Shown here: positions 1 through 64,000 of the stretch, one piece after another
Layout: each line of letters starts with the position of its first letter
How positions within the stretch are numbered: position 1 is the first letter of the stretch
From: Actinomycetota bacterium
GTDB lineage: Bacteria; Actinomycetota; AC-67
Assembly: GCA_036398095.1 (NCBI GenBank)
Contig: DASWHR010000027.1
Span: forward strand, 8,174-72,173
Reading direction: 5' to 3'
Length of the DNA stretch: 64,000 nucleotides
Translations under genes and position numbers: made by a program
Notes under the pieces: generated by a model
Database searches by the model: none
What the model saw: the letters and a program-made list of their open reading frames with translations, nothing else
Told to the model about the DNA's origin: nothing

Positions 1-895
1 CCGCCAGGCGCCGCGCGTTGGCGAAAATCAGCGTGGTGCGGTGGGCCAGCACGAGCTCGAGCAATTTGGGATGCACGGCCGGCCAGATGCTGCGCCGCGT
101 CTGCGCCTCACCCAGCATCGGCGTGCCCGGCTCCGGCGGGACCGTGGACAGGTCGCTCATGTCCTCGATCGGCACGACGACGGAGATTTCAAGTTCTTTG
201 CGGATGCCGGCGTCCACGATCGTGACCGGTCGCGGCCCGTGTTCGGTCGTCCCGCCCAGGAACGCGGCGATCTCCTCAAGCGGCCGCTGCGTCGCGGACA
301 GGCCGATTCGCTGCGGCGGCGCGCCGGTGATTTGCTCCAGCCGCTCCAGCGAGAGCGCCAGGTGCGCGCCGCGCTTGACCGGCGCGAGCGCATGGATCTC
401 ATCCACGATCACCCAACGGACGCTGCGCAGCGTTTCGCGCGCCTGGGACGTGAGCATCAGATACAGCGATTCGGGCGTGGTGATCAAGATGTCGGGTGGC
501 GCGCGCAGGATCGCGGCGCGTTCGCGTGAGGACGTGTCGCCGGTGCGCACGGCGGCTTCGGGTACGTGGATGCGCTCGCCCAGCCGCTCGGCCGCAAGCG
601 CCATCCCGCTTAGCGGCGCGCGCAGGTTCTTTTCGATGTCGACGGCGAGCGCGCGCAGCGGCGAGATGTAGAGCACTCGCATCCGGGACGTCTTGTCCGG
701 CACCGGCTCGGTGGCCATCCGGTCGAGCGCCCACAAGAATGCCGCGAGCGTCTTGCCCGATCCGGTGGGCGCGCAGATCAGCGCATGCTCCCCGCCCGCG
801 ATCGCCTCCCAGCCCAGCGACTGCGCCTTGGTCGGCGCGGCGAACGTCGATTCGAACCACGCGCGCGCGGCGGGGGAGAAGGCATCAAGGCTCAC
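1..895 (-). CDS. lhr: Lhr-like DEAD/DEAH-box ATP-dependent helicase, N-terminal part (gene continues upstream of window)
   Basis: Reverse-strand translation gives MSLDAFSPAARAWFESTFAAPTKAQSLGWEAIAGGEHALICAPTGSGKTLAAFLWALDR...VIVDEIHAL...GLSATQRPLEEIA. Walker A (GSGKT), the DEIH box and SAT motif occur in Lhr order. The GTG start is near 895. The ORF runs off the window edge, so the six-frame track lists no complete ORF for it. Confidence 0.8.
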   Translation of the reverse strand, partial: MSLDAFSPAARAWFESTFAAPTKAQSLGWEAIAGGEHALICAPTGSGKTLAAFLWALDRMATEPVPDKTSRMRVLYISPLRALAVDIEKNLRAPLSGMALAAERLGERIHVPEAAVRTGDTSSRERAAILRAPPDILITTPESLYLMLTSQARETLRSVRWVIVDEIHALAPVKRGAHLALSLERLEQITGAPPQRIGLSATQRPLEEIAAFLGGTTEHGPRPVTIVDAGIRKELEISVVVPIEDMSDLSTVPPEPGTPMLGEAQTRRSIWPAVHPKLLELVLAHRTTLIFANARRLA

Positions 896-996
896 GGCGC
901 TCAGGCTACTCCGGGCCGGCGACGTCCGGCGCGGCGAATGATGCGGAGGAAGCGGGGCCGCCGCGCCGCACGGCGGCCCCGCTTCGGGTGATGGCG

Positions 997-1635
997 CTAC
1001 TGGATGACGGTGTAGGGCTTTCGAACCGGTTCCTGGCGACCGGCGGTGCCGCAGAAGTCGCCGTAGCCGCTGGGCGGAAGCGGACCGGTCGCCGACACGT
1101 TTGCGACCGTGGTCTCGTGCGCGTGCGGCGTGCCGCCGCCGGTGCTGCCGTTGCTCGTCACGTGCACGCCCTCGCACAGGAACACCACGTAGCCGTTCCA
1201 TCCGCTCGCGGTCGGGCCGCACGACATCGAGGTCGGTAGCGGGCCGAGCGGGTTGTGGAAGAAGCCCGCGTCGTCGTGGCTGAAGAACATCCGGTCGGCG
1301 CACGGGCTCGAGTTGAACTTGTCGTCCACGCAGATGCCGTCGCCGTCGTTGTCGATGCAGACCTGGAACGCGACGTTGTGACCGTTGAGCGCGTCGAGCA
1401 CCTCGACGAAGCCGCCGAGGGTGAAGTCCAGGCAGGCGCCGCCGGTGCCGATTCCGGTTCCCGGTTCGCAAACCAGCGTGCCGTTGTCCACGGCCGGCCC
1501 GGCTCCTTGCTCCTTGGCGACGACGGTCCCGCCGCCGATGACGACGTCGGCCTGTGCGGTGCCGACGACCGTTGCGAACAGTGCGCCCAGCGACAGCACG
1601 ACGGCGATCGCGGCGCGGATGGTGGTGCGAGTCAT
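997..1635 (-). CDS. secreted hypothetical protein (signal peptide, Gly/Thr-rich, Cys-containing)
   Basis: This is the 997..1728 ORF trimmed to the internal ATG at 1635 (MTRTTIRAAIAVVLSLGALFATVVGTAQA is a signal peptide). A GGAGG RBS sits 7 nt upstream. GC3 is high. No recognisable domain. Confidence 0.55.
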   Translation of the reverse strand: MTRTTIRAAIAVVLSLGALFATVVGTAQADVVIGGGTVVAKEQGAGPAVDNGTLVCEPGTGIGTGGACLDFTLGGFVEVLDALNGHNVAFQVCIDNDGDGICVDDKFNSSPCADRMFFSHDDAGFFHNPLGPLPTSMSCGPTASGWNGYVVFLCEGVHVTSNGSTGGGTPHAHETTVANVSATGPLPPSGYGDFCGTAGRQEPVRKPYTVIQ

Positions 1636-1753
1636 GTCGGTTCCTCCCCTTGAATCCGCCGGCCTCTGCCGGTCCGATGCGATAAGGATCGCCGGGGTCG
1701 GGCCGGCCGTCCGTGCATTCCTGCACATTCGGGGCCGGTCCTTTGATGTCCTT

Positions 1754-2080
1754 CTAGGAGAGGATCTCGCGCAGGCCCTTCAAGGCCGTCGGGACCACCC
1801 GGTAGTAGGTCCAGGTACCGCGGCGCTCGCGCTCGAGCAACCCGGCCTCGGTCAGGACCCGCAGGTGGTGGGTGACGGTCGGCTGCGTCAGGCCGAGGGG
1901 AACGACAAGGTCGCAGGTGCAGGCCTCGCGACCCGGCTGGGCGGCGATGAGCGACAGCAGCCGCAGGCGGGCCGGATCGGCAATGACCTTGAAGGCGGCG
2001 GCCGCCCGTTCGGCGTCCCGTTTGGTCAGCGGGGAGTCGAGGACCGAGCAGCATTCCAGGACGGGCACAGAACTTTTCAC
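1754..2080 (-). CDS. arsR: ArsR/SmtB-family metalloregulator
   Basis: It has a winged-HTH and the canonical metal(loid)-binding ELCVCDL-type motif, here EACTCDLVVPL, plus an N-terminal CC pair. The listed ORF (to 2176) runs through the AT-rich intergenic region, so I trimmed it to the GTG at 2078-2080. The gene is divergent from a CadI/ArsI-like gene. Confidence 0.8.
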   Translation of the reverse strand: MKSSVPVLECCSVLDSPLTKRDAERAAAAFKVIADPARLRLLSLIAAQPGREACTCDLVVPLGLTQPTVTHHLRVLTEAGLLERERRGTWTYYRVVPTALKGLREILS

Positions 2081-2223
2081 CCCTGGATATTGACAGACAT
2101 CTATATGATGCGTCAAGATGCTGCCCAGAAGATATCGATGAAGGTCGATATAGATATCTGTGGATATCGATGCCAATGGATATTGATGTGGGTCGATGTG
2201 GATGGAAGTGGAGGGAGGACGTC
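2081..2223. promoter_or_regulatory. AT-rich divergent promoter/operator region between arsR and cadI-like genes
   Basis: About 45% GC in a ~70% GC background. It contains many GATAT/ATATC/GGATAT(T/C)GA repeats, including the inverted repeat TCGATAT-N12-ATATCGA around 2143-2170. A GGAGG RBS precedes the ATG at 2224. Confidence 0.6.
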
Positions 2224-2619
2224 ATGGGACGAGTGCAACTGGCCATCAACGTGCGCGACGTGGACGAGGCGATCGCGTTCTACTCGAAGCTGTTCGACAC
2301 CGAGCCGGCCAAGGTCAAGCCCGGCTACGCCAACTTCGCGATCGCGGACCCGCCGCTCAAGCTGGTCCTGATCCAAAACGAGGCTGCGCCCGGCACGCTG
2401 AATCATCTCGGAGTTGAGGTCGCCGGCCGCGACGAGGTCGCCGCCGCAACCAAGCGACTGTCCGCCAAGGGTCTCGCCACGGTCACCGAGCAAGGCGCCT
2501 GCTGCTACGCCGAGCAGGACAAGGTTTGGGTCACCGACCCGGGCGGCGCGTCCTGGGAGGTCTACACCGTCCTCAAGGACGCTGAGGTGATGTCCCCGTC
2601 GGGCACCGCCTGCTGCTGA
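2224..2619 (+). CDS. cadI: CadI/ArsI-family VOC (glyoxalase-fold) metalloprotein
   Basis: MGRVQLAINVRDVDEAIAFYSKLFDTEPAKVKPGYANFAIADPPLKLVLI...TEQGACCYAEQDKVWVTDPGGASWEVYTV is near-collinear with the mycobacterial CadI (Rv2641) sequence as I recall it and with ArsI C-As lyases. The vicinal Cys-Cys is conserved. An extra C-terminal SPSGTACC tail is present. I trimmed the listed 2170 start to the ATG at 2224, which follows a GGAGG. Confidence 0.8.
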   Translation: MGRVQLAINVRDVDEAIAFYSKLFDTEPAKVKPGYANFAIADPPLKLVLIQNEAAPGTLNHLGVEVAGRDEVAAATKRLSAKGLATVTEQGACCYAEQDKVWVTDPGGASWEVYTVLKDAEVMSPSGTACC

Positions 2620-2645
2620 ACCGGAGACCGGCATACGATGGCGGG

Positions 2646-3218
2646 ATGCCGGATCCCGCCATCGATGCCGTCCGCGCCGAAGCCGCGCGCGTGGTCGCGC
2701 TTGCTCGCTCGCTGACTCCCACCGACTGGAGCGCGCCGAGCCGCTGCGACGATTGGACCGTCGCCGATGTGATCGCCCATCTCGCGTGCGATTGTCAGCG
2801 GTTCACCGAGTGGCTGGCCGATGCCGAGCGGGGCGTGCTGGTCCCGCCGTTTCCGCCGGAGCAGTTCCGCGCCGACAACGCGATGATGCTCGAGCGCTTC
2901 ACCGGCGTGACCGGCCCGCGGCGCCTCGCCGCCTTCGAATCGGCCTTCGGCCGGTGGATCGAACGCGCCGCCGCGCTTGACCCGGCGACGCCGCAGCGGC
3001 ATCCGCGTGGAACCATCAGCGTCGGCTCGCAGCTGTTGCTTGCCGCCGGCGAGTTCGCGATCCACGGCTGGGACGTCGCCGACGCGCTCGGTCGAGATTG
3101 GGATCCGCCGGCCGCGCTGGTCGACATCGTGGCCGCCTGGACGTCGAACGTCGCGCCCGTCCGGAACGGTGACCCCTGGCATGCGCTGCTGAAGGCGAGC
3201 GGCCGCACGCCGATCTGA
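2646..3218 (+). CDS. DinB_2 / mycothiol-dependent maleylpyruvate-isomerase N-terminal-domain family protein (TIGR03083-like)
   Basis: N-terminal pattern ...DWSAPSRCDDWTVADVIAHLA... with a conserved His and about 190 aa, typical of the actinobacterial MDMPI/DinB_2 family. This is a family-level call only. Confidence 0.6.
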   Translation: MPDPAIDAVRAEAARVVALARSLTPTDWSAPSRCDDWTVADVIAHLACDCQRFTEWLADAERGVLVPPFPPEQFRADNAMMLERFTGVTGPRRLAAFESAFGRWIERAAALDPATPQRHPRGTISVGSQLLLAAGEFAIHGWDVADALGRDWDPPAALVDIVAAWTSNVAPVRNGDPWHALLKASGRTPI

Positions 3219-3227
3219 GCGGCGCGG

Positions 3228-4139
3228 TCAGCGCGTGATGGTGCTTCCGAGGAGGATTCCGTTGGCCCAGTAGGCGCCGGTTGGCCCGTCCGGAAGCAGG
3301 TCGTAGGTCGCGGATGCCTCGCGCCAAACGACATCGATGCCTTCGACGGTCGCGCCGTCCATCGGGTCCCCGGCCGCGAGCGCTCCGATGGGCCGGCCGC
3401 GGGCGTCGGGATGGGCGGATGCCGCGACCAGAACGCGGCCGTCGCTGAGCGTCAGGCGCAGCATCGGATGAGGCGATCCGACCGGACGCCGAACCGTCCG
3501 AAGGACCGGCGCGGCCACGCGGCGCCCGCGCGCGTCCATCGTCCATACAAGATCGCCGGAGCGGAGCGTGGTCACGTCGCGATCCCCCGACGGTGTCGCG
3601 ATCAGCGTGCCGGCCGCCAGGCAGATCGGACAGAACGCGTCGACGGGTCGCTGCGTCGCGACGTGAATCGAGCCGTTGCGGGCGATCGTGCCGTCGATCG
3701 CGGTCGCGTCGCCTTCGGTCCCCTCGTTAACGGTGAACCGCCAAGCGGCATCCGATGAGGTCAGCGCGATCACCCGGATTCGCTTGTGCACTTCGTAGAT
3801 GCGCATCGTCTGGTCGTCGGTGAGCGGCTCGCGATAGCCGAGCGACGCGCGGATCGCGGCGGCTTCCCTGGATCGTTCCGCGATTCGGTACCACGCGAGG
3901 CCGCGCTCGCGGCGCTCCTGCGGTCCGACGCCGACCGGATAATCGTCGGGATCGCAGAAGAAGATGTCGAAGCGCTCGTCCAGGGCGAGGCGCGCGTCCC
4001 ACTCGTCGGTGATCACGCCGCCGCTCGCCTGCGGCGAGGCCGACGGCGAAGGGGAGGCCGACGGCTCCGTGCGCTGTGGCCGATACGTGCAGGCGCCGGC
4101 AACCAGGGCCAGCAGCGCGACGAGCGCGATCCGCTTCAC
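3228..4139 (-). CDS. lipoprotein with C-terminal Hint (Hedgehog/intein-like) domain
   Basis: Lipobox VKRIALVALLALVAGAC, then a Ser/Pro-rich linker. The C-terminal block CPICLAAGTLIATPSGDRDVTTLRSGDLVW...LLPDGPTGAYWANGILLGST looks like a Hint module. The GTG start at 4139 overlaps the TGA of the upstream oxidoreductase (GTGA). Confidence 0.65.
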   Translation of the reverse strand: MKRIALVALLALVAGACTYRPQRTEPSASPSPSASPQASGGVITDEWDARLALDERFDIFFCDPDDYPVGVGPQERRERGLAWYRIAERSREAAAIRASLGYREPLTDDQTMRIYEVHKRIRVIALTSSDAAWRFTVNEGTEGDATAIDGTIARNGSIHVATQRPVDAFCPICLAAGTLIATPSGDRDVTTLRSGDLVWTMDARGRRVAAPVLRTVRRPVGSPHPMLRLTLSDGRVLVAASAHPDARGRPIGALAAGDPMDGATVEGIDVVWREASATYDLLPDGPTGAYWANGILLGSTITR

Positions 4140-5656
4140 GCTCCCAGCGCCACCCGCGCGGCGTTGCGGCCGGCTGTGCCCATCACGCCGCCGCCCGGCC
4201 GCGCTCCCGATCCGCACAGATACAGCCCCTCGATCGGTGTGCGGTAGTCGAAGCGCTCGCCGAAGGACTGCTCGGGCGTGATGGCGCCGTGAAAGATGTC
4301 ACCGCCGGTCAGCGCGAGCCGCTCTTCCAGGTCCGGCGCCGCGAGCACGTCCTCGGCCACGATCGCATCGCGAAGGTTCGGCGCGTAGGCCGCCAGCGCC
4401 GCCACCGCATTCTCGCGCGCTGCGGCGCGAACCAGGTCCCAATCCTCCGGAAGCGACGGCGCGTACTGCGTGAACGCGCTGAGCACGTGCCGGCCGGCCG
4501 GCGCCAGGGTCGGGTCGGTCGAGGACTGAAGAAAGACCTCCATGTACGGCCGCGGCGAGGGCATCGCGCCGCGAGCGTCCTCGCGCGCCTGCTGGATGTA
4601 TTCGATCGAAGGACAGATCTCGACCGTGCCGAAATGCTGCGACGCCGGCTCGGTTCCCGGCAGCATCGAAAACGACGGCAGCTCGCTCAGCGCCAGGTTC
4701 ACCTTCACCACCGCGCCCTCGTAGCGCCACGACGCGACCCGCTCGGCGAACGGCGACGGCAGCAGTCCCTCATCCAGCAAAGAACCGAACGTGACCGCCG
4801 GCGTCGCATTCGACAGCACCATCGGCGCTTCGACCAGCTTCCCGCCGGCAACCTCCACGCCTCGCACCCGCCCGCCGTCCACCACGATCCGCGCAACCGG
4901 CGACGAGACGCGGATGACCGCGCCCGCCTCACGCGCCGCCGCCGCGATCGCCTGCGTCACGCCGCCCATCCCGCCGCGCACGTACGCCCACGTCCCGTCC
5001 ATGCCGTTCAGCTCGCCGCCGATCGCGTGGAACGTCATGATCCAAGCGGTGCCGTCCTCCTCCGGCCCCAGCGCCGTCCCGATGATCCCTTGCCCGGCCA
5101 TCGGTCCTTGGATCTCGGGCGCGCCGAAGAACGAGCGCACCGTGCCGGCGCACGAGCCCGACACGCACATCCGGTACATCTCGTCTCCCAACGCGGCCCG
5201 CACGCCGTCCAGACCCGGCGGATCGGGCGACTCGACGAGCGGGCGGATCGCGGCGACCGCATCATCCCAGAATGCGCTCCAGCGCTTGTGTGCGTCCGCG
5301 TCGGCGGGACTGATCTTCGACAGCTCCGCGCGCGTGCGCTCGCCGTCGCGCCACACGAAGTAGTGGCGGCCGTCGGGCAGCGGCACGAACATCTGCGGAT
5401 CCTTCGGCGTGAACACCAGGCCGTGACGCGCCAGCTCCAGCTCGCGGTAGACGTCCGGCCGCAGCAGCGACAGCGAATACGACGCGGTCGAGATCCGGTA
5501 GCCCGGCGCGAGCTCTTCGGTGACGGCCGCGCCGCCGATCACGTCGCGCCGTTCCAACACCAGCACGCGCTTGCCGGCGCGCGCCAAGTAGGCGGCGGCG
5601 ACCAGTCCGTTGTGGCCGGCGCCGATCACGATCACGTCGTGTCGTTCGGCGATCAT
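4136..5656 (-). CDS. phytoene-desaturase (CrtI)-like FAD/NAD(P)-dependent oxidoreductase
   Basis: N-terminal Rossmann motif DVIVIGAGHNGLVAAAYLARAGKRVLVLE. About 500 aa with a C-terminal GSGARPGGGVMG motif typical of the CrtI/amine-oxidase fold. Confidence 0.75.
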   Translation of the reverse strand: MIAERHDVIVIGAGHNGLVAAAYLARAGKRVLVLERRDVIGGAAVTEELAPGYRISTASYSLSLLRPDVYRELELARHGLVFTPKDPQMFVPLPDGRHYFVWRDGERTRAELSKISPADADAHKRWSAFWDDAVAAIRPLVESPDPPGLDGVRAALGDEMYRMCVSGSCAGTVRSFFGAPEIQGPMAGQGIIGTALGPEEDGTAWIMTFHAIGGELNGMDGTWAYVRGGMGGVTQAIAAAAREAGAVIRVSSPVARIVVDGGRVRGVEVAGGKLVEAPMVLSNATPAVTFGSLLDEGLLPSPFAERVASWRYEGAVVKVNLALSELPSFSMLPGTEPASQHFGTVEICPSIEYIQQAREDARGAMPSPRPYMEVFLQSSTDPTLAPAGRHVLSAFTQYAPSLPEDWDLVRAAARENAVAALAAYAPNLRDAIVAEDVLAAPDLEERLALTGGDIFHGAITPEQSFGERFDYRTPIEGLYLCGSGARPGGGVMGTAGRNAARVALGA

Positions 5657-5696
5657 TTCATCACTGTACGCGAGCCCGCACGCCGCGACCGGGACG

Positions 5697-6725
5697 CTAC
5701 GACCATTGGATGCGCTCGAGCGCGCCGTCGCCGACGAGCGAAGCGAACGCGGCGGCGAGCGCGGGATCCAGATGATTGCCGGCGAGGCGTTCGATCTCGG
5801 CCAGCGATCGTTCGACCGGCCACCGCTTCTTGTAGGGACGCTCGTGCGTGAGCGCGTCGAAGACGTCGGTCACGGCGACGATCCGCGCGCTCAGCGGAAT
5901 GTCCTCGCCGGCGAAACCGGCCGGATAGCCGGCGCCATCCCAGCGCTCGTGGTGGAACAGTGCGATCTCTTGCGCGGCCTTCAACACGGCCGCGTGGCTG
6001 CCCCACAGGATCCGGCCGCCGATCACGGTGTGGGCGCGAACGCGTGCGAACTCGGACTCGTCCAGCGGTCCGGGCTTGAGCAGCGTCGCGTCCGGAATGC
6101 CGATCTTTCCGATGTCGTGCAGCGGCGCCGCAAGCCGGATCGTCTCGCACTCGCCGGCCGCCAGTCCGGCCGCCTCGGCGAGCAGTCCCGACGTTTCGCC
6201 GACGCGGCGCGTGTGCGCTGCCGTGTCGTCGTCGCGGTATTCGGCGGCGCGCACGAGCCGGTCCAGCACTTCGCGCCGCGCGTCCTCCAACTCGCCGGTC
6301 CGCTGACGCACCTGCTCTTCGAGCAGCGCGCCGGTGTCGGTCAGCAACCGGCGCAGCGCCACCGCCTCGAGTGCGCCGCGGACCCGTGCGATCAGCGTCG
6401 CTCGGTCGGCCGGATCCGCGATTGTGTCGCGCGCGCCTGCGGCCAGCAGCCGCGCCGAATCCGCCGCCGTCGCCGCCACGGCCAGCGTTGCGGCATCCCC
6501 CAGCAAGCGCAGCACGTCGACGGCTTCGTCGGGCGGCGCGTCCACGATTGTCAGCGCGACCGGCGTGAGCCCGGCCGGCGCGAGGCGCCCTGCGGGCTCG
6601 GTCCGGATCGCGGTGAAGCCGGCAGCGCGAAGCATGGTCGCGATCGCGTCCGAAGAGGACACCACCGCGATGGCCATCGCGGTGACGTTCCCGGGCGGCG
6701 GGACCGGGCTGCGCTGCGCGCTCAT
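5697..6725 (-). CDS. HD-GYP domain c-di-GMP phosphodiesterase with REC-like N-terminal domain
   Basis: HD motif HDIGKIGIP and GYP motif DGAGYPAG are present. I trimmed the listed ORF (to 7061) to the ATG at 6725 (MSAQRS...), because its upstream part is Arg/Pro-rich frame noise. The exact start is uncertain; an MAIAVV start is also possible. Confidence 0.7.
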   Translation of the reverse strand: MSAQRSPVPPPGNVTAMAIAVVSSSDAIATMLRAAGFTAIRTEPAGRLAPAGLTPVALTIVDAPPDEAVDVLRLLGDAATLAVAATAADSARLLAAGARDTIADPADRATLIARVRGALEAVALRRLLTDTGALLEEQVRQRTGELEDARREVLDRLVRAAEYRDDDTAAHTRRVGETSGLLAEAAGLAAGECETIRLAAPLHDIGKIGIPDATLLKPGPLDESEFARVRAHTVIGGRILWGSHAAVLKAAQEIALFHHERWDGAGYPAGFAGEDIPLSARIVAVTDVFDALTHERPYKKRWPVERSLAEIERLAGNHLDPALAAAFASLVGDGALERIQWS

Positions 6726-6876
6726 CTTGCCCGGCACTGTACGCGAAGCCGTGCGAACCGGGCATCCCTTCCCCGGTCGCGGAGAGCCGCGGAAGGATTG
6801 TGGGGATCTGCGTCCGCGACCTGGCGGAGGCCTCTTCGTTTGACCAGATGAAGGCTCACGCGACAAGGAGAGGCGC

Positions 6877-7131
6877 ATGGCACGCAGACTCGGGCTTGTG
6901 ATCGCAGGACTGCTCGTCTTCGGCGCGTCGCTCCCGGCGCATGCGGCCGGCGAGGCGGCCGCCGCGGAGATCGTTCGCGGCAGCGCGACCGCGGGATTCG
7001 AACGCCCGGCCGACGTGCCGTGGCTTCTGATCGTCGCCCTAATCGGCGCGGCGATTCTCACCCTTCAGGCCGGCTTGCGACCGCAGCCGCGCGCCGTGCG
7101 CGTGGCGATCAGGCCACCCAAGCAACGCTAA
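6877..7131 (+). CDS. small secreted/membrane protein (signal peptide + C-terminal TM)
   Basis: A strong AAGGAGAGG RBS lies 7 nt upstream. Signal peptide LVIAGLLVFGASLPAHA and a second hydrophobic segment WLLIVALIGAAILTL. 84 aa. Confidence 0.5.
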   Translation: MARRLGLVIAGLLVFGASLPAHAAGEAAAAEIVRGSATAGFERPADVPWLLIVALIGAAILTLQAGLRPQPRAVRVAIRPPKQR

Positions 7132-7208
7132 AGATCTGGCGGGGATCCATCGAGAGGCGGGAGCGTCGGCGGCTCTCGCCTCTCAGGTTCTTCCTGCGTC
7201 CGATCCGT

Positions 7209-7868
7209 TCATGAGCGGGTCATCTCGGCAGGCAGGATTCCCTCGAACCCGCGCATCATCCAGTTGACGGCGATGGCGACCATCTTGTCGCGCTCCAGCG
7301 GCTTGGAGGCCAGCCACCATCGGGCCAGCTCTTCGGCGACGGCGACGATCGCGCGGTTGTAGAGCTCGACGATCACGGGCGGTGCGTTGACCGGCTCGGC
7401 CAGCGCGTCGGCGCGGTCGGTCATGATCTTGATGATCTGCTCGCGCACGCGGATGCCCCGCTCGACGATCCCCGGGTCGGACGTGCCGGGCGGGCCGAAC
7501 ATCACCCGGAAGGCGCTCGGGTTGACGTCGGCGTAGTCCAGGAACGCGGCCAGACCGACCGTGAGCGCGTCGCGCAGCTTCATTCGCCCGGTCGAGGCGA
7601 GCACGCCGATCATGTGCGCCCGGAACCGTTCCTCTTCCCGTTCCAGCACCGCGAAGTAGATCTCTTGCTTGCCGCCGCTGAAGCAGTCGTACAGGACCGG
7701 CTTGGTCGTGCCCGCCTTGCGGCCGAGCGCCTCCATCGAGGCGTCCGCGAAGCCGCCCTGGGCGAACAGTTCCAGGGCCGCGTCCAAGACCAGGGGACGC
7801 CGCCTGGCCGGGCCGAGATACTCGGCTCGCTTGCCTTTCTGAGCCCGCGGGTCTGCCATGACCGCCAT
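7209..7868 (-). CDS. TetR-family transcriptional regulator
   Basis: N-terminal HTH LDAALELFAQGGFADASMEALGRKAGTTKPVLYDCFSGGK. About 220 aa. Divergent from the Tat-amidohydrolase gene. Trimmed to the ATG at 7868. Confidence 0.8.
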   Translation of the reverse strand: MAVMADPRAQKGKRAEYLGPARRRPLVLDAALELFAQGGFADASMEALGRKAGTTKPVLYDCFSGGKQEIYFAVLEREEERFRAHMIGVLASTGRMKLRDALTVGLAAFLDYADVNPSAFRVMFGPPGTSDPGIVERGIRVREQIIKIMTDRADALAEPVNAPPVIVELYNRAIVAVAEELARWWLASKPLERDKMVAIAVNWMMRGFEGILPAEMTRS

Positions 7869-8225
7869 TGTGGCCCCCGACCGGGGCGGCAACGCAAGGA
7901 TTCGGACGAAACTTTCTTAGCGGACAACCCTCAGGTTCTTGACGATTCGTCGCGAAACGATCACAATGCTACGGCGCGGTAGGTTTTCGCGCCCGGCCGA
8001 TCCGGCGGCGATCCCGACTGGACGGAAGGATTCCGGCGAGAGAGTCACGAACTAGACACCACGCACCGCATGCAGCAAACGTTGAAGAAACCGACCCGGG
8101 AGCCGGCCATGATTCGTTGGAAGCGTTCATGGGAGGACCTGTCCGAGGCCCTTCCGCTCGACGTAATGCCTTGCTCGAACGGCGAGTTCTATCCGCCGCC
8201 CCCGACCAAGGAACAAAGAGCCGTC

Positions 8226-10034
8226 ATGGAGATCGCCGACCGCGAGGTCGAGCGCGTCCGCAAGAAGTTCAACATGAACCGCCGCGACTTCGTTCGCACC
8301 ACCGCGGCCATGGCGATCTGCTTCTGGGCCCGCGACGTCGTCATCGGCGGCGGCGGCGCGCAGGCGCACAACACCACCACCACCGACGCATGCGATCTTG
8401 AATGGGAAGAAGAAGTCGGCCTGTTCACCCTCAACAACCTGCCGGGCGAGTTCGTCTTCGACATCCAGTCCCACCACGTCGAGTCCGACGGCATGTGGCG
8501 CGTCACCAACCCCGGCTTCCACGCGTTCTTCGCCGGGATCTGGTCGCAGGCCGGTCCGATCACCGGTGCGCGCCCGGGCATGCGCAGCGGCGGCAACCTC
8601 GATCCCGGATCGAGCAACTTCGCGGTGCGCGGCGCCGGCGCCGGCGAACTCGACCCGATCGAAAACCTGTCGCGCTTCCACTACATGAAAGAGCTGTTCC
8701 TGGATTCGGCGACGACGATGACGGTGCTCTCGGCCGTGCCGGCCGCGCCCGACATCACCCAGCCGCTGCCGATCGAGCGCGCTGCGCTGACCGTGCAGAT
8801 GGTCAACGAGCTCGCCGGATCGCAGCGCACGGTCATGCACGCGTTCGCGATGCCGAACCGCGGCTCGGCCGGGACCATCGCCTCGTCGCTGGGCCAAGAG
8901 CCCGTCTACATGCAGCGCGAATTCGAGATCATGGAGGAGCGCGCGGTCAAGTACGGTTCGATCATCCGCGGCTGGAAGACCTACCCCGCATGGGGTGACA
9001 TTCCCTACGCGAGCGGCTGGTTCTTCGACGACGAGCTGGTCGGGCAGCGCTTCATCGACCACGTTCGCGCCCTCAGCCAGAAGTACCCGAAGCTGCCGCC
9101 GAACATCGCGACGCACAAGGGCTTCGCGCTTCCCGCGTTCGACCAGCGGGCCGCCTCGCCCCGCGACATCGGCCCCGCCGCTTCCCGCAACCCGGATGTG
9201 AACTTCATCGTCTACCATTCGGGCTTCGACGGCGAGACCGTCGGCCCCTACGGCGGCGACACGGCCGATATCTCCACCGACGGCGCCAAGGGCGACCGCC
9301 GCGTGAGTTCGGCCGACCGTATGGTGGACTCGCTGATCAAGTCGCTTCGCGAGAACAACTGGGACGCGACCCGCTTCGGCACCGTGCCGGGCGTCAAGTG
9401 GGCGAACGTGCCAAACGTCTTCGCCGAGATCGGCTCGACCTGGCGCGACGTCATGGGCCAGATCCGCCGCGGCGAGCCCGTCTCAAGCACACCGGCCGCC
9501 GCGATCCATCTGCTCGGCAAGCTCATCACCTACGTCGGTCCGAAGCGGATCGCGTGGGGAACCGACTCGCTGTGGTTCGGATCGCCGCACTCCGAGATCG
9601 TCGGCTTGAGGCGCGTGGACTACAGCCACGCGCCCGGGCTGTGGGACTTCTACAAGCTCCCGTACGCGATCGACGGTGACGCCGACGACCCGCGGGTGGA
9701 CACGCGCAACTGGGTCAACTACACGCCGTCGTCGTCGAACGCGTCGCTGCCGGGCTGGCCGACGGATTCCAAGGCCCACCCCGAGCGGTCGATCCGCAAC
9801 TGGATCTTCGGCCGCTCCGCCGCCGAGGTGTATCGCGTCGACGCCGACGCGCACATGCTCGACCGGGGCACGCATCCGCTCAAGTGCGACGAGGTGCAGA
9901 AGATCCGCGACGCCTACATCGTGAACCAGTACACGCCGAAGGAGCAGGTGCCGATGGCGTCCAACACGCTGATCGGTGCGCGCACTGCCTCCGAGCTCAA
10001 AACCGAAAGGATGAATCAGCCGTGGGCGCCGTAA
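8226..10034 (+). CDS. Tat-exported amidohydrolase-family metal-dependent hydrolase
   Basis: Twin-arginine motif NRRDFVRTTAAMAICFWA. The C-terminal part (WGTDSLWFGSPHSEI) resembles the amidohydrolase TIM-barrel family. The listed ORF starts at 8070, but codons 8070-8225 are A/T-ending and look non-coding. From the ATG at 8226, GC3 is typical of the other genes. Confidence 0.55.
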   Translation: MEIADREVERVRKKFNMNRRDFVRTTAAMAICFWARDVVIGGGGAQAHNTTTTDACDLEWEEEVGLFTLNNLPGEFVFDIQSHHVESDGMWRVTNPGFHAFFAGIWSQAGPITGARPGMRSGGNLDPGSSNFAVRGAGAGELDPIENLSRFHYMKELFLDSATTMTVLSAVPAAPDITQPLPIERAALTVQMVNELAGSQRTVMHAFAMPNRGSAGTIASSLGQEPVYMQREFEIMEERAVKYGSIIRGWKTYPAWGDIPYASGWFFDDELVGQRFIDHVRALSQKYPKLPPNIATHKGFALPAFDQRAASPRDIGPAASRNPDVNFIVYHSGFDGETVGPYGGDTADISTDGAKGDRRVSSADRMVDSLIKSLRENNWDATRFGTVPGVKWANVPNVFAEIGSTWRDVMGQIRRGEPVSSTPAAAIHLLGKLITYVGPKRIAWGTDSLWFGSPHSEIVGLRRVDYSHAPGLWDFYKLPYAIDGDADDPRVDTRNWVNYTPSSSNASLPGWPTDSKAHPERSIRNWIFGRSAAEVYRVDADAHMLDRGTHPLKCDEVQKIRDAYIVNQYTPKEQVPMASNTLIGARTASELKTERMNQPWAP

Positions 10035-10555
10035 TCCGTCGAGCCAGCGTTCTCATCGCCGTTGTCGCATTGCTCGTTCCGTCGGGCGCGAGCGCCGCGA
10101 CGACCACGTACGGCCGTCCGTTCGCGAACGGTCCGAGCGGCGGCGACGAGTTCAACACGATCGAGCGTGACGGCGCGACCGGCGAGATGTCCATCGTCCG
10201 CCTCTATCCCACGCCGGTAGGCGGCGCGCTTGGCTGCGGCGGAAGCGGCGGCTGGGCCACGTTCGAGATCGCGCACACTGCGGTCTCAACGATCGAGTCG
10301 GTTGCCGTGGCCTACACCGGAGCGCTCGTCGATCCGTACTCGTTCGTTACGGTCGCCGTCTATCAGGACGGCGCGTTCGTGGACTCGAAGGTCGTTCGCG
10401 GACCCGTGCTGGGAGACGGGACCGTCGAGCTGGAGCCGCGGACCGCCGCAAGCGGCGACGTGACCATCTGGTTCGGCCTGCAGATGTCGTCGGCCTGCCC
10501 CAACATCGGCATGGCCGAGGCCGTCTTCGAGTCGGTGACGGTAACCGAAGCGTAG
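10022..10555 (+). CDS. secreted hypothetical protein
   Basis: GTG start at 10022 (VGAVIRRASVLIAVVALLVPSGASA is a signal peptide) overlaps the end of the upstream gene. No known domain. A Cys pair CGGSGGWATF is present. Confidence 0.5.
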   Translation: MGAVIRRASVLIAVVALLVPSGASAATTTYGRPFANGPSGGDEFNTIERDGATGEMSIVRLYPTPVGGALGCGGSGGWATFEIAHTAVSTIESVAVAYTGALVDPYSFVTVAVYQDGAFVDSKVVRGPVLGDGTVELEPRTAASGDVTIWFGLQMSSACPNIGMAEAVFESVTVTEA

Positions 10556-10559
10556 TTCG

Positions 10560-10934
10560 TTACGCCGGCGCGACGGCCAGCAGGCCATTCATGTCCGGAT
10601 GATTCGAGCAGTAGAAGCGGTACGTGCCCGGCTCCAGGCCGGGCACTCCGTTTACCTCGCTCACTTGGCCGGGCCCGATCTGGCCCGCCCAGAACAGCGG
10701 TGTCGCGTCGGCACGCAAGTCCTCCGAGACGATCGAATGGAAGCCGCCGACGGTGTCCGCGCTCGTGAACGTCAGCGACGCGCCCTGCTCGACCACAAGC
10801 GGCAGTTCCGGAACCTCGGTATCGCCCGGCAGGTACAGGAATGCCGCGACCGTGATAACGCCCGGCGTCGGATCGGCGGCGTGAGCGGGGACCACCCCGC
10901 TCAGGGCAAGCAGCATCGCAAGAGTGCGTCGCAC
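10560..10934 (-). CDS. cupredoxin (plastocyanin/amicyanin-like blue copper protein), secreted
   Basis: Type-1 copper ligand set H...C-x2-H-x2-M is visible (GGFHSIV ... GTYRFYCSNHPDMNG). Signal peptide VRRTLAMLLALSGVVPAHA. Start is GTG 10934 or ATG 10916. The listed ORF extends further upstream as frame noise. Confidence 0.75.
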   Translation of the reverse strand: MRRTLAMLLALSGVVPAHAADPTPGVITVAAFLYLPGDTEVPELPLVVEQGASLTFTSADTVGGFHSIVSEDLRADATPLFWAGQIGPGQVSEVNGVPGLEPGTYRFYCSNHPDMNGLLAVAPA

Positions 10935-11021
10935 GATGCTTCGTATTCGCCCTCGCAGCGTTCGGGTCCTCCCCCGTACGCTTTGATGGAACCGAACCGG
11001 TCCGGGCCGAGTCTTGACACC

Positions 11022-11537
11022 ATGGAGGATGCCGCCACGAGCCAGCGAATCGAGGCCGGTCGGCTCGAAGGGGGCCGTCTGGAGGCGTTGTATCGAACGC
11101 ACGCCGTCAAGGCGGCTCGAACGGCCTATCTGCTCACCGGAGACGCCGCGCTGGCCGACGATCTGGTGCAAGAGGCATTCGTGCGGCTCGCCGGCCGGTT
11201 CGTCGATTGGCGCCGCGAAGACGCGTTCGAAGCGTACCTTCGGCGCACCATCGTCAACCTCGCTCGGACGCGCGCGCGCCGGATGCAGCGCGAGCGCGAG
11301 CGTCACGAGCAACAGGTTGCCGCTCCGGTTCCGCCGCCGCCCGACGTCGCGGACCTGATCGCGGTGCGTGACTCGCTGATGCGCTTGACCGAGCGCCAGC
11401 GCACCGCCGTCGTGCTTCGCTACTACGAGGATCTGCCCGAAGCCGAAATCGCCGATCTGATCGGCTGCCGCCCGGGAACCGTCAAGAGCCTGCTGTCGCG
11501 TGCGATGGACACGCTGCGCGAGGAGCTATCGAGGTGA
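11022..11537 (+). CDS. ECF-type sigma-70 family RNA polymerase sigma factor
   Basis: Region 2 (AYLLTGDAALADDLVQEAFVRL) and region 4 (RQRTAVVLRYYEDLPEAEIADLIGCRPGTVKSLLSRA) are present. Trimmed to the ATG at 11022. About 171 aa. Confidence 0.85.
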   Translation: MEDAATSQRIEAGRLEGGRLEALYRTHAVKAARTAYLLTGDAALADDLVQEAFVRLAGRFVDWRREDAFEAYLRRTIVNLARTRARRMQRERERHEQQVAAPVPPPPDVADLIAVRDSLMRLTERQRTAVVLRYYEDLPEAEIADLIGCRPGTVKSLLSRAMDTLREELSR

Positions 11538-12991
11538 GAACCGTGGATATCAAGGAGAAGCTCGTCAACCTGGCCGAGAGCCAGATGCCCGCCGCGCCCG
11601 CGATCCGCCCCGCGACGCTGCGTCGCGCGAAGCGTCGCCGTGCCGCGGTCGCGGCCGCAACCTCATTCGCGGTCGTCGTCGCCGGGCTCGGCGTCTGGGC
11701 GGGTGTCGATTCTTTCTCGCGCAGCCGGCCGGTCCCGCCGGCCGCGCAGCAGGGTCGCTTCGAGACGTTTCCGCTGGCCGGTCGCGAAGCGAGCGACCTG
11801 GCCGCCTCCGGGTCGGTTGCGTGGGCTGCGGCGGGGGAGACCGTGTTTCGGCTCGGCGATACGCCGGCCACGTTCGAGATCGAAGAGCCGGTCGTGGACG
11901 TCGCGGCGGATCCACGCGGGGCGTGGGTCGCGTCGATGCGAGACGACGACCGGTGCGACGGGTCGCTCGACGTGCTGATCGATTGCGCGACGGCGACGCG
12001 GATCTCCGCCACCGGCGGCCTGGAGCGCTCGATCCCGGTTCCGCGCGCGGGCGGCGGGCTTGCGATCGGCAACGGCGTCGTCTGGATCGGCGGCCGCACC
12101 GAGGTGGTCCGGCTCAATCCTCCGGACGACCCGTTCATCGCGCCGCTTCGCGACGTCACGCGCGTTGTGGACGTGGTCACGATGCCCGGAATGGTGTTCG
12201 TGCTCGCGGAAGCGTCGGGCAATCGCGCGGACCGCGTGCTGATCGCGCTCGAAGATCACCGCGGCAGCGAGATTCGGCGTGTCCCCCTGCCGGGGGCGCT
12301 CGGCATCGCGCAAGGGCTCGGCTCATTGTGGGCGTGGGGGTCGCGGGACGAGGTCGGGGTCCTGCAGATCGAGCCGAGCAGTCTGTCGACCCTGCGCATT
12401 ATTCCGCTCGCCACCGCCCGGGAGCCGGGCGCGCCGATCGTCGTCTCATCGCTCGCGTTCTCGGGCACGACCGTCTACGCGGCCGCGTTGTTCGCCGACG
12501 AGGGACACGTGTATACGGTTGACGTCACCTCGGGCGACGTGACCGGAACGATCGCGGCGGTCGCCGCGCCCGTCGCTGCCGCGGCCGGCACGGAATCGGT
12601 GTGGCTCCTGCACGCCGAACCGGCTCGGGCGGCGCGCATGACGATTCCCGATCCGTGGGCCGCGCACGCGCCGGTCGTGTCCGGCGAGATGCAGAACGTC
12701 CCGCAGCGTCCGGGCCTTTCCACTCCGCGTATCTCCTGGGTGGACCGGTTCGAACGCGCCGGCGACGAATTGACGATCACGTTTCTCGGCGGGATGTATC
12801 CGTGCGGCATGCTCGATCACGTCGAGCTTTGGCGGGACGGCGATACGGTCAAGGTATTGGTCGTGGTGGGAACGCGGCCGGCTCCCGACGGCAATTTCGC
12901 GTGCAAATCGGTGGGTCGTAGCCGAACGACGGTCGTGCAGCTGCCGGCCGACTGGCGAAGCCTCGCCGTGGACGACGCCTCCCGCCGGTAG
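11534..12991 (+). CDS. putative membrane-anchored anti-sigma factor with large beta-propeller-like ectodomain
   Basis: GTG start overlaps the sigma stop (GTGA). There is a short cytoplasmic N-terminus, one TM (AAVAAATSFAVVVAGLGVWAGV), then about 420 aa of repeated ...VW..G....V.RL.P... blades. Confidence 0.6.
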   Translation: MRTVDIKEKLVNLAESQMPAAPAIRPATLRRAKRRRAAVAAATSFAVVVAGLGVWAGVDSFSRSRPVPPAAQQGRFETFPLAGREASDLAASGSVAWAAAGETVFRLGDTPATFEIEEPVVDVAADPRGAWVASMRDDDRCDGSLDVLIDCATATRISATGGLERSIPVPRAGGGLAIGNGVVWIGGRTEVVRLNPPDDPFIAPLRDVTRVVDVVTMPGMVFVLAEASGNRADRVLIALEDHRGSEIRRVPLPGALGIAQGLGSLWAWGSRDEVGVLQIEPSSLSTLRIIPLATAREPGAPIVVSSLAFSGTTVYAAALFADEGHVYTVDVTSGDVTGTIAAVAAPVAAAAGTESVWLLHAEPARAARMTIPDPWAAHAPVVSGEMQNVPQRPGLSTPRISWVDRFERAGDELTITFLGGMYPCGMLDHVELWRDGDTVKVLVVVGTRPAPDGNFACKSVGRSRTTVVQLPADWRSLAVDDASRR

Positions 12992-13090
12992 AGCGCGCTC
13001 CGGCGACCGCCGGTTCGATCCATGCGCCGGGCCGGCTCGAAGACCGCATGCCGCGGCGTTAATGTCACACCCTCGTTGTACGTTGTTTGC

Positions 13091-14317
13091 ATGCTTTCGG
13101 TATCGGTTTCGGAACTCGATCAAGTCACTGCCGAGCTGCATGCGGCGATCGATCGGGTGCAGCGGGTGGCCGCGCGCGCGTCGGACGGCGCGACCGATCT
13201 TGCGGTGAGCGCCTTGCGGGCCGCGGATCGCCTGACCGCGACCGCGACATCGGTCATCGCGCGCGGCGGCTTCTCCGCGGGAGCGGGACTGCCCGCACCG
13301 ATCATGCTGCAGATGGAGGCGCGCACCACAAGCTGGGATGCGCGCACCATCACCCGCATCGCCGGCATCCTTACCGGCATGCCCGACACAGCCTCCGCAT
13401 TCGAAGAAGGCGTGCTGTCTTGGTCGCAGATCCGTGCGATCACCGACGCAGCCAAACCCTGCGACACCGCCGGACGCGAACGCATCGACCGGCTCATCGC
13501 CCGCCGCGCCACGAGCCAATCCAACGCTGACCCCGACCAGATCGTCGCCGACGTCCAAGACGAAGCCGCCACCATCCGCAAGGACCTCACCGAGCGCCGC
13601 GAGCAGCGCGCCGTCGAGCAAAGTTTCATCGCATTCCAGCCGCGCCTGGACGGGCGAACCTTCTTCTACGGCGAAGGGGACCACGCCTCGGTCGCCGGCC
13701 TCGTCGACAGCCTCGACGCCGCAGCCGGCCCACCCAAACCCGACGGCCGCCCCCGCGCCCAACATCGCTACGACGCCCTCATCGCCCTCACCAGCCAAAA
13801 CCCGGGCGGCAACCGGGCGAGCAGGGCGCGGCCGCGGATCATCGCAGCCCTTGACCTTGCAGAACTCACTCGCAACGAACAGGACGCCGCCGCACGCATC
13901 CTGTGGGCCCTGACCGGCCGGCCACCACGCCTGTCACCCATCGGCACCCAAACCCTGCTCTGCGACGCCGACGTGCTCCCCATCATCTTCGACAACGGCC
14001 AACCCATCGCCATCGGCCACCCGACCTCGCCGATCCCGCGTCGCATCCGCCGCGCAATCGAAGCTCGCGACCAAGGCTGCCGATTCCCCGGCTGCCACGC
14101 TCCCCTTGACTGGACAGACCTGCACCACATCATCCACCGCATAAACGGCGGCCGATCCGCACCCGAAAACCTCATCAGCCTGTGCCGCCGCTGCCACCGG
14201 CGCATCCACGACCACGGCTGGAAAATCACCATCAACCCCGGCGGCAACATCATCTTCACCCGCCGCGGCCGCCGCTACGAAAGCCCGCCACCGACCGGCC
14301 CGCCGCTCCTCGAATGA
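13091..14317 (+). CDS. DUF222 + HNH endonuclease domain protein (REP13E12-like family)
   Basis: C-terminal HNH block (LHHIIHRINGGRSAPENLISLCRRCHRRIHDHGW) with the N-terminal domain architecture of the actinobacterial 13E12-repeat proteins. ATG at 13091. Confidence 0.8.
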   Translation: MLSVSVSELDQVTAELHAAIDRVQRVAARASDGATDLAVSALRAADRLTATATSVIARGGFSAGAGLPAPIMLQMEARTTSWDARTITRIAGILTGMPDTASAFEEGVLSWSQIRAITDAAKPCDTAGRERIDRLIARRATSQSNADPDQIVADVQDEAATIRKDLTERREQRAVEQSFIAFQPRLDGRTFFYGEGDHASVAGLVDSLDAAAGPPKPDGRPRAQHRYDALIALTSQNPGGNRASRARPRIIAALDLAELTRNEQDAAARILWALTGRPPRLSPIGTQTLLCDADVLPIIFDNGQPIAIGHPTSPIPRRIRRAIEARDQGCRFPGCHAPLDWTDLHHIIHRINGGRSAPENLISLCRRCHRRIHDHGWKITINPGGNIIFTRRGRRYESPPPTGPPLLE

Positions 14318-14329
14318 CCAGTCTCAGCG

Positions 14330-14686
14330 TTATTGCGTCAGCGATGCGACCCCGAATCCGGTGTTGAACCGCTTGCACCAGATCAGCACGCTCTTGAACG
14401 TCGAAAGGTCGGTGCCGGCCGGGATCGCGTAGTTCTGATCACCGATATTTCCTTTGAGCCGGCCCAGGTTGATTCCCGCGTCGGCGATGACGTCGTCCGC
14501 AAGTCTCGCAACGGTTATCGAACCAGGACCACGAGCACCAGCAGCGACAGTATTCCCGCAGCCGGTAGCGCGCAGCCTCCCACGGCCTTGCCGATCTTTC
14601 GCTGGCGGCCGCTTCGCGTCAACGGAATCCCGGTCGTGCGCGAAATTCGGCTCTTCGCGCGCGTCACGCCGGTGAGGCGCTTCCAT
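14330..14686 (-). pseudogene. possible frameshifted small membrane-anchored protein
   Basis: One reverse frame encodes a TM-like segment KIGKAVGGCALPAAGILSLLVLVVLVR and stops at 14515. The -1 frame continues as a protein-like domain ...ITVARLADDVIADAGINLGRLKGNIGDQNYAIPAGTDLSTFKSVLIWCKRFNTGFGVASLTQ. No single intact ORF spans both. Confidence 0.3.
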
Positions 14687-14702
14687 GAGAACCCGCCCTT
14701 GT

Positions 14703-17363
14703 TCAACGCGACAGCTCCCGCACCACGGCCGGCAGGATTCCGCCCTCGCGGAAGTAGCGCACCTCGGTCGGGGTGTCCAGCCGGCAGCGCGTGTCGAACT
14801 CGACGACCGAGCCGTCGTCGCGACGCGCGACGACCCGCAACGTCTGGCCCGGCTTCAAATCCGACAGGCCGGTGATGTCGAAGACCTCGCGGCCGGTCAA
14901 TCCCAGCAGCGCGGCCGTCTCGCCCGGCGCGAATTCCAGCGGCAGCGCACCCATCTGCGCGAGGTTCGACCGGTGGATCCGCTCGAACGACTCGGCGATG
15001 ACCGCGCGCGCGCCCAGTAACGTCGTGCCCTTCGCGGCCCAGTCGCGACTCGACCCCGACCCGTACTCCTTGCCGGCCAGGATCACAAGTGGCACGCCCG
15101 CCTCGCGATACAGAACCGACGCGTCGAAGATCGTCATCGTCTCGCCGTCCGGCAGATGCGCCGTCACGCCGCCTTCGCTGCCCGGCACGAGCAGGTTGCG
15201 CAGCCGGATGTTGGCGAACGTGCCGCGCATCATCACCTCGTGGTGGCCGCGGCGCGCGCCGTAGGAATGCAGCTTGCCCGGCGCGACGCCTCGCTCGCCC
15301 AGCCAGCGCGCCGCCGGCGAGTCTTTCGCGATCGATCCGGCCGGCGAGATGTGATCGGTCGTGACCGAGTCGCCGACGAACACCAGACAGCGCGCGCCCG
15401 TGATATCGGAAACCGGCGGCGGCTCCATTCCGATGCTTGCGACGAACGGCGGCTCGGTGATGTAGGTCGAAGACGGATCCCACTCGTACAGGTCGCCTTC
15501 GGGAACCGGCAGCGCGGCCCATCGCTCGTCGCCGGTGAACAGGCCTGCGATGCGGCTGCGATACGACTCGGGATTCATCGCGGACGCGACGGTCGAGGCG
15601 ATCTCGGAATCCGCCGGCCAGATGTCGCGCAGGAACACGGGAGCGCCACCGGAATCCAGGCCGAGCGGCTCGGTGTTGAGATCGATGTCGACCGTTCCCG
15701 CCAGGGCATAGGCGACGACCAGCGGCGGCGAACCGAGGAAGGAGAACCGAACCTGCGGATGGATGCGGCCTTCGAAGTTGCGGTTGCCGCTCAGAACGGC
15801 CGCGACGGCAAGCGCGTTCTCGTCCACCGCCTCGGCGATCGGATCCAGCAGCGGACCGGAGTTACCAATACAAGTGGTACATCCAAAGCCGACCGCGAAG
15901 AAGCCGATCTTCTCCAGATCGTCGAGCAGGCCGGCGCGCTTCAGATAGTCGATCACGACCGGGGAACCCGGCGCCAAGGACGTCTTGACCGCCGGATCCA
16001 CGCGCAGGCCGCGTGCGACCGCGTTGCGCGCCAGCAGACCCGCGCCGATCATTACCGACGGATTCGAGGTGTTCGTGCACGAGGTGATCGCCGCGATCGC
16101 GACCGTGCCGTCCCCGACGTGCGTCGAGCCGGCCGGCAGCGACACCGGGATCTTTCTGATCGCCGGCTCGCCGTCTTCATCGCGCAGCGCCGCCAATTCG
16201 CGGCGGAACGTGCGGCCGACCTCGCCGACGACGACGCGATCTTGCGGCCGGCGCGGCCCGGCGAGGGACGGCTCGATCGTGGACAGGTCCAGGTCGAGCA
16301 TCTCGCCGAACACGGGCTCGGCGCCGTGATCGTGCCAGAGTTGCTGCTCCTTGCAGTAGCGTTCGACCAGATCGACCAGGTCGTCGCTGCGGCCGGTCGC
16401 GCGCAGGTAGGCGATCGTCTGCGCATCGACGGGGAAGAAGCCCTCCGTCGCGCCGTACTCGGGCGACATGTTCGCGATCGTGGCGCGGTCGGGGACGGTC
16501 AAGGCCGCCAGGCCCGGCCCGTAGAACTCGACGAACTTTCCGACGACGCCGTGTGCGCGCAGCATCTCGGTCAGCGTCAGCACCAGATCGGTTGCCGTTG
16601 CGCCCGAGGGCATCGAGCCGGACAGCTTCAAGCCGACGACGGCCGGGGTCAGCATTGTGACCGGCTCGCCCAGCATCGCCGCTTCGGCTTCGATGCCGCC
16701 CACGCCCCAGCCGAGCACGCCCAGCCCGCCGATCATCGTGGTGTGCGAGTCGGTGCCGACGAGCGTGTCGGGATAGGCGACACCGTCGGCGCCGGTCATG
16801 ACCACGTCGGCGAGAAACTCCAAGTTGACCTGATGCACGATCCCGCTTCCCGGGGGCACGACTCGCATCTTTCGGAACGACTTCTGGGCCCATCGAAGGA
16901 ACGCGTAGCGTTCGCCGTTGCGCTCGTACTCCAATCCGACGTTGCGTTCGAAGGCTTCGCGCGAGCCGAAGAAGTCGACGATCACCGAATGGTCGATCAC
17001 CAGGTCGACGGGTACGCGCGGGTTGACGCGCGAGGTGTCTCCGCCGAGTCGCTCGACTGCGCCGCGGATCGCGGCCAGATCGGCCACGACCGGCACGCCG
17101 GTGAAGTCCTGCAGCACGACGCGTCCCGGCAGAAACGGAAACTCGACGGCGGTGTCACCGGGCCAGTCTGCGAGCGCGTCCAGATGCAACCGCTCCGCGC
17201 CGGCGCCCTGATGGCGCAGCACGTTTTCGAGGAAGATGCGCACGACGAACGGCAGCCGCGCGATCGCGCCCGCATCCAGAACGCGATCAAGACGGTAGAG
17301 CGCGACGCTGCCGCCGCCGGCCTGCAGCCGGTCCAGCGCGCCGAGCGGGTCGTTGAGGCTCAT
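14703..17363 (-). CDS. acnA: aconitate hydratase A
   Basis: Full-length aconitase (~886 aa) with Fe-S ligand motifs SCTNTSN and GCTTCIGNSG and the C-terminal swivel domain. Trimmed to MSLNDPLG at 17363. Confidence 0.95.
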   Translation of the reverse strand: MSLNDPLGALDRLQAGGGSVALYRLDRVLDAGAIARLPFVVRIFLENVLRHQGAGAERLHLDALADWPGDTAVEFPFLPGRVVLQDFTGVPVVADLAAIRGAVERLGGDTSRVNPRVPVDLVIDHSVIVDFFGSREAFERNVGLEYERNGERYAFLRWAQKSFRKMRVVPPGSGIVHQVNLEFLADVVMTGADGVAYPDTLVGTDSHTTMIGGLGVLGWGVGGIEAEAAMLGEPVTMLTPAVVGLKLSGSMPSGATATDLVLTLTEMLRAHGVVGKFVEFYGPGLAALTVPDRATIANMSPEYGATEGFFPVDAQTIAYLRATGRSDDLVDLVERYCKEQQLWHDHGAEPVFGEMLDLDLSTIEPSLAGPRRPQDRVVVGEVGRTFRRELAALRDEDGEPAIRKIPVSLPAGSTHVGDGTVAIAAITSCTNTSNPSVMIGAGLLARNAVARGLRVDPAVKTSLAPGSPVVIDYLKRAGLLDDLEKIGFFAVGFGCTTCIGNSGPLLDPIAEAVDENALAVAAVLSGNRNFEGRIHPQVRFSFLGSPPLVVAYALAGTVDIDLNTEPLGLDSGGAPVFLRDIWPADSEIASTVASAMNPESYRSRIAGLFTGDERWAALPVPEGDLYEWDPSSTYITEPPFVASIGMEPPPVSDITGARCLVFVGDSVTTDHISPAGSIAKDSPAARWLGERGVAPGKLHSYGARRGHHEVMMRGTFANIRLRNLLVPGSEGGVTAHLPDGETMTIFDASVLYREAGVPLVILAGKEYGSGSSRDWAAKGTTLLGARAVIAESFERIHRSNLAQMGALPLEFAPGETAALLGLTGREVFDITGLSDLKPGQTLRVVARRDDGSVVEFDTRCRLDTPTEVRYFREGGILPAVVRELSR

Positions 17364-17442
17364 TGGGACTCCTTGTGTCGCAGAAAACGAGAGCGTGGTT
17401 GCTCTCATCCTACGACGCCGGAGCGAGCCGCGTTTTCCGCGT

Positions 17443-18591
17443 TCAGGCGCGTTGCGCCGCGCGCATCCCGAGCACGATCATCGCGACCAGGAAGCCCAGC
17501 GCCGCGACCCCGCCGGCGATCGGCGCGGCGATCGCCAGCGCATTCGAACGCGTCGCCGGCGGCCGGCGCGTCGCGCGGCCCGCCGAGCCGTCGCCGCTTC
17601 CCGGCGAGGCGGCAACGCTCGCCTCGGCCGATGCGCTCGCGCCGAGCGAAGGCTCGGCGCCGCCACCGGTCCCGCGCGTCGTGCGGCCGTCCAGCGCCGG
17701 CGCCGGCGACGGGCCACCGTTTCCCGGCAGTGCGGCGAACGGGCTTCCCGCCGCCCAAGCGGGGCGCCCGGTCGCATCGTCGCCGAAGGAGGCGTCCTGG
17801 CCGCCGGCCGAGTCGCGGGCGATCGAGCCGGCGCCGTCGTCGAAGTGATAGAGCGCGACAGTTCGCGCGTCGGATGAAAACGCGCGCGCCGGCCGCGCGA
17901 AGGTCGCTGCGTATCGGATGGTGTCGGAGACGCGAAGCTCGTCGATCGAGCCGATGAAGGACGCAGCCGACTGATTGGCTTTGCCGCCGATGAACAGCCA
18001 CGGATCCTGCGTGCAGTTCGCGCAGCCGATCGGCGGAACCGCGTTGTCGGGATAGGACACGTCACCGGCCGGGCCGGTTGCCGCCGCATCGAGCGTGCCG
18101 TCCACCCAGATCGTCATCCGACCGTCCGCCGCGCGGCGTTGCACGGCGACGTGGTGCCAGAAGCCGTCGGCGACGCTCCGCGATCCGCAGACGCCGCCGT
18201 AGACGCCGCCCGCTCCGGTCACGCCGAATGCGATCCGCATGCGCGAGACGGACAGGCCGAACGCGCGTCCTCCCTCGTCGGCTCCGCGGCTGCGGTCCAG
18301 CAACACGTTGCCGAGCGGCCACCAGGCGGACTCGCCGCAGTCGACCTCGCGCGTGTTCGAGCCGGGCGCGGCTTTGATGAACAGCTCGATCGTGAAGTCA
18401 CCCGCTCCGACGTCGATCGGCGGCCCGATCGACGATGAATTGGGATCGTCCACCACGATCGACAGATACGGCGAGGGATACGAGTCGTGCGAGGGAAGCA
18501 CGAGGCCGTACGACGCGGCGTTGGCCGGCCATGGCGAAGCCGCGGCGAGCACGAGCCCCGCCGCGATGCCGACCAGACTCGCGAGACGCAT
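17443..18591 (-). CDS. LamG/concanavalin-A-like lectin-fold surface protein with signal peptide and C-terminal TM anchor
   Basis: Signal peptide MRLASLVGIAAGLVLAAASPWPANA. The jelly-roll region DFTIELFIKAAPG...FWHHVAV...WVDG...LFIGG...FIGSIDELRVS is LamG-like. The C-terminus carries a TM helix plus a basic tail. The listed ORF (to 19134) is an upstream frame artefact. Confidence 0.65.
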   Translation of the reverse strand: MRLASLVGIAAGLVLAAASPWPANAASYGLVLPSHDSYPSPYLSIVVDDPNSSSIGPPIDVGAGDFTIELFIKAAPGSNTREVDCGESAWWPLGNVLLDRSRGADEGGRAFGLSVSRMRIAFGVTGAGGVYGGVCGSRSVADGFWHHVAVQRRAADGRMTIWVDGTLDAAATGPAGDVSYPDNAVPPIGCANCTQDPWLFIGGKANQSAASFIGSIDELRVSDTIRYAATFARPARAFSSDARTVALYHFDDGAGSIARDSAGGQDASFGDDATGRPAWAAGSPFAALPGNGGPSPAPALDGRTTRGTGGGAEPSLGASASAEASVAASPGSGDGSAGRATRRPPATRSNALAIAAPIAGGVAALGFLVAMIVLGMRAAQRA

Positions 18592-18643
18592 ACAAAGAAG
18601 TGTCGGCTTGCTCGCCCCGAGGCTTGACCGTACGCTCGACCCT

Positions 18644-20020
18644 GTGGAGCAGCAGATCGTCTTCGGAGATCGGTTTTTGTCCGTGAACCTGCCGGATCGG
18701 ACCCGGACGCTCTCGGCCGGCCTGACCACGACCCTCGAACCGACGAACGATCTTGAAGGGGCCGTGCGCGACGCGCTGGCGACTCCCGCCGACACGCCGC
18801 CGCTGCGTGACCTGGCGCGCGGCAAGCGGCGCGTCACCGTCGCCTTCGACGATCCCACCGTTCCCTGCTTCGCGCCGGTCTGGCAGACCGCGATCCCGCT
18901 CGCGCTCGCCGAGTTGGAGGCCGCCGGGGTTGACCGGAAGAATGTGACCCTGCTGTGCGCGAACGCGCTGCACCGGCAGTTCTCCCACAACGAGCTCGCC
19001 GGCATTCTCGGGCCGGATCTGGTGCGCGAGTTCGCCGACCGGCTGGTCTGCCACGACGCGGAAGACCCCGGCATGATCGAGCGGCTCGGCGTCACCGAAC
19101 ACGGATACGACGTCGAGCTCTCCAGGCACGTCACCGACTCGGATCTGACGATCTACGTCAACGCCTCGACGATCCGCGGCTTCAGCGGCGGATGGAAATC
19201 GATCTGCGTGGGGCTGTCCACCTACAACTCGATCCGCCACCACCACAATCCCGACGACATGTCGATGTCGCTGCATCGCAACACGATGCACGAGATGCTC
19301 GACGAGATGGGCGCGCTGGTGACCCAGCAGCTCGGCAGCGATCGCATCTTCAAGATCGAGACGATCCTTTCCAATCCGCTCGCGGTCTCGCGCATCCACG
19401 CCGGCACCGTCGACGGCACGCGCCGCATCGCCGTCGAGACCAACCGCGCCGCGCAAGGCCCGCGCGCGACCGTCGACAAGGCCGACGTCGTTTTGTACGG
19501 CCTGCCCGACTGGAGCCCGTACGCCGCCTACTCGCACACCAATCCCATCTTGACGCTGATCTCGACCGGGCTTGGGTATCTCGGAGGCATGATCGAAGCC
19601 GCCGGCAAGCCCGGCTGCACCGTCATCATCGCCACGCCGTGCCCCGACCGGTGGGACGACCGCGCGCATCCGTCCTACCGCGAGGTATGGGAGCGCGTTC
19701 TGCCGGTCACCCGCGACCCGTACGAGGCCAAGCGGCAGTTCGAGAACGAGTACGCGCGGCATCCCGAATACATCGAGCGCTACCGCTTCCAGAACGGGTT
19801 CCATCCGGTGCACGGGATCATGGCGCTGTTCCCGCTCAAGCGCCTCAAGCACGCCGGGCGCGTCTTCGTCGCCGGCATCGAAAACCCGGCGCTGGCGCGC
19901 CACGTCGGCTACGAGCCGTTCGCGACCGTCGAAGACGCCGTCGGTGCAGCCCAAGAGATTCACGGCGGCGATGCCGACATCGGCCTGGTTCCGTATCCGA
20001 TGGCGGTCAACCGGCAATAG
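18644..20020 (+). CDS. LarA-like (DUF2088, lactate racemase N-terminal domain family) protein
   Basis: The N-terminal pattern ...LSVNLPD...LEGAVRDALATPADTPPLRDLARGKRRVTVAFDDPTVP resembles the LarA/DUF2088 N-terminus. The start must lie after the LamG start at 18591. GTG 18644 or TTG 18608 are the candidates. Confidence 0.5.
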   Translation: MEQQIVFGDRFLSVNLPDRTRTLSAGLTTTLEPTNDLEGAVRDALATPADTPPLRDLARGKRRVTVAFDDPTVPCFAPVWQTAIPLALAELEAAGVDRKNVTLLCANALHRQFSHNELAGILGPDLVREFADRLVCHDAEDPGMIERLGVTEHGYDVELSRHVTDSDLTIYVNASTIRGFSGGWKSICVGLSTYNSIRHHHNPDDMSMSLHRNTMHEMLDEMGALVTQQLGSDRIFKIETILSNPLAVSRIHAGTVDGTRRIAVETNRAAQGPRATVDKADVVLYGLPDWSPYAAYSHTNPILTLISTGLGYLGGMIEAAGKPGCTVIIATPCPDRWDDRAHPSYREVWERVLPVTRDPYEAKRQFENEYARHPEYIERYRFQNGFHPVHGIMALFPLKRLKHAGRVFVAGIENPALARHVGYEPFATVEDAVGAAQEIHGGDADIGLVPYPMAVNRQ

Positions 20021-20022
20021 CC

Positions 20023-20685
20023 GTGCGCGCAATCGCAATGCTCGTCACGGCCGCTGCGCTGCTCGCCTCATGTGGTGGTGGGAACGCCCCCCGGCCCATC
20101 GAATCGCTGTCTCCCGAAGCCGCGGCGTTTCGCGACCTCGGTCTCAAAGGCGCCGGCGCGACCGCGCGCATCGCCTATGGCGTACAGGCCGGGCAAGACG
20201 CCAGCGAGGTGATCGTGTCGCAGCGGCCGCCGCAGCGATCGTTCCGCGTGACGCAAGGACGGACATCGCTGATCGTGGCGACCGAAGCCGGCGATGTGGT
20301 CACCTGCGGCGAAGACCAGTGCTTCCGCATCCCCGGGCTCGGCTCGTCCATCGCGCAGGCCGGCGCGGCGATTCTCGGTCCGCTCGCGCAAGGCTTCGAC
20401 ATGTTCCACGGCGAGCGGAACCTGGCCGAGTTCCAAGCCGCCGCCGACCGAACCATCGCCGGCCGCTCTGCCACATGCGGCACCTGGAAGCCCGATTTCT
20501 CGCCCGAGGGGTTTACGATGTGCTTGGACCCGCAGACCGGCGTCGCGCTGTCCTACGACATCGCCAGCGGAAACATCGCCGTCAGCCTCGAGGCGACGAG
20601 GGTGGACGCGCCCTCCGACGCCGACTTCGAACCGCTCTTTCCCGTGACGGACTTGCCGACGGGCTACGTTCCTCCGACCGATTAG
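20023..20685 (+). CDS. lipoprotein, unknown function
   Basis: Lipobox LLASCGGG. Start is GTG 20023 or ATG 20038. No known domain. It sits immediately downstream of the LarA-like gene. Confidence 0.55.
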   Translation: MRAIAMLVTAAALLASCGGGNAPRPIESLSPEAAAFRDLGLKGAGATARIAYGVQAGQDASEVIVSQRPPQRSFRVTQGRTSLIVATEAGDVVTCGEDQCFRIPGLGSSIAQAGAAILGPLAQGFDMFHGERNLAEFQAAADRTIAGRSATCGTWKPDFSPEGFTMCLDPQTGVALSYDIASGNIAVSLEATRVDAPSDADFEPLFPVTDLPTGYVPPTD

Positions 20686-20767
20686 CCCGGTCGCTGGCCC
20701 GGTCCGGCAGGGATCGGCGGTCGCGGCGAAGAATTCCCTCGCAGGACCGAACAACCGGGAGGAAACC

Positions 20768-22375
20768 GTGAGACGCATCGCCGCTATCGCCGCACTCGCT
20801 TTGATCGCCGCCGCCCTCCCCGGCGGGGCGGATCCGGTCGAGATCGAACGCACCGACGCGATGGTCGCGATGAGCGATCACGTTCGTCTCGACGTCTCGC
20901 TCTACATCCCGCTCGTTGACTATCCCGACGGCGGCTTTCCCTTGATCGTGCGGCAGCACGGGGGCGGCTCGAGCAAGGACAGCGAATACGACGTGCGCTA
21001 CGGAATGAAGGCAGTGCAGACCGGCCGGTTCGCGCTGCTCACCTACTCGCACCGCGGCCACGGCGACTCGGAAGGGATCTTCGACTTCTTCGGCGAGCGC
21101 TCCGCGCAGGACGTGTCCGAGCTGCTCGAGTGGGTTGACGCAAAGACCGACGAGGTGGACGTGAGCCGCGTCGGCATGTGGGGCTACTCGCAGGGCGGCG
21201 GCCTGTCGCTGCTGCCGGCGATGACCGACCCGCGCATCAAGGCCGTCGCGATCGGCAACACCTTCGATGACCTCAACCATGCGCTCAACCCGAACGATTG
21301 CTTCAAGTTCTCGTTCGCCACCGGCATCTTCGCGCTCGCCTACAAGACCGCCGCCGCGCGCACCGACGACGCGACCGCGCTGCGCTGGGGCGCGCAGTGG
21401 AACACCGACACCGAAGACGTCGCGCTGCCCGTTCTCGGCTCGACGACCGACGAAGCCTTCGCGCACTCGCCGGCCGCGCATGTCGGCGGTACGCCCGGCA
21501 CCGTCTACGACACCGGCTTGAACGTGCCCGTCTTCTGGACGAACTCGTGGGAGGACGCGCTGTTTCCCGCCGACCACGGACTCGGCATGATCGCGGATCT
21601 GGATGCGCGCGGGATTCCCACGCACCTGTGGTTCGCATCCGGCGGCCACGAAGTGCCGGAGACGCACCCGGCCGACGAAGCCGGCAAAGAGCAGGCGATG
21701 CTGGAATGGTTCGAGGAGTTCCTGCTCGGCGTCGACCACGGCTACGCGAGCGGCGCGCGTCCGAAGGTCGACTACGCGCAGCGAATCCCCGGCGGCGGAT
21801 GGACGCACAAGACGGCATCCGCATGGCCGGTACCGGGCGACGACGTGACGCTGCACGCCGACGCAGACGGCAGCCTCGGTCCGGTCGCCACGCCGGGCAC
21901 GCTCGGCACGATCGTCAACACGGTCGCATCCGCGAACCTTGCCACCGAGCCGATCCTGTCCAACCGCGCCGCGCCGCTCGTGTCGAACATCGCCGACTCG
22001 CCCGAATCTCCCGCGACGCTGACGTTTGCGACCGACCCGGCCGCCGCGCCGTTCGAGTTCACCGGCGCTCCGCGCGTCGCGATCCGCTACGACAGCACCG
22101 CGCAGCGCGTCGCCCAGTTCAACGTCAAGCTGTGGGACGAGCACGATGGGCAGCGGCGGATGATCACGCGCGGGTGCTTGAGCGACGAGACCCCCGGTGA
22201 CGGAATCGCCGACTTCGACCTTTGGCCGAACTCTCACGTGCTCGCGCCCGGCCACCGCATCGTGATGACCATCTCAACCGTGGACTTCCCCACGTTCAAG
22301 CCCGACACCGAGCCGCAAACTTCCACGCTTGCCTCGGCCACGATCACGATCGGCAGCAGCAAGAGCGTGCATTGA
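20768..22375 (+). CDS. CocE/NonD-family (peptidase S15 / X-Pro dipeptidyl-peptidase-like) alpha/beta hydrolase, secreted
   Basis: Signal peptide, then GYSQGG (nucleophile elbow GxSxGG) and a C-terminal beta-sandwich domain. A GGGAGGAAA RBS precedes the GTG start. Confidence 0.75.
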   Translation: MRRIAAIAALALIAAALPGGADPVEIERTDAMVAMSDHVRLDVSLYIPLVDYPDGGFPLIVRQHGGGSSKDSEYDVRYGMKAVQTGRFALLTYSHRGHGDSEGIFDFFGERSAQDVSELLEWVDAKTDEVDVSRVGMWGYSQGGGLSLLPAMTDPRIKAVAIGNTFDDLNHALNPNDCFKFSFATGIFALAYKTAAARTDDATALRWGAQWNTDTEDVALPVLGSTTDEAFAHSPAAHVGGTPGTVYDTGLNVPVFWTNSWEDALFPADHGLGMIADLDARGIPTHLWFASGGHEVPETHPADEAGKEQAMLEWFEEFLLGVDHGYASGARPKVDYAQRIPGGGWTHKTASAWPVPGDDVTLHADADGSLGPVATPGTLGTIVNTVASANLATEPILSNRAAPLVSNIADSPESPATLTFATDPAAAPFEFTGAPRVAIRYDSTAQRVAQFNVKLWDEHDGQRRMITRGCLSDETPGDGIADFDLWPNSHVLAPGHRIVMTISTVDFPTFKPDTEPQTSTLASATITIGSSKSVH

Positions 22376-22420
22376 CCCTCTGGACGAGCTCACTGGGGGT
22401 GGACTACGCTTTGAAGCGTT

Positions 22421-23137
22421 ATGGGACTACGTTCCCATGGGCGCTCCATACGAATGATCGCCATGGCGACTGCGGTTGGGATGGCGATCGCGGTTCCTAT
22501 CGCCCTCACGAGTGATCGTCTGCCGAGGGAGTCCGGTCACACCGTGCCCGCAGGCGCTCTCGCATCACCAACGCCGTCACTGACGCCATCGCCGGCGCCG
22601 CGACCGGGTCCGTACTACGTCGCCAAGGAGGATCATGATCGGGCGGCGGTGATCGCTCTTGGAGACTCCGGTGCGCAAGCGCTTCTTGGAACCTCCAAGT
22701 ACCGCGTCGTTTCGGTCATCGAGTACGGACCGTTGGGCCCGGCCGACAAGCCTGATCCGGCGGATCCATGTCTGTCGCGCGCATGTCTTCGAGTGGGCAT
22801 GTACAACTATACGAAGTCAGTTGTGGTACGCGTTTTTGTGGACCGATCGGCTTGGACGATTGTCGGAATCGAAGAGAGCCGGCAGACTGCGGGGCCCGGG
22901 CTCACCAACGAGGAAGTGGACCTCGCTCATTATCTGGCGGATCGCGATGTGCGCGTCCAAGCAATTGTCGGCAGCGATCACGCGCATCTTCGCGGGCCGT
23001 GGCCTGGAAGCACCATCGCCCCGGGGCCGTGTTCCGGTGAGATCAGCAGATGCGCGGTCGTGTTCTACAAGCTCGACTCGGACAAGCTCCTCGTTTTCGT
23101 GGACCTGAAATCGGACGAGGTCGTCGCCCTCATCTAA
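22421..23137 (+). CDS. secreted hypothetical protein encoded in a lower-GC segment
   Basis: Signal peptide MIAMATAVGMAIAVPIALTS and a Pro/Ser linker. The gene body is about 57% GC against about 70% for its neighbours. No known domain. Confidence 0.5.
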   Translation: MGLRSHGRSIRMIAMATAVGMAIAVPIALTSDRLPRESGHTVPAGALASPTPSLTPSPAPRPGPYYVAKEDHDRAAVIALGDSGAQALLGTSKYRVVSVIEYGPLGPADKPDPADPCLSRACLRVGMYNYTKSVVVRVFVDRSAWTIVGIEESRQTAGPGLTNEEVDLAHYLADRDVRVQAIVGSDHAHLRGPWPGSTIAPGPCSGEISRCAVVFYKLDSDKLLVFVDLKSDEVVALI

Positions 23138-23179
23138 CGCCGGCACGCTGGGGGATGCACCTCGACGAACCGGAACCGT

Positions 23180-25033
23180 CTACGCGGGAAGCACCGGCAG
23201 GTTCAGCCACGACTCCAGGCCGGCGCGGTGGTGGATCGTGTTCAGCGCCGGCTTGAGCAGGTTCAGGTGGTTCGGCGTGTCGGCCGAGTAGATATCGATC
23301 CGCAGCGAATGGCCGGCCGCGAACGTCTTCGCCGTCGGCCAGATCTCGATCTCGTAGGTGTCGCGCGGTCGCGGCGGCTGCAGCGAGCCGGCCGTATGCG
23401 GGTGATAGGCCGCGATCACGTCGCCGTTCGGCGCAAACATGGTCTTGGACCGATCCAGCGCCTGATGCGACGCCCGCAGATAGCCCTGCGTGATCAACGT
23501 CGAGCGTCCGGACGGATCCACGTCGGTCAGCTTCACCACGAAATCGGTGTCGTGATACGGCGGCAGCGTCTGTAGCAGGCCGGGAAGCGGCCCCGGGTCC
23601 GCGACGCCGGGAATCCCGACCGATGTCGCGCGCAGATGCAGGTTGATCGTGCCGGCGATCTTCATGGCCGAGGAGAACGGCACCGTCGTATACGTGAGGC
23701 CCTTCGGCTCGTCGGTGCGCTGATCCCAATCCATGTAGGCGGCGCCGGCGAGCGCGTTGTCCCACCGCGAGGCGATCTCGGCCGTGCCGGCCGCCGGGTT
23801 GTAGACGTAGCGCGCGTCGGCGTCCGTGCCGGGCGCGTCGGGAGAGAGCACGCCGCCTTCGCGCAAGTAGTAGCGCTGATAGGCCGTCTCGGCCGGCGGC
23901 CACTGCGACGCGCTGCGCCACTCGCCGGTCGCATCCAGATGCGCGCCCGTGCCGATCAGGTAGTACTGCACCCGCGGGCCGTTCATCCACAACGGCGCCG
24001 GCGCGCCGGCGAGCCAGTGCAGATACCAGGCGGCCAGCGCGTCGCGCAGGCCCGGCTTCGGTTCGGGCGTGATGAAGTGCGTCTGTCCGTGATTCCACGG
24101 TCCAACGATCACATAGTTCGGACCGCGGCCGGTTCCGTCGGATTCTTGCGCGTGGGCTTGGCGGAACATCTCCATGCTGCCGCGCGTGAACGCGTCGAAC
24201 CAGCCGGCCAGTTGCAGCACCGGCACGCGCAAGTTCTGGATGCGCGGCAGGGACGATGAGTCGTCGTAGAGCTTCTGCGTGAACGCCGGCGTGGTGTGAT
24301 TCGACGTATACGTCGCGTCCGAATAGGGCGCGTTGAGGTAGTGCAGCATCATCGGGTCGTTCTTCGTCAAGTGATCCGTCCAGGCCGTTTGTCCCTGCGG
24401 GGTGTTCACGTCGGTCGGCGGCTGGGTGTAGAAGCCCGTCGTCCCGGTGGACCATGCAAGCCCGAAGGACCCGATGACCTGGCCGCCGTGATAGACGATG
24501 TCGCGATACAGGTCGCCGTAGGCGCGCTGCGGTGCGATCGCCGCCAGATGCTCGGGCGCGAGCGACGGCGGGAGTGTCGCGACCAGGTTCTGGATGATCC
24601 CCGAGTACGAGCCGCCGTACATACCGACCTCGTCCAGGCACGCGTCGGGGAAGCCGGGCAGCGAAAGGTCGGCCGCCATGTCCACGGCCGCGGCCGCGTC
24701 CAGTTGCTCGCGCATCGAGAACACGATGTCGTATTCGCCCTCCGAGCCGCCGGTGCCGCGCGCGTCCACCTCGATCAATGCGATGCCGGCGCCCGGCAGG
24801 AACGAGGCGCCTTCGGCGGCGCGCGTCTCTTTGCGGTACGGCGTCAGCTCGACCACGCACGGGAAGGGACCGTCGCCGTCGCCGGGCAGGTAGACATCGG
24901 CGGCCAATCGGACGCCGTCGTCCATCACGAGCGGCACGTCGATGAATTTTCGCGGCTCGGCCGCGCGCGTGGCGGCCGGAGCCAGCAGCATGGCGGACGC
25001 GAGGGCGAGCCCGGTCAAACGCTTGATCTTCAC
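23180..25033 (-). CDS. CocE/NonD-family (S15) hydrolase, secreted (paralog of 20768..22375)
   Basis: Signal peptide VKIKRLTGLALASAMLLAPAATRA. GGSYSG nucleophile motif. 617 aa with the C-terminal jelly-roll. A GGGAGGAA RBS precedes GTG 25033. Confidence 0.75.
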   Translation of the reverse strand: MKIKRLTGLALASAMLLAPAATRAAEPRKFIDVPLVMDDGVRLAADVYLPGDGDGPFPCVVELTPYRKETRAAEGASFLPGAGIALIEVDARGTGGSEGEYDIVFSMREQLDAAAAVDMAADLSLPGFPDACLDEVGMYGGSYSGIIQNLVATLPPSLAPEHLAAIAPQRAYGDLYRDIVYHGGQVIGSFGLAWSTGTTGFYTQPPTDVNTPQGQTAWTDHLTKNDPMMLHYLNAPYSDATYTSNHTTPAFTQKLYDDSSSLPRIQNLRVPVLQLAGWFDAFTRGSMEMFRQAHAQESDGTGRGPNYVIVGPWNHGQTHFITPEPKPGLRDALAAWYLHWLAGAPAPLWMNGPRVQYYLIGTGAHLDATGEWRSASQWPPAETAYQRYYLREGGVLSPDAPGTDADARYVYNPAAGTAEIASRWDNALAGAAYMDWDQRTDEPKGLTYTTVPFSSAMKIAGTINLHLRATSVGIPGVADPGPLPGLLQTLPPYHDTDFVVKLTDVDPSGRSTLITQGYLRASHQALDRSKTMFAPNGDVIAAYHPHTAGSLQPPRPRDTYEIEIWPTAKTFAAGHSLRIDIYSADTPNHLNLLKPALNTIHHRAGLESWLNLPVLPA

Positions 25034-25195
25034 AATCGATTCCTCCCGAAATGTTTCCGTACTCCTTCTGCATTGCCCGGTTCGAATCCTGCCGTCCGGT
25101 CCGGCGGTGAATGCCGTTCCTCGCCGCGGCGGCCGATTTGCCCGCGGCCAGGGCCATAGCCTTTCGCTTCGCCGGCCGTTAAACTCGATGAAGCT

Positions 25196-25552
25196 ATGCG
25201 GCGGGGTATCGGGGTATTCGCGCGCGTGCTGCTGGGGGTCCTGGCAGTGCTCGCTCTGGCGATGCCTGGGTCATTGCCTGCTCTCGCCGGCGAAACCTGC
25301 GTTTCCGAGCCCGACTCCAATCCCGGATCGGTTCCCGGCGTGACGCTCGGCCCCGCGACCAAGTGCGTCCGCGACGACGGCGGCGCCACCACGGCAGATC
25401 AAGCTCCGGCCGGCGCGCGAAGCGACGACGGCGCGACCTCGTGGGTCACGATCGCAGGGGCGGGCCTGGCGGTCGGAGGGTTTTCGTACGGATCGTGGCG
25501 CGTCCGCCGCCGCTTCCACCGCTCGCAGTCGCAAGCCCGCGCGGCGGCCTGA
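25196..25552 (+). CDS. small signal-peptide protein with C-terminal TM + basic tail
   Basis: MRRGIGVFARVLLGVLAVLALAMPGSLPALAGE...WVTIAGAGLAVGGFSYGSWRVRRRFHR. GC3 is high. The RBS is weak. Confidence 0.4.
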   Translation: MRRGIGVFARVLLGVLAVLALAMPGSLPALAGETCVSEPDSNPGSVPGVTLGPATKCVRDDGGATTADQAPAGARSDDGATSWVTIAGAGLAVGGFSYGSWRVRRRFHRSQSQARAAA

Positions 25553-25912
25553 TCAGCGGTAGCGGTAGGTGATCCGGCCGCGGTTGAGGTCGTAGGGCGA
25601 CAGCTCCAACTTCACGCGGTCGCCGGGCAGGATCCGGATGTAGTGCTTGCGCATCTTGCCGGAGATATGGCCGAGCACGATATGCCCGTTCTCCAGCTCG
25701 ACGCGGAACATCACGTTGGGCAGCGCCTCGGTGATGACGCCTTCCATCTCGATGGCCTCTTCTTTGGTGTTCTGCGAGCGAGCGAGCTGCTTTTCACGCT
25801 GCTCGGCCCGACTTTGGGCGCGCGCGGCCCGCGAAGCTGCGCCGCCTTTGCGCGCGCCTGGGCTTCGCTGCCCTCCCGGCCGTCCGCCGGGCTTTCTCGG
25901 TCGTCCTGCCAT
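25553..25912 (-). CDS. infA: translation initiation factor IF-1 homolog with ~55-aa basic N-terminal extension
   Basis: C-terminal 65 aa [63 protein letters not shown] are canonical IF-1. [10 protein letters not shown] matches the usual IF-1 N-terminus, but no start codon lies between ATG 25912 and the internal ATG at 25747. The gene is therefore either 119 aa with an R/K/G-rich extension or a truncated 65-aa form. Confidence 0.7.
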
Positions 25913-25924
25913 GGTTGTGTTCGG

Positions 25925-25953
25925 CTCACAAAAAACCGGCCTGCCGGCCGGCG
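25925..25953 (-). terminator. intrinsic terminator (minus strand) downstream of LOX-like gene
   Basis: Minus-strand sequence CCGGCC-ggca-GGCCGG followed by TTTTTTGTG, located about 50 nt after the 26005 stop and 20 nt before the infA ATG. Confidence 0.55.
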
Positions 25954-26004
25954 TCGATCATTCGCAGCCGCTGGCAGTATACCCCCGGCCAGGGGAAACG
26001 CCTT

Positions 26005-27204
26005 TCAGCAGCCGGGCGGCGGCGCGACGCATTCGGCTACGGTCATTCCGGCGATCCGGATGCGCGTGAAGGCCGAGTCGTTGTCTCGTGTGAGCTGGCG
26101 AAGGACGGCCGACGGATCGACCTCGACGACGACCGCGTAGACGCCGTCGTCCAAGTTCGAGATGTCCAGATACTGGCCGGGCAGATCCCAGGTGTAGACG
26201 TCCGCCCATCCGACGTCGATGCCTTGGCGCATCTCGGTCGGGCCGGCCGCGTCGCCGCCCGGCAGGTTGCACTGCGGGAAGTGATGGTTGCGCGGACCGT
26301 TGCCGGGCAGCCCGAACCACAGAAGCCGCGTGTCGATCATGCAGAAGTCGGCTTTGCGGGAGCGCAGAATCTCGGCGCCCGGCGTGCCGTCCGTGTTGAC
26401 CGCATGCAGCCGGTATTCGGCGAAGTTCTGATAGTGGACGTGTCCGTGCGTCGCATGCCACGTGTAGGTGCCGGCATCGGTCGTGGTGCGGGTCCCGTCG
26501 GCGGCGTAGACGTCCTGCCACACCACCGGATCGGTCGCCGCCGAGGCCGCGTCCAAGCGAAGCTCGAACGGTCCGTGTCCGAGGTTGGCGACCGCCGAGT
26601 CGAAGCGCAGGCAGCGAGTGAGCGACGGGTTTTCGGCGAGCTCGTCCGGATAGCACCCGCCGGTGTCTTGATATTCGACCGGCGTGAACGACAGCGCACC
26701 GGCCGCGATCTTGAACTCGGCGGGCGCGAGCGCGACAAGGTCTGGCTTCAGCGGATCGGTTCGCGTCGTGTCCAGCTCGACTTGCGCGATGCCGTCGTAG
26801 TTCGAGTCGATCGCCACCGCGGTGGGGATGACGACGACGTGGTAGAGGCCGTTCGCCGGCTCGCGCATGATCAGCGCTTCGGCCGAGGTGGGAAAGCCGG
26901 TCGCCGACGCGACCGTGGCGCCCGAGGCGTTGAGCACGTACAGGTCGAACACGTTGTATTCGCTGAACCAGCGGATCGCGACTTCGACGCCGCCGTCGTG
27001 GGTGTCCCAATAGCCGGCCGGCAGGTCGATCGTCAGATCGAAGCGGTCGGGCAGCGGCACGTCGCTCGTCGTCCAGGTGCGGCCGGTCCAGGCGAGCGTC
27101 GCCGACGGGTCCGACAGCGTCCCCTGATCGGGCGATGCGGCCGATGCGGGAAGCAGCACTCCGGCCAGCGCCAGCGCCGACAGCAGGATCAACACGCGTC
27201 GCAT
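26005..27204 (-). CDS. secreted lysyl-oxidase-like (LOX catalytic-domain) copper amine oxidase family protein
   Basis: Signal peptide MRRVLILLSALALAGVLLPASA. The motif YTWHATHGHVHYQNFAEY has the W-H-x2-H-x-H-x-H-Y spacing of the LOX copper site (WEWHSCHQHYH). About 399 aa. Confidence 0.6.
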   Translation of the reverse strand: MRRVLILLSALALAGVLLPASAASPDQGTLSDPSATLAWTGRTWTTSDVPLPDRFDLTIDLPAGYWDTHDGGVEVAIRWFSEYNVFDLYVLNASGATVASATGFPTSAEALIMREPANGLYHVVVIPTAVAIDSNYDGIAQVELDTTRTDPLKPDLVALAPAEFKIAAGALSFTPVEYQDTGGCYPDELAENPSLTRCLRFDSAVANLGHGPFELRLDAASAATDPVVWQDVYAADGTRTTTDAGTYTWHATHGHVHYQNFAEYRLHAVNTDGTPGAEILRSRKADFCMIDTRLLWFGLPGNGPRNHHFPQCNLPGGDAAGPTEMRQGIDVGWADVYTWDLPGQYLDISNLDDGVYAVVVEVDPSAVLRQLTRDNDSAFTRIRIAGMTVAECVAPPPGC

Positions 27205-27214
27205 GAATGCCTCC

Positions 27215-28054
27215 TCACAGAAGGATGCGGGGATCGTTGGTGATAACGCCGTCCACGCCCAGCGCGATCATCCGGGCCGCGTCGGCCGCGGAATCCACGG
27301 TCCAGGTGATGACGCGCCGGCCGAGCAGGTGCGCGGCGGCGACGCCTTCGGCGGTGAAATCGGCCGCCTCAAAGTCGGGCGCCGAGATCTCATAGCCGCG
27401 CGCCGTCGCATAGACCGCGTTCTCGGTCAGCAGGAATCCCAGGTCCGAGGTCGTCAGCAGCATCGTGTCGAGCGCCGGATCGAGCAACTCGACGCGGTCC
27501 AGCGCCGGCGGCCAGAACGACTGCACGATGATCCGATCCTTCGGGTACCCCGACGAGCCGATGAGCGCGACGAGCGCGTCGGCGACGAGCGTTCCGGCCG
27601 GATCGAAGTTGGTCTCGCCGGGAATGTCTTTGATCTCGATCATCACACCCCACGCGGGCGATGCCTGCATGCCGCGTGCCAGAACATCGGCAAGCAGCGG
27701 CACCGGCTCGAAGCCGAACGACGGCCGCCACCGCTTCGCCGCGTCGCACTCCGTGGCGCTGTAGGTCCAGTCGATGACCGGGCCGGCGCACGTCGTGGTG
27801 CGGTCGAGCGTGTCATCGTGAATCAGCACCAGCGCGCCGTCCGCGGTCGCTTGCGTGTCCATCTCGAGCCAGCCGTCCACGCCGGCGCCGGCGAACAGCG
27901 CGGCCGCGTTCTCGAAGGCCGCCATCGTGTTTTCGGGTGCGATCGATGCGCCGCCGCGATGCGCGTAGACGGTGACCGGCGACGCCGCGGCGGGTACGGC
28001 CTGAAGCGTGGCGGCGGCGACCGGAAGCAGGCAGAGCAGGGTTCGGATTCTCAC
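27215..28054 (-). CDS. glycerophosphodiester phosphodiesterase (GDPD family), secreted
   Basis: Signal peptide, then VYAHRGGASIAPENTMAAF (HR...PENT) and EMDTQATADGALVLIHDDTLDRTT, which are GDPD catalytic motifs. Confidence 0.85.
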   Translation of the reverse strand: MRIRTLLCLLPVAAATLQAVPAAASPVTVYAHRGGASIAPENTMAAFENAAALFAGAGVDGWLEMDTQATADGALVLIHDDTLDRTTTCAGPVIDWTYSATECDAAKRWRPSFGFEPVPLLADVLARGMQASPAWGVMIEIKDIPGETNFDPAGTLVADALVALIGSSGYPKDRIIVQSFWPPALDRVELLDPALDTMLLTTSDLGFLLTENAVYATARGYEISAPDFEAADFTAEGVAAAHLLGRRVITWTVDSAADAARMIALGVDGVITNDPRILL

Positions 28055-28106
28055 GAACGTGACTTTCTCCGCCGCCGGACCCGATTCCTGCCCTTAATCT
28101 CGGCCG

Positions 28107-28787
28107 TTATGCCGCAGCCTTCGCCTGCTCGATGAACTGCTCGATAGTCGCGACCGGCAAAGCGCCGACCGCGCGGGCGGCCACGCGCCCCCGCGCGTCG
28201 AGGAATACGAACGCGGGGAAGCTCGACATGCCGTAGGCCCCGAGCGCGGTGCTGGATTCGTCGTCGGCCAAGACCGGGACCGTCCAGCCTTCCCGTTCCA
28301 GCCAGGCCTTCGGCGGGAAGTTGCCGCGCACCTCGCTCACCGAGGTCGAGACCGAGACCACTTCGATCCCAGCCGGCGCGCCCTTTTCGGCGAGCCAGGC
28401 TTGGACGACCGGCACCTCCTTCTGGCACACGTGACACCAGTGGGCGATGAACATGATTACCTTCGGCGTGCCGTCGCGGGTGATCGCGATTGCGTCGCCG
28501 TCGAAGGTCGTGCCGCGCATCTCGGGTGCGAGCGCGCCGGCGGCCGGGTCTGGGGCGCCGCCCGAGGGGAAGTCGGGCAGCGCCTCGCCGGTCACGCTCA
28601 CATCCGAGCCGAACGCCGATCCGCCGGTGCCGTCCCCGCCCGACGTCACCACGACCGCGACCATCGCCGCGGCGGCGACGACGGCGAGGGCGATCCATCC
28701 GACGGGCGCTCGCCGCGAACCCCGCCGCTTCGCCTTAGCGCGCGCCTTCTGTCGCGAAATCTGCCGTCCGGCCGTCTTCGTGCTCAT
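28107..28787 (-). CDS. TlpA/ResA-like thiol:disulfide oxidoreductase (thioredoxin fold, membrane-anchored)
   Basis: N-terminal TM followed by a thioredoxin fold with WCHVCQ (CxxC). The start may be downstream of 28787, because that start overlaps the dsbB-like gene by 53 bp. Confidence 0.8.
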   Translation of the reverse strand: MSTKTAGRQISRQKARAKAKRRGSRRAPVGWIALAVVAAAAMVAVVVTSGGDGTGGSAFGSDVSVTGEALPDFPSGGAPDPAAGALAPEMRGTTFDGDAIAITRDGTPKVIMFIAHWCHVCQKEVPVVQAWLAEKGAPAGIEVVSVSTSVSEVRGNFPPKAWLEREGWTVPVLADDESSTALGAYGMSSFPAFVFLDARGRVAARAVGALPVATIEQFIEQAKAAA

Positions 28788-29355
28788 CGGTGGTCTCCTC
28801 GTCGAGAGTGTCGGGGCCCCGTCGCGGCAGCGTCAGCATCAGCACCGCGATCAGCGCGAACGCCGACAGAGCCATGAACGGAATCGAGATGTAATGGAAC
28901 TTCCAGATCCAGACCAGCGTGCAGGGCGCCTCGAGATCACACGAGACCGTCGACTGCGCCGGGAATCGTTCGAGTTGATAGTGGTAGATCGAAAGCAGCG
29001 CGCCGGCGATCGCCAGCGGCAACGCAAACCGCCGGATCGATGCGTCCCGCTTGATCCACGCCACGCCCAGCAGCAGCGTCATCGGGTACATCGCGATCCG
29101 TTGGTACCAGCACAGGCGGCACGGCGTGAAATGCGCGACCTCCGAGTAATACAGGCTGCCGGCCGTCGCGACGGCGGCCGCGACCCACGCGAAGCCGATC
29201 GCCGACGGCCGCAGAGATTCGGCGGCGCCGCGCAAGCGTGCGGCCCACGCGGGCGAGCGGCGCGCGGCGACCCATAGCCCGAGCGCCGCGACCACGAACA
29301 GGTTCGCGGCGACGGTCAGCAGGGCAAAGAACATCGAGAACGTGTCGGTCGTCAT
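28735..29355 (-). CDS. DsbB/BdbC-family disulfide bond formation protein
   Basis: Four-TM protein with Cys pairs (CRLCWYQRIAMYPM ... VSCDLEAPC). Trimmed to the ATG at 29355. Upstream of, and probably co-transcribed with, the TlpA-like gene. Confidence 0.7.
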   Translation of the reverse strand: MTTDTFSMFFALLTVAANLFVVAALGLWVAARRSPAWAARLRGAAESLRPSAIGFAWVAAAVATAGSLYYSEVAHFTPCRLCWYQRIAMYPMTLLLGVAWIKRDASIRRFALPLAIAGALLSIYHYQLERFPAQSTVSCDLEAPCTLVWIWKFHYISIPFMALSAFALIAVLMLTLPRRGPDTLDEETTDEHEDGRTADFATEGAR

Positions 29356-29491
29356 CGCCCGAAGTTTCGGTGGAATCGGGTGCGAGCGGCAGGGTCGTTC
29401 GGTCCCGGGACATCCGGGCCGTCCGGCCCTCAAAGCGCACGAAAGGGCACCATCCGGCGGATCGGATGCGCCCCCGGTAGCATCTGGGGCC

Positions 29492-30322
29492 ATGTTGATC
29501 TCCGCGAAGCTTGCCCCAACGTTCGACTACGCAACGCTCACCGAGTTCTGGACCACGGCCGACGAGGCCGGCTACCACGCCGTCTGGAACTACGACCATT
29601 TCTACGGGCTCGGCCAGCAAGCCCAAGATCACGAAGCGCCGACGCTGGAGGGCTGGACGACGCTGGCGGCGATGGCGGTGCTCGTGAAGCGAGCGCGTAT
29701 CGGCTGCATGGTGACCGGCGTGACCTACCGGCATCCGTCGGTGCTCGCCAACATGGCCATCACCGTCGATCACATCTCGGGTGGCCGGCTGGAGCTGGGG
29801 ATGGGCGCCGCCTGGCACGAGGCCGAACACGCGGGCCTGGGCATCGAGTTTCCGCCGCCGGGGGAGCGGGTCGCGCGTCTCGCCGAGGCGCTGACCGTGA
29901 TCAAGGCGCTCATGACCGAAGACCGCGCGAACTTCGAGGGCCGCTACTACACGCTGCGCGACGCGATCACCCAACCCAAGCCGGTGCAGCGGCCGCGGCC
30001 GCCGATCGTCGTCGGCGGCGTCCAGCCCAAAATGCTGAAGGTCATCGCCGAGCACGCCGACGAATGGAATGTGCCCGGCGCCGATCCCGAGATGTGGGCG
30101 ACGCTGTCGAAGCAGATCGACGACAACTGCGCCTCGATCGGCCGCGATCCGGGGCAGGTTCGCCGCGGCGTGCAACTGTTCATTCATCCCGCCGTCGACG
30201 GACAACCCGAAGAGCAGCTCGCCATGCTGCCCGCCTACGAGGACAAAGGATGCGAACACGTCGTGCTCTCCTTCTACCAGCCGCCCTCCCGCGACCTGCT
30301 CGAGCGATGCGCGCCCAAGTAG
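29492..30322 (+). CDS. LLM-class (luciferase-like) F420-dependent oxidoreductase
   Basis: TIM-barrel LLM motifs: YHAVWNYDHF, GRLELGMGAAW, PPIVVGG. Trimmed to the ATG at 29492. Confidence 0.75.
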   Translation: MLISAKLAPTFDYATLTEFWTTADEAGYHAVWNYDHFYGLGQQAQDHEAPTLEGWTTLAAMAVLVKRARIGCMVTGVTYRHPSVLANMAITVDHISGGRLELGMGAAWHEAEHAGLGIEFPPPGERVARLAEALTVIKALMTEDRANFEGRYYTLRDAITQPKPVQRPRPPIVVGGVQPKMLKVIAEHADEWNVPGADPEMWATLSKQIDDNCASIGRDPGQVRRGVQLFIHPAVDGQPEEQLAMLPAYEDKGCEHVVLSFYQPPSRDLLERCAPK

Positions 30323-30990
30323 CGGCCGTCGCGCTTGCGCTGGCGCTCGGCTCGTGCGGCGGCGGCGGGACGAAAAGCACCGACGCGCCGCTTGAGGGCG
30401 CGCAACTGGTGGTGGACGTCAAGGGCGACCACGCGAACGCGCTCAACGCCGACGGCGTGAAGCCGAAGAACCCGCCGGCCGCCGCCGACATCACCGGCGT
30501 GCGCCTGGACGCCGATACCGACTCGCTGACGGTCCGGATCGCGATCGGCGGCTCGCCGATGACGAACCTCGCCGCCGACTCGATGCAAGGACCGGCATGG
30601 TTCGCGCAGATCTGGGCCGACGCGATCTCGGCCACGCCCGCCTACTTCATGGCGATCGTCCGCGACGGCGAGGCGAAGGAGGAAGGCGGCACCATCACCG
30701 GCTGGCGGTTGTCGGTCTGCCCCGGCGTGGACGTGTGCGAGACTCCGGCCGAGGGAGCGACGCTCAAGATCACTGCGTCCGAAGTGCGGGCCGACATTCC
30801 GCTGACGCTGCTCTCCAATCTGAAGAATCCGTTCACGTGGGCGATGCTCTCGTACTGGAACGAGACGCAAGATCCGGTGCAGGCCCACAGCGACTGGGTG
30901 CCGGAAGCGGCGCGCCCCGGGCCCGGCGCGACCACCTACTCCGCGCCCGAGACTCGCGCGACCTTCCCGCCACAAGACCAAAAGAAATGA
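30307..30990 (+). CDS. lipoprotein, unknown function
   Basis: Lipobox LALGSCGGGG. The ATG at 30307 overlaps the end of the LLM gene by 16 bp. About 227 aa. Confidence 0.55.
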   Translation: MRAQVAAVALALALGSCGGGGTKSTDAPLEGAQLVVDVKGDHANALNADGVKPKNPPAAADITGVRLDADTDSLTVRIAIGGSPMTNLAADSMQGPAWFAQIWADAISATPAYFMAIVRDGEAKEEGGTITGWRLSVCPGVDVCETPAEGATLKITASEVRADIPLTLLSNLKNPFTWAMLSYWNETQDPVQAHSDWVPEAARPGPGATTYSAPETRATFPPQDQKK

Positions 30991-32147
30991 CCGACCGGCT
31001 GATCGTCGCCACCGGACTGTCCACCGACGCGGACGGCGTGGCGGCGGCGGCCGAAGCGGCCTCGGCGGCCGCGCGCGGCCTGAACGGCGCCTCGTGCGAT
31101 CTGGCTGCGATCTTCGTGTCGGCCGCGCACGCCGACGCGGCCGTCGAGATCGCCGCGGCGATCCACGTCGCGCTGCAGCCGGGCGCGCTGATCGGCGCCA
31201 CCGCCGGCACCGTCGCCGAAGGGGCGCGCGAAGTGGAGGATCGTCCGGCGATCGCGGTCTGGGCGGCGCATCTGCCCGGCACCACCGTCGAGCCGTTCTC
31301 GGTCGAGTTCACCGAAACGCCCGACGGTCCGACGTTCCTCGGCTGGCCGGCGCCGCCGGCCGACGCGGCCGTGATCGTGCTCGCCGACCCGTACACGGTT
31401 CCGGTCGACCGCCTCCTTTCGCGCGTCAACGACGAGCAACCCGGGCTGACCATCGTCGGCGGTCTTGCCTCCGGCGCATCGCGGCCGGGCGGACATCGCA
31501 TCTGGCAGGGCGACGAGGTCGCAAACGGCGGCGCCGCCGGCGTCGTGATTCGCGGCCGGGTCGGTGTGCGCGCGCTCGTGTCGCAAGGATGCCGCCCGAT
31601 CGGCACGCCGGCGACCGTCACGAATGCCGAGCGCAACCTGATCGTCGAGCTGGCCGGCCTTCCCCCGATCGAGCGTCTCCGCGACCTGTGGATCGAAGCC
31701 TCTCCCGACGACCGCGCCCTGATCCAGCGCGGCCTGCACATCGGCCGCGTCGTCGACGAATACAAGACCGAGTTCGAGCGCGGCGACTTCCTGATCCGAA
31801 ACGTGATGGGCGCCGACGAATCCACCGGCGCGATGGCCGTCGGGGATCTGGTCGGCGTCGGCGAAACTGTCCAATTCCATGTGCGCGACGCCGCGAGCGC
31901 GGATGAGGATCTGCGCAGGGCGGCCGCGTCGGTCGAGCCGCCGGCCGGCGCGATGCTGTTCACCTGCAACGGCCGCGGTTCGCATCTGTTCGGCGCGCCC
32001 GATCACGACGCCGGCGTGCTCGCCGCAGCCTGGCGGGCGCCGCTCGCCGGCATGAGTTGCTCGGGCGAGATCGGACCGGTGGGCGGCCGCGCCTTCCTGC
32101 ACGGCTTCACCGCATCGGTCGCGCTGTTCTATGACCGCACGTCGTAG
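30987..32147 (+). CDS. FIST-domain (FIST_N/FIST_C) sensory protein
   Basis: ATGA overlap with the upstream stop. About 386 aa. The architecture is consistent with FIST N and C domains. This is a family-level call from memory. Confidence 0.5.
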   Translation: MTDRLIVATGLSTDADGVAAAAEAASAAARGLNGASCDLAAIFVSAAHADAAVEIAAAIHVALQPGALIGATAGTVAEGAREVEDRPAIAVWAAHLPGTTVEPFSVEFTETPDGPTFLGWPAPPADAAVIVLADPYTVPVDRLLSRVNDEQPGLTIVGGLASGASRPGGHRIWQGDEVANGGAAGVVIRGRVGVRALVSQGCRPIGTPATVTNAERNLIVELAGLPPIERLRDLWIEASPDDRALIQRGLHIGRVVDEYKTEFERGDFLIRNVMGADESTGAMAVGDLVGVGETVQFHVRDAASADEDLRRAAASVEPPAGAMLFTCNGRGSHLFGAPDHDAGVLAAAWRAPLAGMSCSGEIGPVGGRAFLHGFTASVALFYDRTS

Positions 32148-32163
32148 GCGGGGTGCGGCGGAT

Positions 32164-32790
32164 ATGCTGCCCGCGATGCTGCTGTTTCTCATACGACACG
32201 CGATGACGCCGGTCACCGGCGTGAAGCTCGCCGGCTGGTCGCCCGTTCCGCTGTCCGCAGAGGGCGTGCGGCAGGCCGGCGCGATGGCGCAACGCTTCGC
32301 GTCGATTCCGCTGGATGCGATCTACTCGTCGCCGGTCGAGCGTGCCGTTCAAACCGCCAAGCCGCTCGCGGCCGTCAAGAAGATGCGGCTGCGAATCCGG
32401 CCGGGCCTCGGCGAGGTCCGCTACGGCGACTGGGAAGGCCGCCCGCTCAAACAGCTCGCCAAGACGCAGCATTGGCGCGACGTGATCGCCCATCCCTCCG
32501 AGGGACGTTTCCCCGGCGGCGAAGCGCTGCGCGAGACGTCGGCGCGTGTCGTGGCGGCCACGGCCGAAGTCGCCGCCGCCCACCCGAACGGTGCGGCCGC
32601 CATCGTGTCGCACGCCGATGGGATCAAGATGATCCTCGCCCACTATGCCGGCATCCACCTCGACCTGTACGCGCGGCTTGCGATCGGTCCGGCGTCGGTG
32701 AGCGCCGTGTGGGTCGGCAACGGCGCCCCGCGAATCCTGAAGATCAACGACAGCGGCTCGCTCGACGAGCTTGCCCCGAGGAAGCGATGA
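32164..32790 (+). CDS. histidine-phosphatase (PGAM-like) family putative phosphomutase (MSMEG_4193-like)
   Basis: N-terminal LFLIRHAMT resembles the RHG catalytic motif. About 208 aa. It lies immediately upstream of DUF3090 and SCO1664-family genes, as in the conserved actinobacterial triad. Confidence 0.6.
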   Translation: MLPAMLLFLIRHAMTPVTGVKLAGWSPVPLSAEGVRQAGAMAQRFASIPLDAIYSSPVERAVQTAKPLAAVKKMRLRIRPGLGEVRYGDWEGRPLKQLAKTQHWRDVIAHPSEGRFPGGEALRETSARVVAATAEVAAAHPNGAAAIVSHADGIKMILAHYAGIHLDLYARLAIGPASVSAVWVGNGAPRILKINDSGSLDELAPRKR

Positions 32791-33356
32791 GCACATCTTT
32801 CGAATTGGATCCCGTATCGCGCATCACCGCCGGCGCCGTCGGCGAGCCCGGCAACCGCACCTTCTACATTCAGGCGCGAAAGGATGAGCTGCTGGTCACG
32901 CTGCTGGCCGAGAAGCAGCAAGTGCAAGTCCTGGCGACGACGCTCGCGCAACTGCTGGAAACGCTCGATCCGATCGACGACGAAGGCGTCCCGCCGGCAT
33001 CGGATGATCTCGAGTTGGAAGATCCGCTGCTTCCCGAATGGCGGATCGGCCCGATGGCGATCGAAGTCGAAGAAGACACCGGCATGATGGTCTTCGTCGC
33101 CGAAGAGGTTCCGGCCGGCGACGACGCCGACGACGAGGACGAAGCCGGCATCGCAGCCTCCATCGAAGAGGAGACCGTCGCCGATCTCGCGCACGCTCGC
33201 TTCGTCGCGACCCGCGCGCAGATGAAAGCGCTTGCCGAGCATGCCGAGATCGTCTGTTCGGCCGGCCGGCCTCGGTGCCAATTGTGCGGCTTCCCGATGG
33301 ACCCCGACGGGCACGTATGTCCCGCGACGAACGGTCATCGTTCCCCCGAGTTGTGA
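32787..33356 (+). CDS. DUF3090-domain protein
   Basis: ATGA overlap with the upstream gene. There is an acidic middle region and a C-terminal CQLCGFPMDPDGHVCP zinc-ribbon-like motif typical of DUF3090. Confidence 0.6.
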   Translation: MSTSFELDPVSRITAGAVGEPGNRTFYIQARKDELLVTLLAEKQQVQVLATTLAQLLETLDPIDDEGVPPASDDLELEDPLLPEWRIGPMAIEVEEDTGMMVFVAEEVPAGDDADDEDEAGIAASIEEETVADLAHARFVATRAQMKALAEHAEIVCSAGRPRCQLCGFPMDPDGHVCPATNGHRSPEL

Positions 33357-34069
33357 GCGAGGCGACCGACTCCGCCGCGATCCGCATCCTGGAACGCGGT
33401 GCAATCGAAGTCCTGGGAGCGTTGCCGAACGCCTCCAACCACACGTTTCTGGCTCGTGTCACGGATGGGGACGCCGCCGTGCGTGCCGTCTACAAGCCGC
33501 GCGACGGCGAATCGCCGCTGTGGGACTTCCCCGACGGGACGCTCTGGCAGCGCGAGATCGCCGCGTGGCACGTGTCGGAGCGGCTCGGCTTTGGGTTCGT
33601 GCCGCCCACGCTCGCGCGCGAGGGGCCCTACGGGATCGGCTCGGTGCAACTGTTCGTCGACCACGATCCGAGCATGCATTACCTCAACATGCCGCCCGAG
33701 TTCGACGATCTGTTCCGCCTGGTCTGCCTGTTCGATCTGCTGATCAACAACGCCGACCGCAAGGCCGGGCATTGTCTGCTGGATCCGAAGACGAGCCGTA
33801 TCTGGATGGTGGACCACGGGGTGTCGTTCCACGAGGACACGAAGGTGCGGACGGTGATCTGGGATTTCGCCGGTGAGCCGATGCCGCCGGTCGGGCTCGA
33901 CGCGGTGCGGCGGTTCTGCGCCGATGTTGCGGCCGACCCGGGGCCGCTGGAGGCGCTGCTGTCGCGGGGCGAGCTGGTCGCGCTCGGGCGTCGCGCGGAA
34001 CGGATCGTCGCGGCCGGCGTGTTTCCCGACCCGGGTCCCGGCCGCCCCTTCCCTTGGCCGCCGGTCTAG
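33317..34069 (+). CDS. SCO1664-family protein (TIGR03843-like)
   Basis: HTFLARVTDGDAAVRAVYKP...LFDLLINNADRKAGHCL...WMVDHGVSFH is characteristic of the SCO1664 family. Start is ATG 33317 or GTG 33353; the GTG overlaps the upstream stop (GTGA). Confidence 0.6.
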   Translation: MSRDERSSFPRVVSEATDSAAIRILERGAIEVLGALPNASNHTFLARVTDGDAAVRAVYKPRDGESPLWDFPDGTLWQREIAAWHVSERLGFGFVPPTLAREGPYGIGSVQLFVDHDPSMHYLNMPPEFDDLFRLVCLFDLLINNADRKAGHCLLDPKTSRIWMVDHGVSFHEDTKVRTVIWDFAGEPMPPVGLDAVRRFCADVAADPGPLEALLSRGELVALGRRAERIVAAGVFPDPGPGRPFPWPPV

Positions 34070-34074
34070 ACCCT

Positions 34075-35106
34075 CTACAGCGAGATCGTCAGCTCGACGA
34101 CGGGAACGTCGACGACCAGGATCGGGTCGTCGGAATTCAGCGGGATCTCGATCAGCGGCTTCGGCGGCTCGGCCGGCTTCCGCGTGGATGCCTTCGGCGT
34201 GGTGGCGGCCGGCTGCTTGACGGTCGCGCTACGCGCGGCTCGCGGCTTCGGCGCGACCGGGGCCGGCGCGGCCGGCGCGGCCGGAACTTCGGCGCCAAAC
34301 TCGGCGCCAAATTCGCCGCCGGTCGGGTGGCCGACGCTCAGCACGTCAAGGTTCAGCGCGCTCAGAAGATTGCGGACCAGATTCACGACCGAGCCGACCA
34401 GATCGGTGGGGGTCGGAGCGGGCGAGGCCGCGGACGGCGCGGACGTTCGGGCGCCGAATATGGGCGTGATTCCGCCGGTCGGCTGCGCGACCGGCGCGGC
34501 CGTCGCAGCGGGTGCGGCCGGGTTCGGCCGCCGGGTCTCGCGGATTCCCAGAACCTGCGTGCGTCGCGTGGGTTGCGTGCCGGGCGTCGTCGCCGTTGGA
34601 CGCACGGACGGCGTCGCCTGCTCGCCGTTCGTCGGCGGCGTGCTCGGCGGGAACGTGTTGGCGACGGTCGGGATCGGAGTGATCGCCGTGCCGCCCCCCG
34701 GAACGCGGTCGCCGCGCGTCGTCGTGAAGAACACCGTTGCCACCAGCACCAGCACCGCAGCGGCCGCCGCGCCGCCGATCTGCCACAGGCGTGCCGCGTC
34801 GCCGCGTCCGAGCAAGCGGCTCATCAGTCGCGCGCGCATGTCGCCCGGCAGTGGCCGAGGCGCGTCCAGGTCGTCGAAGTGAGCCGCGAAGCGCTCGTTG
34901 TGCTCTTCGCCGGTCAATACGTCGGTCAGGCGCGTGCGCATGTCCGTCGGGAGGCGCTTGGGGCGGTCGAGGATGTAGAGCAAGTTTTCGTCGGCCGGCG
35001 CGAGCGTGCTCGCGACCAGCGCGCCTTCCAGGCGCTCGCGCATCCGCGCAGGAATCGGTCGCGGCGCGTCGGCACCGCGAAGCAGCGTCGCCGTCCGGTC
35101 AGCCAC
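34075..35106 (-). CDS. putative anti-sigma factor: repeat-containing cytoplasmic domain, one TM, Pro/Thr/Ala-rich ectodomain
   Basis: Its start overlaps the ECF sigma stop by 8 bp. The N-terminus has three copies of P[RK]x[LI]PxxMRxRLxxxL. The TM is LWQIGGAAAAAVLVLVATVFF. The rest is low-complexity PT-rich sequence ending ...ILVVDVPVVELTISL. Confidence 0.5.
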   Translation of the reverse strand: MADRTATLLRGADAPRPIPARMRERLEGALVASTLAPADENLLYILDRPKRLPTDMRTRLTDVLTGEEHNERFAAHFDDLDAPRPLPGDMRARLMSRLLGRGDAARLWQIGGAAAAAVLVLVATVFFTTTRGDRVPGGGTAITPIPTVANTFPPSTPPTNGEQATPSVRPTATTPGTQPTRRTQVLGIRETRRPNPAAPAATAAPVAQPTGGITPIFGARTSAPSAASPAPTPTDLVGSVVNLVRNLLSALNLDVLSVGHPTGGEFGAEFGAEVPAAPAAPAPVAPKPRAARSATVKQPAATTPKASTRKPAEPPKPLIEIPLNSDDPILVVDVPVVELTISL

Positions 35107-35698
35107 GGTTCGGCTCCAGTTGCCGGCGCATCGCGTCCCGGGCGCGTTGGAGCAGCGACTGGATCTGCACGCGCGGCCGCCCGACTTCGGCGGCGATCTG
35201 CTCGACGGAGTACTCGTCGAGATACTTCAGCACGAGCACCTGCCGGTGCAACGGAGCAAGGTTCCCGAGCGCGCGCAAGACCTCGTCGCGGATGTCGATG
35301 ACGACGTGCGGCTCATAGGGCCGCGGCGCCGGCTGGTTGGCGACCGCCGTCTGCTTTCGTTCGCGCTCCCAGTGACGAGCGATCCGGCGGCGGGCGATGG
35401 TGCACAGCCATGTGTTGAGCGCCGCCTCCCCTCGGAACGAGTCGGCGGAGCGCACTCCTTCGATGAGCGTCTCTTGCATGATGTCCTCGGCGATGTCCTC
35501 ATTCCCTCCGACACGGGCAAGCACGAATCCGTACACAGAAGGAAGATGCTCATCCATCAGCGTCCGGACTGAGTCCGGGTCGCCGGCGGCTACGGCACGC
35601 AACAGATCGGCCTCCCGAGAAGCTGATCCGACCAATTCCATGCGTTCCCCCGTAGCTTCGTGGTCGTCCGAGGACGAAATCAACCGGTGTGTCGCCAT
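35099..35698 (-). CDS. ECF-type sigma-70 family sigma factor
   Basis: Region 2 (LMDEHLPSVYGFVLARVGGNEDIAEDIMQETLIEG) and region 4 (HRQVLVLKYLDEYSVEQIAAEVGRPRVQIQSLLQRARDAM). Start is ATG 35698 or 35641. The listed ORF extends further as noise. Confidence 0.85.
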   Translation of the reverse strand: MATHRLISSSDDHEATGERMELVGSASREADLLRAVAAGDPDSVRTLMDEHLPSVYGFVLARVGGNEDIAEDIMQETLIEGVRSADSFRGEAALNTWLCTIARRRIARHWERERKQTAVANQPAPRPYEPHVVIDIRDEVLRALGNLAPLHRQVLVLKYLDEYSVEQIAAEVGRPRVQIQSLLQRARDAMRRQLEPNRG

Positions 35699-35830
35699 TC
35701 CAGCAAACCTCTCGCCGTTGTGCCAGGAAAGGTTCGGCCCGCCGTTCTGGTTTTCCTGTTGATACAGACGTGAACCTGCCCGGCCGGCGGAGTATTTTTT
35801 GGCCGGGAAATGTCGCACCGCGCCCGCTAC

Positions 35831-35866
35831 CGCTACAATTCGGGCACGCACGGGTGGCGAGTCGGG
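35831..35866 (+). promoter_or_regulatory. candidate sigma-70-type promoter (-35 TGTCGC / -10 TACAAT) in the divergent intergenic region
   Basis: TACAAT hexamer with a 17-nt spacer from a weak -35, oriented toward the 36024 gene. This is sequence-only support. Confidence 0.3.
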
Positions 35867-36023
35867 GAGGAGCGGCAAACCGGCAGGGACGCTGCTTTCG
35901 AAATATTCCGCCATCGACTGGAACCTGAGCGGTTGATAAGAGCATCCTCATAGCACGAAGGGGCTAGAAAGCGGTAGCCCAAATGGGAGGGTGCCGCACG
36001 ATCACGGTCCGGGGGGACACAAG

Positions 36024-37385
36024 ATGAAGAAGTTGCGTTGGACTCGCCGGTTGACGGCGAGCATGGCGCTGGCGGCCGTAGCGATCGTTGCTACCGGTCC
36101 CGGGGCTTCCGCGGCAGTCGACACCTACGCCGCACAGGCCAGCGGTACCACGCTGAGCCTTTCCGTTTCTCTGCCGCTCGGCGACGTCGTCGCCGGGATT
36201 CTCGGCAACGCCGGTGTGAAGGGGAACACGATCTCCGAGCGGATCTCCTTCTCGAACGCCACCGCCGACGTCACCTCGACGCAGTCGAAGGGTTCGGCGC
36301 TCGGTCAGGTGTTCTTCGGAACGCTCGACCCGGTCATCCTTCAGGTCTCGCGCCTGGTGGGCTACTCGAAGGACAAGCTGCCGGAGGTCTCCTCCAGCGT
36401 GACCAGCGCATCGGCCGACGGTGTCGCCGACAGCAAGAAGGACGCAATCGCGGCGGTTGACATCGGCCCGATCCACGTTGGCGTCGGTGAGGTCGAGTCC
36501 ACGGCCAAGCGTGCCGGTCGCCTCGTCTCGACGAAGTCGGCCGCTCGCCTGCTGGGCATCAAGGTCGACCTGGCGTCCGTCTTGAGCGAGGGCGCGATCG
36601 CGGACCTGCTCAAGCCGGTGACCGACCTGCTCGACGGCACAGGCAGCCAGCCCGGTCTGATCGACCAGCTCAACGGCTTGCTCGACGGCGTCGAGGACAC
36701 CCTCAAGGGTGCCGGCCTCGACGTGGACCTGACGATCCCGGCGATCAAGGACCTGCTGTCCAAGCCGCTCGTCAACGTGGGCATCATCGAGTCGGTTAGC
36801 GAGACGGGCTTCAACGGCGCGTCGCGCTTCGCCAAGGGCGTCACCCGCCTGGCGAACGTCGACTTGCTCGGTGGCTTCATCCACCTCGACGCGATCAACA
36901 TCGAGTCGTTCGCGTCGATCGACGGCACGGCCACGGGCGCACTCGCCTCAGGCATCCAGCGCATCGTCGGCCTGAAGGTCGGCGGCAACATCGTCAACCT
37001 GAACACCGGCTCGCTGCAGGTGCTCGGCAAGACGATCCAGATGCCGGTGGACCTGGCGCAGTTGCTCAACGTGACGGTGGACGCGCTCGGCCTGAAGGTT
37101 CAGGTCGCGCAGAAGCCCGAGATCGTCCGCACCGCCACGCACGCTCGTGCCGCGACGTCGTCGCTGCACGTCGGTCTGGCTCCGAAGCTCCTCTCGGGCG
37201 CGCCGCTGTTCTCGATCGCGCTCGACGGTCCGGCTTCGGTCGCGGATGTCCGCGGCGGAAACGTCCTGGGCGTCAAGGAAGTTCGCATCCCCACGACGGG
37301 TGTGAGCGACACCGCGATGCTGCTGGTCGGCATGATGCTGGTCGGTCTTGCCATCGGCGCTCGCAAGTTCGCGCTCAGCAAGTAA
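36024..37385 (+). CDS. large secreted surface protein with C-terminal TM anchor (non-canonical IPTTG sorting-like motif)
   Basis: GGGGGGA RBS. Signal peptide MKKLRWTRRLTASMALAAVAIVATGPGASAA. About 450 aa rich in V/L/G/K. The C-terminus is ...RIPTTGVSDTAMLLVGMMLVGLAIGARKFALSK. The gene is divergent from an ECF sigma. Confidence 0.6.
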   Translation: MKKLRWTRRLTASMALAAVAIVATGPGASAAVDTYAAQASGTTLSLSVSLPLGDVVAGILGNAGVKGNTISERISFSNATADVTSTQSKGSALGQVFFGTLDPVILQVSRLVGYSKDKLPEVSSSVTSASADGVADSKKDAIAAVDIGPIHVGVGEVESTAKRAGRLVSTKSAARLLGIKVDLASVLSEGAIADLLKPVTDLLDGTGSQPGLIDQLNGLLDGVEDTLKGAGLDVDLTIPAIKDLLSKPLVNVGIIESVSETGFNGASRFAKGVTRLANVDLLGGFIHLDAINIESFASIDGTATGALASGIQRIVGLKVGGNIVNLNTGSLQVLGKTIQMPVDLAQLLNVTVDALGLKVQVAQKPEIVRTATHARAATSSLHVGLAPKLLSGAPLFSIALDGPASVADVRGGNVLGVKEVRIPTTGVSDTAMLLVGMMLVGLAIGARKFALSK

Positions 37386-37403
37386 CGCCTCATCCGATAG
37401 ACA

Positions 37404-37431
37404 CGAAGGGCCGCCTGCGGGCGGCCCTTCG
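37404..37431. terminator. bidirectional stem-loop terminator
   Basis: GAAGGGCCGCC-tgcg-GGCGGCCCTTC forms a perfect 11-bp GC-rich stem between convergent genes ending at 37385 (+) and 37473 (-). The flanking U-tracts are weak. Confidence 0.55.
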
Positions 37432-37472
37432 TCTTACTCGGCGCCTTGTTCGGCGCCTTGCTCGGCGACAGC

Positions 37473-37808
37473 TCACTCGCGGCCGTATTTCTCCTCCCAG
37501 CGCTTCCTGCTCAGCCCCGACTTGGGGTCGTACGTGTCCCCCTGCAGGCGTCGGCGCCAGCGCGAGTGAAGCGCTTGCCGGCTCGTGCCCATCAAGAAGG
37601 CGAGGCGATCCCAAGAGAGCCCCCGGGATCGTGCTTTCCGGACGATTTTCTCCTCGAAGATCACGCTCAGGCGATTGAGCTCGCCGACCGCCTCCGCCGC
37701 CGCCCAGACATCGGCGTCGGCACGCATGATCAGGCGCGCGCACTCCGCGAGGTTGTCCCGGCAGCGAGCGATCGTCAAACCACCCGATGGATCGTGCGGA
37801 CGCGGCAT
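37473..37808 (-). CDS. small HTH-domain protein (putative transcriptional regulator)
   Basis: 111 aa. The C-terminal GLSWDRLAFLMGTSRQALHSRWRRR is helix-turn-helix-like. A 13-bp palindrome GTCTCGTCGAGAC lies just upstream of the ATG. Confidence 0.5.
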   Translation of the reverse strand: MPRPHDPSGGLTIARCRDNLAECARLIMRADADVWAAAEAVGELNRLSVIFEEKIVRKARSRGLSWDRLAFLMGTSRQALHSRWRRRLQGDTYDPKSGLSRKRWEEKYGRE

Positions 37809-37893
37809 GCGGATAGTCTCGTCGAGACACGGGCGCGTTCAAGTGCGACGAACGTCGCCGGCAGGGCAAACCCTCAACTTCTGACGGCACTCG

Positions 37894-39357
37894 TCAAGAA
37901 TCTTGACGAGTGCCGTCAATACCTGACGGCCGCCCTCGCCGTCGCCCGGGGCCGGTCATGCCCTTCAGATCCAGCGCCTCGTCCAGCTCCTTCTCCGGAA
38001 GCACCTTGCGCTCTAACGCGACCTGCCGGATCGACTTGCCGGTCGTGAACGCTTCCTTGCTGATCTCGGCCGACAGGTCGTAGCCGATGGCCGGGACCAG
38101 CGCCGTCACGATCGGGAAGGTCTGCTCGGCCAGGTGCAGGGCACGTTCGCGGTCGGGTTCGAGCCCGTCGATGCACTTGTCGACGAACAGGCCGGCGGCC
38201 GACGACAACAGCTCGATCGACTCGAGCAGGTTGCGGGCGATCATCGGCATGAAGACGTTTAGCTCGAAATGGCCTTGCATGCCGCCGGCGACGATGGCGG
38301 CGTCGTTGCCGATCACCTGCGCGGCGACTTGCGTGACGACTTCGGGGATCACCGGGTTGATCTTGCCCGGCATGATCGACGAGCCGGGTTGCAGCTCGGG
38401 CAGCTTCAGCTCGCCCAGGCCGGCGCGCGGACCCGAGCCCATCCAGCGGATGTCGCTTGCGATCTTCATCAGCGACACGGCGATGGTGCGGAGCTGGCCG
38501 CTGGTTTCGACGCAGGCATCCTTCGCGCCTTGCGCCTCGAAATGGTTCTCGGCTTCGCGCACCGCAAGTCCGGAGCGTTCGGCCAGAATGGCGATCGCGC
38601 GCGCAGCGAACCGCTCGTCGGCGTTGATGCCGGTGCCGACGGCTGTGCCGCCCAGCGCCAGCTCGCCGAGCCGCGCGGTGGCGTCTTCGAGCCGGTCGAT
38701 GCCGCGGCGGATCTGCATCGCGTAGCCGGAGAACTCCTGTCCGAACGTGATCGGCGTTGCGTCCATCAGATGGGTCCGACCGGTCTTGATGTCGCCGGCC
38801 CACGCAGCCGCTTTCTCGTCGAGCGCGCCGCGAAGGCGCTGCAGCGCAGGGATCAGGTCGAAGGCGATGCCGGCGAGCGCCGCCACGTGGATCGCGGTCG
38901 GGATCACGTCGTTGGACGACTGGCCGCTGTTGACGTGGTCGTTGGGATGGACGAGCTTGGACCCGCGGTTTCCGCCGGCGATCTCGCTCGCGCGGTTGGC
39001 GATCACCTCGTTGGCATTCATGTTGGTCGAGGTGCCGGATCCGGTCTGAAAGATGTCGAGCACGAAATGCTCGTCGAGCGTCCCGGCGACGACCTCGTCG
39101 CACGCCGCTTTGATCGCGTCCGCGGTCTTCGCCTCGAGCAGCCCGAGTTCTGCGTTTACCGCGGCGGCGGCCCACTTGATCTGCCCGAGTGCTTCGATGA
39201 AACGGCGCGGGAATCGCCGTCCCGACACGGGAAAGTTCTCCACGGCGCGCTGCGTGGATGCGCCCCAGTAGGCATGCGCGGGGACGCGCACCTCGCCCAT
39301 CGAGTCCTTCTCGGTTCGGTCCTTGCTCACGGTCGATCCCTTCCTCGCCTCGATCAC
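37894..39357 (-). CDS. fumC: class II fumarate hydratase
   Basis: GSSIMPGKINP signature. N-terminal DSMGEVRVPAHAYWGASTQRAVENFPVSG. 487 aa. The GTG start is at 39357. Confidence 0.95.
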   Translation of the reverse strand: MIEARKGSTVSKDRTEKDSMGEVRVPAHAYWGASTQRAVENFPVSGRRFPRRFIEALGQIKWAAAAVNAELGLLEAKTADAIKAACDEVVAGTLDEHFVLDIFQTGSGTSTNMNANEVIANRASEIAGGNRGSKLVHPNDHVNSGQSSNDVIPTAIHVAALAGIAFDLIPALQRLRGALDEKAAAWAGDIKTGRTHLMDATPITFGQEFSGYAMQIRRGIDRLEDATARLGELALGGTAVGTGINADERFAARAIAILAERSGLAVREAENHFEAQGAKDACVETSGQLRTIAVSLMKIASDIRWMGSGPRAGLGELKLPELQPGSSIMPGKINPVIPEVVTQVAAQVIGNDAAIVAGGMQGHFELNVFMPMIARNLLESIELLSSAAGLFVDKCIDGLEPDRERALHLAEQTFPIVTALVPAIGYDLSAEISKEAFTTGKSIRQVALERKVLPEKELDEALDLKGMTGPGRRRGRPSGIDGTRQDS

Positions 39358-39492
39358 CTGAGTCTATTGATGACGGCCGCCCGCGGCCGAATCGGGACAA
39401 CGCGGAGGCAAATCCGGGAATCCGGCCGAAGCGGAATCGCGTGGGCGAGGGGCGCGGCGGTGCCGCGGCGAACCCCTGTGCGAGGGGGTGCG

Positions 39493-40245
39493 ATGCGATC
39501 CAGGGCTCGTTTCATGATTCCGTTGATGCTGCTCGCGGTGATGGGGCTGGCGCCGCTGCCGTCCCACGCCGTGACGCAGATGTTCATCATGAACGACGTC
39601 AATTCCAGTCTGGACGTCTACCAGCCGGCCTACACCCCCACGAGCGCGCTGCTTGCGCCCGGGACGGAGGTCAAGTGGCGAAACGACGACTTCGGGTCGC
39701 GATCGATTCATACAGCCACGGCCTATTACGGCGCGGCCTTCGCGTCGTCGGCCGTCGATCCCGGCGCCACGTTTACCACCACCTACGCGGGCGGAACCGC
39801 CCTGTTTCGATGCCTGTACCACTCGTCGCTCGATATGACCCTCACCCCGCCGGCGTGTAGCGGCATGTGCGGCGCGCTGCACGACGCCACCCAGGATCTG
39901 GCGCCGCCCACGGTGTCGATCACGACCAGTGACGGATTCGTCTTCACCGGCGGCGTCCGCATCGACGGGGTCGCCTCCGACGATCGGGCGGTCAAGACGA
40001 TCGCGATCACGTTCCGTCCGATCGCCGAAGTCCCGACCGTTCTTCCCGCCAAGAGCGTCGTCGCGCAGTGTGCCGGATGCGACGGCCCGTCCGCGAAGTG
40101 GAAGACGTTTCAAGATCCGGGCGTGAAAGGGCAGGCGCCGTTCTTGACGATGCCGCCGGGTCCATACCGCGTCGAGGCGATCGCGACCGATCCGCACGGC
40201 AACACCGGCTCCGCGCAGCCGATCACCATCTACGTACTCACCTAG
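39493..40245 (+). CDS. secreted cupredoxin-like protein with additional C-terminal beta domain
   Basis: GAGGGGG RBS. Signal peptide MRSRARFMIPLMLLAVMGLAPLPSHA. Candidate type-1 Cu ligands are H (RSIHTA), C-x2-H-x4-M (ALFRCLYHSSLDM). Trimmed from the long listed ORF. Confidence 0.55.
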   Translation: MRSRARFMIPLMLLAVMGLAPLPSHAVTQMFIMNDVNSSLDVYQPAYTPTSALLAPGTEVKWRNDDFGSRSIHTATAYYGAAFASSAVDPGATFTTTYAGGTALFRCLYHSSLDMTLTPPACSGMCGALHDATQDLAPPTVSITTSDGFVFTGGVRIDGVASDDRAVKTIAITFRPIAEVPTVLPAKSVVAQCAGCDGPSAKWKTFQDPGVKGQAPFLTMPPGPYRVEAIATDPHGNTGSAQPITIYVLT

Positions 40246-40288
40246 CGCTGTTGCTCGCCGCTCGATGCGGCCGATACGCTCGCCGTCC

Positions 40289-42229
40289 ATGAGCGACTAC
40301 GCCTGGACGCCGACACCCGCCTATGCCGACGCTGCGCGCGTCACGCGCCTGATGCGCGCTCACGGAATCGACGACTATCGCGAGCTGGTTCGCCGCTCGA
40401 ACGACGATCCGGCGTGGTTCTGGGATGCCGCCGTCAAAGATCTCGGCATCGAGTTCTTCACGCCGTATGCCCGCGTCTACGACGATGCGCGCGGTATCGC
40501 GTGGACGACCTGGTTCGACGGCGGGACGGTGAACCTGACCTACAACTGCGTGGACAAGCAGGATCCGTCGGCGCGCGCGATCGTGTGGGAGGGCGAGGAC
40601 GGAGCCGTTCGCACGCTCACCTTCGCCGACCTCCGCCGCGAGGTCGATCGCGTCGCGCGCGGGTTGCTGGCGCTGGGGATCGGCCAAGGAGACCGCGTCG
40701 CGATCCAGATGCCGATGGTCCCCGAGAACGCGATCGCGCTCTACGCGTGCGCCAAGATCGGCGCGGTGGTGCTTCCGATCTTCTCCGGCTTCGCGGCATC
40801 GGCGGTCGCGACGCGTCTGCAGGACGCCGGCGCGGTGGCGCTCGTCACGGCCGACGGATTTTTTCGCCGCGGTTCGGTCGTGCCGCTGAAAGAGACGGCC
40901 GATGAGGCGGCCGCCGCCTCGCCCACGGTCGGGCACGTCATCGTGTTCCGACGGATCGGGCGCGACATTCCCTGGACCGACGGCCGCGACGTCGAATGGG
41001 ACTCGCTCGGCCCCGGCGAGCCGTTGGACGCCCCGGCGCTGGATCCCGAGCATCCGCTCATGATCGCCTACACGTCGGGCACGACCGGCAAGCCGAAAGG
41101 CGCCGTGCACGTGCACGGCGGCTTCCTGGTCAAGATCGCCGAAGAAGCTGCGTATCAGACCGATCTAGGTCCGGGCGATCTGCTGTTCTGGTTCACCGAC
41201 ATGGGCTGGATCATGGGGCCGTGGGAGCTGATCGGCGCGAACGCCAACGGCGCTGCCGTGTTGTTCTACGAGGGCGCGCCCGACTATCCGGCACCCGACC
41301 GCATCTGGCGGATCGTCGAGCGGCATCGCGTCACGGCGCTGGGTATGTCGCCGACGGGGATCCGGGCGCTGATCCCGCACGGCGATGAGATGGCGCGTTC
41401 GCGCGACCTGTCGTCGCTGCGGATTCTTGCCTCCACCGGCGAGCCGTGGAATCCCGATCCGTGGCGCTGGTACTTCGAGATCGTCGGCGGCGGCCGTTGT
41501 CCGATCATCAACTTGAGCGGCGGCACCGAGGTGGGGGCGTGCTTCCTTTCGCCTTCGGTGCTCACGCCGCTGCGGCCGTGCACGCTCGGTGGGCCGTCGC
41601 TCGGCATGGCGATCGACGTCTACGACCCCGACGGCAAGCCGATGGGTCCCGGCGAGGTCGGCGAACTGGTCTGCACGAAACCGTGGCCGGGGATGACGCG
41701 CGGCATCTGGAACGATCCCGATCGCTACATCGCCGCGTACTGGTCGCGGTGGCCCGATGTGTGGGTGCACGGCGATTGGGCATCGACCGACGCCGACGGC
41801 TTCTGGTATCTGCACGGCCGCAGTGACGACACGCTCAAGATCGCCGGCAAGCGGCTCGGTCCGGCCGAGGTCGAGTCGATCCTGGTCGAGCATCCGGCCG
41901 TCGCGGAAAGTGCCGCCGTCGGTGTGCCCGACGAGGTCAAAGGCGAGAAGGTCTGGTGCTTCGTGGTGCTCAGGCCCGGCGTCGCCGGCGATGCGGCGCT
42001 TGCCGCGACGCTGCGAACGATGGTGGCCGACGGGCTGGGCAAGGCGTTCCGGCCCGACGCGGTTCGCTTCGTGAATGCGTTGCCCAAGACCCGCAGCGCC
42101 AAGATCTTGCGCCGCGCGGTCCGCGCCGCGGCGCTCGGCGAAGACCCCGGCGACCTGTCCAGCCTGGAAAACCCCGCCGCCCTCGACGAGATTCGGTCGA
42201 CCAGGGAAGAAGACTCTCGAAGCGTTTAG
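40289..42229 (+). CDS. AMP-forming acetyl-CoA synthetase family (acetate/propionate--CoA ligase-like)
   Basis: AMP-binding motif IAYTSGTTGKPKGAVH. The N-terminal region is Acs-like. C-terminal KIAGKRLGPAEVES. Trimmed to the ATG at 40289. Confidence 0.85.
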   Translation: MSDYAWTPTPAYADAARVTRLMRAHGIDDYRELVRRSNDDPAWFWDAAVKDLGIEFFTPYARVYDDARGIAWTTWFDGGTVNLTYNCVDKQDPSARAIVWEGEDGAVRTLTFADLRREVDRVARGLLALGIGQGDRVAIQMPMVPENAIALYACAKIGAVVLPIFSGFAASAVATRLQDAGAVALVTADGFFRRGSVVPLKETADEAAAASPTVGHVIVFRRIGRDIPWTDGRDVEWDSLGPGEPLDAPALDPEHPLMIAYTSGTTGKPKGAVHVHGGFLVKIAEEAAYQTDLGPGDLLFWFTDMGWIMGPWELIGANANGAAVLFYEGAPDYPAPDRIWRIVERHRVTALGMSPTGIRALIPHGDEMARSRDLSSLRILASTGEPWNPDPWRWYFEIVGGGRCPIINLSGGTEVGACFLSPSVLTPLRPCTLGGPSLGMAIDVYDPDGKPMGPGEVGELVCTKPWPGMTRGIWNDPDRYIAAYWSRWPDVWVHGDWASTDADGFWYLHGRSDDTLKIAGKRLGPAEVESILVEHPAVAESAAVGVPDEVKGEKVWCFVVLRPGVAGDAALAATLRTMVADGLGKAFRPDAVRFVNALPKTRSAKILRRAVRAAALGEDPGDLSSLENPAALDEIRSTREEDSRSV

Positions 42230-42340
42230 GAGGGTGCTGAAAAAGTGAGTGTCTGCATGCAAGCCCTCCCGACGTTAGCCCTCCGACCTTGGGCTGATTG
42301 AAGTCCGACCAGGCACGGGTCGGTCTTTTTCAGCACCCTC
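42227..42340. repeat. ~115-bp element bounded by perfect 17-bp inverted repeats (GGAGGGTGCTGAAAAAG ... CTTTTTCAGCACCCTCC)
   Basis: Seen directly in the sequence. The arms start at the acs stop codon and end at the stop of the PPOX-like gene. Internal sub-hairpins are AGCCC..GGGCT and CCGAC-caggcacgg-GTCGG followed by TCTTTTT. Confidence 0.6.
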
Positions 42341-42754
42341 CTAGGGAGTGTGGGACCAGTCGGTCCAGGCGGTGGCGTCGATCGCCACGATGGCCGGCGG
42401 CGGGGGATCGTCGGCCAGTTGCGGGTACTTGTCGCGCAGCGCCGCGTCGGCGCGCTCGTATTCCTCGCCGCGCTCCAGAATCCGGCCGCGGCCTCGGATC
42501 CGGACCCACCACGCGTTCTCCCAGGCTTCCTCGTAGTGGTCCACGATCACGATGCAGTCGGGCCGGACGCGCAGGTTCTCGACGCGGCGGAGGCTGGTCG
42601 TGGTCTTGGGTTTGTGGTCGACCGGAGAGTAGATCGTGTCCCCGATCAGCGCGTAGCAGAATGGAACCAGGTTCGGCCGGCCGTCGGGATCGATGGTGGC
42701 GAGCCGGGCGACGCGGCCGTCGGCGACGCGGCGACGTGCGCGATCCGGCGTCAT
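42341..42754 (-). CDS. PPOX-class (pyridoxamine 5'-phosphate oxidase-like) probable F420-dependent enzyme
   Basis: About 137 aa, MTPDRARRRVADGRVARLATIDPDGRPNLVPFCYALIGDTIYSPVDHKP... The ATG at 42754 overlaps the TGA of the upstream gene (ATGA). Confidence 0.65.
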   Translation of the reverse strand: MTPDRARRRVADGRVARLATIDPDGRPNLVPFCYALIGDTIYSPVDHKPKTTTSLRRVENLRVRPDCIVIVDHYEEAWENAWWVRIRGRGRILERGEEYERADAALRDKYPQLADDPPPPAIVAIDATAWTDWSHTP

Positions 42755-44001
42755 GAGGTGATCTGCATGATCAAGCCGTCGTGGGTGACCACGAACACTT
42801 CGCCGGCGGCGTTTTCGCCGAGCGACACGACCGACTTGTTCGTGCGCGACACGATCCGGCTGGGTGCGCTGCCGTCGCGCGCATCGGTGGCCGACAGCGC
42901 GCGGACGAAGCCCGAGCATGCATCGCTGTAGAAGTAGAAGCCGCGCAGCTTCGGCGAGGCGGCGCCCCGATAGACGTAGCCGCCGGTAACGGCGCAATCG
43001 CCCTGGCTCTGATCGTATTGCGCGACCGGCAGCGTGAGGCCGCTCCGGTTGCACGAGGATGCGTTGAAGCAGGAGCGGCCCTCCATGATTCGCCAGCCGA
43101 AGTTCTTCCCGCCGCGCAGGGGGGCCGGTTCGAAGTCGACCTCCTCGAGCCGGTTCTGGCCGACATCGCCGATCCACAGATCCCCGGTCTGCCGGTCGAT
43201 CGAGATCCGCCACGGATTGCGAAGCCCGTAGTCGAAGATCTCGGCGCGCGCATCGGAGCGGCCGCGGAACGGGTTGCTCGGCGGGATTCCGTACGGCGAC
43301 CCGCTGTTGACGTCGATCCGCAAGATCTTTCCCAGCAGCGTCGTCAGCTTCTGGCCGTTGTTCTGCGGATCGCCGCCGCTGCCGCCGTCGCCCGTGGCGA
43401 TCAGCAGCATCCCGGTCTTGTCGAATACCAGCGCGCCTCCGTTGTGGTTCGCGTAGGGCTGATCGATGCGCAGCAAGACCATCTCCGATCCGGCGTTCGC
43501 GCTGCCGGCGTTTCCGGAGAACTCGCTAATACGGCTATCGCCGCTCGTGTTGGTGTAGTTGACGAACAGCCGGCCGTTGGATGCGAAGTTCGGATGGAAC
43601 GCCAAGCCGAGCAGGCCGCGCTCGCCGCCCGACCCGATCCGGCCGCGAATGTCCAGATACACCTGCGGCGAGGCGCCGGGCTCGATCCGCATGATCCGGC
43701 CGGCTTGCTCGATGGCATACAGCGTCGCATCGCCCGCGTGGGTGACGCCCACCGGCGAATCCAGTCCCGAAGCGACCGTCCGCAACCTGATGCTCAGATT
43801 CGAAAGCGTCGTCGCCGGTGGCGCAGGCGACGCGCTTCGCGCGGTGGGCGGGGTCGGCGACGGCGACGGCGACGGCGTCGGCGAAGGACTGGGCGATGGC
43901 GGTGAGGGCGATTCGCTCGCGGTGGGTCGCGTGACGGGTGAGCCGGACGAGCAGGCGGCAAGGCCCAGCAGCAGGGCGCACAGTGCGGCGATTCCTCGCA
44001 T
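42751..44001 (-). CDS. PQQ-dependent sugar dehydrogenase (soluble aldose/sorbosone dehydrogenase family) lipoprotein
   Basis: Lipobox LGLAACSSG, then a Pro/Ser linker. The beta-propeller signature includes RGLLGLAFHPNF and GGALVFDKTGMLLIATGDGG. Confidence 0.8.
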   Translation of the reverse strand: MRGIAALCALLLGLAACSSGSPVTRPTASESPSPPSPSPSPTPSPSPSPTPPTARSASPAPPATTLSNLSIRLRTVASGLDSPVGVTHAGDATLYAIEQAGRIMRIEPGASPQVYLDIRGRIGSGGERGLLGLAFHPNFASNGRLFVNYTNTSGDSRISEFSGNAGSANAGSEMVLLRIDQPYANHNGGALVFDKTGMLLIATGDGGSGGDPQNNGQKLTTLLGKILRIDVNSGSPYGIPPSNPFRGRSDARAEIFDYGLRNPWRISIDRQTGDLWIGDVGQNRLEEVDFEPAPLRGGKNFGWRIMEGRSCFNASSCNRSGLTLPVAQYDQSQGDCAVTGGYVYRGAASPKLRGFYFYSDACSGFVRALSATDARDGSAPSRIVSRTNKSVVSLGENAAGEVFVVTHDGLIMQITS

Positions 44002-44219
44002 CCACCGCAGCCTAATCGCTCATATTTCGGCTCGCCCGAGGTTCCGAGAGTTTCGATTTCTCCGCTTCCGAAGGAACGTCGAACCGCGATCGCGAATCGT
44101 TGAGCAGTCGAACGCAGGGAATGAGCCGTCCGGAGCAAAGAGGGGATGCTCCGGCCGGCCGTCCCCGCGGGGGCGAACCGGACAGATGGTTCACTAAGGA
44201 AATAGTGTCCGAAGGAAAT

Positions 44220-46727
44220 ATGACCCGGATTCGACTGCGGTTCCTCGTCGGCGCGCTCGCCGTGGTTCTGGCGATCCCCGGCGTCCGCGCGTCCGGCGAG
44301 ACGCCGCCGAAGATTCTCACCGTCGCCAACGACTCGACGCGTCCGCTCGCCTGGGACGGAACGGCCGTGCTGGCGCCGGCCGGCGTCCAGCAGTCGCAGC
44401 TGCGCGACGCGTCCTTCACCGCCGGCGCGGCCCATCAGCGTTTCGTCGCGAAGGTCGGACCGGCACGCGAGGCGCGCGTGACGATCTGGATCCACTGGGA
44501 GACCCCTGAGGATCTCGCCCTGGCCGTCACCGACGGAAAGCAAACGACCTACGCATCTTCGGACGAACAAGCCGGCACCGACGAGATCGTCTCGTTCGAC
44601 GTCGCGAACGGCGCGACCTACACGGTCGAGGTGTATGCGAAAGCCGGCGCACCCACCGGGGTGCGGCCCCAGTACGAGGCGACCGCCTGGGTTCGCCACG
44701 CCGACGGGATCAATACCACCAAGCGCGCCAACGCCACCTTGAAGTTCGTCAAGCCGAACGTGTGCGGCGATCCCAACTATCGCGTCGATGCGAACGGCTC
44801 GCGCGTCTACGAGCCGCCGCCGCCGTGCTACATGAAGCTGAAGATGCCGATTAACGTAGTCTTCGTCGGCTTCGACAAGGCCGAGGTGGACGCGCACAAG
44901 CCGGACGTCGCCGGCCAGTTCCCCGACCCAGACCCGCGCGCCCAATTGGTCAAGCCGATCGTCGAGAACGAATCGCGCACCGGCGGGGGCGTGCCGCTCG
45001 CGCGGAACGGCGGAAGCCAGGTGCGCCAGGCCGCCATGCTTCAGGGTTCGGCGATGAGCTATCTGCCGTGGGCGTACGATTTTGGCGAGCCCAACATCGT
45101 GGTCACCGACGAGGCCTGGACGCGCCGGCTGTTCGGCGCGGCGAAGGCGGCGACGACGTCGGGGGAGTACGCGCACCCCTGGGATCGCGCCTATCTGGAG
45201 TCCTACAACGGCCGTGCCGCCGCGCTCCGCCGCGATCATCCGGTCGTGCCCGGCTCGCCGGTGGACTTCATCGACGCGATGAAGGTCGAAGACTGGATCG
45301 CCAAGAACCCGCCGAAGGGATTGAAGTTCAACCCGGCCGACTCCGCGCTCGGATTCACCTATTTCGTCATCGACACCTACCGTCCGTCATATGCCGGCGA
45401 ATACTTCAACGTGGACCGTTACCACAATTTCCGCGTTATGAACTCGCTCACGACCGACCCCGATACCGGCGAGCAGCGCGGATTCGACTGGGGCCGCGTT
45501 TGGGGCGGCCGCTACCGGTTCTTGATGCTCGACGTCGGCGCGGCGCCGAACTCGTTCGAAGGATCCACGCCGGTCAACGGCGCGACTTACCGCGTCGCCG
45601 GAGGCGGCGATTCCGCGCTGCTGGATCCACCGGTGTGGGAGTACGCGAACTGCGCCGCGATCGACTGCCGCGACTTGCTGCCGATCATGTATCAGCGGAT
45701 CGGCGAGAACGCGCTCAGCGCGTTGTATACGCGTTTCGCGCGCGGATATGCCACCCGCCCGCGCGCCACCGATCTGTACCTGTTGTCGTCGAACACCTGG
45801 ACCGACGCGAACGCGGTCACCGACGCCCCGCCGCGCTACGACGCCAAGCGCGTCGCCGCGAGCGTCTACGACCTGATGCGCTACACGCGCGTCGTGCCGT
45901 TCACCCGCGCGAAGACGCTCCACGCCGGCGACGCCGAGCAAGAGGCGCTCGACGCCGCGCGAATGCAGTCGGCCGCGCGGCTGCCGTCGGGGACCGGAGC
46001 CGACCCGCATCCGGTGATGCGGATGATGCTTCGCGACCGAGCGGCCTACGCGCCGAAGATCCCCGGTTCGATTTCGATTCCGATCGTCAACGCGCTGCTT
46101 CCCGGCGCGACGTCGTGGAACGGCGCCGACGCCGACGGCTCGCTCCTTGCCGACCTCGGCGGCGACCCGTGGGGGCTCGTGCAGTCGATCAGCGACGCCG
46201 GGGCGGCACCGGTTGAGCGGGGCTTCACCGTGCCCGCGATCCGAAACGTCGGCCGCGTGCTCGGGCTGTATCCCGCGACGGAAGGCATCGCCTACACCCG
46301 CGACTTGCCGCCGGACGTGAACGCGCCGCGGCCTCATCCGGCGAAGGCGGACGAGCAGTATCGCGCCTACTACAAGACGTTCGACTGGACGCACGCGACG
46401 ACCGCGACGCCCATGGCGGCGGGATGGTTCTATTCGCGCTTCGAGATCCTGGACAAGGACGCGATCGGGATCGCGCACGCGTTCGACTGGCTCGACCGGT
46501 CGCTCGACGACGTCGCCGACGCGTTCGCGATCCTGGACGTGCGCGGGCACCGGACGCTGCCGAAGGCCGTGGAAGATCAGATCATGCGCGCCGGAACCTT
46601 CATGGGCCAGACCGTCGCCTACGTTCAGTTCGGCCTGATGACCCAAGCCGTGCGCGCCGCCCGTCGCGCCAAGACCGAGACCGAAAAAGTCGTCACCACC
46701 GCGATCAGGGCCGGGGTCCGTCGCTAG
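44220..46727 (+). CDS. large secreted protein of unknown function (~835 aa)
   Basis: AAGGAAA RBS. Signal peptide MTRIRLRFLVGALAVVLAIPGVRASG. There is no domain I can name. It is preceded by a 218-bp structured leader. Confidence 0.6.
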   Translation: MTRIRLRFLVGALAVVLAIPGVRASGETPPKILTVANDSTRPLAWDGTAVLAPAGVQQSQLRDASFTAGAAHQRFVAKVGPAREARVTIWIHWETPEDLALAVTDGKQTTYASSDEQAGTDEIVSFDVANGATYTVEVYAKAGAPTGVRPQYEATAWVRHADGINTTKRANATLKFVKPNVCGDPNYRVDANGSRVYEPPPPCYMKLKMPINVVFVGFDKAEVDAHKPDVAGQFPDPDPRAQLVKPIVENESRTGGGVPLARNGGSQVRQAAMLQGSAMSYLPWAYDFGEPNIVVTDEAWTRRLFGAAKAATTSGEYAHPWDRAYLESYNGRAAALRRDHPVVPGSPVDFIDAMKVEDWIAKNPPKGLKFNPADSALGFTYFVIDTYRPSYAGEYFNVDRYHNFRVMNSLTTDPDTGEQRGFDWGRVWGGRYRFLMLDVGAAPNSFEGSTPVNGATYRVAGGGDSALLDPPVWEYANCAAIDCRDLLPIMYQRIGENALSALYTRFARGYATRPRATDLYLLSSNTWTDANAVTDAPPRYDAKRVAASVYDLMRYTRVVPFTRAKTLHAGDAEQEALDAARMQSAARLPSGTGADPHPVMRMMLRDRAAYAPKIPGSISIPIVNALLPGATSWNGADADGSLLADLGGDPWGLVQSISDAGAAPVERGFTVPAIRNVGRVLGLYPATEGIAYTRDLPPDVNAPRPHPAKADEQYRAYYKTFDWTHATTATPMAAGWFYSRFEILDKDAIGIAHAFDWLDRSLDDVADAFAILDVRGHRTLPKAVEDQIMRAGTFMGQTVAYVQFGLMTQAVRAARRAKTETEKVVTTAIRAGVRR

Positions 46728-47815
46728 CCGAGCACCTCGCGGATCGCGTCCAGAAGGAACTCGATCGCGTCCTCGTGGCATGACTCACCCATGAGACCGA
46801 TCCGCCACGCCGTTCCCGCGAGCGGACCCAATCCGCCGCCGACCTCGACATCGAACCGATCCAGCAGCTCGCGCCGGAGCGCGTCGGCGTCCCGGCCGCC
46901 GGGCAGACGGACCGCTTGCAACTGTGGCAGGCGAAAACCGTCCTGCGCGAACTGCTCGAAGCCGAGTGCATCCAGCTCCTTGGCCAGCACGGCACCGAGT
47001 CGCTCGTGCCGGGCCCATCGGGTTTCGAGTCCCTCTTCGAGCACGAGGCGCAGACCTTCGTGCAATCCGAGCAGCATCGAGATCGGGGCGGTGTGATGGT
47101 AGACGCGCTCGGAACCCCAATATCGCGTCAGCAAGGAAACATCCAGGTACCACGATTGCACCGGGGATCGTCGCGCGGCGATGGCCTCGACGGCGCGCGG
47201 CGAGAACGTGATCGGCGCAAGGCCCGGCGGGACCGACAAGCACTTCTGCGTCCCCGAATAGCACACGTCCACGCCCCACGCGTCGGTCTCGACCGGGATC
47301 CCCGCGAGGGACGTCACGGCGTCCACCACGATCATTGCTCCCGCATCACGCCCGAGCGAGGCGAGCGGCTCGACCGGCTGCCGCATTCCGGTGGATGTCT
47401 CGGCATGCACGAACGCGAGCACTTTCGCCCCGTCCAGGTGTGGCACGATCCGCGCGGGCTCGATCGGGGTTCCCCATTCCGCGCGAACCTCGCGAACCTG
47501 CGCGCCGCATCGCCGGGCGACCTCGGCCATCCGCTCGCCGAACACGCCGGCGATCCCGACGACGGCGATGTCGCCCGGCTCGAGCAGATTCACCAGCGCG
47601 GCCTCCATCCCGGCACTGCCGGTGCCACTGACGGCGAACGTGGTTTCGTTGGCGGTTTTGAACGTGCGCCTGAGCATGTCGCGCACCTCGTCCATCATGG
47701 ACAGGAACTCCGGATCGAGATGGCCGAGCAGCGGACGGGCCATCGCCTGAAGCACCGAGGGAGCCACGGTGGACGGCCCGGGTCCGAATAGCCGCCGAAT
47801 TCGGTAGTTTCGCAC
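46724..47815 (-). CDS. class V aminotransferase (alanine--glyoxylate / serine--pyruvate aminotransferase family)
   Basis: LFGPGPSTVAPSVLQAMARPLLGH and SGTGSAGMEAALVNLLEPGD are collinear with AGXT. Trimmed to GTG 47815, because the listed TTG at 47878 would overlap the divergent neighbour's start. Confidence 0.8.
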   Translation of the reverse strand: MRNYRIRRLFGPGPSTVAPSVLQAMARPLLGHLDPEFLSMMDEVRDMLRRTFKTANETTFAVSGTGSAGMEAALVNLLEPGDIAVVGIAGVFGERMAEVARRCGAQVREVRAEWGTPIEPARIVPHLDGAKVLAFVHAETSTGMRQPVEPLASLGRDAGAMIVVDAVTSLAGIPVETDAWGVDVCYSGTQKCLSVPPGLAPITFSPRAVEAIAARRSPVQSWYLDVSLLTRYWGSERVYHHTAPISMLLGLHEGLRLVLEEGLETRWARHERLGAVLAKELDALGFEQFAQDGFRLPQLQAVRLPGGRDADALRRELLDRFDVEVGGGLGPLAGTAWRIGLMGESCHEDAIEFLLDAIREVLG

Positions 47816-47868
47816 GAGCCGGAAGCATAACCTTGATCCTTTCCGGGTGGGCTGGTCGTTTATAGATC

Positions 47869-49326
47869 GTGAAGCCAACCCACAGGGTGATCTCGCGCGG
47901 GCGCGTCATGCTCGCCGCCGCGTTGTCGGTCGCCGCGATCGTGCCGCTCACGCCGGCCCGAGCGCTCGTTCCTTATCAGGGCTGGACGCCGTCGTCGCTT
48001 GGCATGGTTCCGGAATGCGGCAAGTATGAGACGAGCGGCTACGCGGTCTCCGGTTGTTTGATCACGCGCCGCATGCGCTTCCACCCGACGTTGCCCGGCG
48101 TGGCCGTCGTTGGGACGCTGCGACAAGGGCCGTGGATCACGACGAACGGATCCACCTGGACGCCGCTCGCGCCGCACTGTCTGTCGACGCTATACACAAT
48201 CGAAAGCGCAGTCGGGAACGGCCTGGGCGCCTGCGGGGTCGAAGACATCGCGTTCGATCCGCTCGAGCCTCAGACAATCTATGTCACCGCATTCACGTTC
48301 TCGTCGCCGCTGTTGATCGGCTACAACATCGAGCCGGCCGGCGTGTACCGCTCGATCAACATGGGCGTTACGTGGGAGTTGATCTCGCCTCCGATTCGCG
48401 GCGCCGGCCTTGCGGTGATCCGCGACGCGGCGCGCACCACGATCATGGCGGGACAGATCCAGCACTCCGACTGGGACATCGGTACGACCAAGAGCTTGAT
48501 CATCTCCGACAACGGCGGGCAGACATGGCGCAACGTGAGCCTGCCGGCCGCGTCCGGCTGCAACCGCAACGTCTTCCTGTCCTCGTCGTATCTGGTCGCG
48601 ACGATCGTGCGGCATCCGACGAACCCGAACCTTGTGTATGCGGCAACGAACGGCGGCATCTACATGAGCGCCAACCGCGGTGCCTCGTGGTCGGTTGTGC
48701 TTGCCAAGTGCATCTCGAAACCGGTTTCGATCGGCATGATCTGGGGGCTGACGATCTCCCCCGACGGCAAGACCGTCTTCGCCGGCCTCTGGGACGGGAC
48801 CATCATGATGTCGTCGACGACGCGCACTTCGACCAAGACGTGGAAGAAGGTGACGACGATCGATGGGACGATGATCTCGCACTTGATGCCCGATGTGCGC
48901 GATCCAACGGGAAAGACCTTCTACGCGGCGGCGCTCAACAAGGCGGCCGGAAAGACCAACATCTCCGCCGGCGTCTACCGGATCAAGATCGGCTCGCCGA
49001 CGAAATGGGAGCTGCTGATGGATTCGTGGGCGTCCGGGGTGAACCACGCGATGGGATCCTTGCCGCGCGGCCCGTACAATCTGATCAAAGACTCGCCGGC
49101 ATTCTGGATGGCGCAAAACCCGGTCGACCGCGATGTGATCTACGTGTCGCAGGCCGCCGGCGGAATCTTCTGGCGAAGCGAAGGCTCGCCGTCCCCGTCG
49201 GCGGAGAATCCGGGATTGCCGGCGGTGCCGGCCGCTCCGCCCGTCCCGACCGCGACGCCGACCGCGCTTCCGACCGCGACGTCCACGCCGCGCGTGCCGT
49301 TTCCCACCGCAACCCCGACGCTCTAA
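47869..49326 (+). CDS. secreted BNR/Asp-box repeat protein (sialidase-fold / Ycf48-like beta-propeller)
   Basis: Signal peptide, then repeated S-x-D-x-G-x-T-W motifs (SDNGGQTWRNV, ATNGGIYMSANRGASW, SPDGKTVF). The C-terminus is Pro/Thr/Ala-rich. Start is GTG 47869 or ATG 47908. Confidence 0.65.
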   Translation: MKPTHRVISRGRVMLAAALSVAAIVPLTPARALVPYQGWTPSSLGMVPECGKYETSGYAVSGCLITRRMRFHPTLPGVAVVGTLRQGPWITTNGSTWTPLAPHCLSTLYTIESAVGNGLGACGVEDIAFDPLEPQTIYVTAFTFSSPLLIGYNIEPAGVYRSINMGVTWELISPPIRGAGLAVIRDAARTTIMAGQIQHSDWDIGTTKSLIISDNGGQTWRNVSLPAASGCNRNVFLSSSYLVATIVRHPTNPNLVYAATNGGIYMSANRGASWSVVLAKCISKPVSIGMIWGLTISPDGKTVFAGLWDGTIMMSSTTRTSTKTWKKVTTIDGTMISHLMPDVRDPTGKTFYAAALNKAAGKTNISAGVYRIKIGSPTKWELLMDSWASGVNHAMGSLPRGPYNLIKDSPAFWMAQNPVDRDVIYVSQAAGGIFWRSEGSPSPSAENPGLPAVPAAPPVPTATPTALPTATSTPRVPFPTATPTL

Positions 49327-49340
49327 CGCAGTCGGCGCTC

Positions 49341-49346
49341 TATAAT
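49341..49346 (+). promoter_or_regulatory. consensus -10 hexamer TATAAT 9 nt upstream of the malic enzyme ATG (leaderless-type promoter)
   Basis: Seen directly: gctcTATAATcgcgcccacATG. There is no room for an RBS. Confidence 0.45.
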
Positions 49347-49355
49347 CGCGCCCAC

Positions 49356-50771
49356 ATGAGTCAAATCTCGCCCTCAGCCGGCTATTCGCTGCGTTTGCTC
49401 GTCAACCTGCGCAGCACGCCCGGCACGCTCGGCCGCCTTATGACCGCGATCGGCCGCGCCGGCGGCGACCTTGGCGCGGTGGACCTGATCGAGCATCGCG
49501 GCAACATTGTCGTCCGCGAGATCACCGTGAAATGCCGCGACGACGCGCACGGCCGGCAGATCGTCAAGGCCGCCCAACGCGTCCAGGGTGTCGAGGTTCG
49601 CGGAACCTCGGACCGAACCTTCGATATCCACGTCGGCGGCAAGATCTCGGTCACGCCGAAGTTTCCGCTCCGAAGTCGCGACGACCTGTCCATGGCCTAC
49701 ACGCCCGGCGTCGGACGCGTCTCCAGCGCAATCGCCGAAAACCCCGAGCTTGTCTACGACTACACGATCAAGGCCAACTCGGTTGCGGTCTTCACCGACG
49801 GATCGGCCGTGCTCGGCCTGGGCGATCTCGGTCCCGAGGCTGCGATGCCGGTGATGGAAGGCAAGGCGATGCTCTTCAAAGAGTTCGCCGACATCGACGC
49901 CTACCCGATCTGCATTCGCGCCGACACTGCCGACGAGATCGTGGCCGTGGCCAAGGCGATCGCACCCGGCTTCGGCGGGATCAACCTGGAAGACATCGCC
50001 GCACCCGAATGCTTCGAGGTCGAGGCGCGCCTGCGCACGGAGCTCGACATCCCCGTCTTCCACGACGATCAGCACGGCACCGCCGTCGTCGTCGCCGCCG
50101 CGCTGATGAATGCGGCGCGCGTTGCCGGCCGTCCGCTGGAGGATCTCAAGGTCGTCGTGCTCGGCATGGGCGCGGCCGGTGTCGCCTGCTCGAAGCTGAT
50201 GCTCCGCATCGGCGTCGGCGATCTGATCGGCCTGGATCGTCACGGCGTGATCCATCCCGGCCGCGGCGGTCTGCCGGCCGAGAAGCAGTGGATCGCCGAT
50301 CACACCAACCGCGACAAGGTGACCGGTGACTTGGAGGCGGCGCTCCGCGGCGCGAACGTGTTCGTCGGCCTGTCCGGGCCGAACTTGGTCAAGCCCGAAT
50401 GGGTCGAGCAGATGTCCAACGACGCGATCGTGTTCGCGATGGCCAACCCGGTGCCCGAGATCATGCCCGAGCAAATGCCCCGCAATGTGCGCGTGATCGG
50501 CACCGGCCGCAGCGACTATCCCAATCAGATCAACAACGTGCTCGTCTTCCCCGGCTTCTTCCGCGGTCTGCTCGACTGCCGCGCCTCCAGCGTCACCGAC
50601 ACGCAGAAGGTCGCCGCCGCCGAGGCGCTCGCGGCGTTCGTGGGCGAAACCGAACTCGATGAGGAATACATCCTTCCGTCGGTCTTCGACCGGCGCGTCA
50701 TGCCTTCGATCGCCGCAGCCGTTCGAGACGCCGCGGTCGCCGAAGGTGTCGCTCGAAGAAAGACCGGCTAA
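49356..50771 (+). CDS. NAD(P)-dependent malic enzyme with N-terminal ACT domain
   Basis: The ACT-like N-terminus is followed by the malic enzyme signatures [11 protein letters not shown] and [12 protein letters not shown]. Trimmed to the ATG at 49356. Confidence 0.9.
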
Positions 50772-52111
50772 GGCCCCAGCACGATCACGCGCTCGGGCGC
50801 GGGATTGGGTGCCCGATCGTCTGACCTCGACGCGGCGGCCGGCAGGGTCACCGTGAAAGTGCTGCCCTCATCGACCGCGCTGTGCACGTCGATGTGAGCG
50901 TTCATGCGATCGCACAGCAGCCGCGCCAAGTACAGGCCGATTCCCAGCCCGCCCGCCGCGCGCCGGTCGGCCGGCTCGACTTGAAAGAAGCGGTCGAAGA
51001 CGCGGCCCAGATGCTCTCCAGGGATGCCGGGACCATGATCGCGGACCGACACGACGACACGCTCGCCGTTCCGCGCGGCGACGCGCACGTCCACGTCGCT
51101 TCCCGACGGCGAAAACTTGCACGCATTCGACACCAGCGCCGCCACGATCTGCCGGAGGCGCTCCCCGTCGGTGAGCACGCGCGGCACGTCCGGATCCACG
51201 CGGAGACGAAGCCGGTGTTGCTGGTCGGATGTCTCGGCGCAGGCGGCGCGGACGATCGGCTCGATGTCGACCGGGGCGACCTCGACGGCCAGATCGCCGT
51301 CCTGCAAGCCGGCGATGCGCATTAGGTCGTCGAGATGCCGGCCGAGGCGATGCCCGCCGGCGAGGATACGATCCGCCAGGTAGACGATCAGATCCCGGTC
51401 GAGTTCGCGACCGTGCCGCTTGATCGATTCGGCAAAGCCGACGATCGACGTGAGCGGCGTGCGCAGCTCGTGCGAGACGATCGCGATGAAGTCGTGCTTG
51501 AGCCGCTCGGTCTCGATGCGCTCTTCGACGGTCGCCAGCTCGTGCGCGTGGATGATCGCGTTCTGCACCGCCGAGGCGATGGCCGGGGCGAAGGCGGTGA
51601 TCGTGTCGCGATCCGCTTGCGTGAAGGCATCCACCTCGGGCGCGTCCACCTGGACGACGCCGATGATCTCGCCGTGGGCGATGAGCGGCAGCCCGAAGTA
51701 GCTGCGAACGCCGCTGCTGACGCCCTTCGTGCGGCCCTCCGGATGGACGCGCGAATCGATGGTGATATCCGGGATGTAGACGGGGTCGCCGCCGGCCGCG
51801 ATCCCGCCCGACACGCCCGCGCCGACGGGGATTCGCACCGTCTTGGCCGCGGGCGAAGCGGGCGGATCTGTCGCGGCGGCGAGCAGAAACCCGTTTTCGA
51901 TCAACTGAATCGCGCCGCCACCGAAGCCGACCAGCCGCCGCAGCGCCGCAAGGCTCCGATCGAGCGCATCCTGCAGGTCTAGCGTGCCGGTGACTTCGCG
52001 CGTCAAGGCAAGCAACAGCCGGCCGGTGCGATCCTCTCCGTTCACACCTGCACAATGCGCGTTCCGGAGGCCGCGCGTCCATGCCTCGGCCGGGCCATTC
52101 GCGCGCCACAA
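50768..52111 (-). CDS. GAF-domain sensor histidine kinase (orphan; no cognate response regulator adjacent)
   Basis: H-box IAIVSHELRTPLTSIVGF and ATPase N/G boxes (SNACKF, DHGPGIP, GGLGIGL). An N-terminal GAF-like region is present. The start is uncertain: TTG 52111 or GTG 52045. Confidence 0.8.
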   Translation of the reverse strand: MWRANGPAEAWTRGLRNAHCAGVNGEDRTGRLLLALTREVTGTLDLQDALDRSLAALRRLVGFGGGAIQLIENGFLLAAATDPPASPAAKTVRIPVGAGVSGGIAAGGDPVYIPDITIDSRVHPEGRTKGVSSGVRSYFGLPLIAHGEIIGVVQVDAPEVDAFTQADRDTITAFAPAIASAVQNAIIHAHELATVEERIETERLKHDFIAIVSHELRTPLTSIVGFAESIKRHGRELDRDLIVYLADRILAGGHRLGRHLDDLMRIAGLQDGDLAVEVAPVDIEPIVRAACAETSDQQHRLRLRVDPDVPRVLTDGERLRQIVAALVSNACKFSPSGSDVDVRVAARNGERVVVSVRDHGPGIPGEHLGRVFDRFFQVEPADRRAAGGLGIGLYLARLLCDRMNAHIDVHSAVDEGSTFTVTLPAAASRSDDRAPNPAPERVIVLGP

Positions 52112-52126
52112 AACGCCCGATGAGTG

Positions 52127-52855
52127 TCAAAGGTCGGCGAACATGAACCCGACCCACAGGCCGTGCGCGACCGAACGCGAATCAACGCGCAGCCCCAGCC
52201 GCTCGAAGTGGCGTGCGACGTTTCCCAAGTCGCGCTCGAGCAGCTCGTGTCCGTCACGCGCAGTCCGGGGATCGACGGCCTGGGGAAAGTCGATGAGCAC
52301 CGGCCGTTCGTCCCACCACAGGATGTTGTAGGGCGACAGGTCGCAGTGGATGACGTTCGCGGCGAGCATCTTTTCGACGTTGGCGACGATCCGTTCCCAC
52401 GCGTCGCGCGCCTCGCGATGGCCGAGCCGGACGCGATTCAGTTGCGGCGCGGCGGTCTCGATCGAGCCGATGTATTCCATCGCGATCGAGCGCGGCCCTT
52501 GCGCGATCGGCTCGGGCACGTCGCAGCCGGCGGCGTGCAACTCGACCAGCCGCTCCCACTCGCGGTGGATCCATAGCCCTTCCTGCATCTGATGGCCCCA
52601 CCCGGTCTTCTTCTGGATCGCGCGCCGGTCGCGGGCTTTCAGCGTGCGAATGTCGGCGCCCATGTAGGCAAGGTCGGCGCGAAAGCCGCGTTCCTCGATC
52701 GGTTTGTATTCCTTGATCGCGATCAGGTCGCGTCCCGTGCGCGGATGGGCTTCGCACAGCACGACCGTCGCTTCCTTGCCGCTCTTCATGGGCCGGATGG
52801 GGCGCGTGATGTAGGCCTCTCCGGTGAAGTAATCCAGGGTTTCGCTTGTGAGCAC
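52127..52855 (-). CDS. RIO1-family atypical serine protein kinase
   Basis: VIHCDLSPYNILWWDERPVLIDFPQAVD matches the catalytic and metal-binding loops of RIO kinases. A GGAGA RBS precedes the GTG start. Confidence 0.75.
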   Translation of the reverse strand: MLTSETLDYFTGEAYITRPIRPMKSGKEATVVLCEAHPRTGRDLIAIKEYKPIEERGFRADLAYMGADIRTLKARDRRAIQKKTGWGHQMQEGLWIHREWERLVELHAAGCDVPEPIAQGPRSIAMEYIGSIETAAPQLNRVRLGHREARDAWERIVANVEKMLAANVIHCDLSPYNILWWDERPVLIDFPQAVDPRTARDGHELLERDLGNVARHFERLGLRVDSRSVAHGLWVGFMFADL

Positions 52856-53077
52856 GATCGCATCTCCTCGAAAAGGTCGCAGTCGGATAGGACATGCGCC
52901 ATCGGGAGTCGCGAGGGGTGTGACGGTGTGTCGAGAGCGGACCGGAATCCGGTCCGCTTCTTACACAGCGTGGAGGCTGGCGGCGTCCCGAAGGCGCGCG
53001 AAGACCGTGACGGTGTCCGTCATGGTGCGCCTCCCTTCGGGTCAGAGCCGGCACCGCGGCCGGCGATGTGAACGACT

Positions 53078-54379
53078 CTACGTCGCCGGCCGAGCCGCGT
53101 CCAGCATTTTTTCGGCGACCGCCTTGGTGCGGTCGTATCGGATGAATGACGGCAGCGCGAGTGCGACCACGCCGGCGCCGACCAGGCAGGCCAGCCCGCC
53201 CGACACGACGCTGAGCCGCACCGACGTCAATCCCGCGACCACGCCGGCTTCCACATCGCCGAGCGTCGGGCCGCCCGCATAGACGGCGATCTCCATCCCC
53301 GACAGGCGGCCGCGAAGATGGTCGGGCGTGACCTCTTGCACGATCGCCATCCGGAAGATGCCGCTGACCGCGTCGGCGAAGCCGGCCGCCGCCAAGCACG
53401 CGACCGCGACCGGGATGCTGCGCGTCAACCCGAACGCGGCGATCGCAACGCCCCAGCCCAGGACCGAGAGCGTGACGGCCAGGCCTTGCCGGCGTATGCG
53501 TCCCGACCAGCCGCTCGCCGCCATCGCCAGGAACGATCCGGCGCTGGGCGCGGCGTAGAGAAGTCCGAGGGACTTTGGCCCGCCGCCCATCATCGCCGCC
53601 ATCGCGGGAAACAGCGCCCTGGGCATGCCGAACACCATCGCGTTCAGGTCGATCAGGAATGAGCCCTGCAGCATCGGCCGGCCGCGAAGGAACGCGAAGC
53701 CTTCCAGGATCGACTTGAACCCGGGCGCGGCGGCATGCTCGCTCGCCGGCGAGGGCCGCATCATCGAGATCATCGCCAACGCGAACACGAACGTGCCCAC
53801 GTCGACCAGGTACGTGCCGGCCAGTCCGATCGTTGCGATCGCCAGCCCGCCGATCGCCGGCCCGGCCAGATGCGAGATCCCGAACGAGGATCCTTCTAGC
53901 GCCGCCATCGCCGGCAGCTTCGCCGGCGCGACCAAACGCGGCGCCCACGAGCGACGCGCCGGGATCGCGAAACCGAACGCGCCGGCCTGCACCGCAGCCA
54001 TTACGTAGAGGAACCACAGCGGCCCGCCGATTGAGGCGTTCCACGCGAGCAGCGACGACACGCCGATCTCGGCCAGGAGAATGATCGTGAGCAGCCGGCG
54101 ACGTTCGTGCGCGTCGGCGATCGCGCCGCCGACGATCGAGGCCACGATCAGCGGCGCCAACTCGGCCGCGCCCAGCAAGCCGACGGCCATCGCCGAGTGC
54201 GTGATCCGCCAGACTTGGTAGGGGAGTGCCACCATCGCCATGGCGGACCCGAGCGACGACACCGACATGCCGAAGAACAGGAAGCGGAAGTCGCGCGACT
54301 CGCGAAGAGGAGAGACGTCAAGCGCAATCCCGCGAATGCGAGACCGCATCCGCGAGCCGGGTTTCGACGGTTCGCTCAC
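53078..54379 (-). CDS. MFS transporter
   Basis: About 12 predicted TM segments with the MFS arrangement. 433 aa. Confidence 0.8.
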   Translation of the reverse strand: MSEPSKPGSRMRSRIRGIALDVSPLRESRDFRFLFFGMSVSSLGSAMAMVALPYQVWRITHSAMAVGLLGAAELAPLIVASIVGGAIADAHERRRLLTIILLAEIGVSSLLAWNASIGGPLWFLYVMAAVQAGAFGFAIPARRSWAPRLVAPAKLPAMAALEGSSFGISHLAGPAIGGLAIATIGLAGTYLVDVGTFVFALAMISMMRPSPASEHAAAPGFKSILEGFAFLRGRPMLQGSFLIDLNAMVFGMPRALFPAMAAMMGGGPKSLGLLYAAPSAGSFLAMAASGWSGRIRRQGLAVTLSVLGWGVAIAAFGLTRSIPVAVACLAAAGFADAVSGIFRMAIVQEVTPDHLRGRLSGMEIAVYAGGPTLGDVEAGVVAGLTSVRLSVVSGGLACLVGAGVVALALPSFIRYDRTKAVAEKMLDAARPAT

Positions 54380-54431
54380 AACCGAGCAACGTTAGCGCGA
54401 TCCGCGGTCGCCGGGCATAGATTTACGCCGG

Positions 54432-55319
54432 CTATGGGCGGAAGGCGGCCGTTTCTCGCACAAGTGCGTCCACCAGCGCGCCGGCGGCGGGCGGAAGCGT
54501 TCGCTCGTGGAGCCAGGCGATCACGTAGTCGAAGTCGGCGCTGGATCCCGCGCGGGCCAGCGGCACGGATCGAATATCCGGCGGCAGGCGGACCGAGTCG
54601 GGCAGCACGCCGACGCCCAGGCCCCGGCGTGCGAGCGACACGACCGCCTCGGGGGTCGCGTCGCGCAGCCGCACGCGCAGACGCAAACCGGCTCGCTCGG
54701 CAAGATGCGTTACGTGCCGCGTGACCATGAACTCGGGCGCCAGCATCAGCAGCGGCTCGGCGGCCAGCGCCCCGATCGGGACCGAACGCATTGACGCGAA
54801 GCGGTGCGCGGGCGGCACCGCCAGCACGACCCGCCATGTCGCAAGCTTGCGCGAGCGCATCCCGTCCTCCAACGCGCTGCCGGCCAACGTGGACAGGTCC
54901 ACTTCTCGGTCGTGCAGCGCGCGGATCGCCTCCTGCGCGTCCAACGACCGGATCTCCACCTCCACGTCCGGATGCGCGGCATTGAAACGTTCCAGTCCGC
55001 GGGCCAAGACTGCGATGCCGCCGGCGAGGGACGACAGGCGAATCCGTCCGGCCGCGCCGCGCGTGATCGCATCGGCCGCCTCCCGGGCACGATCCATCTC
55101 GGCCAGAACCCGCGAGGCGGCGGCCGCGATCTCGGTGCCGAGCGGCGTCGGCGCGGCGTGCCGCGGCAGCCGGTCGAAGAGCCTCCCGCCCAGCTCGTTC
55201 TCCAGTCGCGCGATGCGGCGCGACAGGGCCGGCTGCGCGACGCGCAGGTCGTCGGCTGCGGCCGAAAACGTCCCGGCATGCACGATTGCCCGGACGGCGG
55301 CCAGATCGTGGGTATCCAT
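54432..55319 (-). CDS. LysR-family transcriptional regulator
   Basis: N-terminal HTH LAAVRAIVHAGTFSAAADDLRVAQPALSRRIARLENELG plus a LysR substrate-binding domain. It is divergent from the citE-like gene. Confidence 0.85.
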   Translation of the reverse strand: MDTHDLAAVRAIVHAGTFSAAADDLRVAQPALSRRIARLENELGGRLFDRLPRHAAPTPLGTEIAAAASRVLAEMDRAREAADAITRGAAGRIRLSSLAGGIAVLARGLERFNAAHPDVEVEIRSLDAQEAIRALHDREVDLSTLAGSALEDGMRSRKLATWRVVLAVPPAHRFASMRSVPIGALAAEPLLMLAPEFMVTRHVTHLAERAGLRLRVRLRDATPEAVVSLARRGLGVGVLPDSVRLPPDIRSVPLARAGSSADFDYVIAWLHERTLPPAAGALVDALVRETAAFRP

Positions 55320-55437
55320 CCATGCAGAACCATAACAGAACGGCATGGTTTATGACTCGAATGGCTATTGGACAGCATGAAAGCGAGCGGGAGATACTGA
55401 CCCTCGGCACCCGATTCCTAACAGGAGGTCTCACCGA

Positions 55438-56379
55438 ATGCGCGCGCGCCGCTCATGCCTATCGGTCCCCGGCTCGTCGGCGAAGTTTCTCGCCAAGGCG
55501 GCCACGCTGGACGCCGACGAAGTTTTCTTTGACCTGGAAGACTCCGTCGCCCCGCTCGAAAAGGAGGCCGCGCGCGGCAACGTCGTGCAGGCGCTGAAGG
55601 AGCACGAGTACAAGGCGCCCACCAAGGTGCTCCGTGTCAACGGCGTCTACACACGCTGGTGCGCCAAGGATCTGATTGAGGTCGTCGAGAACGCCGGCGA
55701 GCAACTCGACTGCATCATGATTCCCAAGGTTGAAACCGTCGCCGACGTGAAGTTCGTGTCGAACATGCTTCGCATGATCGAACAGAACATGGGCTTCGAA
55801 AAGAAGATCGGCATCGAGGTGCAGATCGAAACCGCGCTGGGCCTGCTGAATCTTCCGCAGATCGCCGCCTGCGACGATCGCATCGAAGACCTGATCCTCG
55901 GTCCGGCCGACATGAGCGCCTCGCTGGGTCTGCCGACCGTCACGGCCGGCGAGCCGATCCCCGGCTACGAGAATCTCGATCACTTCCACTACGTGCTTAC
56001 GCACATCAACATCGCGGCGCGCGCCAACAACTTGCAGGCGATCGGCGGGCCGTACCTGCTCATCCGCGATCTGGATGGCTTTCGCGCCGCCGCGATGCGC
56101 GAGCGCGCGCTGGGCTACGACGGCAAGTGGGCGCTGCATCCCGACCAGGTCACCGTCCTCAACGAGGTCTTCGCGCCGACGCAAGACGAGTACGACAAGG
56201 CCGAATCGGTGCTCGAGCACTACAAGTACGTCACCGAGGTCGAGCGCAAGGGCGCCGTCATGTTCGGCAAGGAGATGATCGACGAAGCCAGCCGCAAGAT
56301 GGCCGAACAGTTCGCCGCACGCGGCCGCGCCGCCGGCATCAAGCGCGTCAAACAAGTAAAGGACTTCCTCGGCGGATGA
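55438..56379 (+). CDS. citE: HpcH/HpaI-family CitE-like acyl-CoA lyase (malyl-/citramalyl-CoA lyase type)
   Basis: FFDLEDSVAP, IMIPKVE, GKWALHPDQV are collinear with malyl-CoA / beta-methylmalyl-CoA lyase and mycobacterial CitE. Confidence 0.8.
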   Translation: MRARRSCLSVPGSSAKFLAKAATLDADEVFFDLEDSVAPLEKEAARGNVVQALKEHEYKAPTKVLRVNGVYTRWCAKDLIEVVENAGEQLDCIMIPKVETVADVKFVSNMLRMIEQNMGFEKKIGIEVQIETALGLLNLPQIAACDDRIEDLILGPADMSASLGLPTVTAGEPIPGYENLDHFHYVLTHINIAARANNLQAIGGPYLLIRDLDGFRAAAMRERALGYDGKWALHPDQVTVLNEVFAPTQDEYDKAESVLEHYKYVTEVERKGAVMFGKEMIDEASRKMAEQFAARGRAAGIKRVKQVKDFLGG

Positions 56380-56384
56380 AAGGT

Positions 56385-56684
56385 TTACCGAGCCGGTGCA
56401 GCCACGGCCGTCGTCGCGACGAGTCGCTCCCAGACGACGGCATCGTTCCCGGCGCCCGCGCTGTTCATCGCGTCGCGAACGAGGGATGTCGCTCGCGTGA
56501 TCGCGGGTTCGATGCCATCGCCTTCGACCGTGATCGCGATCTCGATCTCGCCGTCGGCCATGGAGCCGCCGATCGCCGGATCCGCCCTCGGAAGCGATGC
56601 CAAACTGGCCATGACTTCGTCCAGCCAGGCTTCGGCTCCCTCGGGTCGCAGGATCCGGCCCGCCAGCCCAATTTCGTATCTCAT
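56385..56684 (-). CDS. small hypothetical protein
   Basis: 99 aa, not Arg-rich. A GGGAG RBS lies 9 nt upstream. Convergent with citE. No homology recognised. Confidence 0.35.
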   Translation of the reverse strand: MRYEIGLAGRILRPEGAEAWLDEVMASLASLPRADPAIGGSMADGEIEIAITVEGDGIEPAITRATSLVRDAMNSAGAGNDAVVWERLVATTAVAAPAR

Positions 56685-56789
56685 GCGGCGGCTCCCAACA
56701 ATCGCATCGGCGGAACCATTGTTTCAGATTCGTCGCGTACCGCCAATCGGACGGCTGATCGTTTTCGAACCCGACAGAAGTGAGGTCCC

Positions 56790-57964
<1,175 letters not shown>

Positions 57965-57968
<4 letters not shown>

Positions 57969-58633
57969 ACGAGCACGTTCTGCATGCCTTGTCGGCCGAG
58001 TGCGCGCGGACGGGGGCGCTGCTGGATTCGCTGACGTCCGACGACTGGCCACGGCCGACACGCTGTCCGCCACTGACGGTGTTCGAGCTGGCCGCGCACG
58101 CCTACCGGGGCGCGCTTCGCATCGCCGAAATGATCGACGAGGGTGCGCGCGACGACGAAGCTGAAAAGAGCGCGATCACCTATTTCCAGTACGACGCGAA
58201 GGCCGAAGCCCCGATGATCGTCAAGCGGGCACAAGAGGTTGCACAGACGCTGCACCCGGGGACCATGGCCGGCATCTGGCAGTCGGGGTGGGATGCCGCG
58301 CTCGCGAAGGCCGCGCCCCACATGCACGTCGATCCGGTTTTCGACACCGTCTTCGGGCGGATGCACCTGTCGGAGTACCTCAAGACCCGCGTGGTCGAGG
58401 TCACCATCCACGCGATGGACATGCGGGACGGACTCAATCTGGCGCCCGACCCGACCGAGCCGGGCCTGACCGTGTGCTGCGAGGTCCTACGTGGCCTGCT
58501 CGGCGCCGACGTCCGGCCGCTCGGCATCGACGATGTCCGCTTCGCCGAGACCGCGACCGGCCGCGCGACGCTGGACGACGCCGAGCGCGAGATGCTGGGC
58601 CCGCTGGCCGGCCTGTTTCCCGTGCTCGCATAG
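57965..58633 (+). CDS. DinB_2 / MDMPI N-terminal-domain family protein (TIGR03083-like), second copy
   Basis: The GTG at 57965 overlaps the ACAD stop (GTGA). WPRPTRCPPLTVFELAAHA is a family-typical N-terminus. Confidence 0.55.
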
Positions 58634-58690
58634 CCAGCGGCGAACCGATTCCGAAAGTACACTTCCGACACCGCAAGGAGGACTCAGTCG

Positions 58691-59197
58691 ATGGGCGAGG
58701 CACGAGACTTCGGACGCTTCTACGAGGACTTCGTCATCGGGGACGTCTACAAGCACTGGCCGGGAAAGACGATCACCGAGTCCGACGATCACCTGTTCTG
58801 CATGATCACGATGAACCATCATCCGCTGCACACCAACGTCCACTACGCCGAGACCTCGACGCATTTCAAGCGCAACGTCGTCGTCGGAAACCTCGTCTAC
58901 TCGCTGGCGCTCGGGATGAGCGTCCCGGATGTGTCCGGCCGCGCGATCGCCAACCTGGAGGTCGAATCGCTGTTGCACAAGGGGCCGATGTTCCACGGCG
59001 ACACGCTCTACGCCGAGACGACAGTGCTGGACAAGAAGGAATCCTCCTCCAAGCCCGACCGGGGGGTCGTCGCGGTCGAAACGCGCGGCTACAACCAGGA
59101 CGGCGTCGAAGTGCTGTACTTCCGTCGCAAGGTCATGGTCCCGAAGCGGTCGCACCACCCCGAGACGCAGCCGGGCCGTCCCGAGCCGCGCGAATAG
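58691..59197 (+). CDS. MaoC-like (R)-specific enoyl-CoA hydratase/dehydratase
   Basis: AAGGAGG RBS. Hot-dog fold with HFKRNVVVGNLVYSLALG. 168 aa. Confidence 0.8.
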   Translation: MGEARDFGRFYEDFVIGDVYKHWPGKTITESDDHLFCMITMNHHPLHTNVHYAETSTHFKRNVVVGNLVYSLALGMSVPDVSGRAIANLEVESLLHKGPMFHGDTLYAETTVLDKKESSSKPDRGVVAVETRGYNQDGVEVLYFRRKVMVPKRSHHPETQPGRPEPRE

Positions 59198-59207
59198 GAG
59201 GTCCTGG

Positions 59208-60392
59208 TTGAACTGGGTCGATCTCGTCATCCTCGGCGCGCTCGGCCTCGGCATCTGGACCGGCTACCGGCGCGGCGCCGTCTTGCAGGTGTTCTCCTGG
59301 GGCGGATTCGTTCTGGGGTTGGTGATCGGCTTCCTGCTGGCGCCGCCGCTCGTCGGCTTGTTCATCAACAACCCCGAAAGCGCGTCGATTCCCATCTACA
59401 CGATCGTCGCGCTGCTCGGCATCGCCTTCGTGGTCGAAGGGATCGTCGCCGCGTTCGCGATGAAGCTTCGCAAGAAGATCACCAACGCGACGATCAACAA
59501 GACCGACAAGATCGTCGGCTCGGCGATCGCCGGCATCCTGTCTCTGGTCGGCGCGTGGCTGCTCGGGTCGACGCTTGGCAACCTGCCGGCCAAGTCGGTC
59601 GCGTCCGCCGTGCGCGAATCGGCGATCATCCGAGTGCTCAACAACATCGCGCCGCCGCCGCTTTCCATCACCGCCGAGATCAGCCGCCTGCTTCGCAACA
59701 GCGGCTTCCCCGAAGTCTTCGCCGCTCTCAATCCGTCACTCGCGCCCGGCGTCGAACCGCCGCCCGAGAGCCTGGCCGGCGACCAAGAGATCCTGGCTGC
59801 GGCCGAGATCACCTACAAGATCGAATCCAAAGGATGCAACGGGCTGGTAGACGGCTCAGGATTCCCGATCGGATCGGACATGCTCGTCACCGCGGCGCAC
59901 GTCGTGGCCGGCACGCGTGACACGCAGGTCCTGCCGGCGACGGACCGGCGCTCCTACAAGGGAACCGTCATCTATATGGACACCGACAAGGACATCGCGA
60001 TCATCCGCGTGAGCCTGCCCGGCAAGGTGTTCTTCGTCGAAGACGAGCACGCGGCGCGAAACACCGACGGCGCGGCGATCGGCTATCCCGGCGGCGGAAA
60101 GCGCAAGATCTCGCCGGCGCGCGTGCGGTCGCGTACGCAGGCTCGCGGCTACGACATCTACTCGCAAGGGACGGTCACGCGCACGATCTATGTGCTCCAC
60201 GCCGAGGTGCGCCAAGGCAACTCGGGCGGGCCGTTGGTGGATACCGACGGCAGGATTCGCGGGATGGTCTTCGCCGCCTCCCGCGAGGATCCCAACGAGT
60301 CCTACGCCCTGGCCGAAAACGAGATCTTCCGCGCCGTCGATCGCGCCAGAGGAAAGACCCAGCAGGTCGACACCGGCCGCTGTGCCCTGTAG
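59208..60392 (+). CDS. MarP-like membrane serine protease (CvpA-family TM domain fused to trypsin-like S1 protease)
   Basis: AGGAGG RBS 6 nt before TTG 59208. About four TM helices (CvpA-like). Catalytic triad His (TAAHVV), Asp (DIAIIRV), Ser (GNSGGPLV). Confidence 0.75.
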   Translation: MNWVDLVILGALGLGIWTGYRRGAVLQVFSWGGFVLGLVIGFLLAPPLVGLFINNPESASIPIYTIVALLGIAFVVEGIVAAFAMKLRKKITNATINKTDKIVGSAIAGILSLVGAWLLGSTLGNLPAKSVASAVRESAIIRVLNNIAPPPLSITAEISRLLRNSGFPEVFAALNPSLAPGVEPPPESLAGDQEILAAAEITYKIESKGCNGLVDGSGFPIGSDMLVTAAHVVAGTRDTQVLPATDRRSYKGTVIYMDTDKDIAIIRVSLPGKVFFVEDEHAARNTDGAAIGYPGGGKRKISPARVRSRTQARGYDIYSQGTVTRTIYVLHAEVRQGNSGGPLVDTDGRIRGMVFAASREDPNESYALAENEIFRAVDRARGKTQQVDTGRCAL

Positions 60393-60413
60393 CCGGCGAG
60401 TACCATTGAAGCC

Positions 60414-61595
60414 GTGCGCGACTATGCGATCCTCCATTACCACGAGATCGGGCTGAAGGGCGGCAATCGGTCGTTCTTCGAGCGGGCCCTGCAGCGCAAC
60501 GTCGATCGCGCGCTGAGGGGTCTGGCCGGCAATGCCAAGCGGCTGCCCGGCCGCCTGCTCGTCCCGTTGGTCGCGGGCGCGGATCGCGACGAGGTGATCA
60601 TGCGCCTCGGCCGCGTCTACGGCATCGCCAACTTCGCGCTGGCCACGGGTGACGAGATGACGCTCGAGCAGATCCACGACGTCGCCTGGGACCATATGCA
60701 GCGCGCCGACTTCGAAACGTTCGCCGTCCGCGCGCGCATCGCGCACTCGACGCTGCCCTACACCGTTCGTGAGCTCAACGAAAGGATCGGCGCCGTCTTG
60801 CTCGAGCGCAGCAAGACGAAGGTGAACCTGAGCGCGCCCGATCTGACCGTCCACGTCGAGATCGTCGGCGATCTCGTGCTCGTCTACACCACCAAGCATC
60901 CCGGGCCGGGCGGCCTGCCGGTCGGTGTCAGCGGCCGCAGCGTCGTGTTGATCTCGGCCGGGATCGACTCGCCGGTCGCGGCCGCCCGCATGATGCGCCG
61001 CGGCTCGAAGGTCACCTTCGTGCACTTCCATTCGATGCCGTTCACCGACGCGTCCAGCACGCGGCAGACCGAAGAGATCGTCCAGCATCTGACACGCCAC
61101 CAGAACGAGGCGAACTTGTGGATCGTGCCGCTGGCGCAGGCGCAGCAAGAGATCGTCGCCGTCGCGCCGCAGCAGCTTCGCACGATCCTGTACCGCCGAA
61201 TGATGATGCGCATCGCCGCGCTCGTCGCCGAGCAGGAAGGCGCCAAAGCGCTGGTCACCGGCGACTCGCTCGGCCAGGTCGCCAGCCAGACGATCGAGAA
61301 TCTCACCGCCGTCGAGGATGCCTCGTCGCTGCCGGTGCTTCGGCCGCTGATCACGCTCGACAAGATCGAGATCATCGCCGAAGCGCAGAAGCTGGGAACG
61401 TTCGAGGTGTCGGCGGCGCCGTGCCAGGAAGCCTGCGTCCTGTTCGAGCCCAAGCGGCCGGCGACCAAGGCGAGCGTAGAGGAATCCCGCCGCGCCGAGG
61501 AGAAGCTGGACGTGGACGCGCTCGCCAAAGAGGCTTTCGCGCAGGCCGAGCTCCGCACGTATCGTTATCCGGAGACTCCAGGAGACCACACGTGA
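60414..61595 (+). CDS. thiI: tRNA 4-thiouridine synthase (tRNA uracil 4-sulfurtransferase)
   Basis: THUMP-like N-terminus and PP-loop SAGIDSPVAA. 393 aa. GTG start. Confidence 0.85.
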   Translation: MRDYAILHYHEIGLKGGNRSFFERALQRNVDRALRGLAGNAKRLPGRLLVPLVAGADRDEVIMRLGRVYGIANFALATGDEMTLEQIHDVAWDHMQRADFETFAVRARIAHSTLPYTVRELNERIGAVLLERSKTKVNLSAPDLTVHVEIVGDLVLVYTTKHPGPGGLPVGVSGRSVVLISAGIDSPVAAARMMRRGSKVTFVHFHSMPFTDASSTRQTEEIVQHLTRHQNEANLWIVPLAQAQQEIVAVAPQQLRTILYRRMMMRIAALVAEQEGAKALVTGDSLGQVASQTIENLTAVEDASSLPVLRPLITLDKIEIIAEAQKLGTFEVSAAPCQEACVLFEPKRPATKASVEESRRAEEKLDVDALAKEAFAQAELRTYRYPETPGDHT

Positions 61596-62677
61596 GCGAC
61601 GAAGAGTTCCGACCGCCGCCCGAGCCCGCCGACCCGCCGGGCGTGCTTGACTCCGGGTGGTCCGCGGCTAGGGTCAACCCGGGAGGATCCGACATGAGCG
61701 TGCCCATCAAACCTGCCCGAAACCCGCGCTGGGAGCCCCAGGCGGACGAGCCGATCACGCTCGACGCCGAGCCCGCCCCCGACGACGACGGCAGCTACGA
61801 CGACGACGTCGCGAAGATCCTCACCGAGATCCAATCGGTCACCGCCGTCGCAGAGCTCGAGGCTCGGGTCGCCGAGCTCGAACACGAACTGAGCCGCGTC
61901 CGCAGCGGCCACGCCGAGGACACCGACAAGGTGAGCGGCGAGCTGACGATCATGAGGGCCCGCATCGAAGACGCGCTGGGGGCCGTCGGCGCGACCGTCG
62001 AGCAGCTCCGCGGCGAAGCCGCCCGCAAGGCCTTGGAAGCGGCCGAACCCGCGGTGCCGGTCATCGACGAAGACGCGCTTCGCGAGCGCGTCCGCACCGA
62101 GATCAAGCCGGCCCGCGACGAAGTCGTCGCGACCGCCCGCGAAGAGGTCAACGCGCGCGTCAAGCAGATGCGCATCGACCTGGACGCCTCGGTCAACACG
62201 ATCCGCGCCGAATTCCAGTCTTCGTTCACCGGGCTTCTGCAAGGAATGGAATCGGGCCTTCAGCAGGCTCGTGAGCAAGCGATGCGCGAGATCACGCGCC
62301 TCCGGGAACGGATCGAACCCGAATTGCAGACCGCGCGTGAGGACGTCGCCGATCAGACGTCAACGCTGCGCCGGGATCTGGTTTCGAGCGAGGAGACCTT
62401 CACCGGCGCGCTGCGCGCGTTCGCGGGCCGGCTGGAGGGGCTGCAGTCGCAGCTATCGGAAGCGGGCGCGCGTATGGCGGCCGAACGGGCCGCAGCGGCC
62501 GCGCAGCTTCAAAGCATGGGCACGCGCATCGACGCGCTGGACGAGCGCATCACCGAAGGGCTCGCCCGCCTGTCCGAGGGAATCTTGCGCGTCGCCGAGA
62601 ACATCGGGTCGGCCACGACCCTGCAGCGCCGCATCGCGGCCCTGGAAACCGCGATGAGCGACCTGCCCCAGGGATAG
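61592..62677 (+). CDS. coiled-coil protein, unknown function
   Basis: The GTG at 61592 overlaps the thiI stop (GTGA). The N-terminus is Pro-rich and acidic, followed by about 300 aa of heptad-like coiled coil. An alternative start is the ATG at 61695. Confidence 0.5.
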   Translation: MSDEEFRPPPEPADPPGVLDSGWSAARVNPGGSDMSVPIKPARNPRWEPQADEPITLDAEPAPDDDGSYDDDVAKILTEIQSVTAVAELEARVAELEHELSRVRSGHAEDTDKVSGELTIMRARIEDALGAVGATVEQLRGEAARKALEAAEPAVPVIDEDALRERVRTEIKPARDEVVATAREEVNARVKQMRIDLDASVNTIRAEFQSSFTGLLQGMESGLQQAREQAMREITRLRERIEPELQTAREDVADQTSTLRRDLVSSEETFTGALRAFAGRLEGLQSQLSEAGARMAAERAAAAAQLQSMGTRIDALDERITEGLARLSEGILRVAENIGSATTLQRRIAALETAMSDLPQG

Positions 62678-62680
62678 GGC

Positions 62681-62944
62681 CTACTTCTTCTTCTTGGCCT
62701 TCTTCGGACCGGCCTTGGCGGCCGGCTTCTTCGCGGCAGGCTTGGCCTTGGCGGCCTTGCCGTTCGTCTTGCCCGCGGCTGGAAGGAACTGGACGGTCCC
62801 GGCGCCTGGGGCGAACAGGGTCTCGGACCCGTCCTCCCAGCGGACCTGGATCAAGGATCCCACGACCTTGCGCAGAGTTCCTTCGCGGCGGCTCCCGCCG
62901 ACCTTCGAGCCTTCCACGACGACCCGGTCTCCTACCTTCGGCAT
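62681..62944 (-). CDS. DUF1918-domain protein with C-terminal histone-H1-like Lys/Ala/Pro-rich tail
   Basis: GGGGAGGA RBS. MPKVGDRVVVEGSKVGGSRREGTLRKVVGSLIQVRWEDGSETLFAPGAG matches DUF1918. It continues into AAGKTNGKAAKAKPAAKKPAAKAGPKKAKKKK. Confidence 0.65.
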   Translation of the reverse strand: MPKVGDRVVVEGSKVGGSRREGTLRKVVGSLIQVRWEDGSETLFAPGAGTVQFLPAAGKTNGKAAKAKPAAKKPAAKAGPKKAKKKK

Positions 62945-63004
62945 GCGGCGATCCTCCCCTGTGCGATACGATACGGACGGTTTCCCGGTCCCCCAGATTC
63001 AGGT

Positions 63005-63032
63005 TTGCCAATCGGGGACCGCGCGCTATACT
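63005..63032 (+). promoter_or_regulatory. candidate rRNA operon promoter (-35 TTGCCA, 16-nt spacer, -10 TATACT)
   Basis: Seen directly, about 270 nt upstream of the 16S 5' end. Confidence 0.45.
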
Positions 63033-63295
63033 AGCGCTCCGCTGTCCACTGGGGACGGCGGGAACTCGACCAAACTCCTACCCGAGATTTGGGTTGGTGT
63101 TTGGTCGCTGTCTGCGCCTTGAAAACCGCATAGCGAGGACACGCGATTCGATCCGGGCCGGAAGAGCTTTCGGGTTCGACCGGACCGGGGGAACGCAAGT
63201 GAGAGCGGGCACCCTTTTGTAACGCCTTGTTAGAGATCAGCACCGACGGCAACCAAGGAGCTTCGGCCCCGAGGAAGCCGGCGGTGAGAAACCTC

Positions 63296-64000
<705 letters not shown>

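Follow-up and report, generated by a model that had tools for sequence, protein, structure and literature searches.

The window analysed here, meaning the whole 64-kb stretch of DNA, contains two divergently oriented genes, an arsR with a GTG start at 2080 and an arsI/cadI-like gene with an ATG start at 2224, and positions 2081-2223 are exactly the 143-bp spacer between them (Table 1). With a GC content of 46.2% compared to 67.8% for the window, the spacer is indeed the AT-rich stretch within GC-rich DNA that a preliminary description of this sequence had reported. Only 0.08% of the 143-nt segments in the 64 kb are as AT-rich as this one. The lowest-GC segment of that length, at 2067-2209, has 42.7% GC, and the next lowest reaches 51%; the next-lowest stretches (51-53% GC) cluster at 55297-56839. 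Longer open reading frames across the spacer can be drawn for both genes, starting at a TTG at 2176 for arsR and at an ATG at 2170 for arsI. Both were ruled out due to a frame-breaking 16-bp indel in this stretch between the window and the closest relative, an Actinomycetota MAG locus referred to as L001. In addition, a Shine-Dalgarno sequence precedes the ATG at 2224, and the homologues of both proteins begin at the short positions. Since the indel breaks any reading frame, the spacer is regarded as non-coding.

Table 1. Genes, dyads (O1-O5) and predicted promoter elements at the arsR/arsI locus.
Feature	Position	Strand	Description	Basis
arsR	1754..2080	-	108-aa ArsR/SmtB-family repressor, GTG start at 2080	ORF, HTH_5, NF033788
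P_arsR extended -10	2087..2095	-	TGT-CAATAT; GTG start 6 nt downstream	inferred
O1	2087..2106		dyad ATATTGACAGACATCTATAT, 1 mismatch; overlaps P_arsR (-10, spacer) and P_arsI (-35, spacer)	
P_arsI -35	2090..2095	+	TTGACA, within O1	inferred
P_arsR -35	2111..2116	-	TTGACG, 18-nt spacer to CAATAT	sequence
P_arsI -10 candidate	2114..2119	+	CAAGAT, 18 nt past TTGACA	
O2	2132..2151		perfect dyad ATATCGATGAAGGTCGATAT	
O3	2148..2167		dyad ATATAGATATCTGTGGATAT, 2 mismatches; shares ATAT with O2 and with O4	
O4	2164..2183		dyad ATATCGATGCCAATGGATAT, 1 mismatch	
O5	2180..2199		dyad ATATTGATGTGGGTCGATGT, 1 mismatch; outer half degenerate	
Shine-Dalgarno region of arsI	2210..2219	+	GGAGGGAGGA; comparable GGAGG-type sequences 5' of arsI in relatives	sequence
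arsI/cadI-like VOC enzyme	2224..2619	+	131 aa	NF041414
DinB/MDMPI_N-family gene	2646..3218	+	27 nt past arsI	TIGR03083, PF11716

The DinB/MDMPI_N-family gene is probably located on one transcript with arsI. Its product is mycothiol-dependent-enzyme-like (TIGR03083), a gene in the equivalent position was found only in L001 (75% identity), and it may represent a lineage-specific addition to the arsI transcript. Beside it, on the reverse strand at 3228-4217, a 329-aa protein with an N-terminal lipoprotein-like segment and a short Hint_2 match (residues 198-243) is encoded. Downstream of arsR follow, likewise on the reverse strand, a signal-peptide-like protein without a Pfam or NCBIfam family match (997-1638) and a DEAD/DEAH-box helicase (2-994). 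This order of arsR, signal-peptide-like protein and helicase is kept in L001 (83% and 91% identity for the latter two) and in L002 (64% and 70%).

The identity of both flanking genes was as claimed before. The ArsR scored 48.2 bits with PF01022 (HTH_5, cutoff 22) and 87.8 bits with the ArsR/SmtB-family model NF033788 (cutoff 55). It is only a partial match to the Rv2640c-family equivalog model NF041413 (83.3 bits, curated cutoff 155) and is thus not an equivalog of Rv2640c, and with the R773-like model NF007528 it reached 45.5 bits against a cutoff of 97. The EACTCDL site noticed earlier occupies residues 52-58, and the four cysteines Cys10, Cys11, Cys54 and Cys56 are conserved in 67, 78, 81 and 81 of 81 homologues, respectively. 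The closest solved structure is that of the Corynebacterium glutamicum ArsR (CgArsR, PDB 6j0e, E=2.7e-19), in which a type-3 As(III) site is formed by Cys15-Cys16 and Cys55 as the third ligand (PMC11868830). While Cys15-Cys16 aligns with the ECC of the window ArsR (Cys10-Cys11), Cys55 aligns with Gly50, and the window ArsR instead has a CxC (Cys54/Cys56) at the R773-type position. The type-1 As(III) site of the R773 ArsR consists of Cys32, Cys34 and Cys37 within CVCDLC (PMC11868830). In a motif comparison, the CTCDLVV of the window ArsR retains the first two of these cysteines (present in 81 of 81 homologues), whereas the third is absent. Combining an N-terminal CC of the CgArsR type with a CxC of the R773 type, the sensor site therefore appears to be a hybrid. 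CadC binds its metal with Cys7/11/58/60, and the hybrid arrangement is presumably similar, in formal terms, to this alpha3N site. However, the N-terminal cysteine pair is vicinal instead of the CX3C of CadC, and CadC was only a weak PDB match (1u2w and 3f72, E ~1e-5 to 1e-6).

The product of the divergent gene scored 185.2 bits with the ArsI/CadI VOC model NF041414 (curated cutoff 116) and is approximately 65% identical to the ArsI of Thermomonospora curvata (TcArsI, PDB 5c4p/5d4f; E=1e-42). In TcArsI, Fe(II) is bound by Gln8, His65 and Glu117, and Cys98-Cys99 form the substrate site (PMC6138428). A lack of the Fe(II)-binding residues had been named beforehand as a reason to doubt an ArsI function, yet Q5, H61 and E112 as well as C93-C94 align with these TcArsI positions. 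The product of 2224..2619 is predicted to be a C-As lyase-type enzyme. The vicinal Cys-Cys that had been described is present (C93-C94), but the Cys-rich tail turned out to be merely a terminal Cys-Cys (C130-C131), retained by 32-36 of 40 homologues.

The spacer is rich in GATAT and ATATC units, as noted before, with six and three copies compared to 20 and 12 in the entire window. These repeats resolve into a single 20-bp dyad, ATATYGA-N6-TCRATAT (7-6-7), which occurs five times in the spacer (O1-O5). From O2 to O5 (2132-2199), the dyads follow a strict 16-bp register, in which the terminal ATAT of each dyad is shared with the next one. The strings named in the preliminary description were all recovered, i.e. 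TCGATAT-N12-ATATCGA at 2145 and GGATAT(T/C)GA at 2085, 2162 and 2178. However, the former does not hold up as a unit of its own, being a by-product of the overlapping dyads viewed from junction to junction. Outside the five sites, the 64-kb window contains no match to the dyad even at three mismatches, and shuffled sequences are expected to give 0.07 matches at two mismatches. The 16-bp array was detected by one repeat search but was not called by Tandem Repeats Finder, because its copies are only about 70% alike.

As the dyad pattern was derived from 2081-2223 itself, its recurrence in other genomes provides an independent test. When the ArsR protein was searched against 185,579 species genomes, 80 related loci (L001-L080) with 54-87% ArsR identity were obtained, which belong to Actinomycetota, Binatia, 'delta proteobacteria', Cyanobacteria and other groups. 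The dyad was found at up to two mismatches in 61 of these 80 loci. All but one of the 122 matches lie no more than 200 nt upstream of a homologue of arsR or arsI/cadI, a region that accounts for 5.1% of the sequence, and the 121 upstream matches include all perfect ones (n=32). Successive sites are most often offset by 16 nt (24 cases) or by 28-31 nt (25 cases); pairs with the 16-nt offset span phyla, and perfect pairs occur among cyanobacteria. An arsI/cadI-like gene is present in 49 loci, mostly divergent to arsR. In loci without it, the dyad still precedes arsR, and the divergent gene encodes ACR3 (SBF), a MIP aquaglyceroporin, ArsP, ArsC or PstS. Irrespective of the divergent gene, the dyad is thus present in front of homologous arsR genes in four or more phyla. 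This tracking of the regulator rather than of the divergent gene argues that this ArsR is the dyad-binding protein, and the phylogenetic footprint as a whole strongly supports the earlier proposal of an operator at 2081-2223. As for ArsR-type operators, the palindrome overlaps a predicted promoter, adjoins the regulator gene and is conserved together with the regulator.

A further example comes from a cultured organism, Leptolyngbya boryana, whose plasmid p1 carries three perfect dyads (offsets of 16 and 30 nt) between genes annotated as ArsR and ArsI/CadI. On this plasmid (411 kb; L081, 1-3330), arsI precedes genes for another ArsR, PstS and an ArsJ-associated GAPDH, and a heavy-metal P-type ATPase is convergent to the first arsR, so that the region resembles a composite arsenic/metal island.

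It was considered whether the related loci seemingly without the motif, from Streptomyces and several other actinobacteria, have no operator, but this was rejected, as they contain a variant dyad, CATAGA-N6-TCAATG or CATTGA-N6-TCTATG. Two to three copies of the variant were observed upstream of ArsR homologues in Streptomyces (L032, L036-L042, L056, L067 and L069) and in further loci (L045, L046, L050, L054, L055, L058 and L080). The recognition-helix motif of the Streptomyces ArsR proteins, QPTVTHHLRVL, is identical to that of the window ArsR, and that of L045 differs by one residue. With outer bases that vary in front of an identical recognition helix, the ATAT ends may not be read base-specifically. 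Since the variant dyads keep the core, the family-wide core would be ATnGA-N6-TCnAT.

A scan of positions 1700-2700 for consensus sigma-70 promoters and terminators found nothing. Both promoters were missed because their -10 hexamers match TATAAT at only three of six positions, and conservation between species served to predict their positions instead. In nearly all cases, TGTCAATAT forms the end of the arsR-proximal dyad; it equals an extended -10 element (TGn followed by CAATAT) and is conserved over 45 distinct promoter regions. At a spacer of 17-18 nt from CAATAT, 22 of these 45 regions show a TTG-type -35 element, and the block GCATCTTGAC at the -35 of P_arsR is conserved with L001. Among 59 loci examined, CAATAT is followed by an in-frame start codon after 6 nt in 17, after 7 nt in 11 and after 8 nt in two, which adds up to 30 loci; in a second class of loci, the gap is 11-14 nt and AAGGAGG is present. 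The GTG at 2080 in the window has no usable Shine-Dalgarno sequence in front of it. A distance of 6-8 nt between CAATAT and the start codon is what a leaderless mRNA requires, and the arsR of the window is therefore probably leaderless, as far as can be judged from the sequence.

Read on the opposite strand, the TGTCAATAT element becomes ATATTGACA, a perfect -35 element for the divergent direction. A hexamer with A in the second and T in the sixth position (CATAAT, CAATAT or CAAGAT) is found 17-18 nt past TTGACA in 36 of the 45 distinct regions. At other offsets, such hexamers mostly occur in 0-5 regions, with the exception of secondary peaks at offset 8 (12 regions), which falls within the dyad, and at offset 20 (13 regions). 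Two other candidates for the -10 element of arsI, TATGAT (2104-2109) and GATATT (2179-2184), were dropped in favor of CAAGAT with its conserved spacing of 17-18 nt from TTGACA. The transcription start of arsI is accordingly predicted near 2127 (about 2126-2128), and P_arsR and P_arsI appear to be interdigitated within 2087-2119, each -35 element overlapping the -10 element of the other promoter.

The five sites in the window exceed the maximum of four among the 80 related loci, most of which have one to three. L001 is the closest relative, with identities of 87% for ArsR, 79% for ArsI and 75% for the DinB-like protein, and it shares the flanking helicase and secreted-protein genes. Its spacer is 86% identical to that of the window and exactly one 16-bp unit shorter. 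The alignment gap falls at approximately 2172-2187, at the O4/O5 junction, although the exact placement within the repeat is arbitrary. Between the two spacers, the half-sites are conserved, whereas the 6-nt spacers vary, which indicates a unit-wise expansion. The array has thus probably grown through duplication of 16-bp units.

With regards to all of these data, we regard 2081-2223 as the putative bidirectional promoter-operator of a divergent arsR / arsI(-dinB-like) unit that would be repressed by ArsR and released by its ligand, a reading to which we assign a probability of roughly 80%. The conserved dyad, the Fe(II) residues and the arsenic-gene context are also in line with the compact metal(loid)-responsive unit that had been suggested at the outset. 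Ligand-free dimers of the adjacent ArsR would bind to each dyad. As O1 spans both the extended -10 element of P_arsR and the -35 element of P_arsI, a single dimer bound there would shut both promoters. O2-O5, located at about +5 to +73 of the predicted arsI transcript, would block binding, escape or elongation of the RNA polymerase for arsI only. Neighboring dyads are 16 bp apart, which corresponds to approximately 1.5 helical turns, so that successive dimers would sit on opposite faces of the DNA and could bind together, probably in a cooperative manner. A thiophilic ligand bound at Cys10/Cys11 and Cys54/Cys56 would then release the repressor, and both arsR and the C-As lyase-type enzyme would be induced.

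Not all of the five dyads need to take part in such a switch. O1 and one arsI-proximal dyad might suffice, and O3-O5 would then be neutral products of replication slippage. Five sites occur in none of the 80 relatives, most of which manage with one to three, the window and L001 are just one 16-bp unit apart, and degeneracy is highest in O3 and O5. However, 24 pairs with a 16-nt offset, the perfect cyanobacterial ones among them, are distributed across phyla, which argues that overlapping occupancy is selected and functional, and the half-sites are conserved against L001 while the 6-nt spacers vary. We therefore consider neutral slippage an unlikely explanation. It is far harder to see the repeats as something other than ArsR sites, such as RNA structure in the arsI 5' leader, sites for an unrelated protein, iterons or the scar of a mobile element. 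Short hairpins can be drawn from the dyads within the predicted leader, but the leader does not fold better than shuffled sequences (z = -1.3), and the dyad follows arsR genes instead of arsI transcripts or mobile elements. The conserved chromosomal synteny of helicase, secreted protein and arsR also speaks against iterons or a mobile element. No Rfam match was found. Taken together, this leaves these options with hardly any probability.

The nature of the ligand is a separate matter, as the same repressor and operator could instead respond to Cd(II), Pb(II) or Zn(II) via a CadC-like four-Cys alpha3N site, with the VOC protein being a cadmium-induced protein of the CadI type. The two-plus-two layout of the ArsR cysteines, with an N-terminal pair and a CxC in helix 3, resembles CadC, CadC structures (1u2w, 3f72) appear as weak PDB matches, NCBIfam does not separate ArsI from CadI, and the cadI of Mycobacterium tuberculosis was named after its induction by cadmium. 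By contrast, the genes adjoining this ArsR clade are arsenic genes, namely ACR3/SBF, LMWPc ArsC, ArsP_1, MIP, the ArsJ-associated GAPDH and PstS, and two of the neighbors, ArsI and ArsP, act on organoarsenicals. In the loci that were inspected closely, genes for cation transport turned up only beside the two plasmid-borne homologues, of which that of L. boryana adjoins a heavy-metal P-type ATPase and that of M. pallens a cation transporter. Furthermore, the ECC of the ArsR matches the As(III)-binding cysteines of CgArsR in the alignment, and the enzyme keeps every catalytic residue of ArsI at approximately 65% identity to TcArsI. In Nostoc, an arsI divergent to an arsR, which does not necessarily belong to this clade, is induced by As(III) and MAs(III) (PMC5258700). 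Due to the arsenic genes in the neighborhood and the induction in Nostoc, As(III) and MAs(III) are favored over cadmium. Judging from this gene context, As(III) and/or methylarsenite would be the most probable ligand, with a Cd-type cross-induction being possible, and a switch dedicated to cadmium, lead or zinc seems improbable.

The individual features could also be joined into one wider picture, in which this ArsR represents an uncharacterised cross-phylum subfamily with a hybrid four-Cys sensor, an operator code of its own (ATATYGA-N6-TCRATAT), an array tuned by slippage, interdigitated promoters and a leaderless arsR. The ATAT ends are self-complementary, and dyads can thus overlap at a 16-bp pitch. 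If this picture were true, dimers would load onto alternating faces of the DNA, and slippage by 16 bp would tune how tightly arsI is repressed. As a package, it is tentative and we would rather doubt that all of its parts apply.

For comparison with known systems, classical operators of the ArsR/SmtB family are 12-2-12 inverted repeats (SmtB, CzrA, NmtR), several sites per promoter are common, and CmtR binds to multiple sites cooperatively. The AT-rich imperfect palindrome overlapping a promoter is a feature shared with the window, and so would be autoregulation and derepression by a ligand. However, the dyad in the window is shorter, with 20 bp (7-6-7) and the core ATnGA-N6-TCnAT compared to the 26-bp 12-2-12 consensus of the SmtB/CzrA type, and its copies are set at a constant pitch of 16 bp with an overlap of 4 bp and number up to four in a row. 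The Rv2640c - cadI (Rv2641) pair of M. tuberculosis has the same divergent arsR/cadI layout. In the literature searched, no study on the operator, ligand or function of Rv2640c was found.

CgArsR (ArsR1/ArsR2, with divergent ars operons) resembles the window ArsR in its N-terminal ECC and in its actinobacterial host, and in C. glutamicum a single ArsR controls divergent transcripts (PMC4562236). A unit of arsR next to arsI has already been described in Actinobacteria (PMC6514093), and the arsR-arsI pair all1103/alr1104 of Nostoc sp. PCC 7120 is divergent like the one in the window. The arsI-linked ArsR proteins of Rhodococcus have a C-terminal MAs(III) site, Cys101-Cys102 (PMC6514093), whereas the window ArsR is devoid of C-terminal cysteines. 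An operator for the arsR-arsI pairs of Actinobacteria or Nostoc or for this ArsR clade was not found in the searchable literature, and a literature search for an ArsR with GTCAATAT gave nothing relevant.

Overall, the locus appears to be a typical derepression switch of the ArsR family acting on an ArsI-type enzyme, which is standard and does not involve a new principle. What is added here, at the level of prediction, is the operator consensus and its conservation across phyla, a promoter map with a probably leaderless arsR, and an unusually long overlapping array. A testable operator consensus and a map of the promoters thereby become available for the ArsR clade that is linked to arsI/cadI in Actinomycetota, Cyanobacteria, Binatia and deltaproteobacterial lineages, and the dyad consensus can be used for the prediction of regulons within this clade. 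It can also be examined whether the sensor site of CC and CxC tells As(III), MAs(III) and Cd(II) apart. The graded operator numbers could possibly guide the design of biosensors for arsenicals and organoarsenicals.

Finally, metagenomes were scanned by the motif alone, with a three-junction DNA pattern aimed at larger arrays. Among the matches listed, at least 115 of at least 119 fell on AT-rich contigs that lack homologues of arsR and arsI and in several cases carry the pattern in tandem, and four fell on high-GC contigs, each with dyads beside an ArsR-family gene. In these four contigs (L119, L139, L159 and L166), two perfect, overlapping dyads at a 16-nt offset are located directly upstream of the ArsR-family gene, whose product is more distant from the window ArsR (36-45% identity). 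L139 may hold a small regulon, as it has another two perfect dyads at distances of 0.4 and 2 kb.

What the first reader, a model, noticed from the sequence alone, without database searches (positions are those of the whole stretch)
3228..5656. Hint-domain lipoprotein translationally coupled to a CrtI-like flavin oxidoreductase
The start of the 3228..4139 lipoprotein overlaps the stop of the FAD oxidoreductase (GTGA). Its C-terminal ~130 aa look like a Hint (Hedgehog/intein) autoprocessing module (CPICLAAGTLIATP ... ANGILLGST) with no extein after it. Its N-terminal ~190 aa domain is unrecognised. A secreted Hint-terminated protein co-expressed with a cytoplasmic-type flavoenzyme is an unusual pairing. 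It may mark a self-cleaving or cholesterol-transferase-like surface system.
Basis: partly seen in the sequence, partly recalled or inferred. Interest (0 to 1): 0.6.

Follow-up and report, generated by a model that had tools for sequence, protein, structure and literature searches.

The report
Self-cleaving Hint lipoprotein beside unrelated flavoenzyme
The gene encodes a real surface lipoprotein ending in a Hedgehog/intein-type self-cleaving module and belongs to a widespread, unstudied bacterial family, but its overlap with the flavin enzyme gene is a local accident of gene order, not a conserved two-gene system.

Summary

The pairing is not supported. None of 89 homologue loci carries the FAD gene. 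The closest FAD orthologues (84% and 70% identity) sit in the same gene order but lack the Hint gene. The conserved partner of the FAD gene is the upstream HD_5 gene.

The protein belongs to a family found mainly in Chloroflexota and Actinomycetota. Its layout is a lipobox, a Pro/Thr/Ser-rich linker, an uncharacterised ~125-aa domain with an FFCDPDxYP motif, then CPI|C and a terminal Hint. Cys1, the block-B His and the block-F Asp are invariant, but the intein C-terminal His-Asn is missing.

About 27 complete homologues lack the Hint and stop exactly at Cys-Pro-x, the predicted cleavage product. Most likely the Hint removes itself by N-terminal cleavage and leaves an envelope-tethered domain. 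Interest is moderate.

The parts
3228..4139 (-). Whole gene for the 303-aa Hint-terminated lipoprotein, stop codon included
   Evidence: ORF list. An identical 303-aa protein is annotated by NCBI as 'Hint domain-containing protein', MAG Actinomycetota.
4089..4139 (-). Signal peptide with lipobox (VKRIALVALLALVAGAC; Cys17 is the lipidated residue)
   Evidence: Translation. Cys17 is at least 90% conserved in 96 homologues. The lipobox rule is from established knowledge.
4011..4088 (-). Low-complexity Pro/Ser-rich linker (residues 18-43)
   Evidence: Alignment A1 shows Pro/Thr/Ser-rich linkers of variable length in all homologues. pLDDT is 54-61 here.
3624..4010 (-). Uncharacterised ~125-aa alpha+beta cargo domain (residues 44-172). 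It carries the FFCDPDxYP motif and ends Cys170-Pro-Ile172.
3621..3623 (-). Cys173 codon (TGC): Hint position 1, the predicted nucleophile. The scissile bond is Ile172|Cys173.
   Evidence: Translation gives CPICLAA. Cys173 is invariant in 96 sequences. Hint-less homologues stop at exactly this codon.
3231..3623 (-). Hint (Hedgehog/intein-like, BIL-type) autoprocessing domain, residues 173-303. Four residues (TITR) follow the Gly-Ser that aligns with the intein His-Asn.
4136..4139 (-). GTGA overlap of the Hint gene start with the FAD gene stop
   Evidence: Sequence.
4136..5656 (-). Neighbouring gene, not part of the Hint system: a cytoplasmic CrtI/amine-oxidase-family FAD oxidoreductase of unknown substrate
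   Evidence: Pfam Amino_oxidase and NAD_binding_8. NCBIfam CrtO scores 244 bits against a cut-off of 1000, and crtI_fam 114 against 238. Orthologues in syntenic loci lack the Hint gene.
5697..6725 (-). HD_5 (HD-GYP-like) gene, the conserved upstream partner of the FAD gene
   Evidence: Pfam HD_5 114.5 bits. Gene call of 342 aa. HD_5 and FAD are adjacent and overlapping in L097, L098 and L099.

Best explanation
The gene encodes an exported, N-terminally lipid-anchored envelope protein of an uncharacterised family found mainly in Chloroflexota and Actinomycetota. After export, a ~125-aa alpha+beta domain folds. Inference: this domain is stapled by a Cys62-Cys170 disulfide. The C-terminal Hint domain then performs the first Hint reaction, an N-to-S acyl shift of the Ile172-Cys173 peptide bond onto Cys173, assisted by His243 (block B) and Asp280 (block F). 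There is no C-terminal Asn, no +1 nucleophile and no C-extein, so splicing is impossible. The thioester is resolved by water, or by a small nucleophile. This releases the ~14-kDa Hint domain and leaves the cargo domain tethered to the membrane by its lipid and linker, with a new C-terminus ...Cys-Pro-Ile. The Hint thus acts as a single-turnover, self-removing pro-domain. The cargo domain works in the cell envelope or wall; its biochemical activity is unknown. What is shown here: the Hint fold, the conserved catalytic residues, the architecture, the lack of a conserved partner gene, and natural Hint-less forms that end at the junction. What is inferred: that cleavage occurs, that it is hydrolytic, and the disulfide. 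The overlap with the FAD oxidoreductase gene reflects gene order in this lineage, not a shared function.
For: Hint fold and family membership. Cys173, His243, Thr278 and Asp280 are invariant across 96 homologues at about 40% identity. Block alignments to Hedgehog (S/T-x-x-H) and to the intein block F 'YDLL' support the residue assignments. The architecture of lipobox, linker, N-domain and terminal Hint is kept in all 120 best hits, with 72-100% query coverage (>=81% for all but one). Of 136 further cluster representatives found with the N-domain profile alone, 97 carry the Hint. 27 complete proteins have their own signal peptide or lipobox, lack the Hint, and terminate at C-P-x (one ends at C-P), the residue before Cys1. 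These lie scattered among Hint-bearing relatives at up to 89% identity, and they also form older two-domain lineages. DNA was checked in three cases. P0175 reads ...TCPL-TGA with no Hint downstream. P0133 reads ...ACPN-stop followed by a decayed 'PAAHTQIDAP' remnant. L100 reads ...CPI-TGA followed by an intact 134-aa Hint. Stops concentrated on this one codon show that the N-domain ending at residue -1 is the selected functional product. Cys62 and Cys170 are both present in 189 sequences and both lost in 2, while Cys1 stays. Some members replace or add to the lipid anchor with PG_binding_1, PEGA or CarboxypepD_reg domains, which points to the envelope or wall. No conserved neighbour gene was found in 89 loci. 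Published work reports that B-type BIL domains keep all intein motifs except the C-terminal one and cleave at their N-terminus (PMC7765530).
Against: There is no experimental evidence of cleavage for any member. In the window protein and its actinobacterial subgroup the Ser/Thr of block B 'TxxH' is Ala (AASAHP), which could slow the acyl shift. Pfam Hint_2 aligns only to profile positions 1-46 of 147, so this is a divergent branch. Extracytoplasmic hydrolysis of Hint thioesters is usually slow without a nucleophile. If the free C-terminus is sufficient, it is unclear why most lineages keep the Hint. I could not read model coordinates, so the Cys62-Cys170 distance is unverified. One sequence (P0015) has lost Cys62 but kept Cys170.
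Confidence: 0.62

Rival explanations
1. Hedgehog-like transfer. The Ile172 thioester is attacked by an envelope nucleophile rather than water, such as a lipid hydroxyl or amine, or a peptidoglycan stem-peptide amine. The N-terminally lipidated domain would then also be attached covalently at its C-terminus.
For: The architecture parallels Hedgehog: a lipidated N-terminal cargo followed directly by a C-terminal Hint. Most lineages retain the Hint despite viable Hint-less forms. Some members carry peptidoglycan-binding domains, which places the protein at the wall.
Against: There is no sterol- or adduct-recognition region: the tail beyond the conserved G/A-S-T motif has a median of 3 aa. The Hedgehog cholesterol-activating Asp aligns to a variable position. 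About 27 independent Hint-less proteins encode the free-carboxylate product directly and keep the cargo domain intact. No conserved lipid-synthesis or transferase neighbour exists.
Confidence: 0.12
2. The FAD oxidoreductase and the Hint lipoprotein form a functional two-gene system. The flavoenzyme might, for example, make or modify the molecule that the Hint transfers.
For: There is a 4-nt start/stop overlap with no room for a separate promoter, so co-transcription in this genome is likely. The arrangement is identical in three contigs carrying the identical proteins.
Against: 0 of 89 homologue loci have the FAD gene. The closest homologue has a different upstream gene. FAD orthologues at 84% and 70% identity, in conserved synteny, lack the Hint gene. 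Overlaps are common in this genome: 3 of 9 same-strand pairs. The FAD protein has no signal peptide, while the Hint protein is exported.
Confidence: 0.04
3. The Hint domain is retained as a non-cleaving structural or binding module, and the protein works as an intact two-domain lipoprotein.
For: Block B lacks Ser/Thr in the window protein. The C-terminal His-Asn is absent. No cleavage data exist.
Against: The exact residues needed for the N-S acyl shift (Cys1, block-B His, block-F Asp) are invariant over a family at about 40% identity. Hint-less forms terminate precisely at the scissile bond rather than at domain-neutral positions.
Confidence: 0.12
4. Redox-gated cleavage. The invariant Cys170-Pro-Ile-Cys173 is a CxxC 'redox trap' whose disulfide blocks the acyl shift until reduction, as described for some inteins with a Cys at position -3 (from my own knowledge, not checked in the literature here).
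For: CPIC is present in 199 of 210 junctions. The protein folds in an oxidising compartment.
Against: Cys170 is kept in Hint-less proteins that have no Cys173. It is lost together with Cys62, not with Cys173, in P0171 and P0270. This points to a Cys62-Cys170 pair. The trap could still form transiently.
Confidence: 0.08
5. It is a polymorphic-toxin or effector protein in which the Hint releases a toxin.
For: HINT peptidases are common releasing domains in Sec-exported polymorphic toxins (PMC3482391).
Against: In those proteins the HINT sits just before a C-terminal toxin domain, whereas here nothing follows it. The cargo domain is conserved rather than polymorphic. No immunity-like neighbour is conserved. 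There is no PADLOC hit.
Confidence: 0.02

Closest known systems
B-type bacterial intein-like (BIL) domains / Pfam Hint_2 (PF13403)
   Same: Bacterial and present in exported proteins. The N-terminal Cys and intein blocks A, B and F are present, while the C-terminal His-Asn motif is absent. The expected chemistry is N-terminal cleavage without splicing.
   Different: BILs were described in hypervariable regions of non-conserved proteins (PMC7765530). Here the Hint is fixed to one conserved cargo domain in a coherent family. Only the first third of the Hint_2 profile aligns. The taxa are Chloroflexota and Actinomycetota.
Hedgehog / Hog proteins (Hint followed by a sterol-recognition region)
   Different: There is no SRR/ARR after the Hint. 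The Hedgehog general-base Asp is not conserved. The cargo domain is unrelated to the Hedge domain: no LAS/zinc-hydrolase hits. The N-terminal lipid would be bacterial diacylglycerol rather than palmitate. Sequence identity is 19%.
Inteins (class 1 mini-inteins)
   Different: There is no C-extein, no terminal Asn and no +1 nucleophile, so no splicing is possible. It is not inserted in a host protein and has no homing endonuclease.
HINT releasing peptidases of polymorphic toxins (for example MafB or Rhs-type)
   Same: Sec-exported bacterial proteins that use a Hint for autoproteolysis.
   Different: Those Hints precede a variable C-terminal toxin. Here the Hint is the last domain and the conserved part lies upstream.

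Membership tests
Hint superfamily | Hint fold (all-beta horseshoe) | tested here: met
Hint superfamily | Nucleophile (Cys/Ser/Thr) at position 1 of the domain | tested here: met
   Cys173 is invariant in 96 homologues. The codon is TGC or TGT in 64 of 65 junction-motif matches in the 89 loci; the single TCC match lies elsewhere in locus L073 and is probably a chance match.
Hint superfamily | Block B T-x-x-H | tested here: inconclusive
   His243 is invariant. The -3 position is Ser in most members (SPGH, aligned to Hedgehog TPAH) but Ala in the window protein (AASAH).
Pfam Hint_2 (PF13403) | Score above the curated gathering threshold | tested here: met
   36.1 bits against 28.4 for the window protein, and 18 of 18 members match. 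The alignment covers only profile positions 1-46 of 147.
B-type BIL domain | All intein splicing motifs present except the C-terminal His-Asn motif, with N-terminal autocleavage | tested here: inconclusive
   The motif pattern fits: blocks A, B and F are present and the end is G-S-T instead of H-N-C/S/T. The original BIL-B profiles were not available and cleavage was not tested.
Intein | Inserted between N- and C-exteins, with terminal Asn and a +1 Cys/Ser/Thr, giving splicing | tested here: not met
   In this protein four residues (TITR) follow the Gly-Ser that aligns with the intein His-Asn. In the family the tail beyond the conserved G/A-S-T motif has a median of 3 aa, and no terminal His-Asn is present.
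Hedgehog/Hog | Sterol/adduct-recognition region of about 60-70 aa after the Hint | tested here: not met
   No member has more than 32 residues beyond the conserved G/A-S-T motif at the end of the Hint, and the median is 3.
Hedgehog/Hog | General-base Asp that activates the sterol hydroxyl (Asp46 of Hh-C, by my own reading of the alignment) | tested here: not met
   In the HMM alignment to Hedgehog Hint, this position falls on a variable Arg/Thr column of the family. The test is alignment-based only.
Bacterial lipoprotein | Signal peptide ending in a lipobox with invariant Cys | tested here: met
   VKRIALVALLALVAGAC has K/R near the start, an uncharged hydrophobic core and the sequence V-A-G-A-C. 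The Cys is conserved in at least 90% of members. Lipidation itself is not testable here.
Polymorphic toxin with HINT releasing peptidase | Variable toxin domain C-terminal to the HINT, with an adjacent immunity gene | tested here: not met
   Nothing follows the Hint, and no conserved neighbour exists in 89 loci.
CrtI/phytoene desaturase family (neighbour gene) | Score above the NCBIfam cut-offs for CrtI-family or CrtO models | tested here: not met
   crtI_fam scores 113.7 against 238.1, and CrtO 244 against 1000. Only the general Amino_oxidase and NAD_binding_8 Pfam families pass.

The most novel reading that the evidence does not exclude
The family is a prokaryotic counterpart of Hedgehog processing. 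An N-terminally lipidated envelope domain has its C-terminal Hint thioester resolved by an envelope molecule (a membrane lipid or a peptidoglycan amine). This would give a doubly anchored or wall-linked protein made without sortase. The Hint-less C-P-x forms would then be a derived, unmodified variant.
Probability: 0.1. Interest if true: 0.8.

Novelty: new variant of a known kind. Interest (0 to 1): 0.4.

Why it matters
Hint domains are best known from inteins and animal Hedgehog. Bacterial intein-like domains have been treated mostly as curiosities in variable proteins or as toxin-releasing peptidases. This gene belongs to a coherent family: 485 loci in the GTDB species-representative genome set (185,579 species), and 531 clusters at 50% identity. 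In this family a terminal Hint is permanently coupled to a single conserved, structurally unassigned envelope domain behind a lipid anchor. That layout is close to Hedgehog without the sterol module. Hint-less relatives that stop exactly at the scissile bond act as a natural experiment that defines the mature product. They also make the family an accessible system for asking why a self-removing domain is kept. For annotation, the practical point is negative: the GTGA overlap with the flavoenzyme should not be read as a functional link.

Tried and rejected
1. Conserved FAD-Hint pairing. I tested it from both sides and rejected it.

2. Any conserved neighbour gene. All-versus-all ORF clustering of 89 loci found none. 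The largest non-self cluster covered 17 loci and was heterogeneous.

3. Tandem paralogue arrays. I first inferred these from the BLAST cluster and wrote them in notebook entry 2. They were retracted after an HMM check showed exactly one N-domain/Hint ORF per locus; the extra ORFs were spurious stop-to-stop or antisense ORFs.

4. Stand-alone N-domain proteins as evidence of a separate family. Several turned out to be frameshift artefacts with the Hint in another frame, for example P0121. Only the C-P-x-terminated ones were kept as real.

5. Selenocysteine at Hint position 1. A whole-collection pattern scan for C-P-x-TGA followed by Hint motifs found a single contig, L100. It has no Rfam SECIS match. 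The downstream hairpin is not significant (z -1.84, 8 of 200 shuffles). It is treated as a recent nonsense allele.

6. CxxC redox trap. Made unlikely by the Cys62/Cys170 co-loss.

7. Searches with no informative result: plasmid collection, PADLOC for the Hint protein, the promoter/terminator scan, and literature searches for this family.

8. Recent horizontal transfer of the Hint gene. GC and GC3 match the neighbouring genes.

9. The afdb50 fold library was unavailable, so the N-domain was compared only with PDB structures.
Full report
OBSERVATION. On the minus strand the window carries a 506-aa ORF (5656..4136) and, overlapping its stop, a 303-aa ORF (4139..3228). The junction reads GGGAGC-GTGA-AGCGG, so the GTG start and the TGA stop share 4 nt. 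The short protein begins VKRIALVALLALVAGAC, a lipoprotein signal peptide with a lipobox. The Cys is conserved in at least 90% of 96 homologues. NCBI annotates the identical 303-aa protein, with the same start, as 'Hint domain-containing protein' from an Actinomycetota MAG.

The upstream protein matches Pfam Amino_oxidase and NAD_binding_8. It reaches no specific NCBIfam cut-off: CrtO scores 244 bits against 1000, and crtI_fam 114 against 238. It starts directly with the Rossmann motif and has no signal peptide. The sequence facts in the finding are therefore correct.

THE HINT DOMAIN IS REAL. Pfam Hint_2 (PF13403) scores 36.1 bits against a gathering cut-off of 28.4 on residues 172-217. PF01079 is sub-threshold at E 0.23. 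All 18 family members tested match Hint_2. A family profile finds inteins, Hedgehog Hint (1AT0/6TYY) and the Clostridium BIL domain 2LWY among PDB sequences.

The intein terminal His-Asn is replaced by Gly/Ala-Ser, followed by a conserved Thr. Beyond that Thr the tail has a median of 3 residues and a maximum of 32 in 163 members. So there is no C-extein and no Hedgehog-type sterol-recognition region. The Hedgehog cholesterol-activating Asp aligns to a variable column. This motif pattern is the one published for B-type bacterial intein-like domains, which cleave at their N-terminus but cannot splice (PMC7765530).

THE FAMILY. The best 120 database hits (39-51% identity) cover 72-100% of the query, 81% or more for all but one. 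They share one architecture: signal peptide with lipobox, a Pro/Thr/Ser-rich linker, a ~125-aa domain with the motif FFCDPDxYP(V/I)AR, then C-P-I-C-L-A-x-G-T and the Hint.

A scan of one genome per GTDB species found 485 loci. Of the best 80, about 66 are Chloroflexota MAGs (Anaerolineae, Dehalococcoidia, Chloroflexia) and 6 are Actinomycetota. The N-domain profile alone retrieves 531 clusters at 50% identity out of 1.84 billion proteins.

THE PAIRING IS NOT CONSERVED. Six homologue contexts inspected by hand contain no FAD oxidoreductase. tblastn of the window FAD protein against all 89 homologue loci (+-4-6 kb) gives zero hits. The closest homologue (51% identity, L008) shares the convergent DinB/MDMPI gene (73% identity) but has an unrelated upstream gene. 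ORF clustering finds no gene that recurs next to the family.

From the other side, the FAD orthologue at 84% identity (L097/L098) lies in an otherwise identical neighbourhood. That neighbourhood reads TetR, sigma/anti-sigma, cupredoxin, an 84-aa ORF, HD_5, FAD, then convergent DinB, glyoxalase, ArsR-like, a 212-aa ORF and Lhr. Its stop is only 27 nt from the DinB stop, and no Hint gene is present. The 70% orthologue (L099) also has HD_5 overlapping FAD and no Hint gene.

The conserved pair is therefore HD_5 and FAD. The Hint gene occupies the whole FAD-DinB spacer in this lineage only. Its GC and GC3 match the neighbouring genes, so there is no sign of recent transfer. Overlapping starts and stops are common here, in 3 of 9 same-strand neighbour pairs within +-10 kb. 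Co-transcription in this genome remains likely, but it is positional.

WHAT THE HINT DOES. Among 136 further cluster representatives found with the N-domain profile, 97 carry the Hint and 39 do not. Some of the 39 are assembly frameshifts; P0121, for example, has an intact Hint in another frame. However, 27 proteins with their own signal peptide or lipobox terminate at C-P-x (one ends at C-P), the residue before Cys1. They are scattered among Hint-bearing relatives at up to 89% identity, and they also include older two-N-domain lineages.

DNA from three cases shows a decay series. L100 has C-P-I-TGA followed by an intact 134-aa Hint. P0133 has C-P-N-stop followed by a degenerate 'PAAHTQIDAP' remnant. 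P0175 has C-P-L-TGA with no Hint left. Random pseudogenisation would scatter stops along the gene. Their concentration on the Cys1 codon (TGY to TGA is one step) indicates that selection keeps a cargo domain ending at residue -1. That is the product Hint N-cleavage would make. This is the main argument that the Hint is a self-removing module and that a free C-terminus is functional.

Cys170 (position -3) stays in the Hint-less proteins. It is lost together with Cys62 of the FFCDPD motif in two sequences that keep Cys1 (P0171 and P0270), against one single loss in P0015. The simplest reading is a structural Cys62-Cys170 disulfide with Cys173 as the free nucleophile, rather than a CxxC redox trap. 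I could not read model coordinates to check distances.

MECHANISM, WITH STATUS. Shown: the exported-lipoprotein signature, the Hint fold, the invariant residues for the N-S acyl shift, the absence of splicing and Hedgehog-specific elements, and natural products that end at the scissile bond. Inferred: after Sec export and lipidation, the Ile172-Cys173 bond is converted to a thioester and hydrolysed. The Hint is released, and the cargo domain stays on its lipid and linker tether with a ...Cys-Pro-Ile C-terminus.

Caveats are as follows. The block-B Ser/Thr is Ala in this protein. Only the first third of the Hint_2 profile aligns. No biochemical data exist. The reason most lineages retain the Hint is unexplained. 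The activity of the cargo domain is unknown; its invariant residues are Asp63, Asp65, Pro68, Lys119 and Gly156.

RIVALS. A Hedgehog-like transfer to a lipid or to peptidoglycan is not excluded, and it is the most novel reading (about 0.1). The missing adduct-recognition region and the Hint-less forms argue against it. A non-cleaving Hint, a redox-gated Hint and a toxin architecture are each less likely, as set out in the structured fields.

NOVELTY AND VERDICT. The Hint call is already in public annotation. What is new here is the definition of a coherent family with a fixed, unassigned cargo domain, the Hedgehog-like layout without a sterol module, and the recurrent truncation at Cys1. I rate it a new variant of a known kind and of moderate interest (0.4). 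It is worth a biochemical look by people who work on Hint or intein chemistry or on Chloroflexota/Actinomycetota envelopes, but it is not the two-gene system proposed.

Noticed in passing
window 5697-6725 (-) and 4136-5656 (-); L097 2997-5521, L098 2958-5521, L099 3327-5515: The HD_5 (HD-GYP-like) gene and the CrtI-like FAD oxidoreductase gene are adjacent in the window and in its 84% and 70% relatives. In the relatives they overlap by 10 and 4 nt. This is the conserved pair at the locus. Its function is unknown; it may link a signalling phosphodiesterase with a redox enzyme.
   Followed up: partly
L100 (JGI contig Ga0187771_10341478) 970-1016 (-): A family member has an in-frame TGA exactly at the Hint Cys1 codon (…SFNTCPI-TGA-LTKGTLIDTP…), followed by a complete 134-aa Hint ORF. 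It was the only such case in the JGI metagenome scan. A hairpin starts about 9 nt after the UGA (z -1.84), and there is no Rfam SECIS hit. It is most likely a recent nonsense allele, but selenocysteine is not formally excluded.
   Followed up: partly
P0230, P0239, P0245, P0251, P0266, P0303, P0329 and others; L090 3001-3405; L092 3001-3666: About 27 complete family proteins lack the Hint and end at Cys-Pro-x. They include ~330-aa lineages with two tandem cargo domains and ordinary (non-lipoprotein) signal peptides.
   Followed up: yes
P0171 and P0270 (family members): Cys62 (FFCDPD changed to WNDPD or YVDPD) and Cys170 (CPIC changed to HPIC or YPIC) are lost together while Cys1 is kept. This suggests a Cys62-Cys170 disulfide.
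   Followed up: partly
P0282, P0242, P0329, P0177, P0315: Some family members carry PG_binding_1 (one or two copies), PEGA or CarboxypepD_reg domains in front of the cargo domain. This points to a role at the cell wall or surface.
   Followed up: partly
L097 5519-5560: In the relative that lacks the Hint gene, the short FAD-DinB spacer consists of three direct copies of CGCGTCACAC right after the FAD stop codon. Whether this relates to gain or loss of the Hint gene is unknown.
   Followed up: no
window 63295-64000 (+): The 5' 701 nt of a bacterial 16S rRNA gene lies here (Rfam SSU_rRNA_bacteria, 650 bits) and is cut by the window end. It could place the organism phylogenetically.
   Followed up: no
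window 8109-10034 (+): A 641-aa ORF with no Pfam family on record. It contains an internal MNRRDFVRTTAAMA stretch that looks like a twin-arginine signal, so the true start may be downstream of the called one. A homologous ~640-aa gene sits at the same place in L099.
   Followed up: no
window 1754-2176 (-) and 2170-2619 (+): A divergent ArsR/HTH_20 regulator and a glyoxalase-fold protein ending in Cys-Cys. The arrangement resembles organoarsenical or metal resistance pairs. It is conserved in L097/L098.
   Followed up: no

Follow-up and report, generated by a model that had tools for sequence, protein, structure and literature searches.

The core of the gene block analysed here is, with a probability of about 0.65, a self-contained, positively autoregulated pair of an ECF sigma factor and a membrane anti-sigma factor, located in a 64,000-nucleotide stretch of DNA (hereafter, the window). 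An initial annotation of the same DNA had combined this pair with a neighbouring cupredoxin and a secreted protein into an envelope copper/redox-sensing circuit with an unusual sensor domain. All of the genes that it claimed are present where it placed them; its interpretation as a whole is partly supported.

The sigma gene (positions 11022–11537, plus strand) encodes a protein of 171 aa. A Pfam search revealed sigma70 regions 2 and 4 (Sigma70_r2, Sigma70_r4_2, Sigma70_ECF), the best NCBIfam match was TIGR02983 SigE-fam_strep with 137.1 bits, just under the cut-off of 141.55, and the relatives found in the PDB are ECF sigma factors. The product is a genuine ECF (group 4) sigma factor, 81–83% identical to its orthologues in L001 and L003. 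The gene pair comes from an uncultured soil actinobacterium (Actinomycetota). The initial annotation had pointed to position 10934 for the promoter search, which is in fact the start of the cupredoxin gene on the minus strand. Sequence comparison makes ATG 11022 the most likely start of the sigma gene, since the counterpart of a second in-frame start at 10986 is out of frame in L001 and L004 carries no ATG there; this upstream ATG is in frame in the window and in L003.

Directly ahead of ATG 11022 lies a putative ECF-type promoter (positions 10988–11014, plus strand), consisting of a –35 element GGAAC (10988–10992), an 18-nt spacer, and a –10 element GTCT (11011–11014). A pattern search for GGAAC-N18-GTCT gave a single match within the block; about 1.8 matches per 64 kb are expected by chance, so the significance of the promoter rests on its position and conservation. 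The same element with the same spacing is present in L001, L003/L012, and L004–L006, while the spacer sequence and the flanks have diverged, with a 25-nt indel among the surrounding differences. The distance from the element to the start codon is 7 nt in the window, 8 nt in L001, 7 nt in L003, and 8 nt in L004, representing four lineages. The promoter carries the AAC and TC hallmarks of Streptomyces coelicolor sigmaE promoters, in which they form the core of the –35 and –10 elements, respectively (PMC6767563). Its end only 7 nt before ATG 11022 implies a leaderless or near-leaderless sigma mRNA, and the sequence suggests that the operon is autoregulated. As the upstream ATG is in frame in the window and L003, part of the conserved promoter block could be coding in these two.

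The second gene of the pair (positions 11534–12991, plus strand) encodes a 485-aa single-pass membrane protein, a putative anti-sigma factor. As noted in the initial annotation, its start overlaps the sigma stop in the sequence GTGA (GTG 11534 and TGA 11535–11537); an alternative start, GTG 11543, lies no more than 6 nt from that stop. The coupling is also found in L001, L003, and L004–6, and the two genes form a translationally coupled two-gene operon. The protein has no Pfam or NCBIfam match, and only five full-length representatives were retrieved at E ≤ 1e-30 in a search of 1.84 billion proteins. The single transmembrane segment proposed initially is borne out: hydropathy (Kyte–Doolittle) exceeds 1.6 at residues 37–58 only (positions 11642–11707), an Ala/Gly-rich stretch that is helical, with low confidence, in the structure model. 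The sequence RRAKRRR ahead of this lone hydrophobic segment indicates type II topology (N-in, C-out), as do two invariant cysteine pairs on its C-terminal side. Residues 1–36 (positions 11534–11641) make up the presumed sigma-binding cytoplasmic module, in which a motif alignment shows a short helix of the pattern D-I/V-K/R-x-x-L-x-x-x-A, a Pro-rich turn, and T-x-x-R-A-K/R-R-R-R. The model places one helix at residues 6–16 and another from residue 26 into the membrane, the pLDDT of the N-terminal part being 33–54. No relative of this motif was found among PDB structures, and no Pfam or NCBIfam family covers it.

Comparison with relatives strongly suggests that the 485-aa protein is an anti-sigma factor. 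Of 151 representative relatives, 26 begin with the N-terminal motif, and most of these 26 have a propeller as their ectodomain; wherever the context of a motif-bearing relative was readable, an ECF sigma gene lies directly upstream (10 of 10 cases: L001, L002, L003, L004–6, L008/9, L010/11, L013, L014, L017, and L018). The relative P0005, which retains the propeller and the C-terminal domain, lacks both the motif and an adjacent sigma gene, while P0078 carries the motif ahead of a different ectodomain, which has the C-terminal domain and an extra segment and no propeller. The cytoplasmic and transmembrane parts are better conserved than the sensor part: the N-terminal module is 39% and the propeller 24% identical to P0006, and the transmembrane segment, the best-conserved of all, is 73% identical to P0002. 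From this comparative context, we infer that the 36-residue N-terminus is the sigma-binding module.

The same protein could instead be an envelope protein that is co-transcribed with the sigma gene and depends on the sigma factor, for example a signal-anchored enzyme or binding protein, or a positive modulator, with the sigma factor being controlled solely through its transcription or through a regulator encoded elsewhere. Such control is known for S. coelicolor sigmaE, a member of the related TIGR02983 family which is run by a two-component system (PMC7826278). A cytoplasmic part of only 36 aa with no match to known anti-sigma families or structures would fit this reading, as would the occurrence of the ectodomain without a sigma gene in P0005 and the weak matches of propeller relatives to the enzyme-type propellers Vgb lyase, glutamine cyclotransferase, and SGL. 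However, a plain signal-anchor would neither keep a specific cytoplasmic motif across such different ectodomains nor give adjacency to ECF sigma genes in 10 of 10 readable cases, the ectodomain is the less conserved part of the protein, and fusions of the transmembrane-propeller unit to kinase, cyclase, and BTAD outputs mark it as a sensor module. We therefore regard a role other than that of an anti-sigma factor as unlikely.

Structure prediction, which the initial annotation had proposed as a check, supports a propeller fold of the ectodomain. In the AlphaFold2 model, the propeller part (pLDDT mostly 80–90) contains 29 strands arranged in seven blades of four strands, closed by an N-terminal strand, and Foldseek retrieved the seven-blade propellers WDR5, YncE, YVTN, and ATG16L1 with TM-scores of about 0.7 relative to the target and E-values from 1e-10 down to 5e-12. 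The blades do not fill the ~420-aa ectodomain as initially proposed: the propeller spans about 300 aa (residues ~70–372, positions 11741–12649), and a separate small all-beta domain of about 85 aa follows (residues ~395–481, positions 12716–12976), a member of a domain family that carries no annotation. Two cysteine pairs are invariant: Cys141 and Cys151 in the propeller, and Cys424 and Cys457 in the C-terminal domain, where the latter two form a predicted disulfide. Relatives of the protein match the DUF6923, DUF5074, and Vgb_lyase repeats. The propeller, located on the cell exterior, is probably a sensor, and such a sensor is not unusual within this clade. Its description as unusual was overstated, given the number of representatives that share the motif and membrane helix and the presence of the transmembrane-propeller module on other outputs, namely cyclases, a Ser/Thr kinase, and a BTAD (SARP-type) regulator. 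Service to such different outputs speaks for a general sensor of the envelope or of ligands and against one dedicated to copper.

The N-terminus of the anti-sigma candidate, with its short helix, Pro-rich turn, and basic RAKRRR, would hold the sigma factor at the membrane. By analogy with other single-pass anti-sigma factors, an extracytoplasmic signal sensed by the propeller and the C-terminal domain would inactivate the anti-sigma factor, most likely through regulated proteolysis via the Ala/Gly-rich membrane helix and less likely through a conformational change, and the freed sigma factor would direct transcription of its leaderless operon and of further targets in the genome. A gene for a site-1 or site-2 protease was not found near the sigma pair; as neither protease genes nor target promoters of the sigma factor were found, the mechanism of release and the regulon can only be inferred.

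The other genes of the block bear on the proposed copper/redox circuit. The gene at positions 10560–10934 (minus strand) encodes a secreted type-1 ("blue") cupredoxin of 124 aa (PF13473 Cupredoxin_1, 27.2 bits at a cut-off of 27) with a signal peptide ending in AHA↓A; three orthologues retain all of the ligands His66, Cys109, His112, and Met115, and its identity to the orthologues is 51–54%. It is a separate unit, transcribed divergently from the sigma gene. The gene at positions 10022–10555 (plus strand), convergent with the cupredoxin gene as initially described (the stop codons are 4 nt apart), encodes a 177-aa secreted protein of no assigned function with a Sec-type signal (RR, a hydrophobic core, ASA↓A) and two conserved cysteines; it has no Pfam or NCBIfam match and only 15 homologous clusters. 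Its start overlaps the stop of a gene for a 654-aa protein (positions 8070–10034, plus strand), so that the left border of the block drawn at 10022 cuts through an operon. The 654-aa protein is weakly similar to Amidohydro_2 (PF04909, 22.5 bits, below the cut-off), has no PDB relative, and is 84% identical in L003. This operon, 8070–10555, has a sigma70-like promoter at 7939–7967, adjoined by a divergent TetR gene. Among less closely related loci, the same overlapping gene pair is located beside a PQQ dehydrogenase gene in L015, and the 177-aa homologue is directly followed by one in L016. The 177-aa gene therefore belongs with the 654-aa gene rather than with the sigma operon.

A single circuit comprising the 177-aa protein, the cupredoxin, the sigma factor, and the propeller protein would imply a propeller that responds to copper or to the cupredoxin's state, and control of both the cupredoxin and the secreted protein by the sigma factor. 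A genuine type-1 copper protein does lie divergently, 87 bp from the sigma start, this arrangement recurs in L001 and L003/L012, and in the distant L008/L009, whose sigma factor is 47% identical, a lipoprotein cupredoxin gene is found just upstream of the sigma/propeller pair. However, the L008 cupredoxin gene follows another sigma/anti-sigma pair at a distance of 36 nt and is probably part of that operon. L004–6 lack the divergent cupredoxin arrangement, as the gene upstream of the sigma gene runs in the same direction as the sigma gene, and in L010 the upstream gene encodes an acyl-CoA dehydrogenase. The gene order of the block is preserved in L001 and L003, close relatives that have a DUF222/HNH gene in common with the window as well; since synteny is limited to such relatives, the conserved order may simply reflect relatedness. 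The search for ECF promoters proposed in the initial annotation turned up the putative promoter of the sigma gene itself, which is the only conserved intergenic block, while no conserved ECF-type promoter was detected upstream of the cupredoxin gene or of the 8070–10555 operon. A mirrored –35-like sequence in the window, GGACCCGAAC, is not kept in relatives. The 177-aa gene is the coupled second gene of an operon with a sigma70-like promoter, and its homologues in L015 and L016, which adjoin PQQ dehydrogenase genes, have neither a sigma nor a cupredoxin gene nearby. Genes for CopA, CsoR, CopC/D, or a multicopper oxidase were not found within about 10 kb. Altogether, a copper/redox circuit uniting the whole block appears quite improbable.

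Among known proteins, the cupredoxin resembles small type-1 copper proteins of the amicyanin/plastocyanin type in having the same His, Cys, His, and Met ligands, a signal peptide, and a Pfam score at the threshold. Its C-x2-H-x2-M loop aligns with, and is equal in length to, the CTPHPFM loop of the azurin variant 2fta, which is the amicyanin loop. Its similarity to solved cupredoxins is otherwise very low (best E 0.006), and its close relatives are confined to this lineage.

The predicted seven-blade fold of the ectodomain is that of the YncE, YVTN, DUF6923, and DUF5074 propellers, the last two of which are matched by relatives of the protein. The window protein itself, however, is below every Pfam threshold, is anchored in the membrane, is encoded by a gene coupled to a sigma gene, and has a predicted extra disulfide loop (Cys141–Cys151) and the additional C-terminal domain.

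The sigma factor shares the two-domain sigma2/sigma4 architecture of the SigE family (TIGR02983; ECF38/39/51/222 clade), its best family match, albeit at a score slightly below the cut-off. In this actinobacterial clade, one common type of putative single-pass anti-sigma factor is reported to be encoded by a gene adjoining that of the sigma factor (PMC7826278, Casas-Pastor et al. 2021). S. coelicolor sigmaE (ECF39) is run by the CseBC two-component system rather than by an anti-sigma factor (PMC7826278), whereas the window block contains no two-component genes.

With class I single-pass anti-sigma factors the anti-sigma candidate shares a gene directly 3' of the sigma gene, N-in single-pass topology, a presumed extracytoplasmic signal input, and a probably autoregulated operon. 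RseA, RsiW, RsiV, and mycobacterial RskA, RslA, and RsdA belong to this class, from which the sigma factor is freed by regulated intramembrane proteolysis. The candidate differs from them in having only 36 cytoplasmic residues and no match to the ASD, zf-HC2, or RskA families. The class I domain has about 100 aa and four helices (mean length 101 ± 33 aa), and domains shorter than 50 aa count as potential members of class II, the type to which CnrY belongs, the two helices of which touch sigma4 and sigma2 (PMC7406223). The cytoplasmic part of the candidate, being too short for a class I domain, would have to act as a class II one. The likeness to CnrY lies in the very short (<50 aa) sigma-binding part, the single membrane helix, and, with low confidence, the two helices modelled at residues 6–16 and from 26 onward. 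CnrY itself is almost devoid of an ectodomain and depends on CnrX, a separate sensor in the periplasm. The anti-sigma candidate of the window, from a different host phylum, has a large propeller fused on.

The region around the putative sigma/anti-sigma pair was mapped using the raw sequence together with a list of ORFs, with families assigned by Pfam and NCBIfam. The window has a G+C content of about 68%, and MAGs labelled 'Actinomycetota bacterium' are the source of its relatives. A TetR regulator gene (7209–7892, minus strand) is followed on the plus strand by genes for a 654-aa protein with a weak Amidohydro_2 match (8070–10034) and for a 177-aa protein with a signal peptide and no assigned family (10022–10555). 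Next come a gene for a 124-aa cupredoxin on the minus strand (10560–10934), the ECF sigma gene (11022–11537, plus strand), the gene for a 485-aa protein with one transmembrane (TM) helix (11534–12991, plus strand), a DUF222/HNH gene (13022–14317, plus strand), and a 901-aa ORF that is aconitase-like by eye (14703–17408, minus strand). All elements listed in the initial annotation are present in the sequence, and the raw sequence shows the sigma stop codon and the next start overlapping as GTGA. Position 10934, which had been proposed as a site to look upstream of for an ECF promoter, is the start of the minus-strand cupredoxin gene rather than of the sigma gene, and the left border originally drawn at 10022 cuts an operon, as the 177-aa gene already begins within the last codons of the 654-aa gene. 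A search of positions 7000–14500 against Rfam gave zero matches, and no paralogues of the N-terminal motif, the propeller, the C-terminal domain or the cupredoxin were found in the window. Another 654-aa ORF (40265–42229), considered as a relative of the 8070–10034 product, proved to be unrelated. Further upstream of the block, the window encodes an HD-GYP-type (HD_5) protein whose N-terminus is long and of low complexity (5697–7061, minus strand) and a Hint-domain protein (3228–4217, minus strand), which have no connection to the pair.

The sigma factor, 171 aa long, matches Sigma70_r2 (42 bits), Sigma70_r4_2 (57 bits) and Sigma70_ECF in Pfam; it consists of regions 2 and 4 only, as is characteristic of ECF (group 4) sigma factors, which lack regions 1.1 and 3 and measure about 170–200 aa, and its PDB relatives are all ECF sigma factors. 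The best-scoring family was TIGR02983 (the Streptomyces SigE family; 137.1 bits, E 4.8e-40), with a score marginally under the NCBIfam curated cut-off of 141.55, which leaves the protein just outside this family. The ATG at 11022 is most likely the start codon. A further ATG upstream, at 10986, shares the reading frame of the gene in the window and in the related locus L003; in L001 it is out of frame, and L004 lacks it.

The sequence GGAAC-N18-GTCT was identified at 10988–11014, ending 7 nt before the sigma ATG. Chance alone would produce the bare pattern about 1.8 times per window, so the argument for a promoter is one of position and conservation. With unchanged spacing, the element precedes the sigma start by 8, 7, and 8 nt in L001, L003, and L004-6, respectively, and it is also present in L012, while the spacer sequence and the remaining intergenic region diverge among the relatives, including a 25-nt indel. 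Like the promoters of S. coelicolor sigmaE, for which a -35 AAC and a -10 TC serve as defining features (PMC6767563), the element upstream of the sigma operon has AAC at -35 and TC at -10. An autoregulated ECF operon was defined as one carrying directly upstream a conserved -35 element with AAC and -10 element with (G)TC separated by a spacer of about 16–18 nt, and the putative promoter at 10988–11014 displays all of these features. It can be read as positively autoregulated and as giving rise to an mRNA with no leader or almost none; Actinobacteria commonly have leaderless transcripts. A second exact match to the motif (61583–61610, minus strand) overlaps the 3' end of the ORF at 60414–61595 and points antisense into it, and was attributed to chance.

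Downstream, a DUF222/HNH endonuclease gene with 59% identity lies about 30–60 nt after the anti-sigma gene in all three syntenic loci (3569–4795 in L001 and 9573–10757 in L003). Such genes are usually regarded as mobile, which makes this fixed position unexpected; the gene may be co-transcribed with the sigma operon.

Hydropathy analysis revealed a lone TM segment in the 485-aa protein at residues 37–58, preceded by RRAKRRR, and an N-in topology is therefore predicted. The cytoplasmic part thus comprises 36 residues, for which no Pfam or NCBIfam matches were obtained, and carries the motif D-I/V-R/K-x-x-L-x-x-x-A ... P ... T-x-x-R-A-K/R-R-R-R, immediately followed by the TM helix. A profile search detected this motif in 26 of the 151 listed representative relatives, in each case N-terminally. 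Wherever the contig of a motif-bearing relative could be read, that is in 10 of 10 cases, an ECF sigma gene was located directly upstream (P0002 in L001, the MAG copy in L003, P0003 in L002, P0006 in L004-6, P0007 in L013, P0014 in L008/9, P0023 in L010/11, P0028 in L014, P0116 in L017, and P0126 in L018), ending a few nucleotides from the start of the relative's gene or overlapping it. P0005, which served as a negative control, has the propeller and the C-terminal domain on a plain hydrophobic anchor without the motif, and no sigma gene is adjacent to it. The neighbouring, co-transcribed sigma gene that would be expected of an anti-sigma factor is kept across the relatives. The cytoplasmic and TM parts are also better conserved than the propeller, at 53–73% versus 43% in P0002 and 36–39% versus 24% in P0006, and in P0078 the motif precedes another ectodomain, composed of the C-terminal domain and an extra segment without the propeller. 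At the sequence level, this pattern is the signature of a putative sigma-binding module joined to interchangeable sensors.

The full-length structural model, based on a six-sequence alignment, contains 29 strands at residues 71–370, mostly with a pLDDT of 80–90, and predicts seven four-stranded blades closed by an N-terminal strand (residues ~70–372). Foldseek comparison with the PDB retrieved seven-blade propellers, namely WDR5, ATG16L1, YncE, and the YVTN surface-layer propeller, with E values from 1e-10 to 5e-12 and TM-scores of about 0.7 relative to the targets. The repeat motif noticed in the initial annotation maps onto blade strands B and C. The proposal of an ectodomain made of propeller blades thus agrees with the model and the Foldseek matches as regards the blades, which do not run throughout, as a separate domain occupies the C-terminal part. 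The family has two invariant cysteine pairs, Cys141/Cys151 and Cys424/Cys457, as expected for candidate extracytoplasmic disulfides.

The C-terminal part of the ectodomain is a small unannotated beta domain with a conserved Cys pair (residues 395–481, window positions 12716–12976). It was modelled with a pLDDT of 92, and no convincing relative was found in the PDB. The domain stands alone in 62 of the 151 representative proteins, about half of them with a lipobox, and occurs in tandem in seven. Being unannotated and widespread in small actinobacterial lipoproteins, it represents a candidate new domain family. The 260-aa protein P0078 is composed of the N-terminal motif, a TM helix, and this beta domain, followed C-terminally by one more segment, PASTA-like by eye.

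A word-indexed search revealed two relatives of the 485-aa protein besides itself, and an exhaustive HMMER search of 1.84 billion proteins yielded five full-length representatives at E<=1e-30 and about 200 partial relatives; a genome scan with the family found a single MAG. The specific family is rare; the sensor class is common but uncharacterised. A TM-plus-propeller module of the DUF6923/DUF5074 type is fused to adenylate/guanylate cyclase domains in P0083 and P0110, to a Ser/Thr kinase in P0129, and to a BTAD/SARP regulator with a periplasmic binding domain in P0144; its occurrence in several signalling fusions suggests a general extracytoplasmic input module. The sensor had initially been considered unusual for an anti-sigma factor, a view that does not hold for this clade, where the same module is found on cyclase, kinase, and BTAD outputs. 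In a search of the available literature we found no experimental report of an anti-sigma factor with a propeller ectodomain. Within 5.6 kb of the related locus L008 (19–5646), three tandem ECF sigma/anti-sigma-like pairs are encoded. Each pair has an ectodomain of its own: that of a 224-aa protein in one, and propellers of the DUF6923 and PD40 types in the other two. By eye, a 155-aa lipoprotein of the same locus looks like the 224-aa protein's ectodomain.

The initial annotation combined the cupredoxin, the 177-aa protein, the sigma factor, and the propeller protein into an envelope copper/redox circuit. The cupredoxin gene itself appears to be a real type-1 copper cupredoxin gene by sequence: the product matches PF13473 (27.2 bits at a cut-off of 27), has a signal peptide, and contains His66, Cys109, His112, and Met115, invariant in three orthologues, with the C-x2-H-x2-M loop aligning to CTPHPFM. 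A metagenome scan for the cupredoxin family found one locus, L012, with the same gene layout as L003 and probably from the same lineage. The divergent arrangement of the cupredoxin and sigma genes recurs in L001 and L003/L012, and in L008/L009 a lipoprotein cupredoxin is encoded upstream of a sigma/propeller pair that is 47% identical, so that cupredoxin genes lie beside related sigma/anti-sigma pairs in two separate lineages. The L008 cupredoxin gene follows 36 nt behind a different sigma/anti-sigma pair, the first of the L008 tandem, and the gene upstream of sigma is co-directional in L004-6 and encodes an acyl-CoA dehydrogenase in L010. Identities to the window proteins are 79–84% for the amidohydrolase-like protein, 81–83% for sigma, 63–65% for the 177-aa protein, 59% for HNH, 51–54% for the cupredoxin, and 49–50% for the anti-sigma factor. 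Since the three syntenic loci are close relatives that have even the HNH gene in common, their synteny may simply be inherited. The contigs of more distant proteins with the motif, only 1.5–3.6 kb in length, are too short to judge an enrichment of nearby cupredoxin genes.

Shared regulation would be expected to leave an ECF promoter before the neighbouring genes, as the initial annotation proposed for 10934 and 10022. GGAAC-N18-GTCT does not occur upstream of 10934 on the minus strand, of 8070, or of 10022, and the region before the cupredoxin gene is unconserved apart from the sigma promoter block. Relaxed promoter scans for the cupredoxin gene gave only intragenic GCAAC matches. An inverted repeat (10960–10969 and 10988–10997) places a mirrored GGACCCGAAC on the minus strand before the cupredoxin gene, at the same distance from its GTG as that of the sigma promoter from its ATG; its -10 reads ATAC, it is absent from L001 and L003, and it was rejected as a cupredoxin promoter because it is not conserved. 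No copper-homeostasis genes were found within ~10 kb. The suggested copper link is currently only a neighbourhood observation, and we regard a copper/redox circuit as improbable. A more novel reading is similarly improbable: the propeller and C-terminal domain would sense copper, or else whether the divergently encoded cupredoxin is metallated or in which redox state it is, and the 36-residue tail would be a structurally new minimal anti-sigma module. Two observations leave room for it, namely the cupredoxin genes beside related pairs in two separate lineages and the lack of a known structural relative of the motif. If true, the two features together would amount to an ECF pathway of Actinomycetota that responds to copper or redox state and has no relation to CnrYXH or CorE.

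The overlapping 654-aa and 177-aa genes have a context of their own. This overlap recurs in L015 (1725–4204; small protein with 49% identity), and a homologue of the 177-aa gene is also present in L016 (region 256–2738); in both loci one or two PQQ-dependent dehydrogenase genes follow directly, and neither sigma nor cupredoxin genes are present. This hints at an extracytoplasmic oxidoreductase context for the gene pair, and one could speculate that in the lineage of the window a cupredoxin might serve as the electron acceptor of such a system. The region's only match to a sigma70-like promoter, TTGACG-17-CACAAT at 7939–7967 (plus strand), lies between the divergent TetR gene and the 8070 operon, and the inverted repeat TCGT...ACGA in its spacer could be a TetR operator. 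For the 654-aa protein, the Amidohydro_2 hit is sub-threshold and no solved relative was found in the PDB; a twin-arginine-like motif, RRDFVRTTAAMAICFWA, occurs about 68 residues in, after an N-terminal extension whose amino-acid sequence is conserved in L003. The 177-aa and cupredoxin genes are convergent, with stop codons only 4 nt apart (10553–10562) and no terminator-like site found between them; the predicted transcripts must overlap at their 3' ends.

The third major route of bacterial signalling runs through ECF sigma/anti-sigma pairs, and to our knowledge the signal and the mode of anti-sigma binding are not known for most actinobacterial ECF groups. With the coupled operon, promoter-like element, N-in single-pass topology, and propeller plus beta-domain ectodomain established by sequence or prediction, the comparative context suggests that the 36 N-terminal residues would bind and sequester the sigma factor. 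By analogy with other single-pass anti-sigma factors, a signal sensed outside the membrane would inactivate the anti-sigma factor, with regulated proteolysis through the Ala/Gly-rich TM helix as the probable route, and the released sigma factor would amplify its own operon and activate further targets. The locus would not surprise a specialist; it cleanly illustrates a design that seems to be common and is experimentally untouched, in which a cytoplasmic tail of about 35 residues that tracks ECF sigma genes is combined with one membrane helix and a seven-blade propeller. If the tail proves to bind sigma, it would define the way in which a minimal anti-sigma module works in Gram-positive bacteria and would offer compact orthogonal sigma/anti-sigma parts for synthetic circuits.

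Compared with known anti-sigma factors, the 36-aa cytoplasmic part cannot be a class I anti-sigma domain, a four-helix domain of about 100 aa, often of the zf-HC2 or RskA type, since this class averages 101 +/- 33 aa (PMC7406223). Shorter domains are possible members of class II, like CnrY, in which two helices contact sigma4 and sigma2 (PMC7406223). The length fits this class (<50 aa), and the model places helices at residues 6–16 and from 26 onward, with a pLDDT of only 33–54. The profile of the motif gave only spurious PDB matches (e.g., poly(ADP-ribose) glycohydrolase, E 0.02) and, being too short, retrieved a single 71-aa fragment from an index of 5.8 billion proteins. Casas-Pastor et al. 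noted that one putative anti-sigma type is common to the actinobacterial ECF222/51/38/39 clade (PMC7826278). The locus presented here, an actinobacterial ECF sigma factor with a putative single-pass anti-sigma factor, is of a known kind.

Follow-up and report, generated by a model that had tools for sequence, protein, structure and literature searches.

A DUF222-HNH gene behind a RecA-NDp-type promoter, an intact small membrane-protein gene, and a DM13 gene relic lie side by side in an uncultured lineage of Actinomycetota

The closest described counterparts of the gene reported here are the 13E12/REP13E12 genes of Mycobacterium tuberculosis (for example, Rv1128c, Rv1148c, Rv1945, and Rv2100), which have the same combination of DUF222 and HNH domains as judged by Pfam models. 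[quoted passage not shown] The RecA-NDp motif, with the consensus tTGTCRgtg-8 nt-TAnnnT (PMC5656591), is the site at which PafBC acts as an activator (PMC6789036, PMC8223512).

We examined a 64,000-nt stretch of high-GC DNA (68% GC; the window) that carries a gene of this type and whose host, in contrast to that of the M. tuberculosis genes, is an uncultured, deep-branching Actinomycetota MAG. The gene resembles 13E12 in being probably multi-copy in its genome and in having a RecA-NDp motif upstream (PMC3381160), and its copies show signs of sequence exchange with one another, as at REP13E12 (PMC13061034). Biological function is undefined in both. REP13E12 in the strict sense is a nucleotide repeat of approximately 1.4 kb that reaches beyond the ORF; the copies compared here appear to share the promoter and ORF only. 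Also unlike the M. tuberculosis elements, the locus showed neither a prophage nor an integrase or att site, no conserved LexA box was found, and the window copy is syntenic across species. Compared with the promoters of the PafBC/RecA-NDp regulon, the window motif fits the consensus and abuts the start codon, the evidence here being the motif sequence and its conservation.

Free-standing HNH homing endonuclease genes of phages are likewise gene-sized, have their own promoter, and lack terminal repeats; like them, the HNH copies described here sit at varied intergenic sites, between housekeeping genes. In contrast to the phage genes, neither a cognate target site nor an HNH-less allele was identified here, and almost no relatives are present in phage and plasmid collections, the similarity to phage families being confined to the HNH motif. 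The features of an insertion sequence or transposon (terminal inverted repeats, target-site duplication, and transposase) were not found here. Finally, the tail of one feature is like that of DM13 proteins (PF10517), but the anchor, positions 1 to 55, and start codon are missing, making it a relic rather than a member protein.

The locus consists of three separate features side by side: the DUF222-HNH gene, an intact 63-aa gene, and the dead 3' relic of a DM13 gene (Table 1). A first-pass annotation had suggested that the last two are one membrane-protein gene disrupted by a 1-nt frameshift, perhaps the scar of an element insertion or a sequencing error. We consider it highly probable that the locus is best explained by an intact HNH gene with a damage promoter, a 63-aa gene coupled to its neighbor, and a DM13 relic left by deletion. 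The DUF222-HNH gene belongs to a known multi-copy family; otherwise the locus is ordinary and shows ordinary genome wear, with neither a frameshift nor a sequencing error, and its main value is to correct those two interpretations. No Rfam families or terminators were found in positions 12500 to 15000. Nucleotide and protein comparisons between loci were made with blastn and tblastn.

Table 1. Features of the locus in window coordinates, and content of the HNH-aconitase interval in the window and in related contigs
Feature	Position	Strand	Basis or content
ECF sigma factor	11022-11537	+	Left flank of HNH slot, conserved
Anti-sigma-like gene, 485 aa	11534-12991	+	Left flank of HNH slot, conserved
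RecA-NDp-type promoter motif, TGTCACACCCTCGTTGTACGTT	13063-13084	+	Pattern TGTCR-N3-N8-TAnnnT
DUF222-HNH gene, 408 aa, intact	13091-14317	+	Pfam; exact protein P0121
DUF222 region	~13331-14071	+	Pfam
HNH motif	~14090-14212	+	Pfam
DM13-domain gene 3' fragment, 55 codons and stop	14330-14497	-	Pseudogene relic, own start codon absent
118-aa ORF (P0001), "DM13" gene in JGI data	14330-14686	-	Probable chimeric ORF
Junction, 17 nt	14498-14514	-	From stop codon of 63-aa gene to first DM13-homologous base
63-aa membrane-protein gene, intact	14515-14706	-	MNKGGFSWKRLTGVTRAKSRISRTTGIPLTRSGRQRKIGK...C and TM helix; homologues, synteny
Aconitase gene	14703-17363	-	Pfam match 2e-156; synteny anchor
Interval, window			DM13 relic and 63-aa gene
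Interval, L092			592-aa gene
Interval, L175			608-aa gene and GNAT, without 63-aa gene
Interval, L090/L091			After aconitase: 63-aa gene, GNAT, full DM13, then convergent PIN/RHH pair

Both domains of the DUF222-HNH protein score above their Pfam cut-offs, DUF222 at 1.1e-16 (61.5 bits against 24.4) over profile positions 51 to 306 of 306 and HNH at 5.2e-9 (36.5 bits against 21.4). In an alignment of 16 homologues, C330, C335, H345, H346, C365, C368, H369, and H373 never vary, and N360 hardly does. The four zinc-binding cysteines make up two CxxC-type ligand pairs, and the His/Asn/His set corresponds to the catalytic residues of HNH. Pairs of HNH genes give dN/dS values of 0.23 to 0.39 (approximately 0.3), which, together with the domains and the retained catalytic residues, indicates that the gene is intact and under purifying selection. 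Its start at 13091 is backed by a conserved ML N terminus and by the location of the promoter inside the longer ORF that begins at 13022.

An AlphaFold model of the protein has a pLDDT of 69. Comparison with the PDB by Foldseek gave matches through the HNH motif only, to the Gme HNH nickase 4h9d (probability of 0.99), TagI, and McrA, and no solved relative of the helical DUF222 part was found there. Searches of NCBIfam, PADLOC, and PHROGs returned weak matches to the HNH motif only, phage and plasmid collections gave one weak match each, and Pfam identified no transposase domain. The product would be a zinc-containing beta-beta-alpha-metal nuclease whose target may be set by the helical DUF222 domain; the nuclease activity is a prediction.

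The sequence upstream of the gene, TGTCA-cac-8 nt-TACGTT, fits the RecA-NDp consensus, with (T/C)AC following TGTCR where the consensus has gtg. It is the only match to the pattern in the 64-kb window, both strands counted (0.4 expected). The motif is present with fixed spacing in all seven copies examined (window, L001, L092, L175, L176, L178, and L089), and the 35 nt before the ATG are conserved among these seven, the copies with the 5' end at hand. More distant family loci have the motif upstream in 8 of 69 cases against approximately 0.07 expected, and in 7 of those 8 the ATG lies 6 to 7 nt past the -10 element. In the window copy, 6 nt separate the end of the -10 element from the A of the ATG, so a leaderless HNH transcript is predicted.

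The motif and its conservation make damage induction of the HNH gene a natural prediction. Most likely, the gene would be silent in normal growth, and a PafBC-type activator would switch on the leaderless mRNA after DNA damage. The 13E12-type link between DUF222-HNH genes and RecA-NDp promoters extends to an uncultured lineage of Actinomycetota, in which the position of the -10 element 6 to 7 nt before the ATG predicts that transcripts start at that codon. This promoter offers a simple, testable handle on a family with undefined function. A LexA-box-like site with two mismatches is present at 13003 to 13018; 16 such sites occur in the window, so that it is not specific, and the paralogs do not conserve it.

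The HNH gene occupies a slot with the order TetR, 641-aa gene, 177-aa gene, cupredoxin, ECF sigma, anti-sigma-like, HNH, variable interval, and aconitase. The same slot holds an HNH gene of approximately 58% identity in L092 (GCA_035541035.1) and L175 (SRR29054605), whose flanking proteins are 46 to 92% identical to those of the window and whose aconitase is 91 to 92% identical. This shared occupancy indicates that the window copy has long been in its slot; synonymous divergence of the HNH gene from L092 and L175 is saturated (dS of approximately 1). Conserved synteny had been proposed as a refutation of the repeat-element idea if the gene were single-copy; the synteny is there, but the gene belongs to a multi-copy family as well, and the observation cuts both ways.

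The assignment to a multi-copy family was borne out by paralogs at unrelated loci. A copy with 87% identity (P0122, L001-L003), from the same samples, has a peptidase M15 gene on one side and another ECF sigma gene on the other, and copies with 59% and 57% identity adjoin a thiamine operon and an ileS/divIVA cell-division cluster, respectively. Five NCBI proteins (HEX9695157, HEX9695334, HEX9695693, HEX9695900, and HEX9696041) fall within 884 accession numbers of one another; judged by this closeness, five or more DUF222-HNH copies are probably present in the source MAG. A related MAG has three copies at three loci (HVL90312, HVL91271, and HVL91606). The search for further copies that had been suggested found them at other loci, and none in the rest of the 64-kb window by blastn and tblastn.

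The window copy and the 87% copy are 90% identical over 1,168 nt, and their homology runs from approximately 33 nt upstream of the ATG to approximately 15 nt before the stop codon, suggesting that the duplicated unit is a bare promoter-plus-ORF cassette. The other copies are similar at the protein level only. The HNH gene may thus travel as a compact cassette of approximately 1.25 kb (approximately 13058 to 14300) without terminal repeats. No terminal inverted repeats or target-site duplication were found around it. The att-like repeats that the first-pass annotation had thought worth seeking on either side did not materialize beyond short direct or inverted ones at chance level, such as a 13-nt repeat with 12/13 matches at 12984 and 14561. 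No tRNA gene was found as an integration target, nor were integrase or prophage genes within approximately 6 kb.

Divergence between these two close copies is uneven: the first 40 codons have a pS of 0.60 and a pN of 0.28, whereas pS in the remainder is 0.07 to 0.33. By analogy with REP13E12, such a 5'-diverged mosaic fits gene conversion. The family also spreads to new loci by duplication, and its copies probably exchange sequence by conversion.

Codon usage changes within the gene as well. From approximately 13300 to the HNH stop codon, third codon positions are 60 to 82% C and 2.5 to 20% G, and in this G-poor part the gene prefers CAA, GAA, and AAA over their G-ending synonyms. Third positions are normal in the first 240 nt of the gene and in all neighboring genes. 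The 87% copy has the same switch, and the syntenic orthologues and other paralogs show a weak trend. For the G-poor gene body, the simplest idea is a putative allele of foreign or converted origin. G-poor third positions as a family-wide trait were considered and rejected, the mean skew over 75 loci being -0.093, compared with -0.099 for the flanks (P = 0.96). The family-wide statistics drew on a scan of genome contigs, in which the best match was 43% identical.

Downstream of the HNH gene, positions 14318 to 14702 had been described as lacking an intact ORF. A complete 63-aa ORF is in fact present on the minus strand, with a TTG start 4 nt beyond that limit that overlaps the aconitase TGA as TTGA. 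Its translation begins MNKGGFSWKRLTGVTRAKSRISRTTGIPLTRSGRQRKIGKAVGGC and continues into a TM helix. It has 824 homologues, mostly of approximately 70 aa, and free-standing proteins of 63 to 83 aa match it at 1e-16 to 1e-17. L090 has a 63-aa homologue directly behind its aconitase gene, again overlapping it by 4 nt (as GTGA) and with the same ...VR* end. The 63-aa gene is probably translationally coupled to aconitase.

The DM13 relic matches PF10517 at 3e-12 over positions 56 to 105 of 105 only, and positions 1 to 55 are encoded in no frame. P0002 and P0003, full-length DM13 relatives of 168 to 169 aa, are 87 to 89% identical to it over the fragment and carry their own N terminus, a TM segment (FVLVWFQPQKLF), and the first domain half. 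The window lacks a DM13 N terminus, anchor, and first domain half in all frames; by alignment with P0003, approximately 113 N-terminal residues are missing. The 55 residues of the relic share 76 to 89% identity with the C-terminal ends of full-length DM13 proteins. At the nucleotide level, homology to the DM13 genes of the five relatives L087-L091 sets in abruptly, at 14497 or 14470, and stops at 14329 or 14340, slightly beyond or slightly short of the DM13 stop codon. The tail has hardly decayed (pN/pS of 0.12 to 0.13 against L088 and L089), indicating that the truncation is recent relative to the divergences from those two. The relic is therefore the scar of a deletion or rearrangement that removed approximately 113 codons rather than one base.

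These observations bear on whether a single membrane-anchored DM13 gene was broken by a frameshift, real or a sequencing error, at approximately 14510 to 14520. The first-pass annotation was right that adjacent minus-strand frames encode a TM helix in one and a domain in the other (here identified as approximately 57 aa of DM13), and membrane anchoring is normal for DM13 proteins, but the two do not belong to one gene. Each frame matches a separate protein family, indicating two different genes: the TM frame is a complete homologue of the free-standing small proteins, with the L090-type end, and true DM13 relatives use another anchor and have a different N terminus besides the first half that is lost here. 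No protein combining DM13 and the GFSWKR module of the small proteins was seen among the DM13-containing matches read within the 120 listed. As for sequencing error, positions 12000 to 16000 recur with 100% identity in three further assemblies (ENA ERZ27256989, ENA ERZ27256991, and JGI 3300033417), each of which differs from the window elsewhere by 4 to 19 substitutions and, in the JGI assembly, also by a 1-nt deletion. Because four independent assemblies that differ elsewhere agree here, an assembly error is unlikely, and we give the frameshift reading next to no credence. The 118-aa ORF is probably no gene: it fuses the DM13 tail to a stretch of the 63-aa gene read out of frame. The relic has no in-frame start before the ATG at 14686, inside the 63-aa gene. 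For annotation, the 118-aa "DM13" call is likely chimeric, and the true 63-aa gene is missed by some pipelines.

The content of the HNH-aconitase interval is different in every lineage examined, and the interval may be prone to rearrangement. The simplest derivation of the window is one deletion from an L090-like gene order; the contigs of L090 and L091 are short, and the HNH gene lies outside them. By the size of the L090 arrangement, such a deletion of approximately 1.2 to 1.3 kb would have taken GNAT and the first two thirds of DM13, and the leftover tail would have landed 17 nt past the stop codon of the 63-aa gene. The 17-nt junction has no significant match to the GNAT gene or to the intergenic sequences of relatives, and microhomology there does not exceed shuffled controls. 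An 8-mer common to the junction and the GNAT gene of L090 was put down to chance. No closer intact relative that would fix the breakpoints was found, and metagenome contigs searched with a DM13 alignment yielded, among the matches listed, relatives of 41 to 54% identity in unrelated contexts.

Alternatively, the relic could be a piece of a cupredoxin-linked DM13 gene displaced by approximately 3.4 kb, through movement across the locus of either the relic itself or the sigma/anti-sigma/HNH block. L088 has a full DM13 gene between its cupredoxin and ECF sigma genes, where the window has none, and is closest to the window at two of three shared flanking genes: hyp177 and cupredoxin are 75% and 73% identical in L088 against 63 to 66% and 49 to 51% in L092 and L175, with the ECF sigma factor equally similar in all three (81 to 83%). 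In L089, a DM13 gene follows cupredoxin, and an HNH gene in divergent orientation comes next. The pN of the relic is 0.05 against the cupredoxin-linked DM13 genes of L088 and L089 and 0.13 against the aconitase/GNAT-linked gene of L090, and this grouping at the amino acid level makes relocation possible. However, displacement takes two or more events, where a single deletion from the L090-like order would do. DM13 is also missing between cupredoxin and sigma in L092 and L175, which may be the ancestral state, and 55 codons give low power to separate the two origins. We regard displacement as a possible but rather unlikely origin. That the HNH cassette is a recent mobile insertion, and that its insertion or its nuclease caused the loss of GNAT and the DM13 5' end, seems to us improbable. 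The family does change loci, the 3' interval varies by lineage while the 5' flank stays conserved, and L089 also has an HNH gene beside a DM13 gene. Against this, the arrival of the HNH gene, with its saturated synonymous divergence from L092 and L175, long predates the scarcely decayed relic, the deleted DM13 end is the one far from the HNH gene, and the target-site duplication and terminal repeats of an insertion are lacking. With that end distal and the HNH gene much older in the slot, there is no evidence that the gene caused the scar. An insertion scar, as first suggested, is also not borne out by L092 and L175, which hold the HNH gene in the same slot and lack the relic. A broader and quite doubtful idea is that DUF222-HNH cassettes are damage-triggered selfish nuclease genes, moving as bare units, whose cleavage would destabilize adjacent 3' DNA and create a hotspot where genes are lost and gained; this activity would have left the DM13/GNAT deletion as one footprint, and the G-poor codons would mark an imported or converted allele. 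We favor the single deletion beside a long-resident HNH gene.

The small membrane protein belongs to an unnamed GFSWKR family, for which Pfam, NCBIfam, PADLOC, and PHROGs hold no curated model. Its members have the N-terminal pattern MNKGGFSWKR...GIPLT(K/R)SGRQRK, followed by GGC and one TM helix, in approximately 63 to 83 aa, and the window protein has this organization. The GFSWKR module is also found at the N terminus of rhodanese, Excalibur, and SLH proteins, where it serves as an anchor.

The DUF222-HNH (13E12-like) gene of the window and its 87%-identical copy, which lies in an unrelated context at locus L001, do not diverge evenly along their length. Over the first 40 codons (window 13091-13210 versus L001 8001-8120), synonymous divergence (pS) is 0.60, on par with distant paralogs, whereas the remainder of the gene is close, with pS values of 0.07 to 0.33. 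This shift in the sequence comparison suggests the edge of a gene-conversion tract near codon 40 of the pair. The window gene also shows extreme avoidance of G at third codon positions, with a sharp onset at approximately codon 70 to 80; beyond this point, G3 is 2.5 to 20%, C3 is 60 to 82%, and A3 is raised. The 87% copy has the same avoidance, which is absent from the genes neighboring the window HNH gene, and most other DUF222-HNH family members show a weak trend at most. Upstream, a LexA SOS-box-like site lies 45 nt before the RecA-NDp promoter motif. The paralogs show no conservation of this site, and 16 sites of that grade (2 mismatches) occur within the window.

Comparison of the window with loci L092, L175, and L090 of relatives shows that the cargo between the HNH and aconitase genes changes with lineage, and the left flank of this variable interval is kept in all lineages compared. 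One type of cargo is a gene for a protein of 592 or 608 aa, with a weak DUF3592 hit as its sole family match; the other types are a GNAT gene, DM13, and a PIN/RHH toxin-antitoxin pair.

Features of the HNH gene region and its counterparts (window positions unless a locus is named)
Feature	Position	Strand	Remark
LexA SOS-box-like site GCGACCGCCGGTTCGA	13003-13018	+	2 mismatches
G-poor third positions	13300-14317; L001 8240-9218	+ (window)	codon composition
HNH-aconitase interval	14318-14702; L092 9186-11084; L175 4796-7464; L090 255-2416
Cupredoxin/DM13 region	10560-11021; L088 448-1511; L089 708-1672
63-aa GFSWKR-motif membrane protein	14515-14706	-	L090 counterpart 63-254
485-aa gene	11534-12991	+	overlaps stop of ECF sigma gene

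In the window and in L090, representing two lineages, the 63-aa membrane-protein gene begins with a 4-nt overlap between its start and the aconitase stop. Its GFSWKR family is widespread (824 matches) but has no model in Pfam, NCBIfam, PHROG, or PADLOC; rhodanese, Excalibur, SLH, and further domains are also found with this module as their N-terminal anchor. Public gene calls treat this interval differently: the ENA calls for the same sequence leave it entirely empty, and a JGI call, P0001 (118 aa, 14330-14686, reverse strand), is labeled DM13. P0001 is a chimeric ORF in which the 63-aa gene is read out of frame.

In L088 and L089, both from relatives, the cupredoxin gene is immediately preceded by a full DM13 gene of the same orientation; no such neighbor accompanies the cupredoxin gene of L092, L175, or the window itself. 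DM13 and cupredoxin may form a functional pair that was lost from, or relocated in, the window. The 485-aa gene, for which Pfam, NCBIfam, and PADLOC give no family match, probably encodes a fast-evolving partner, either an anti-sigma factor or a sensor. Among relatives it is only 46 to 48% identical, compared to 81 to 83% for the ECF sigma factor.
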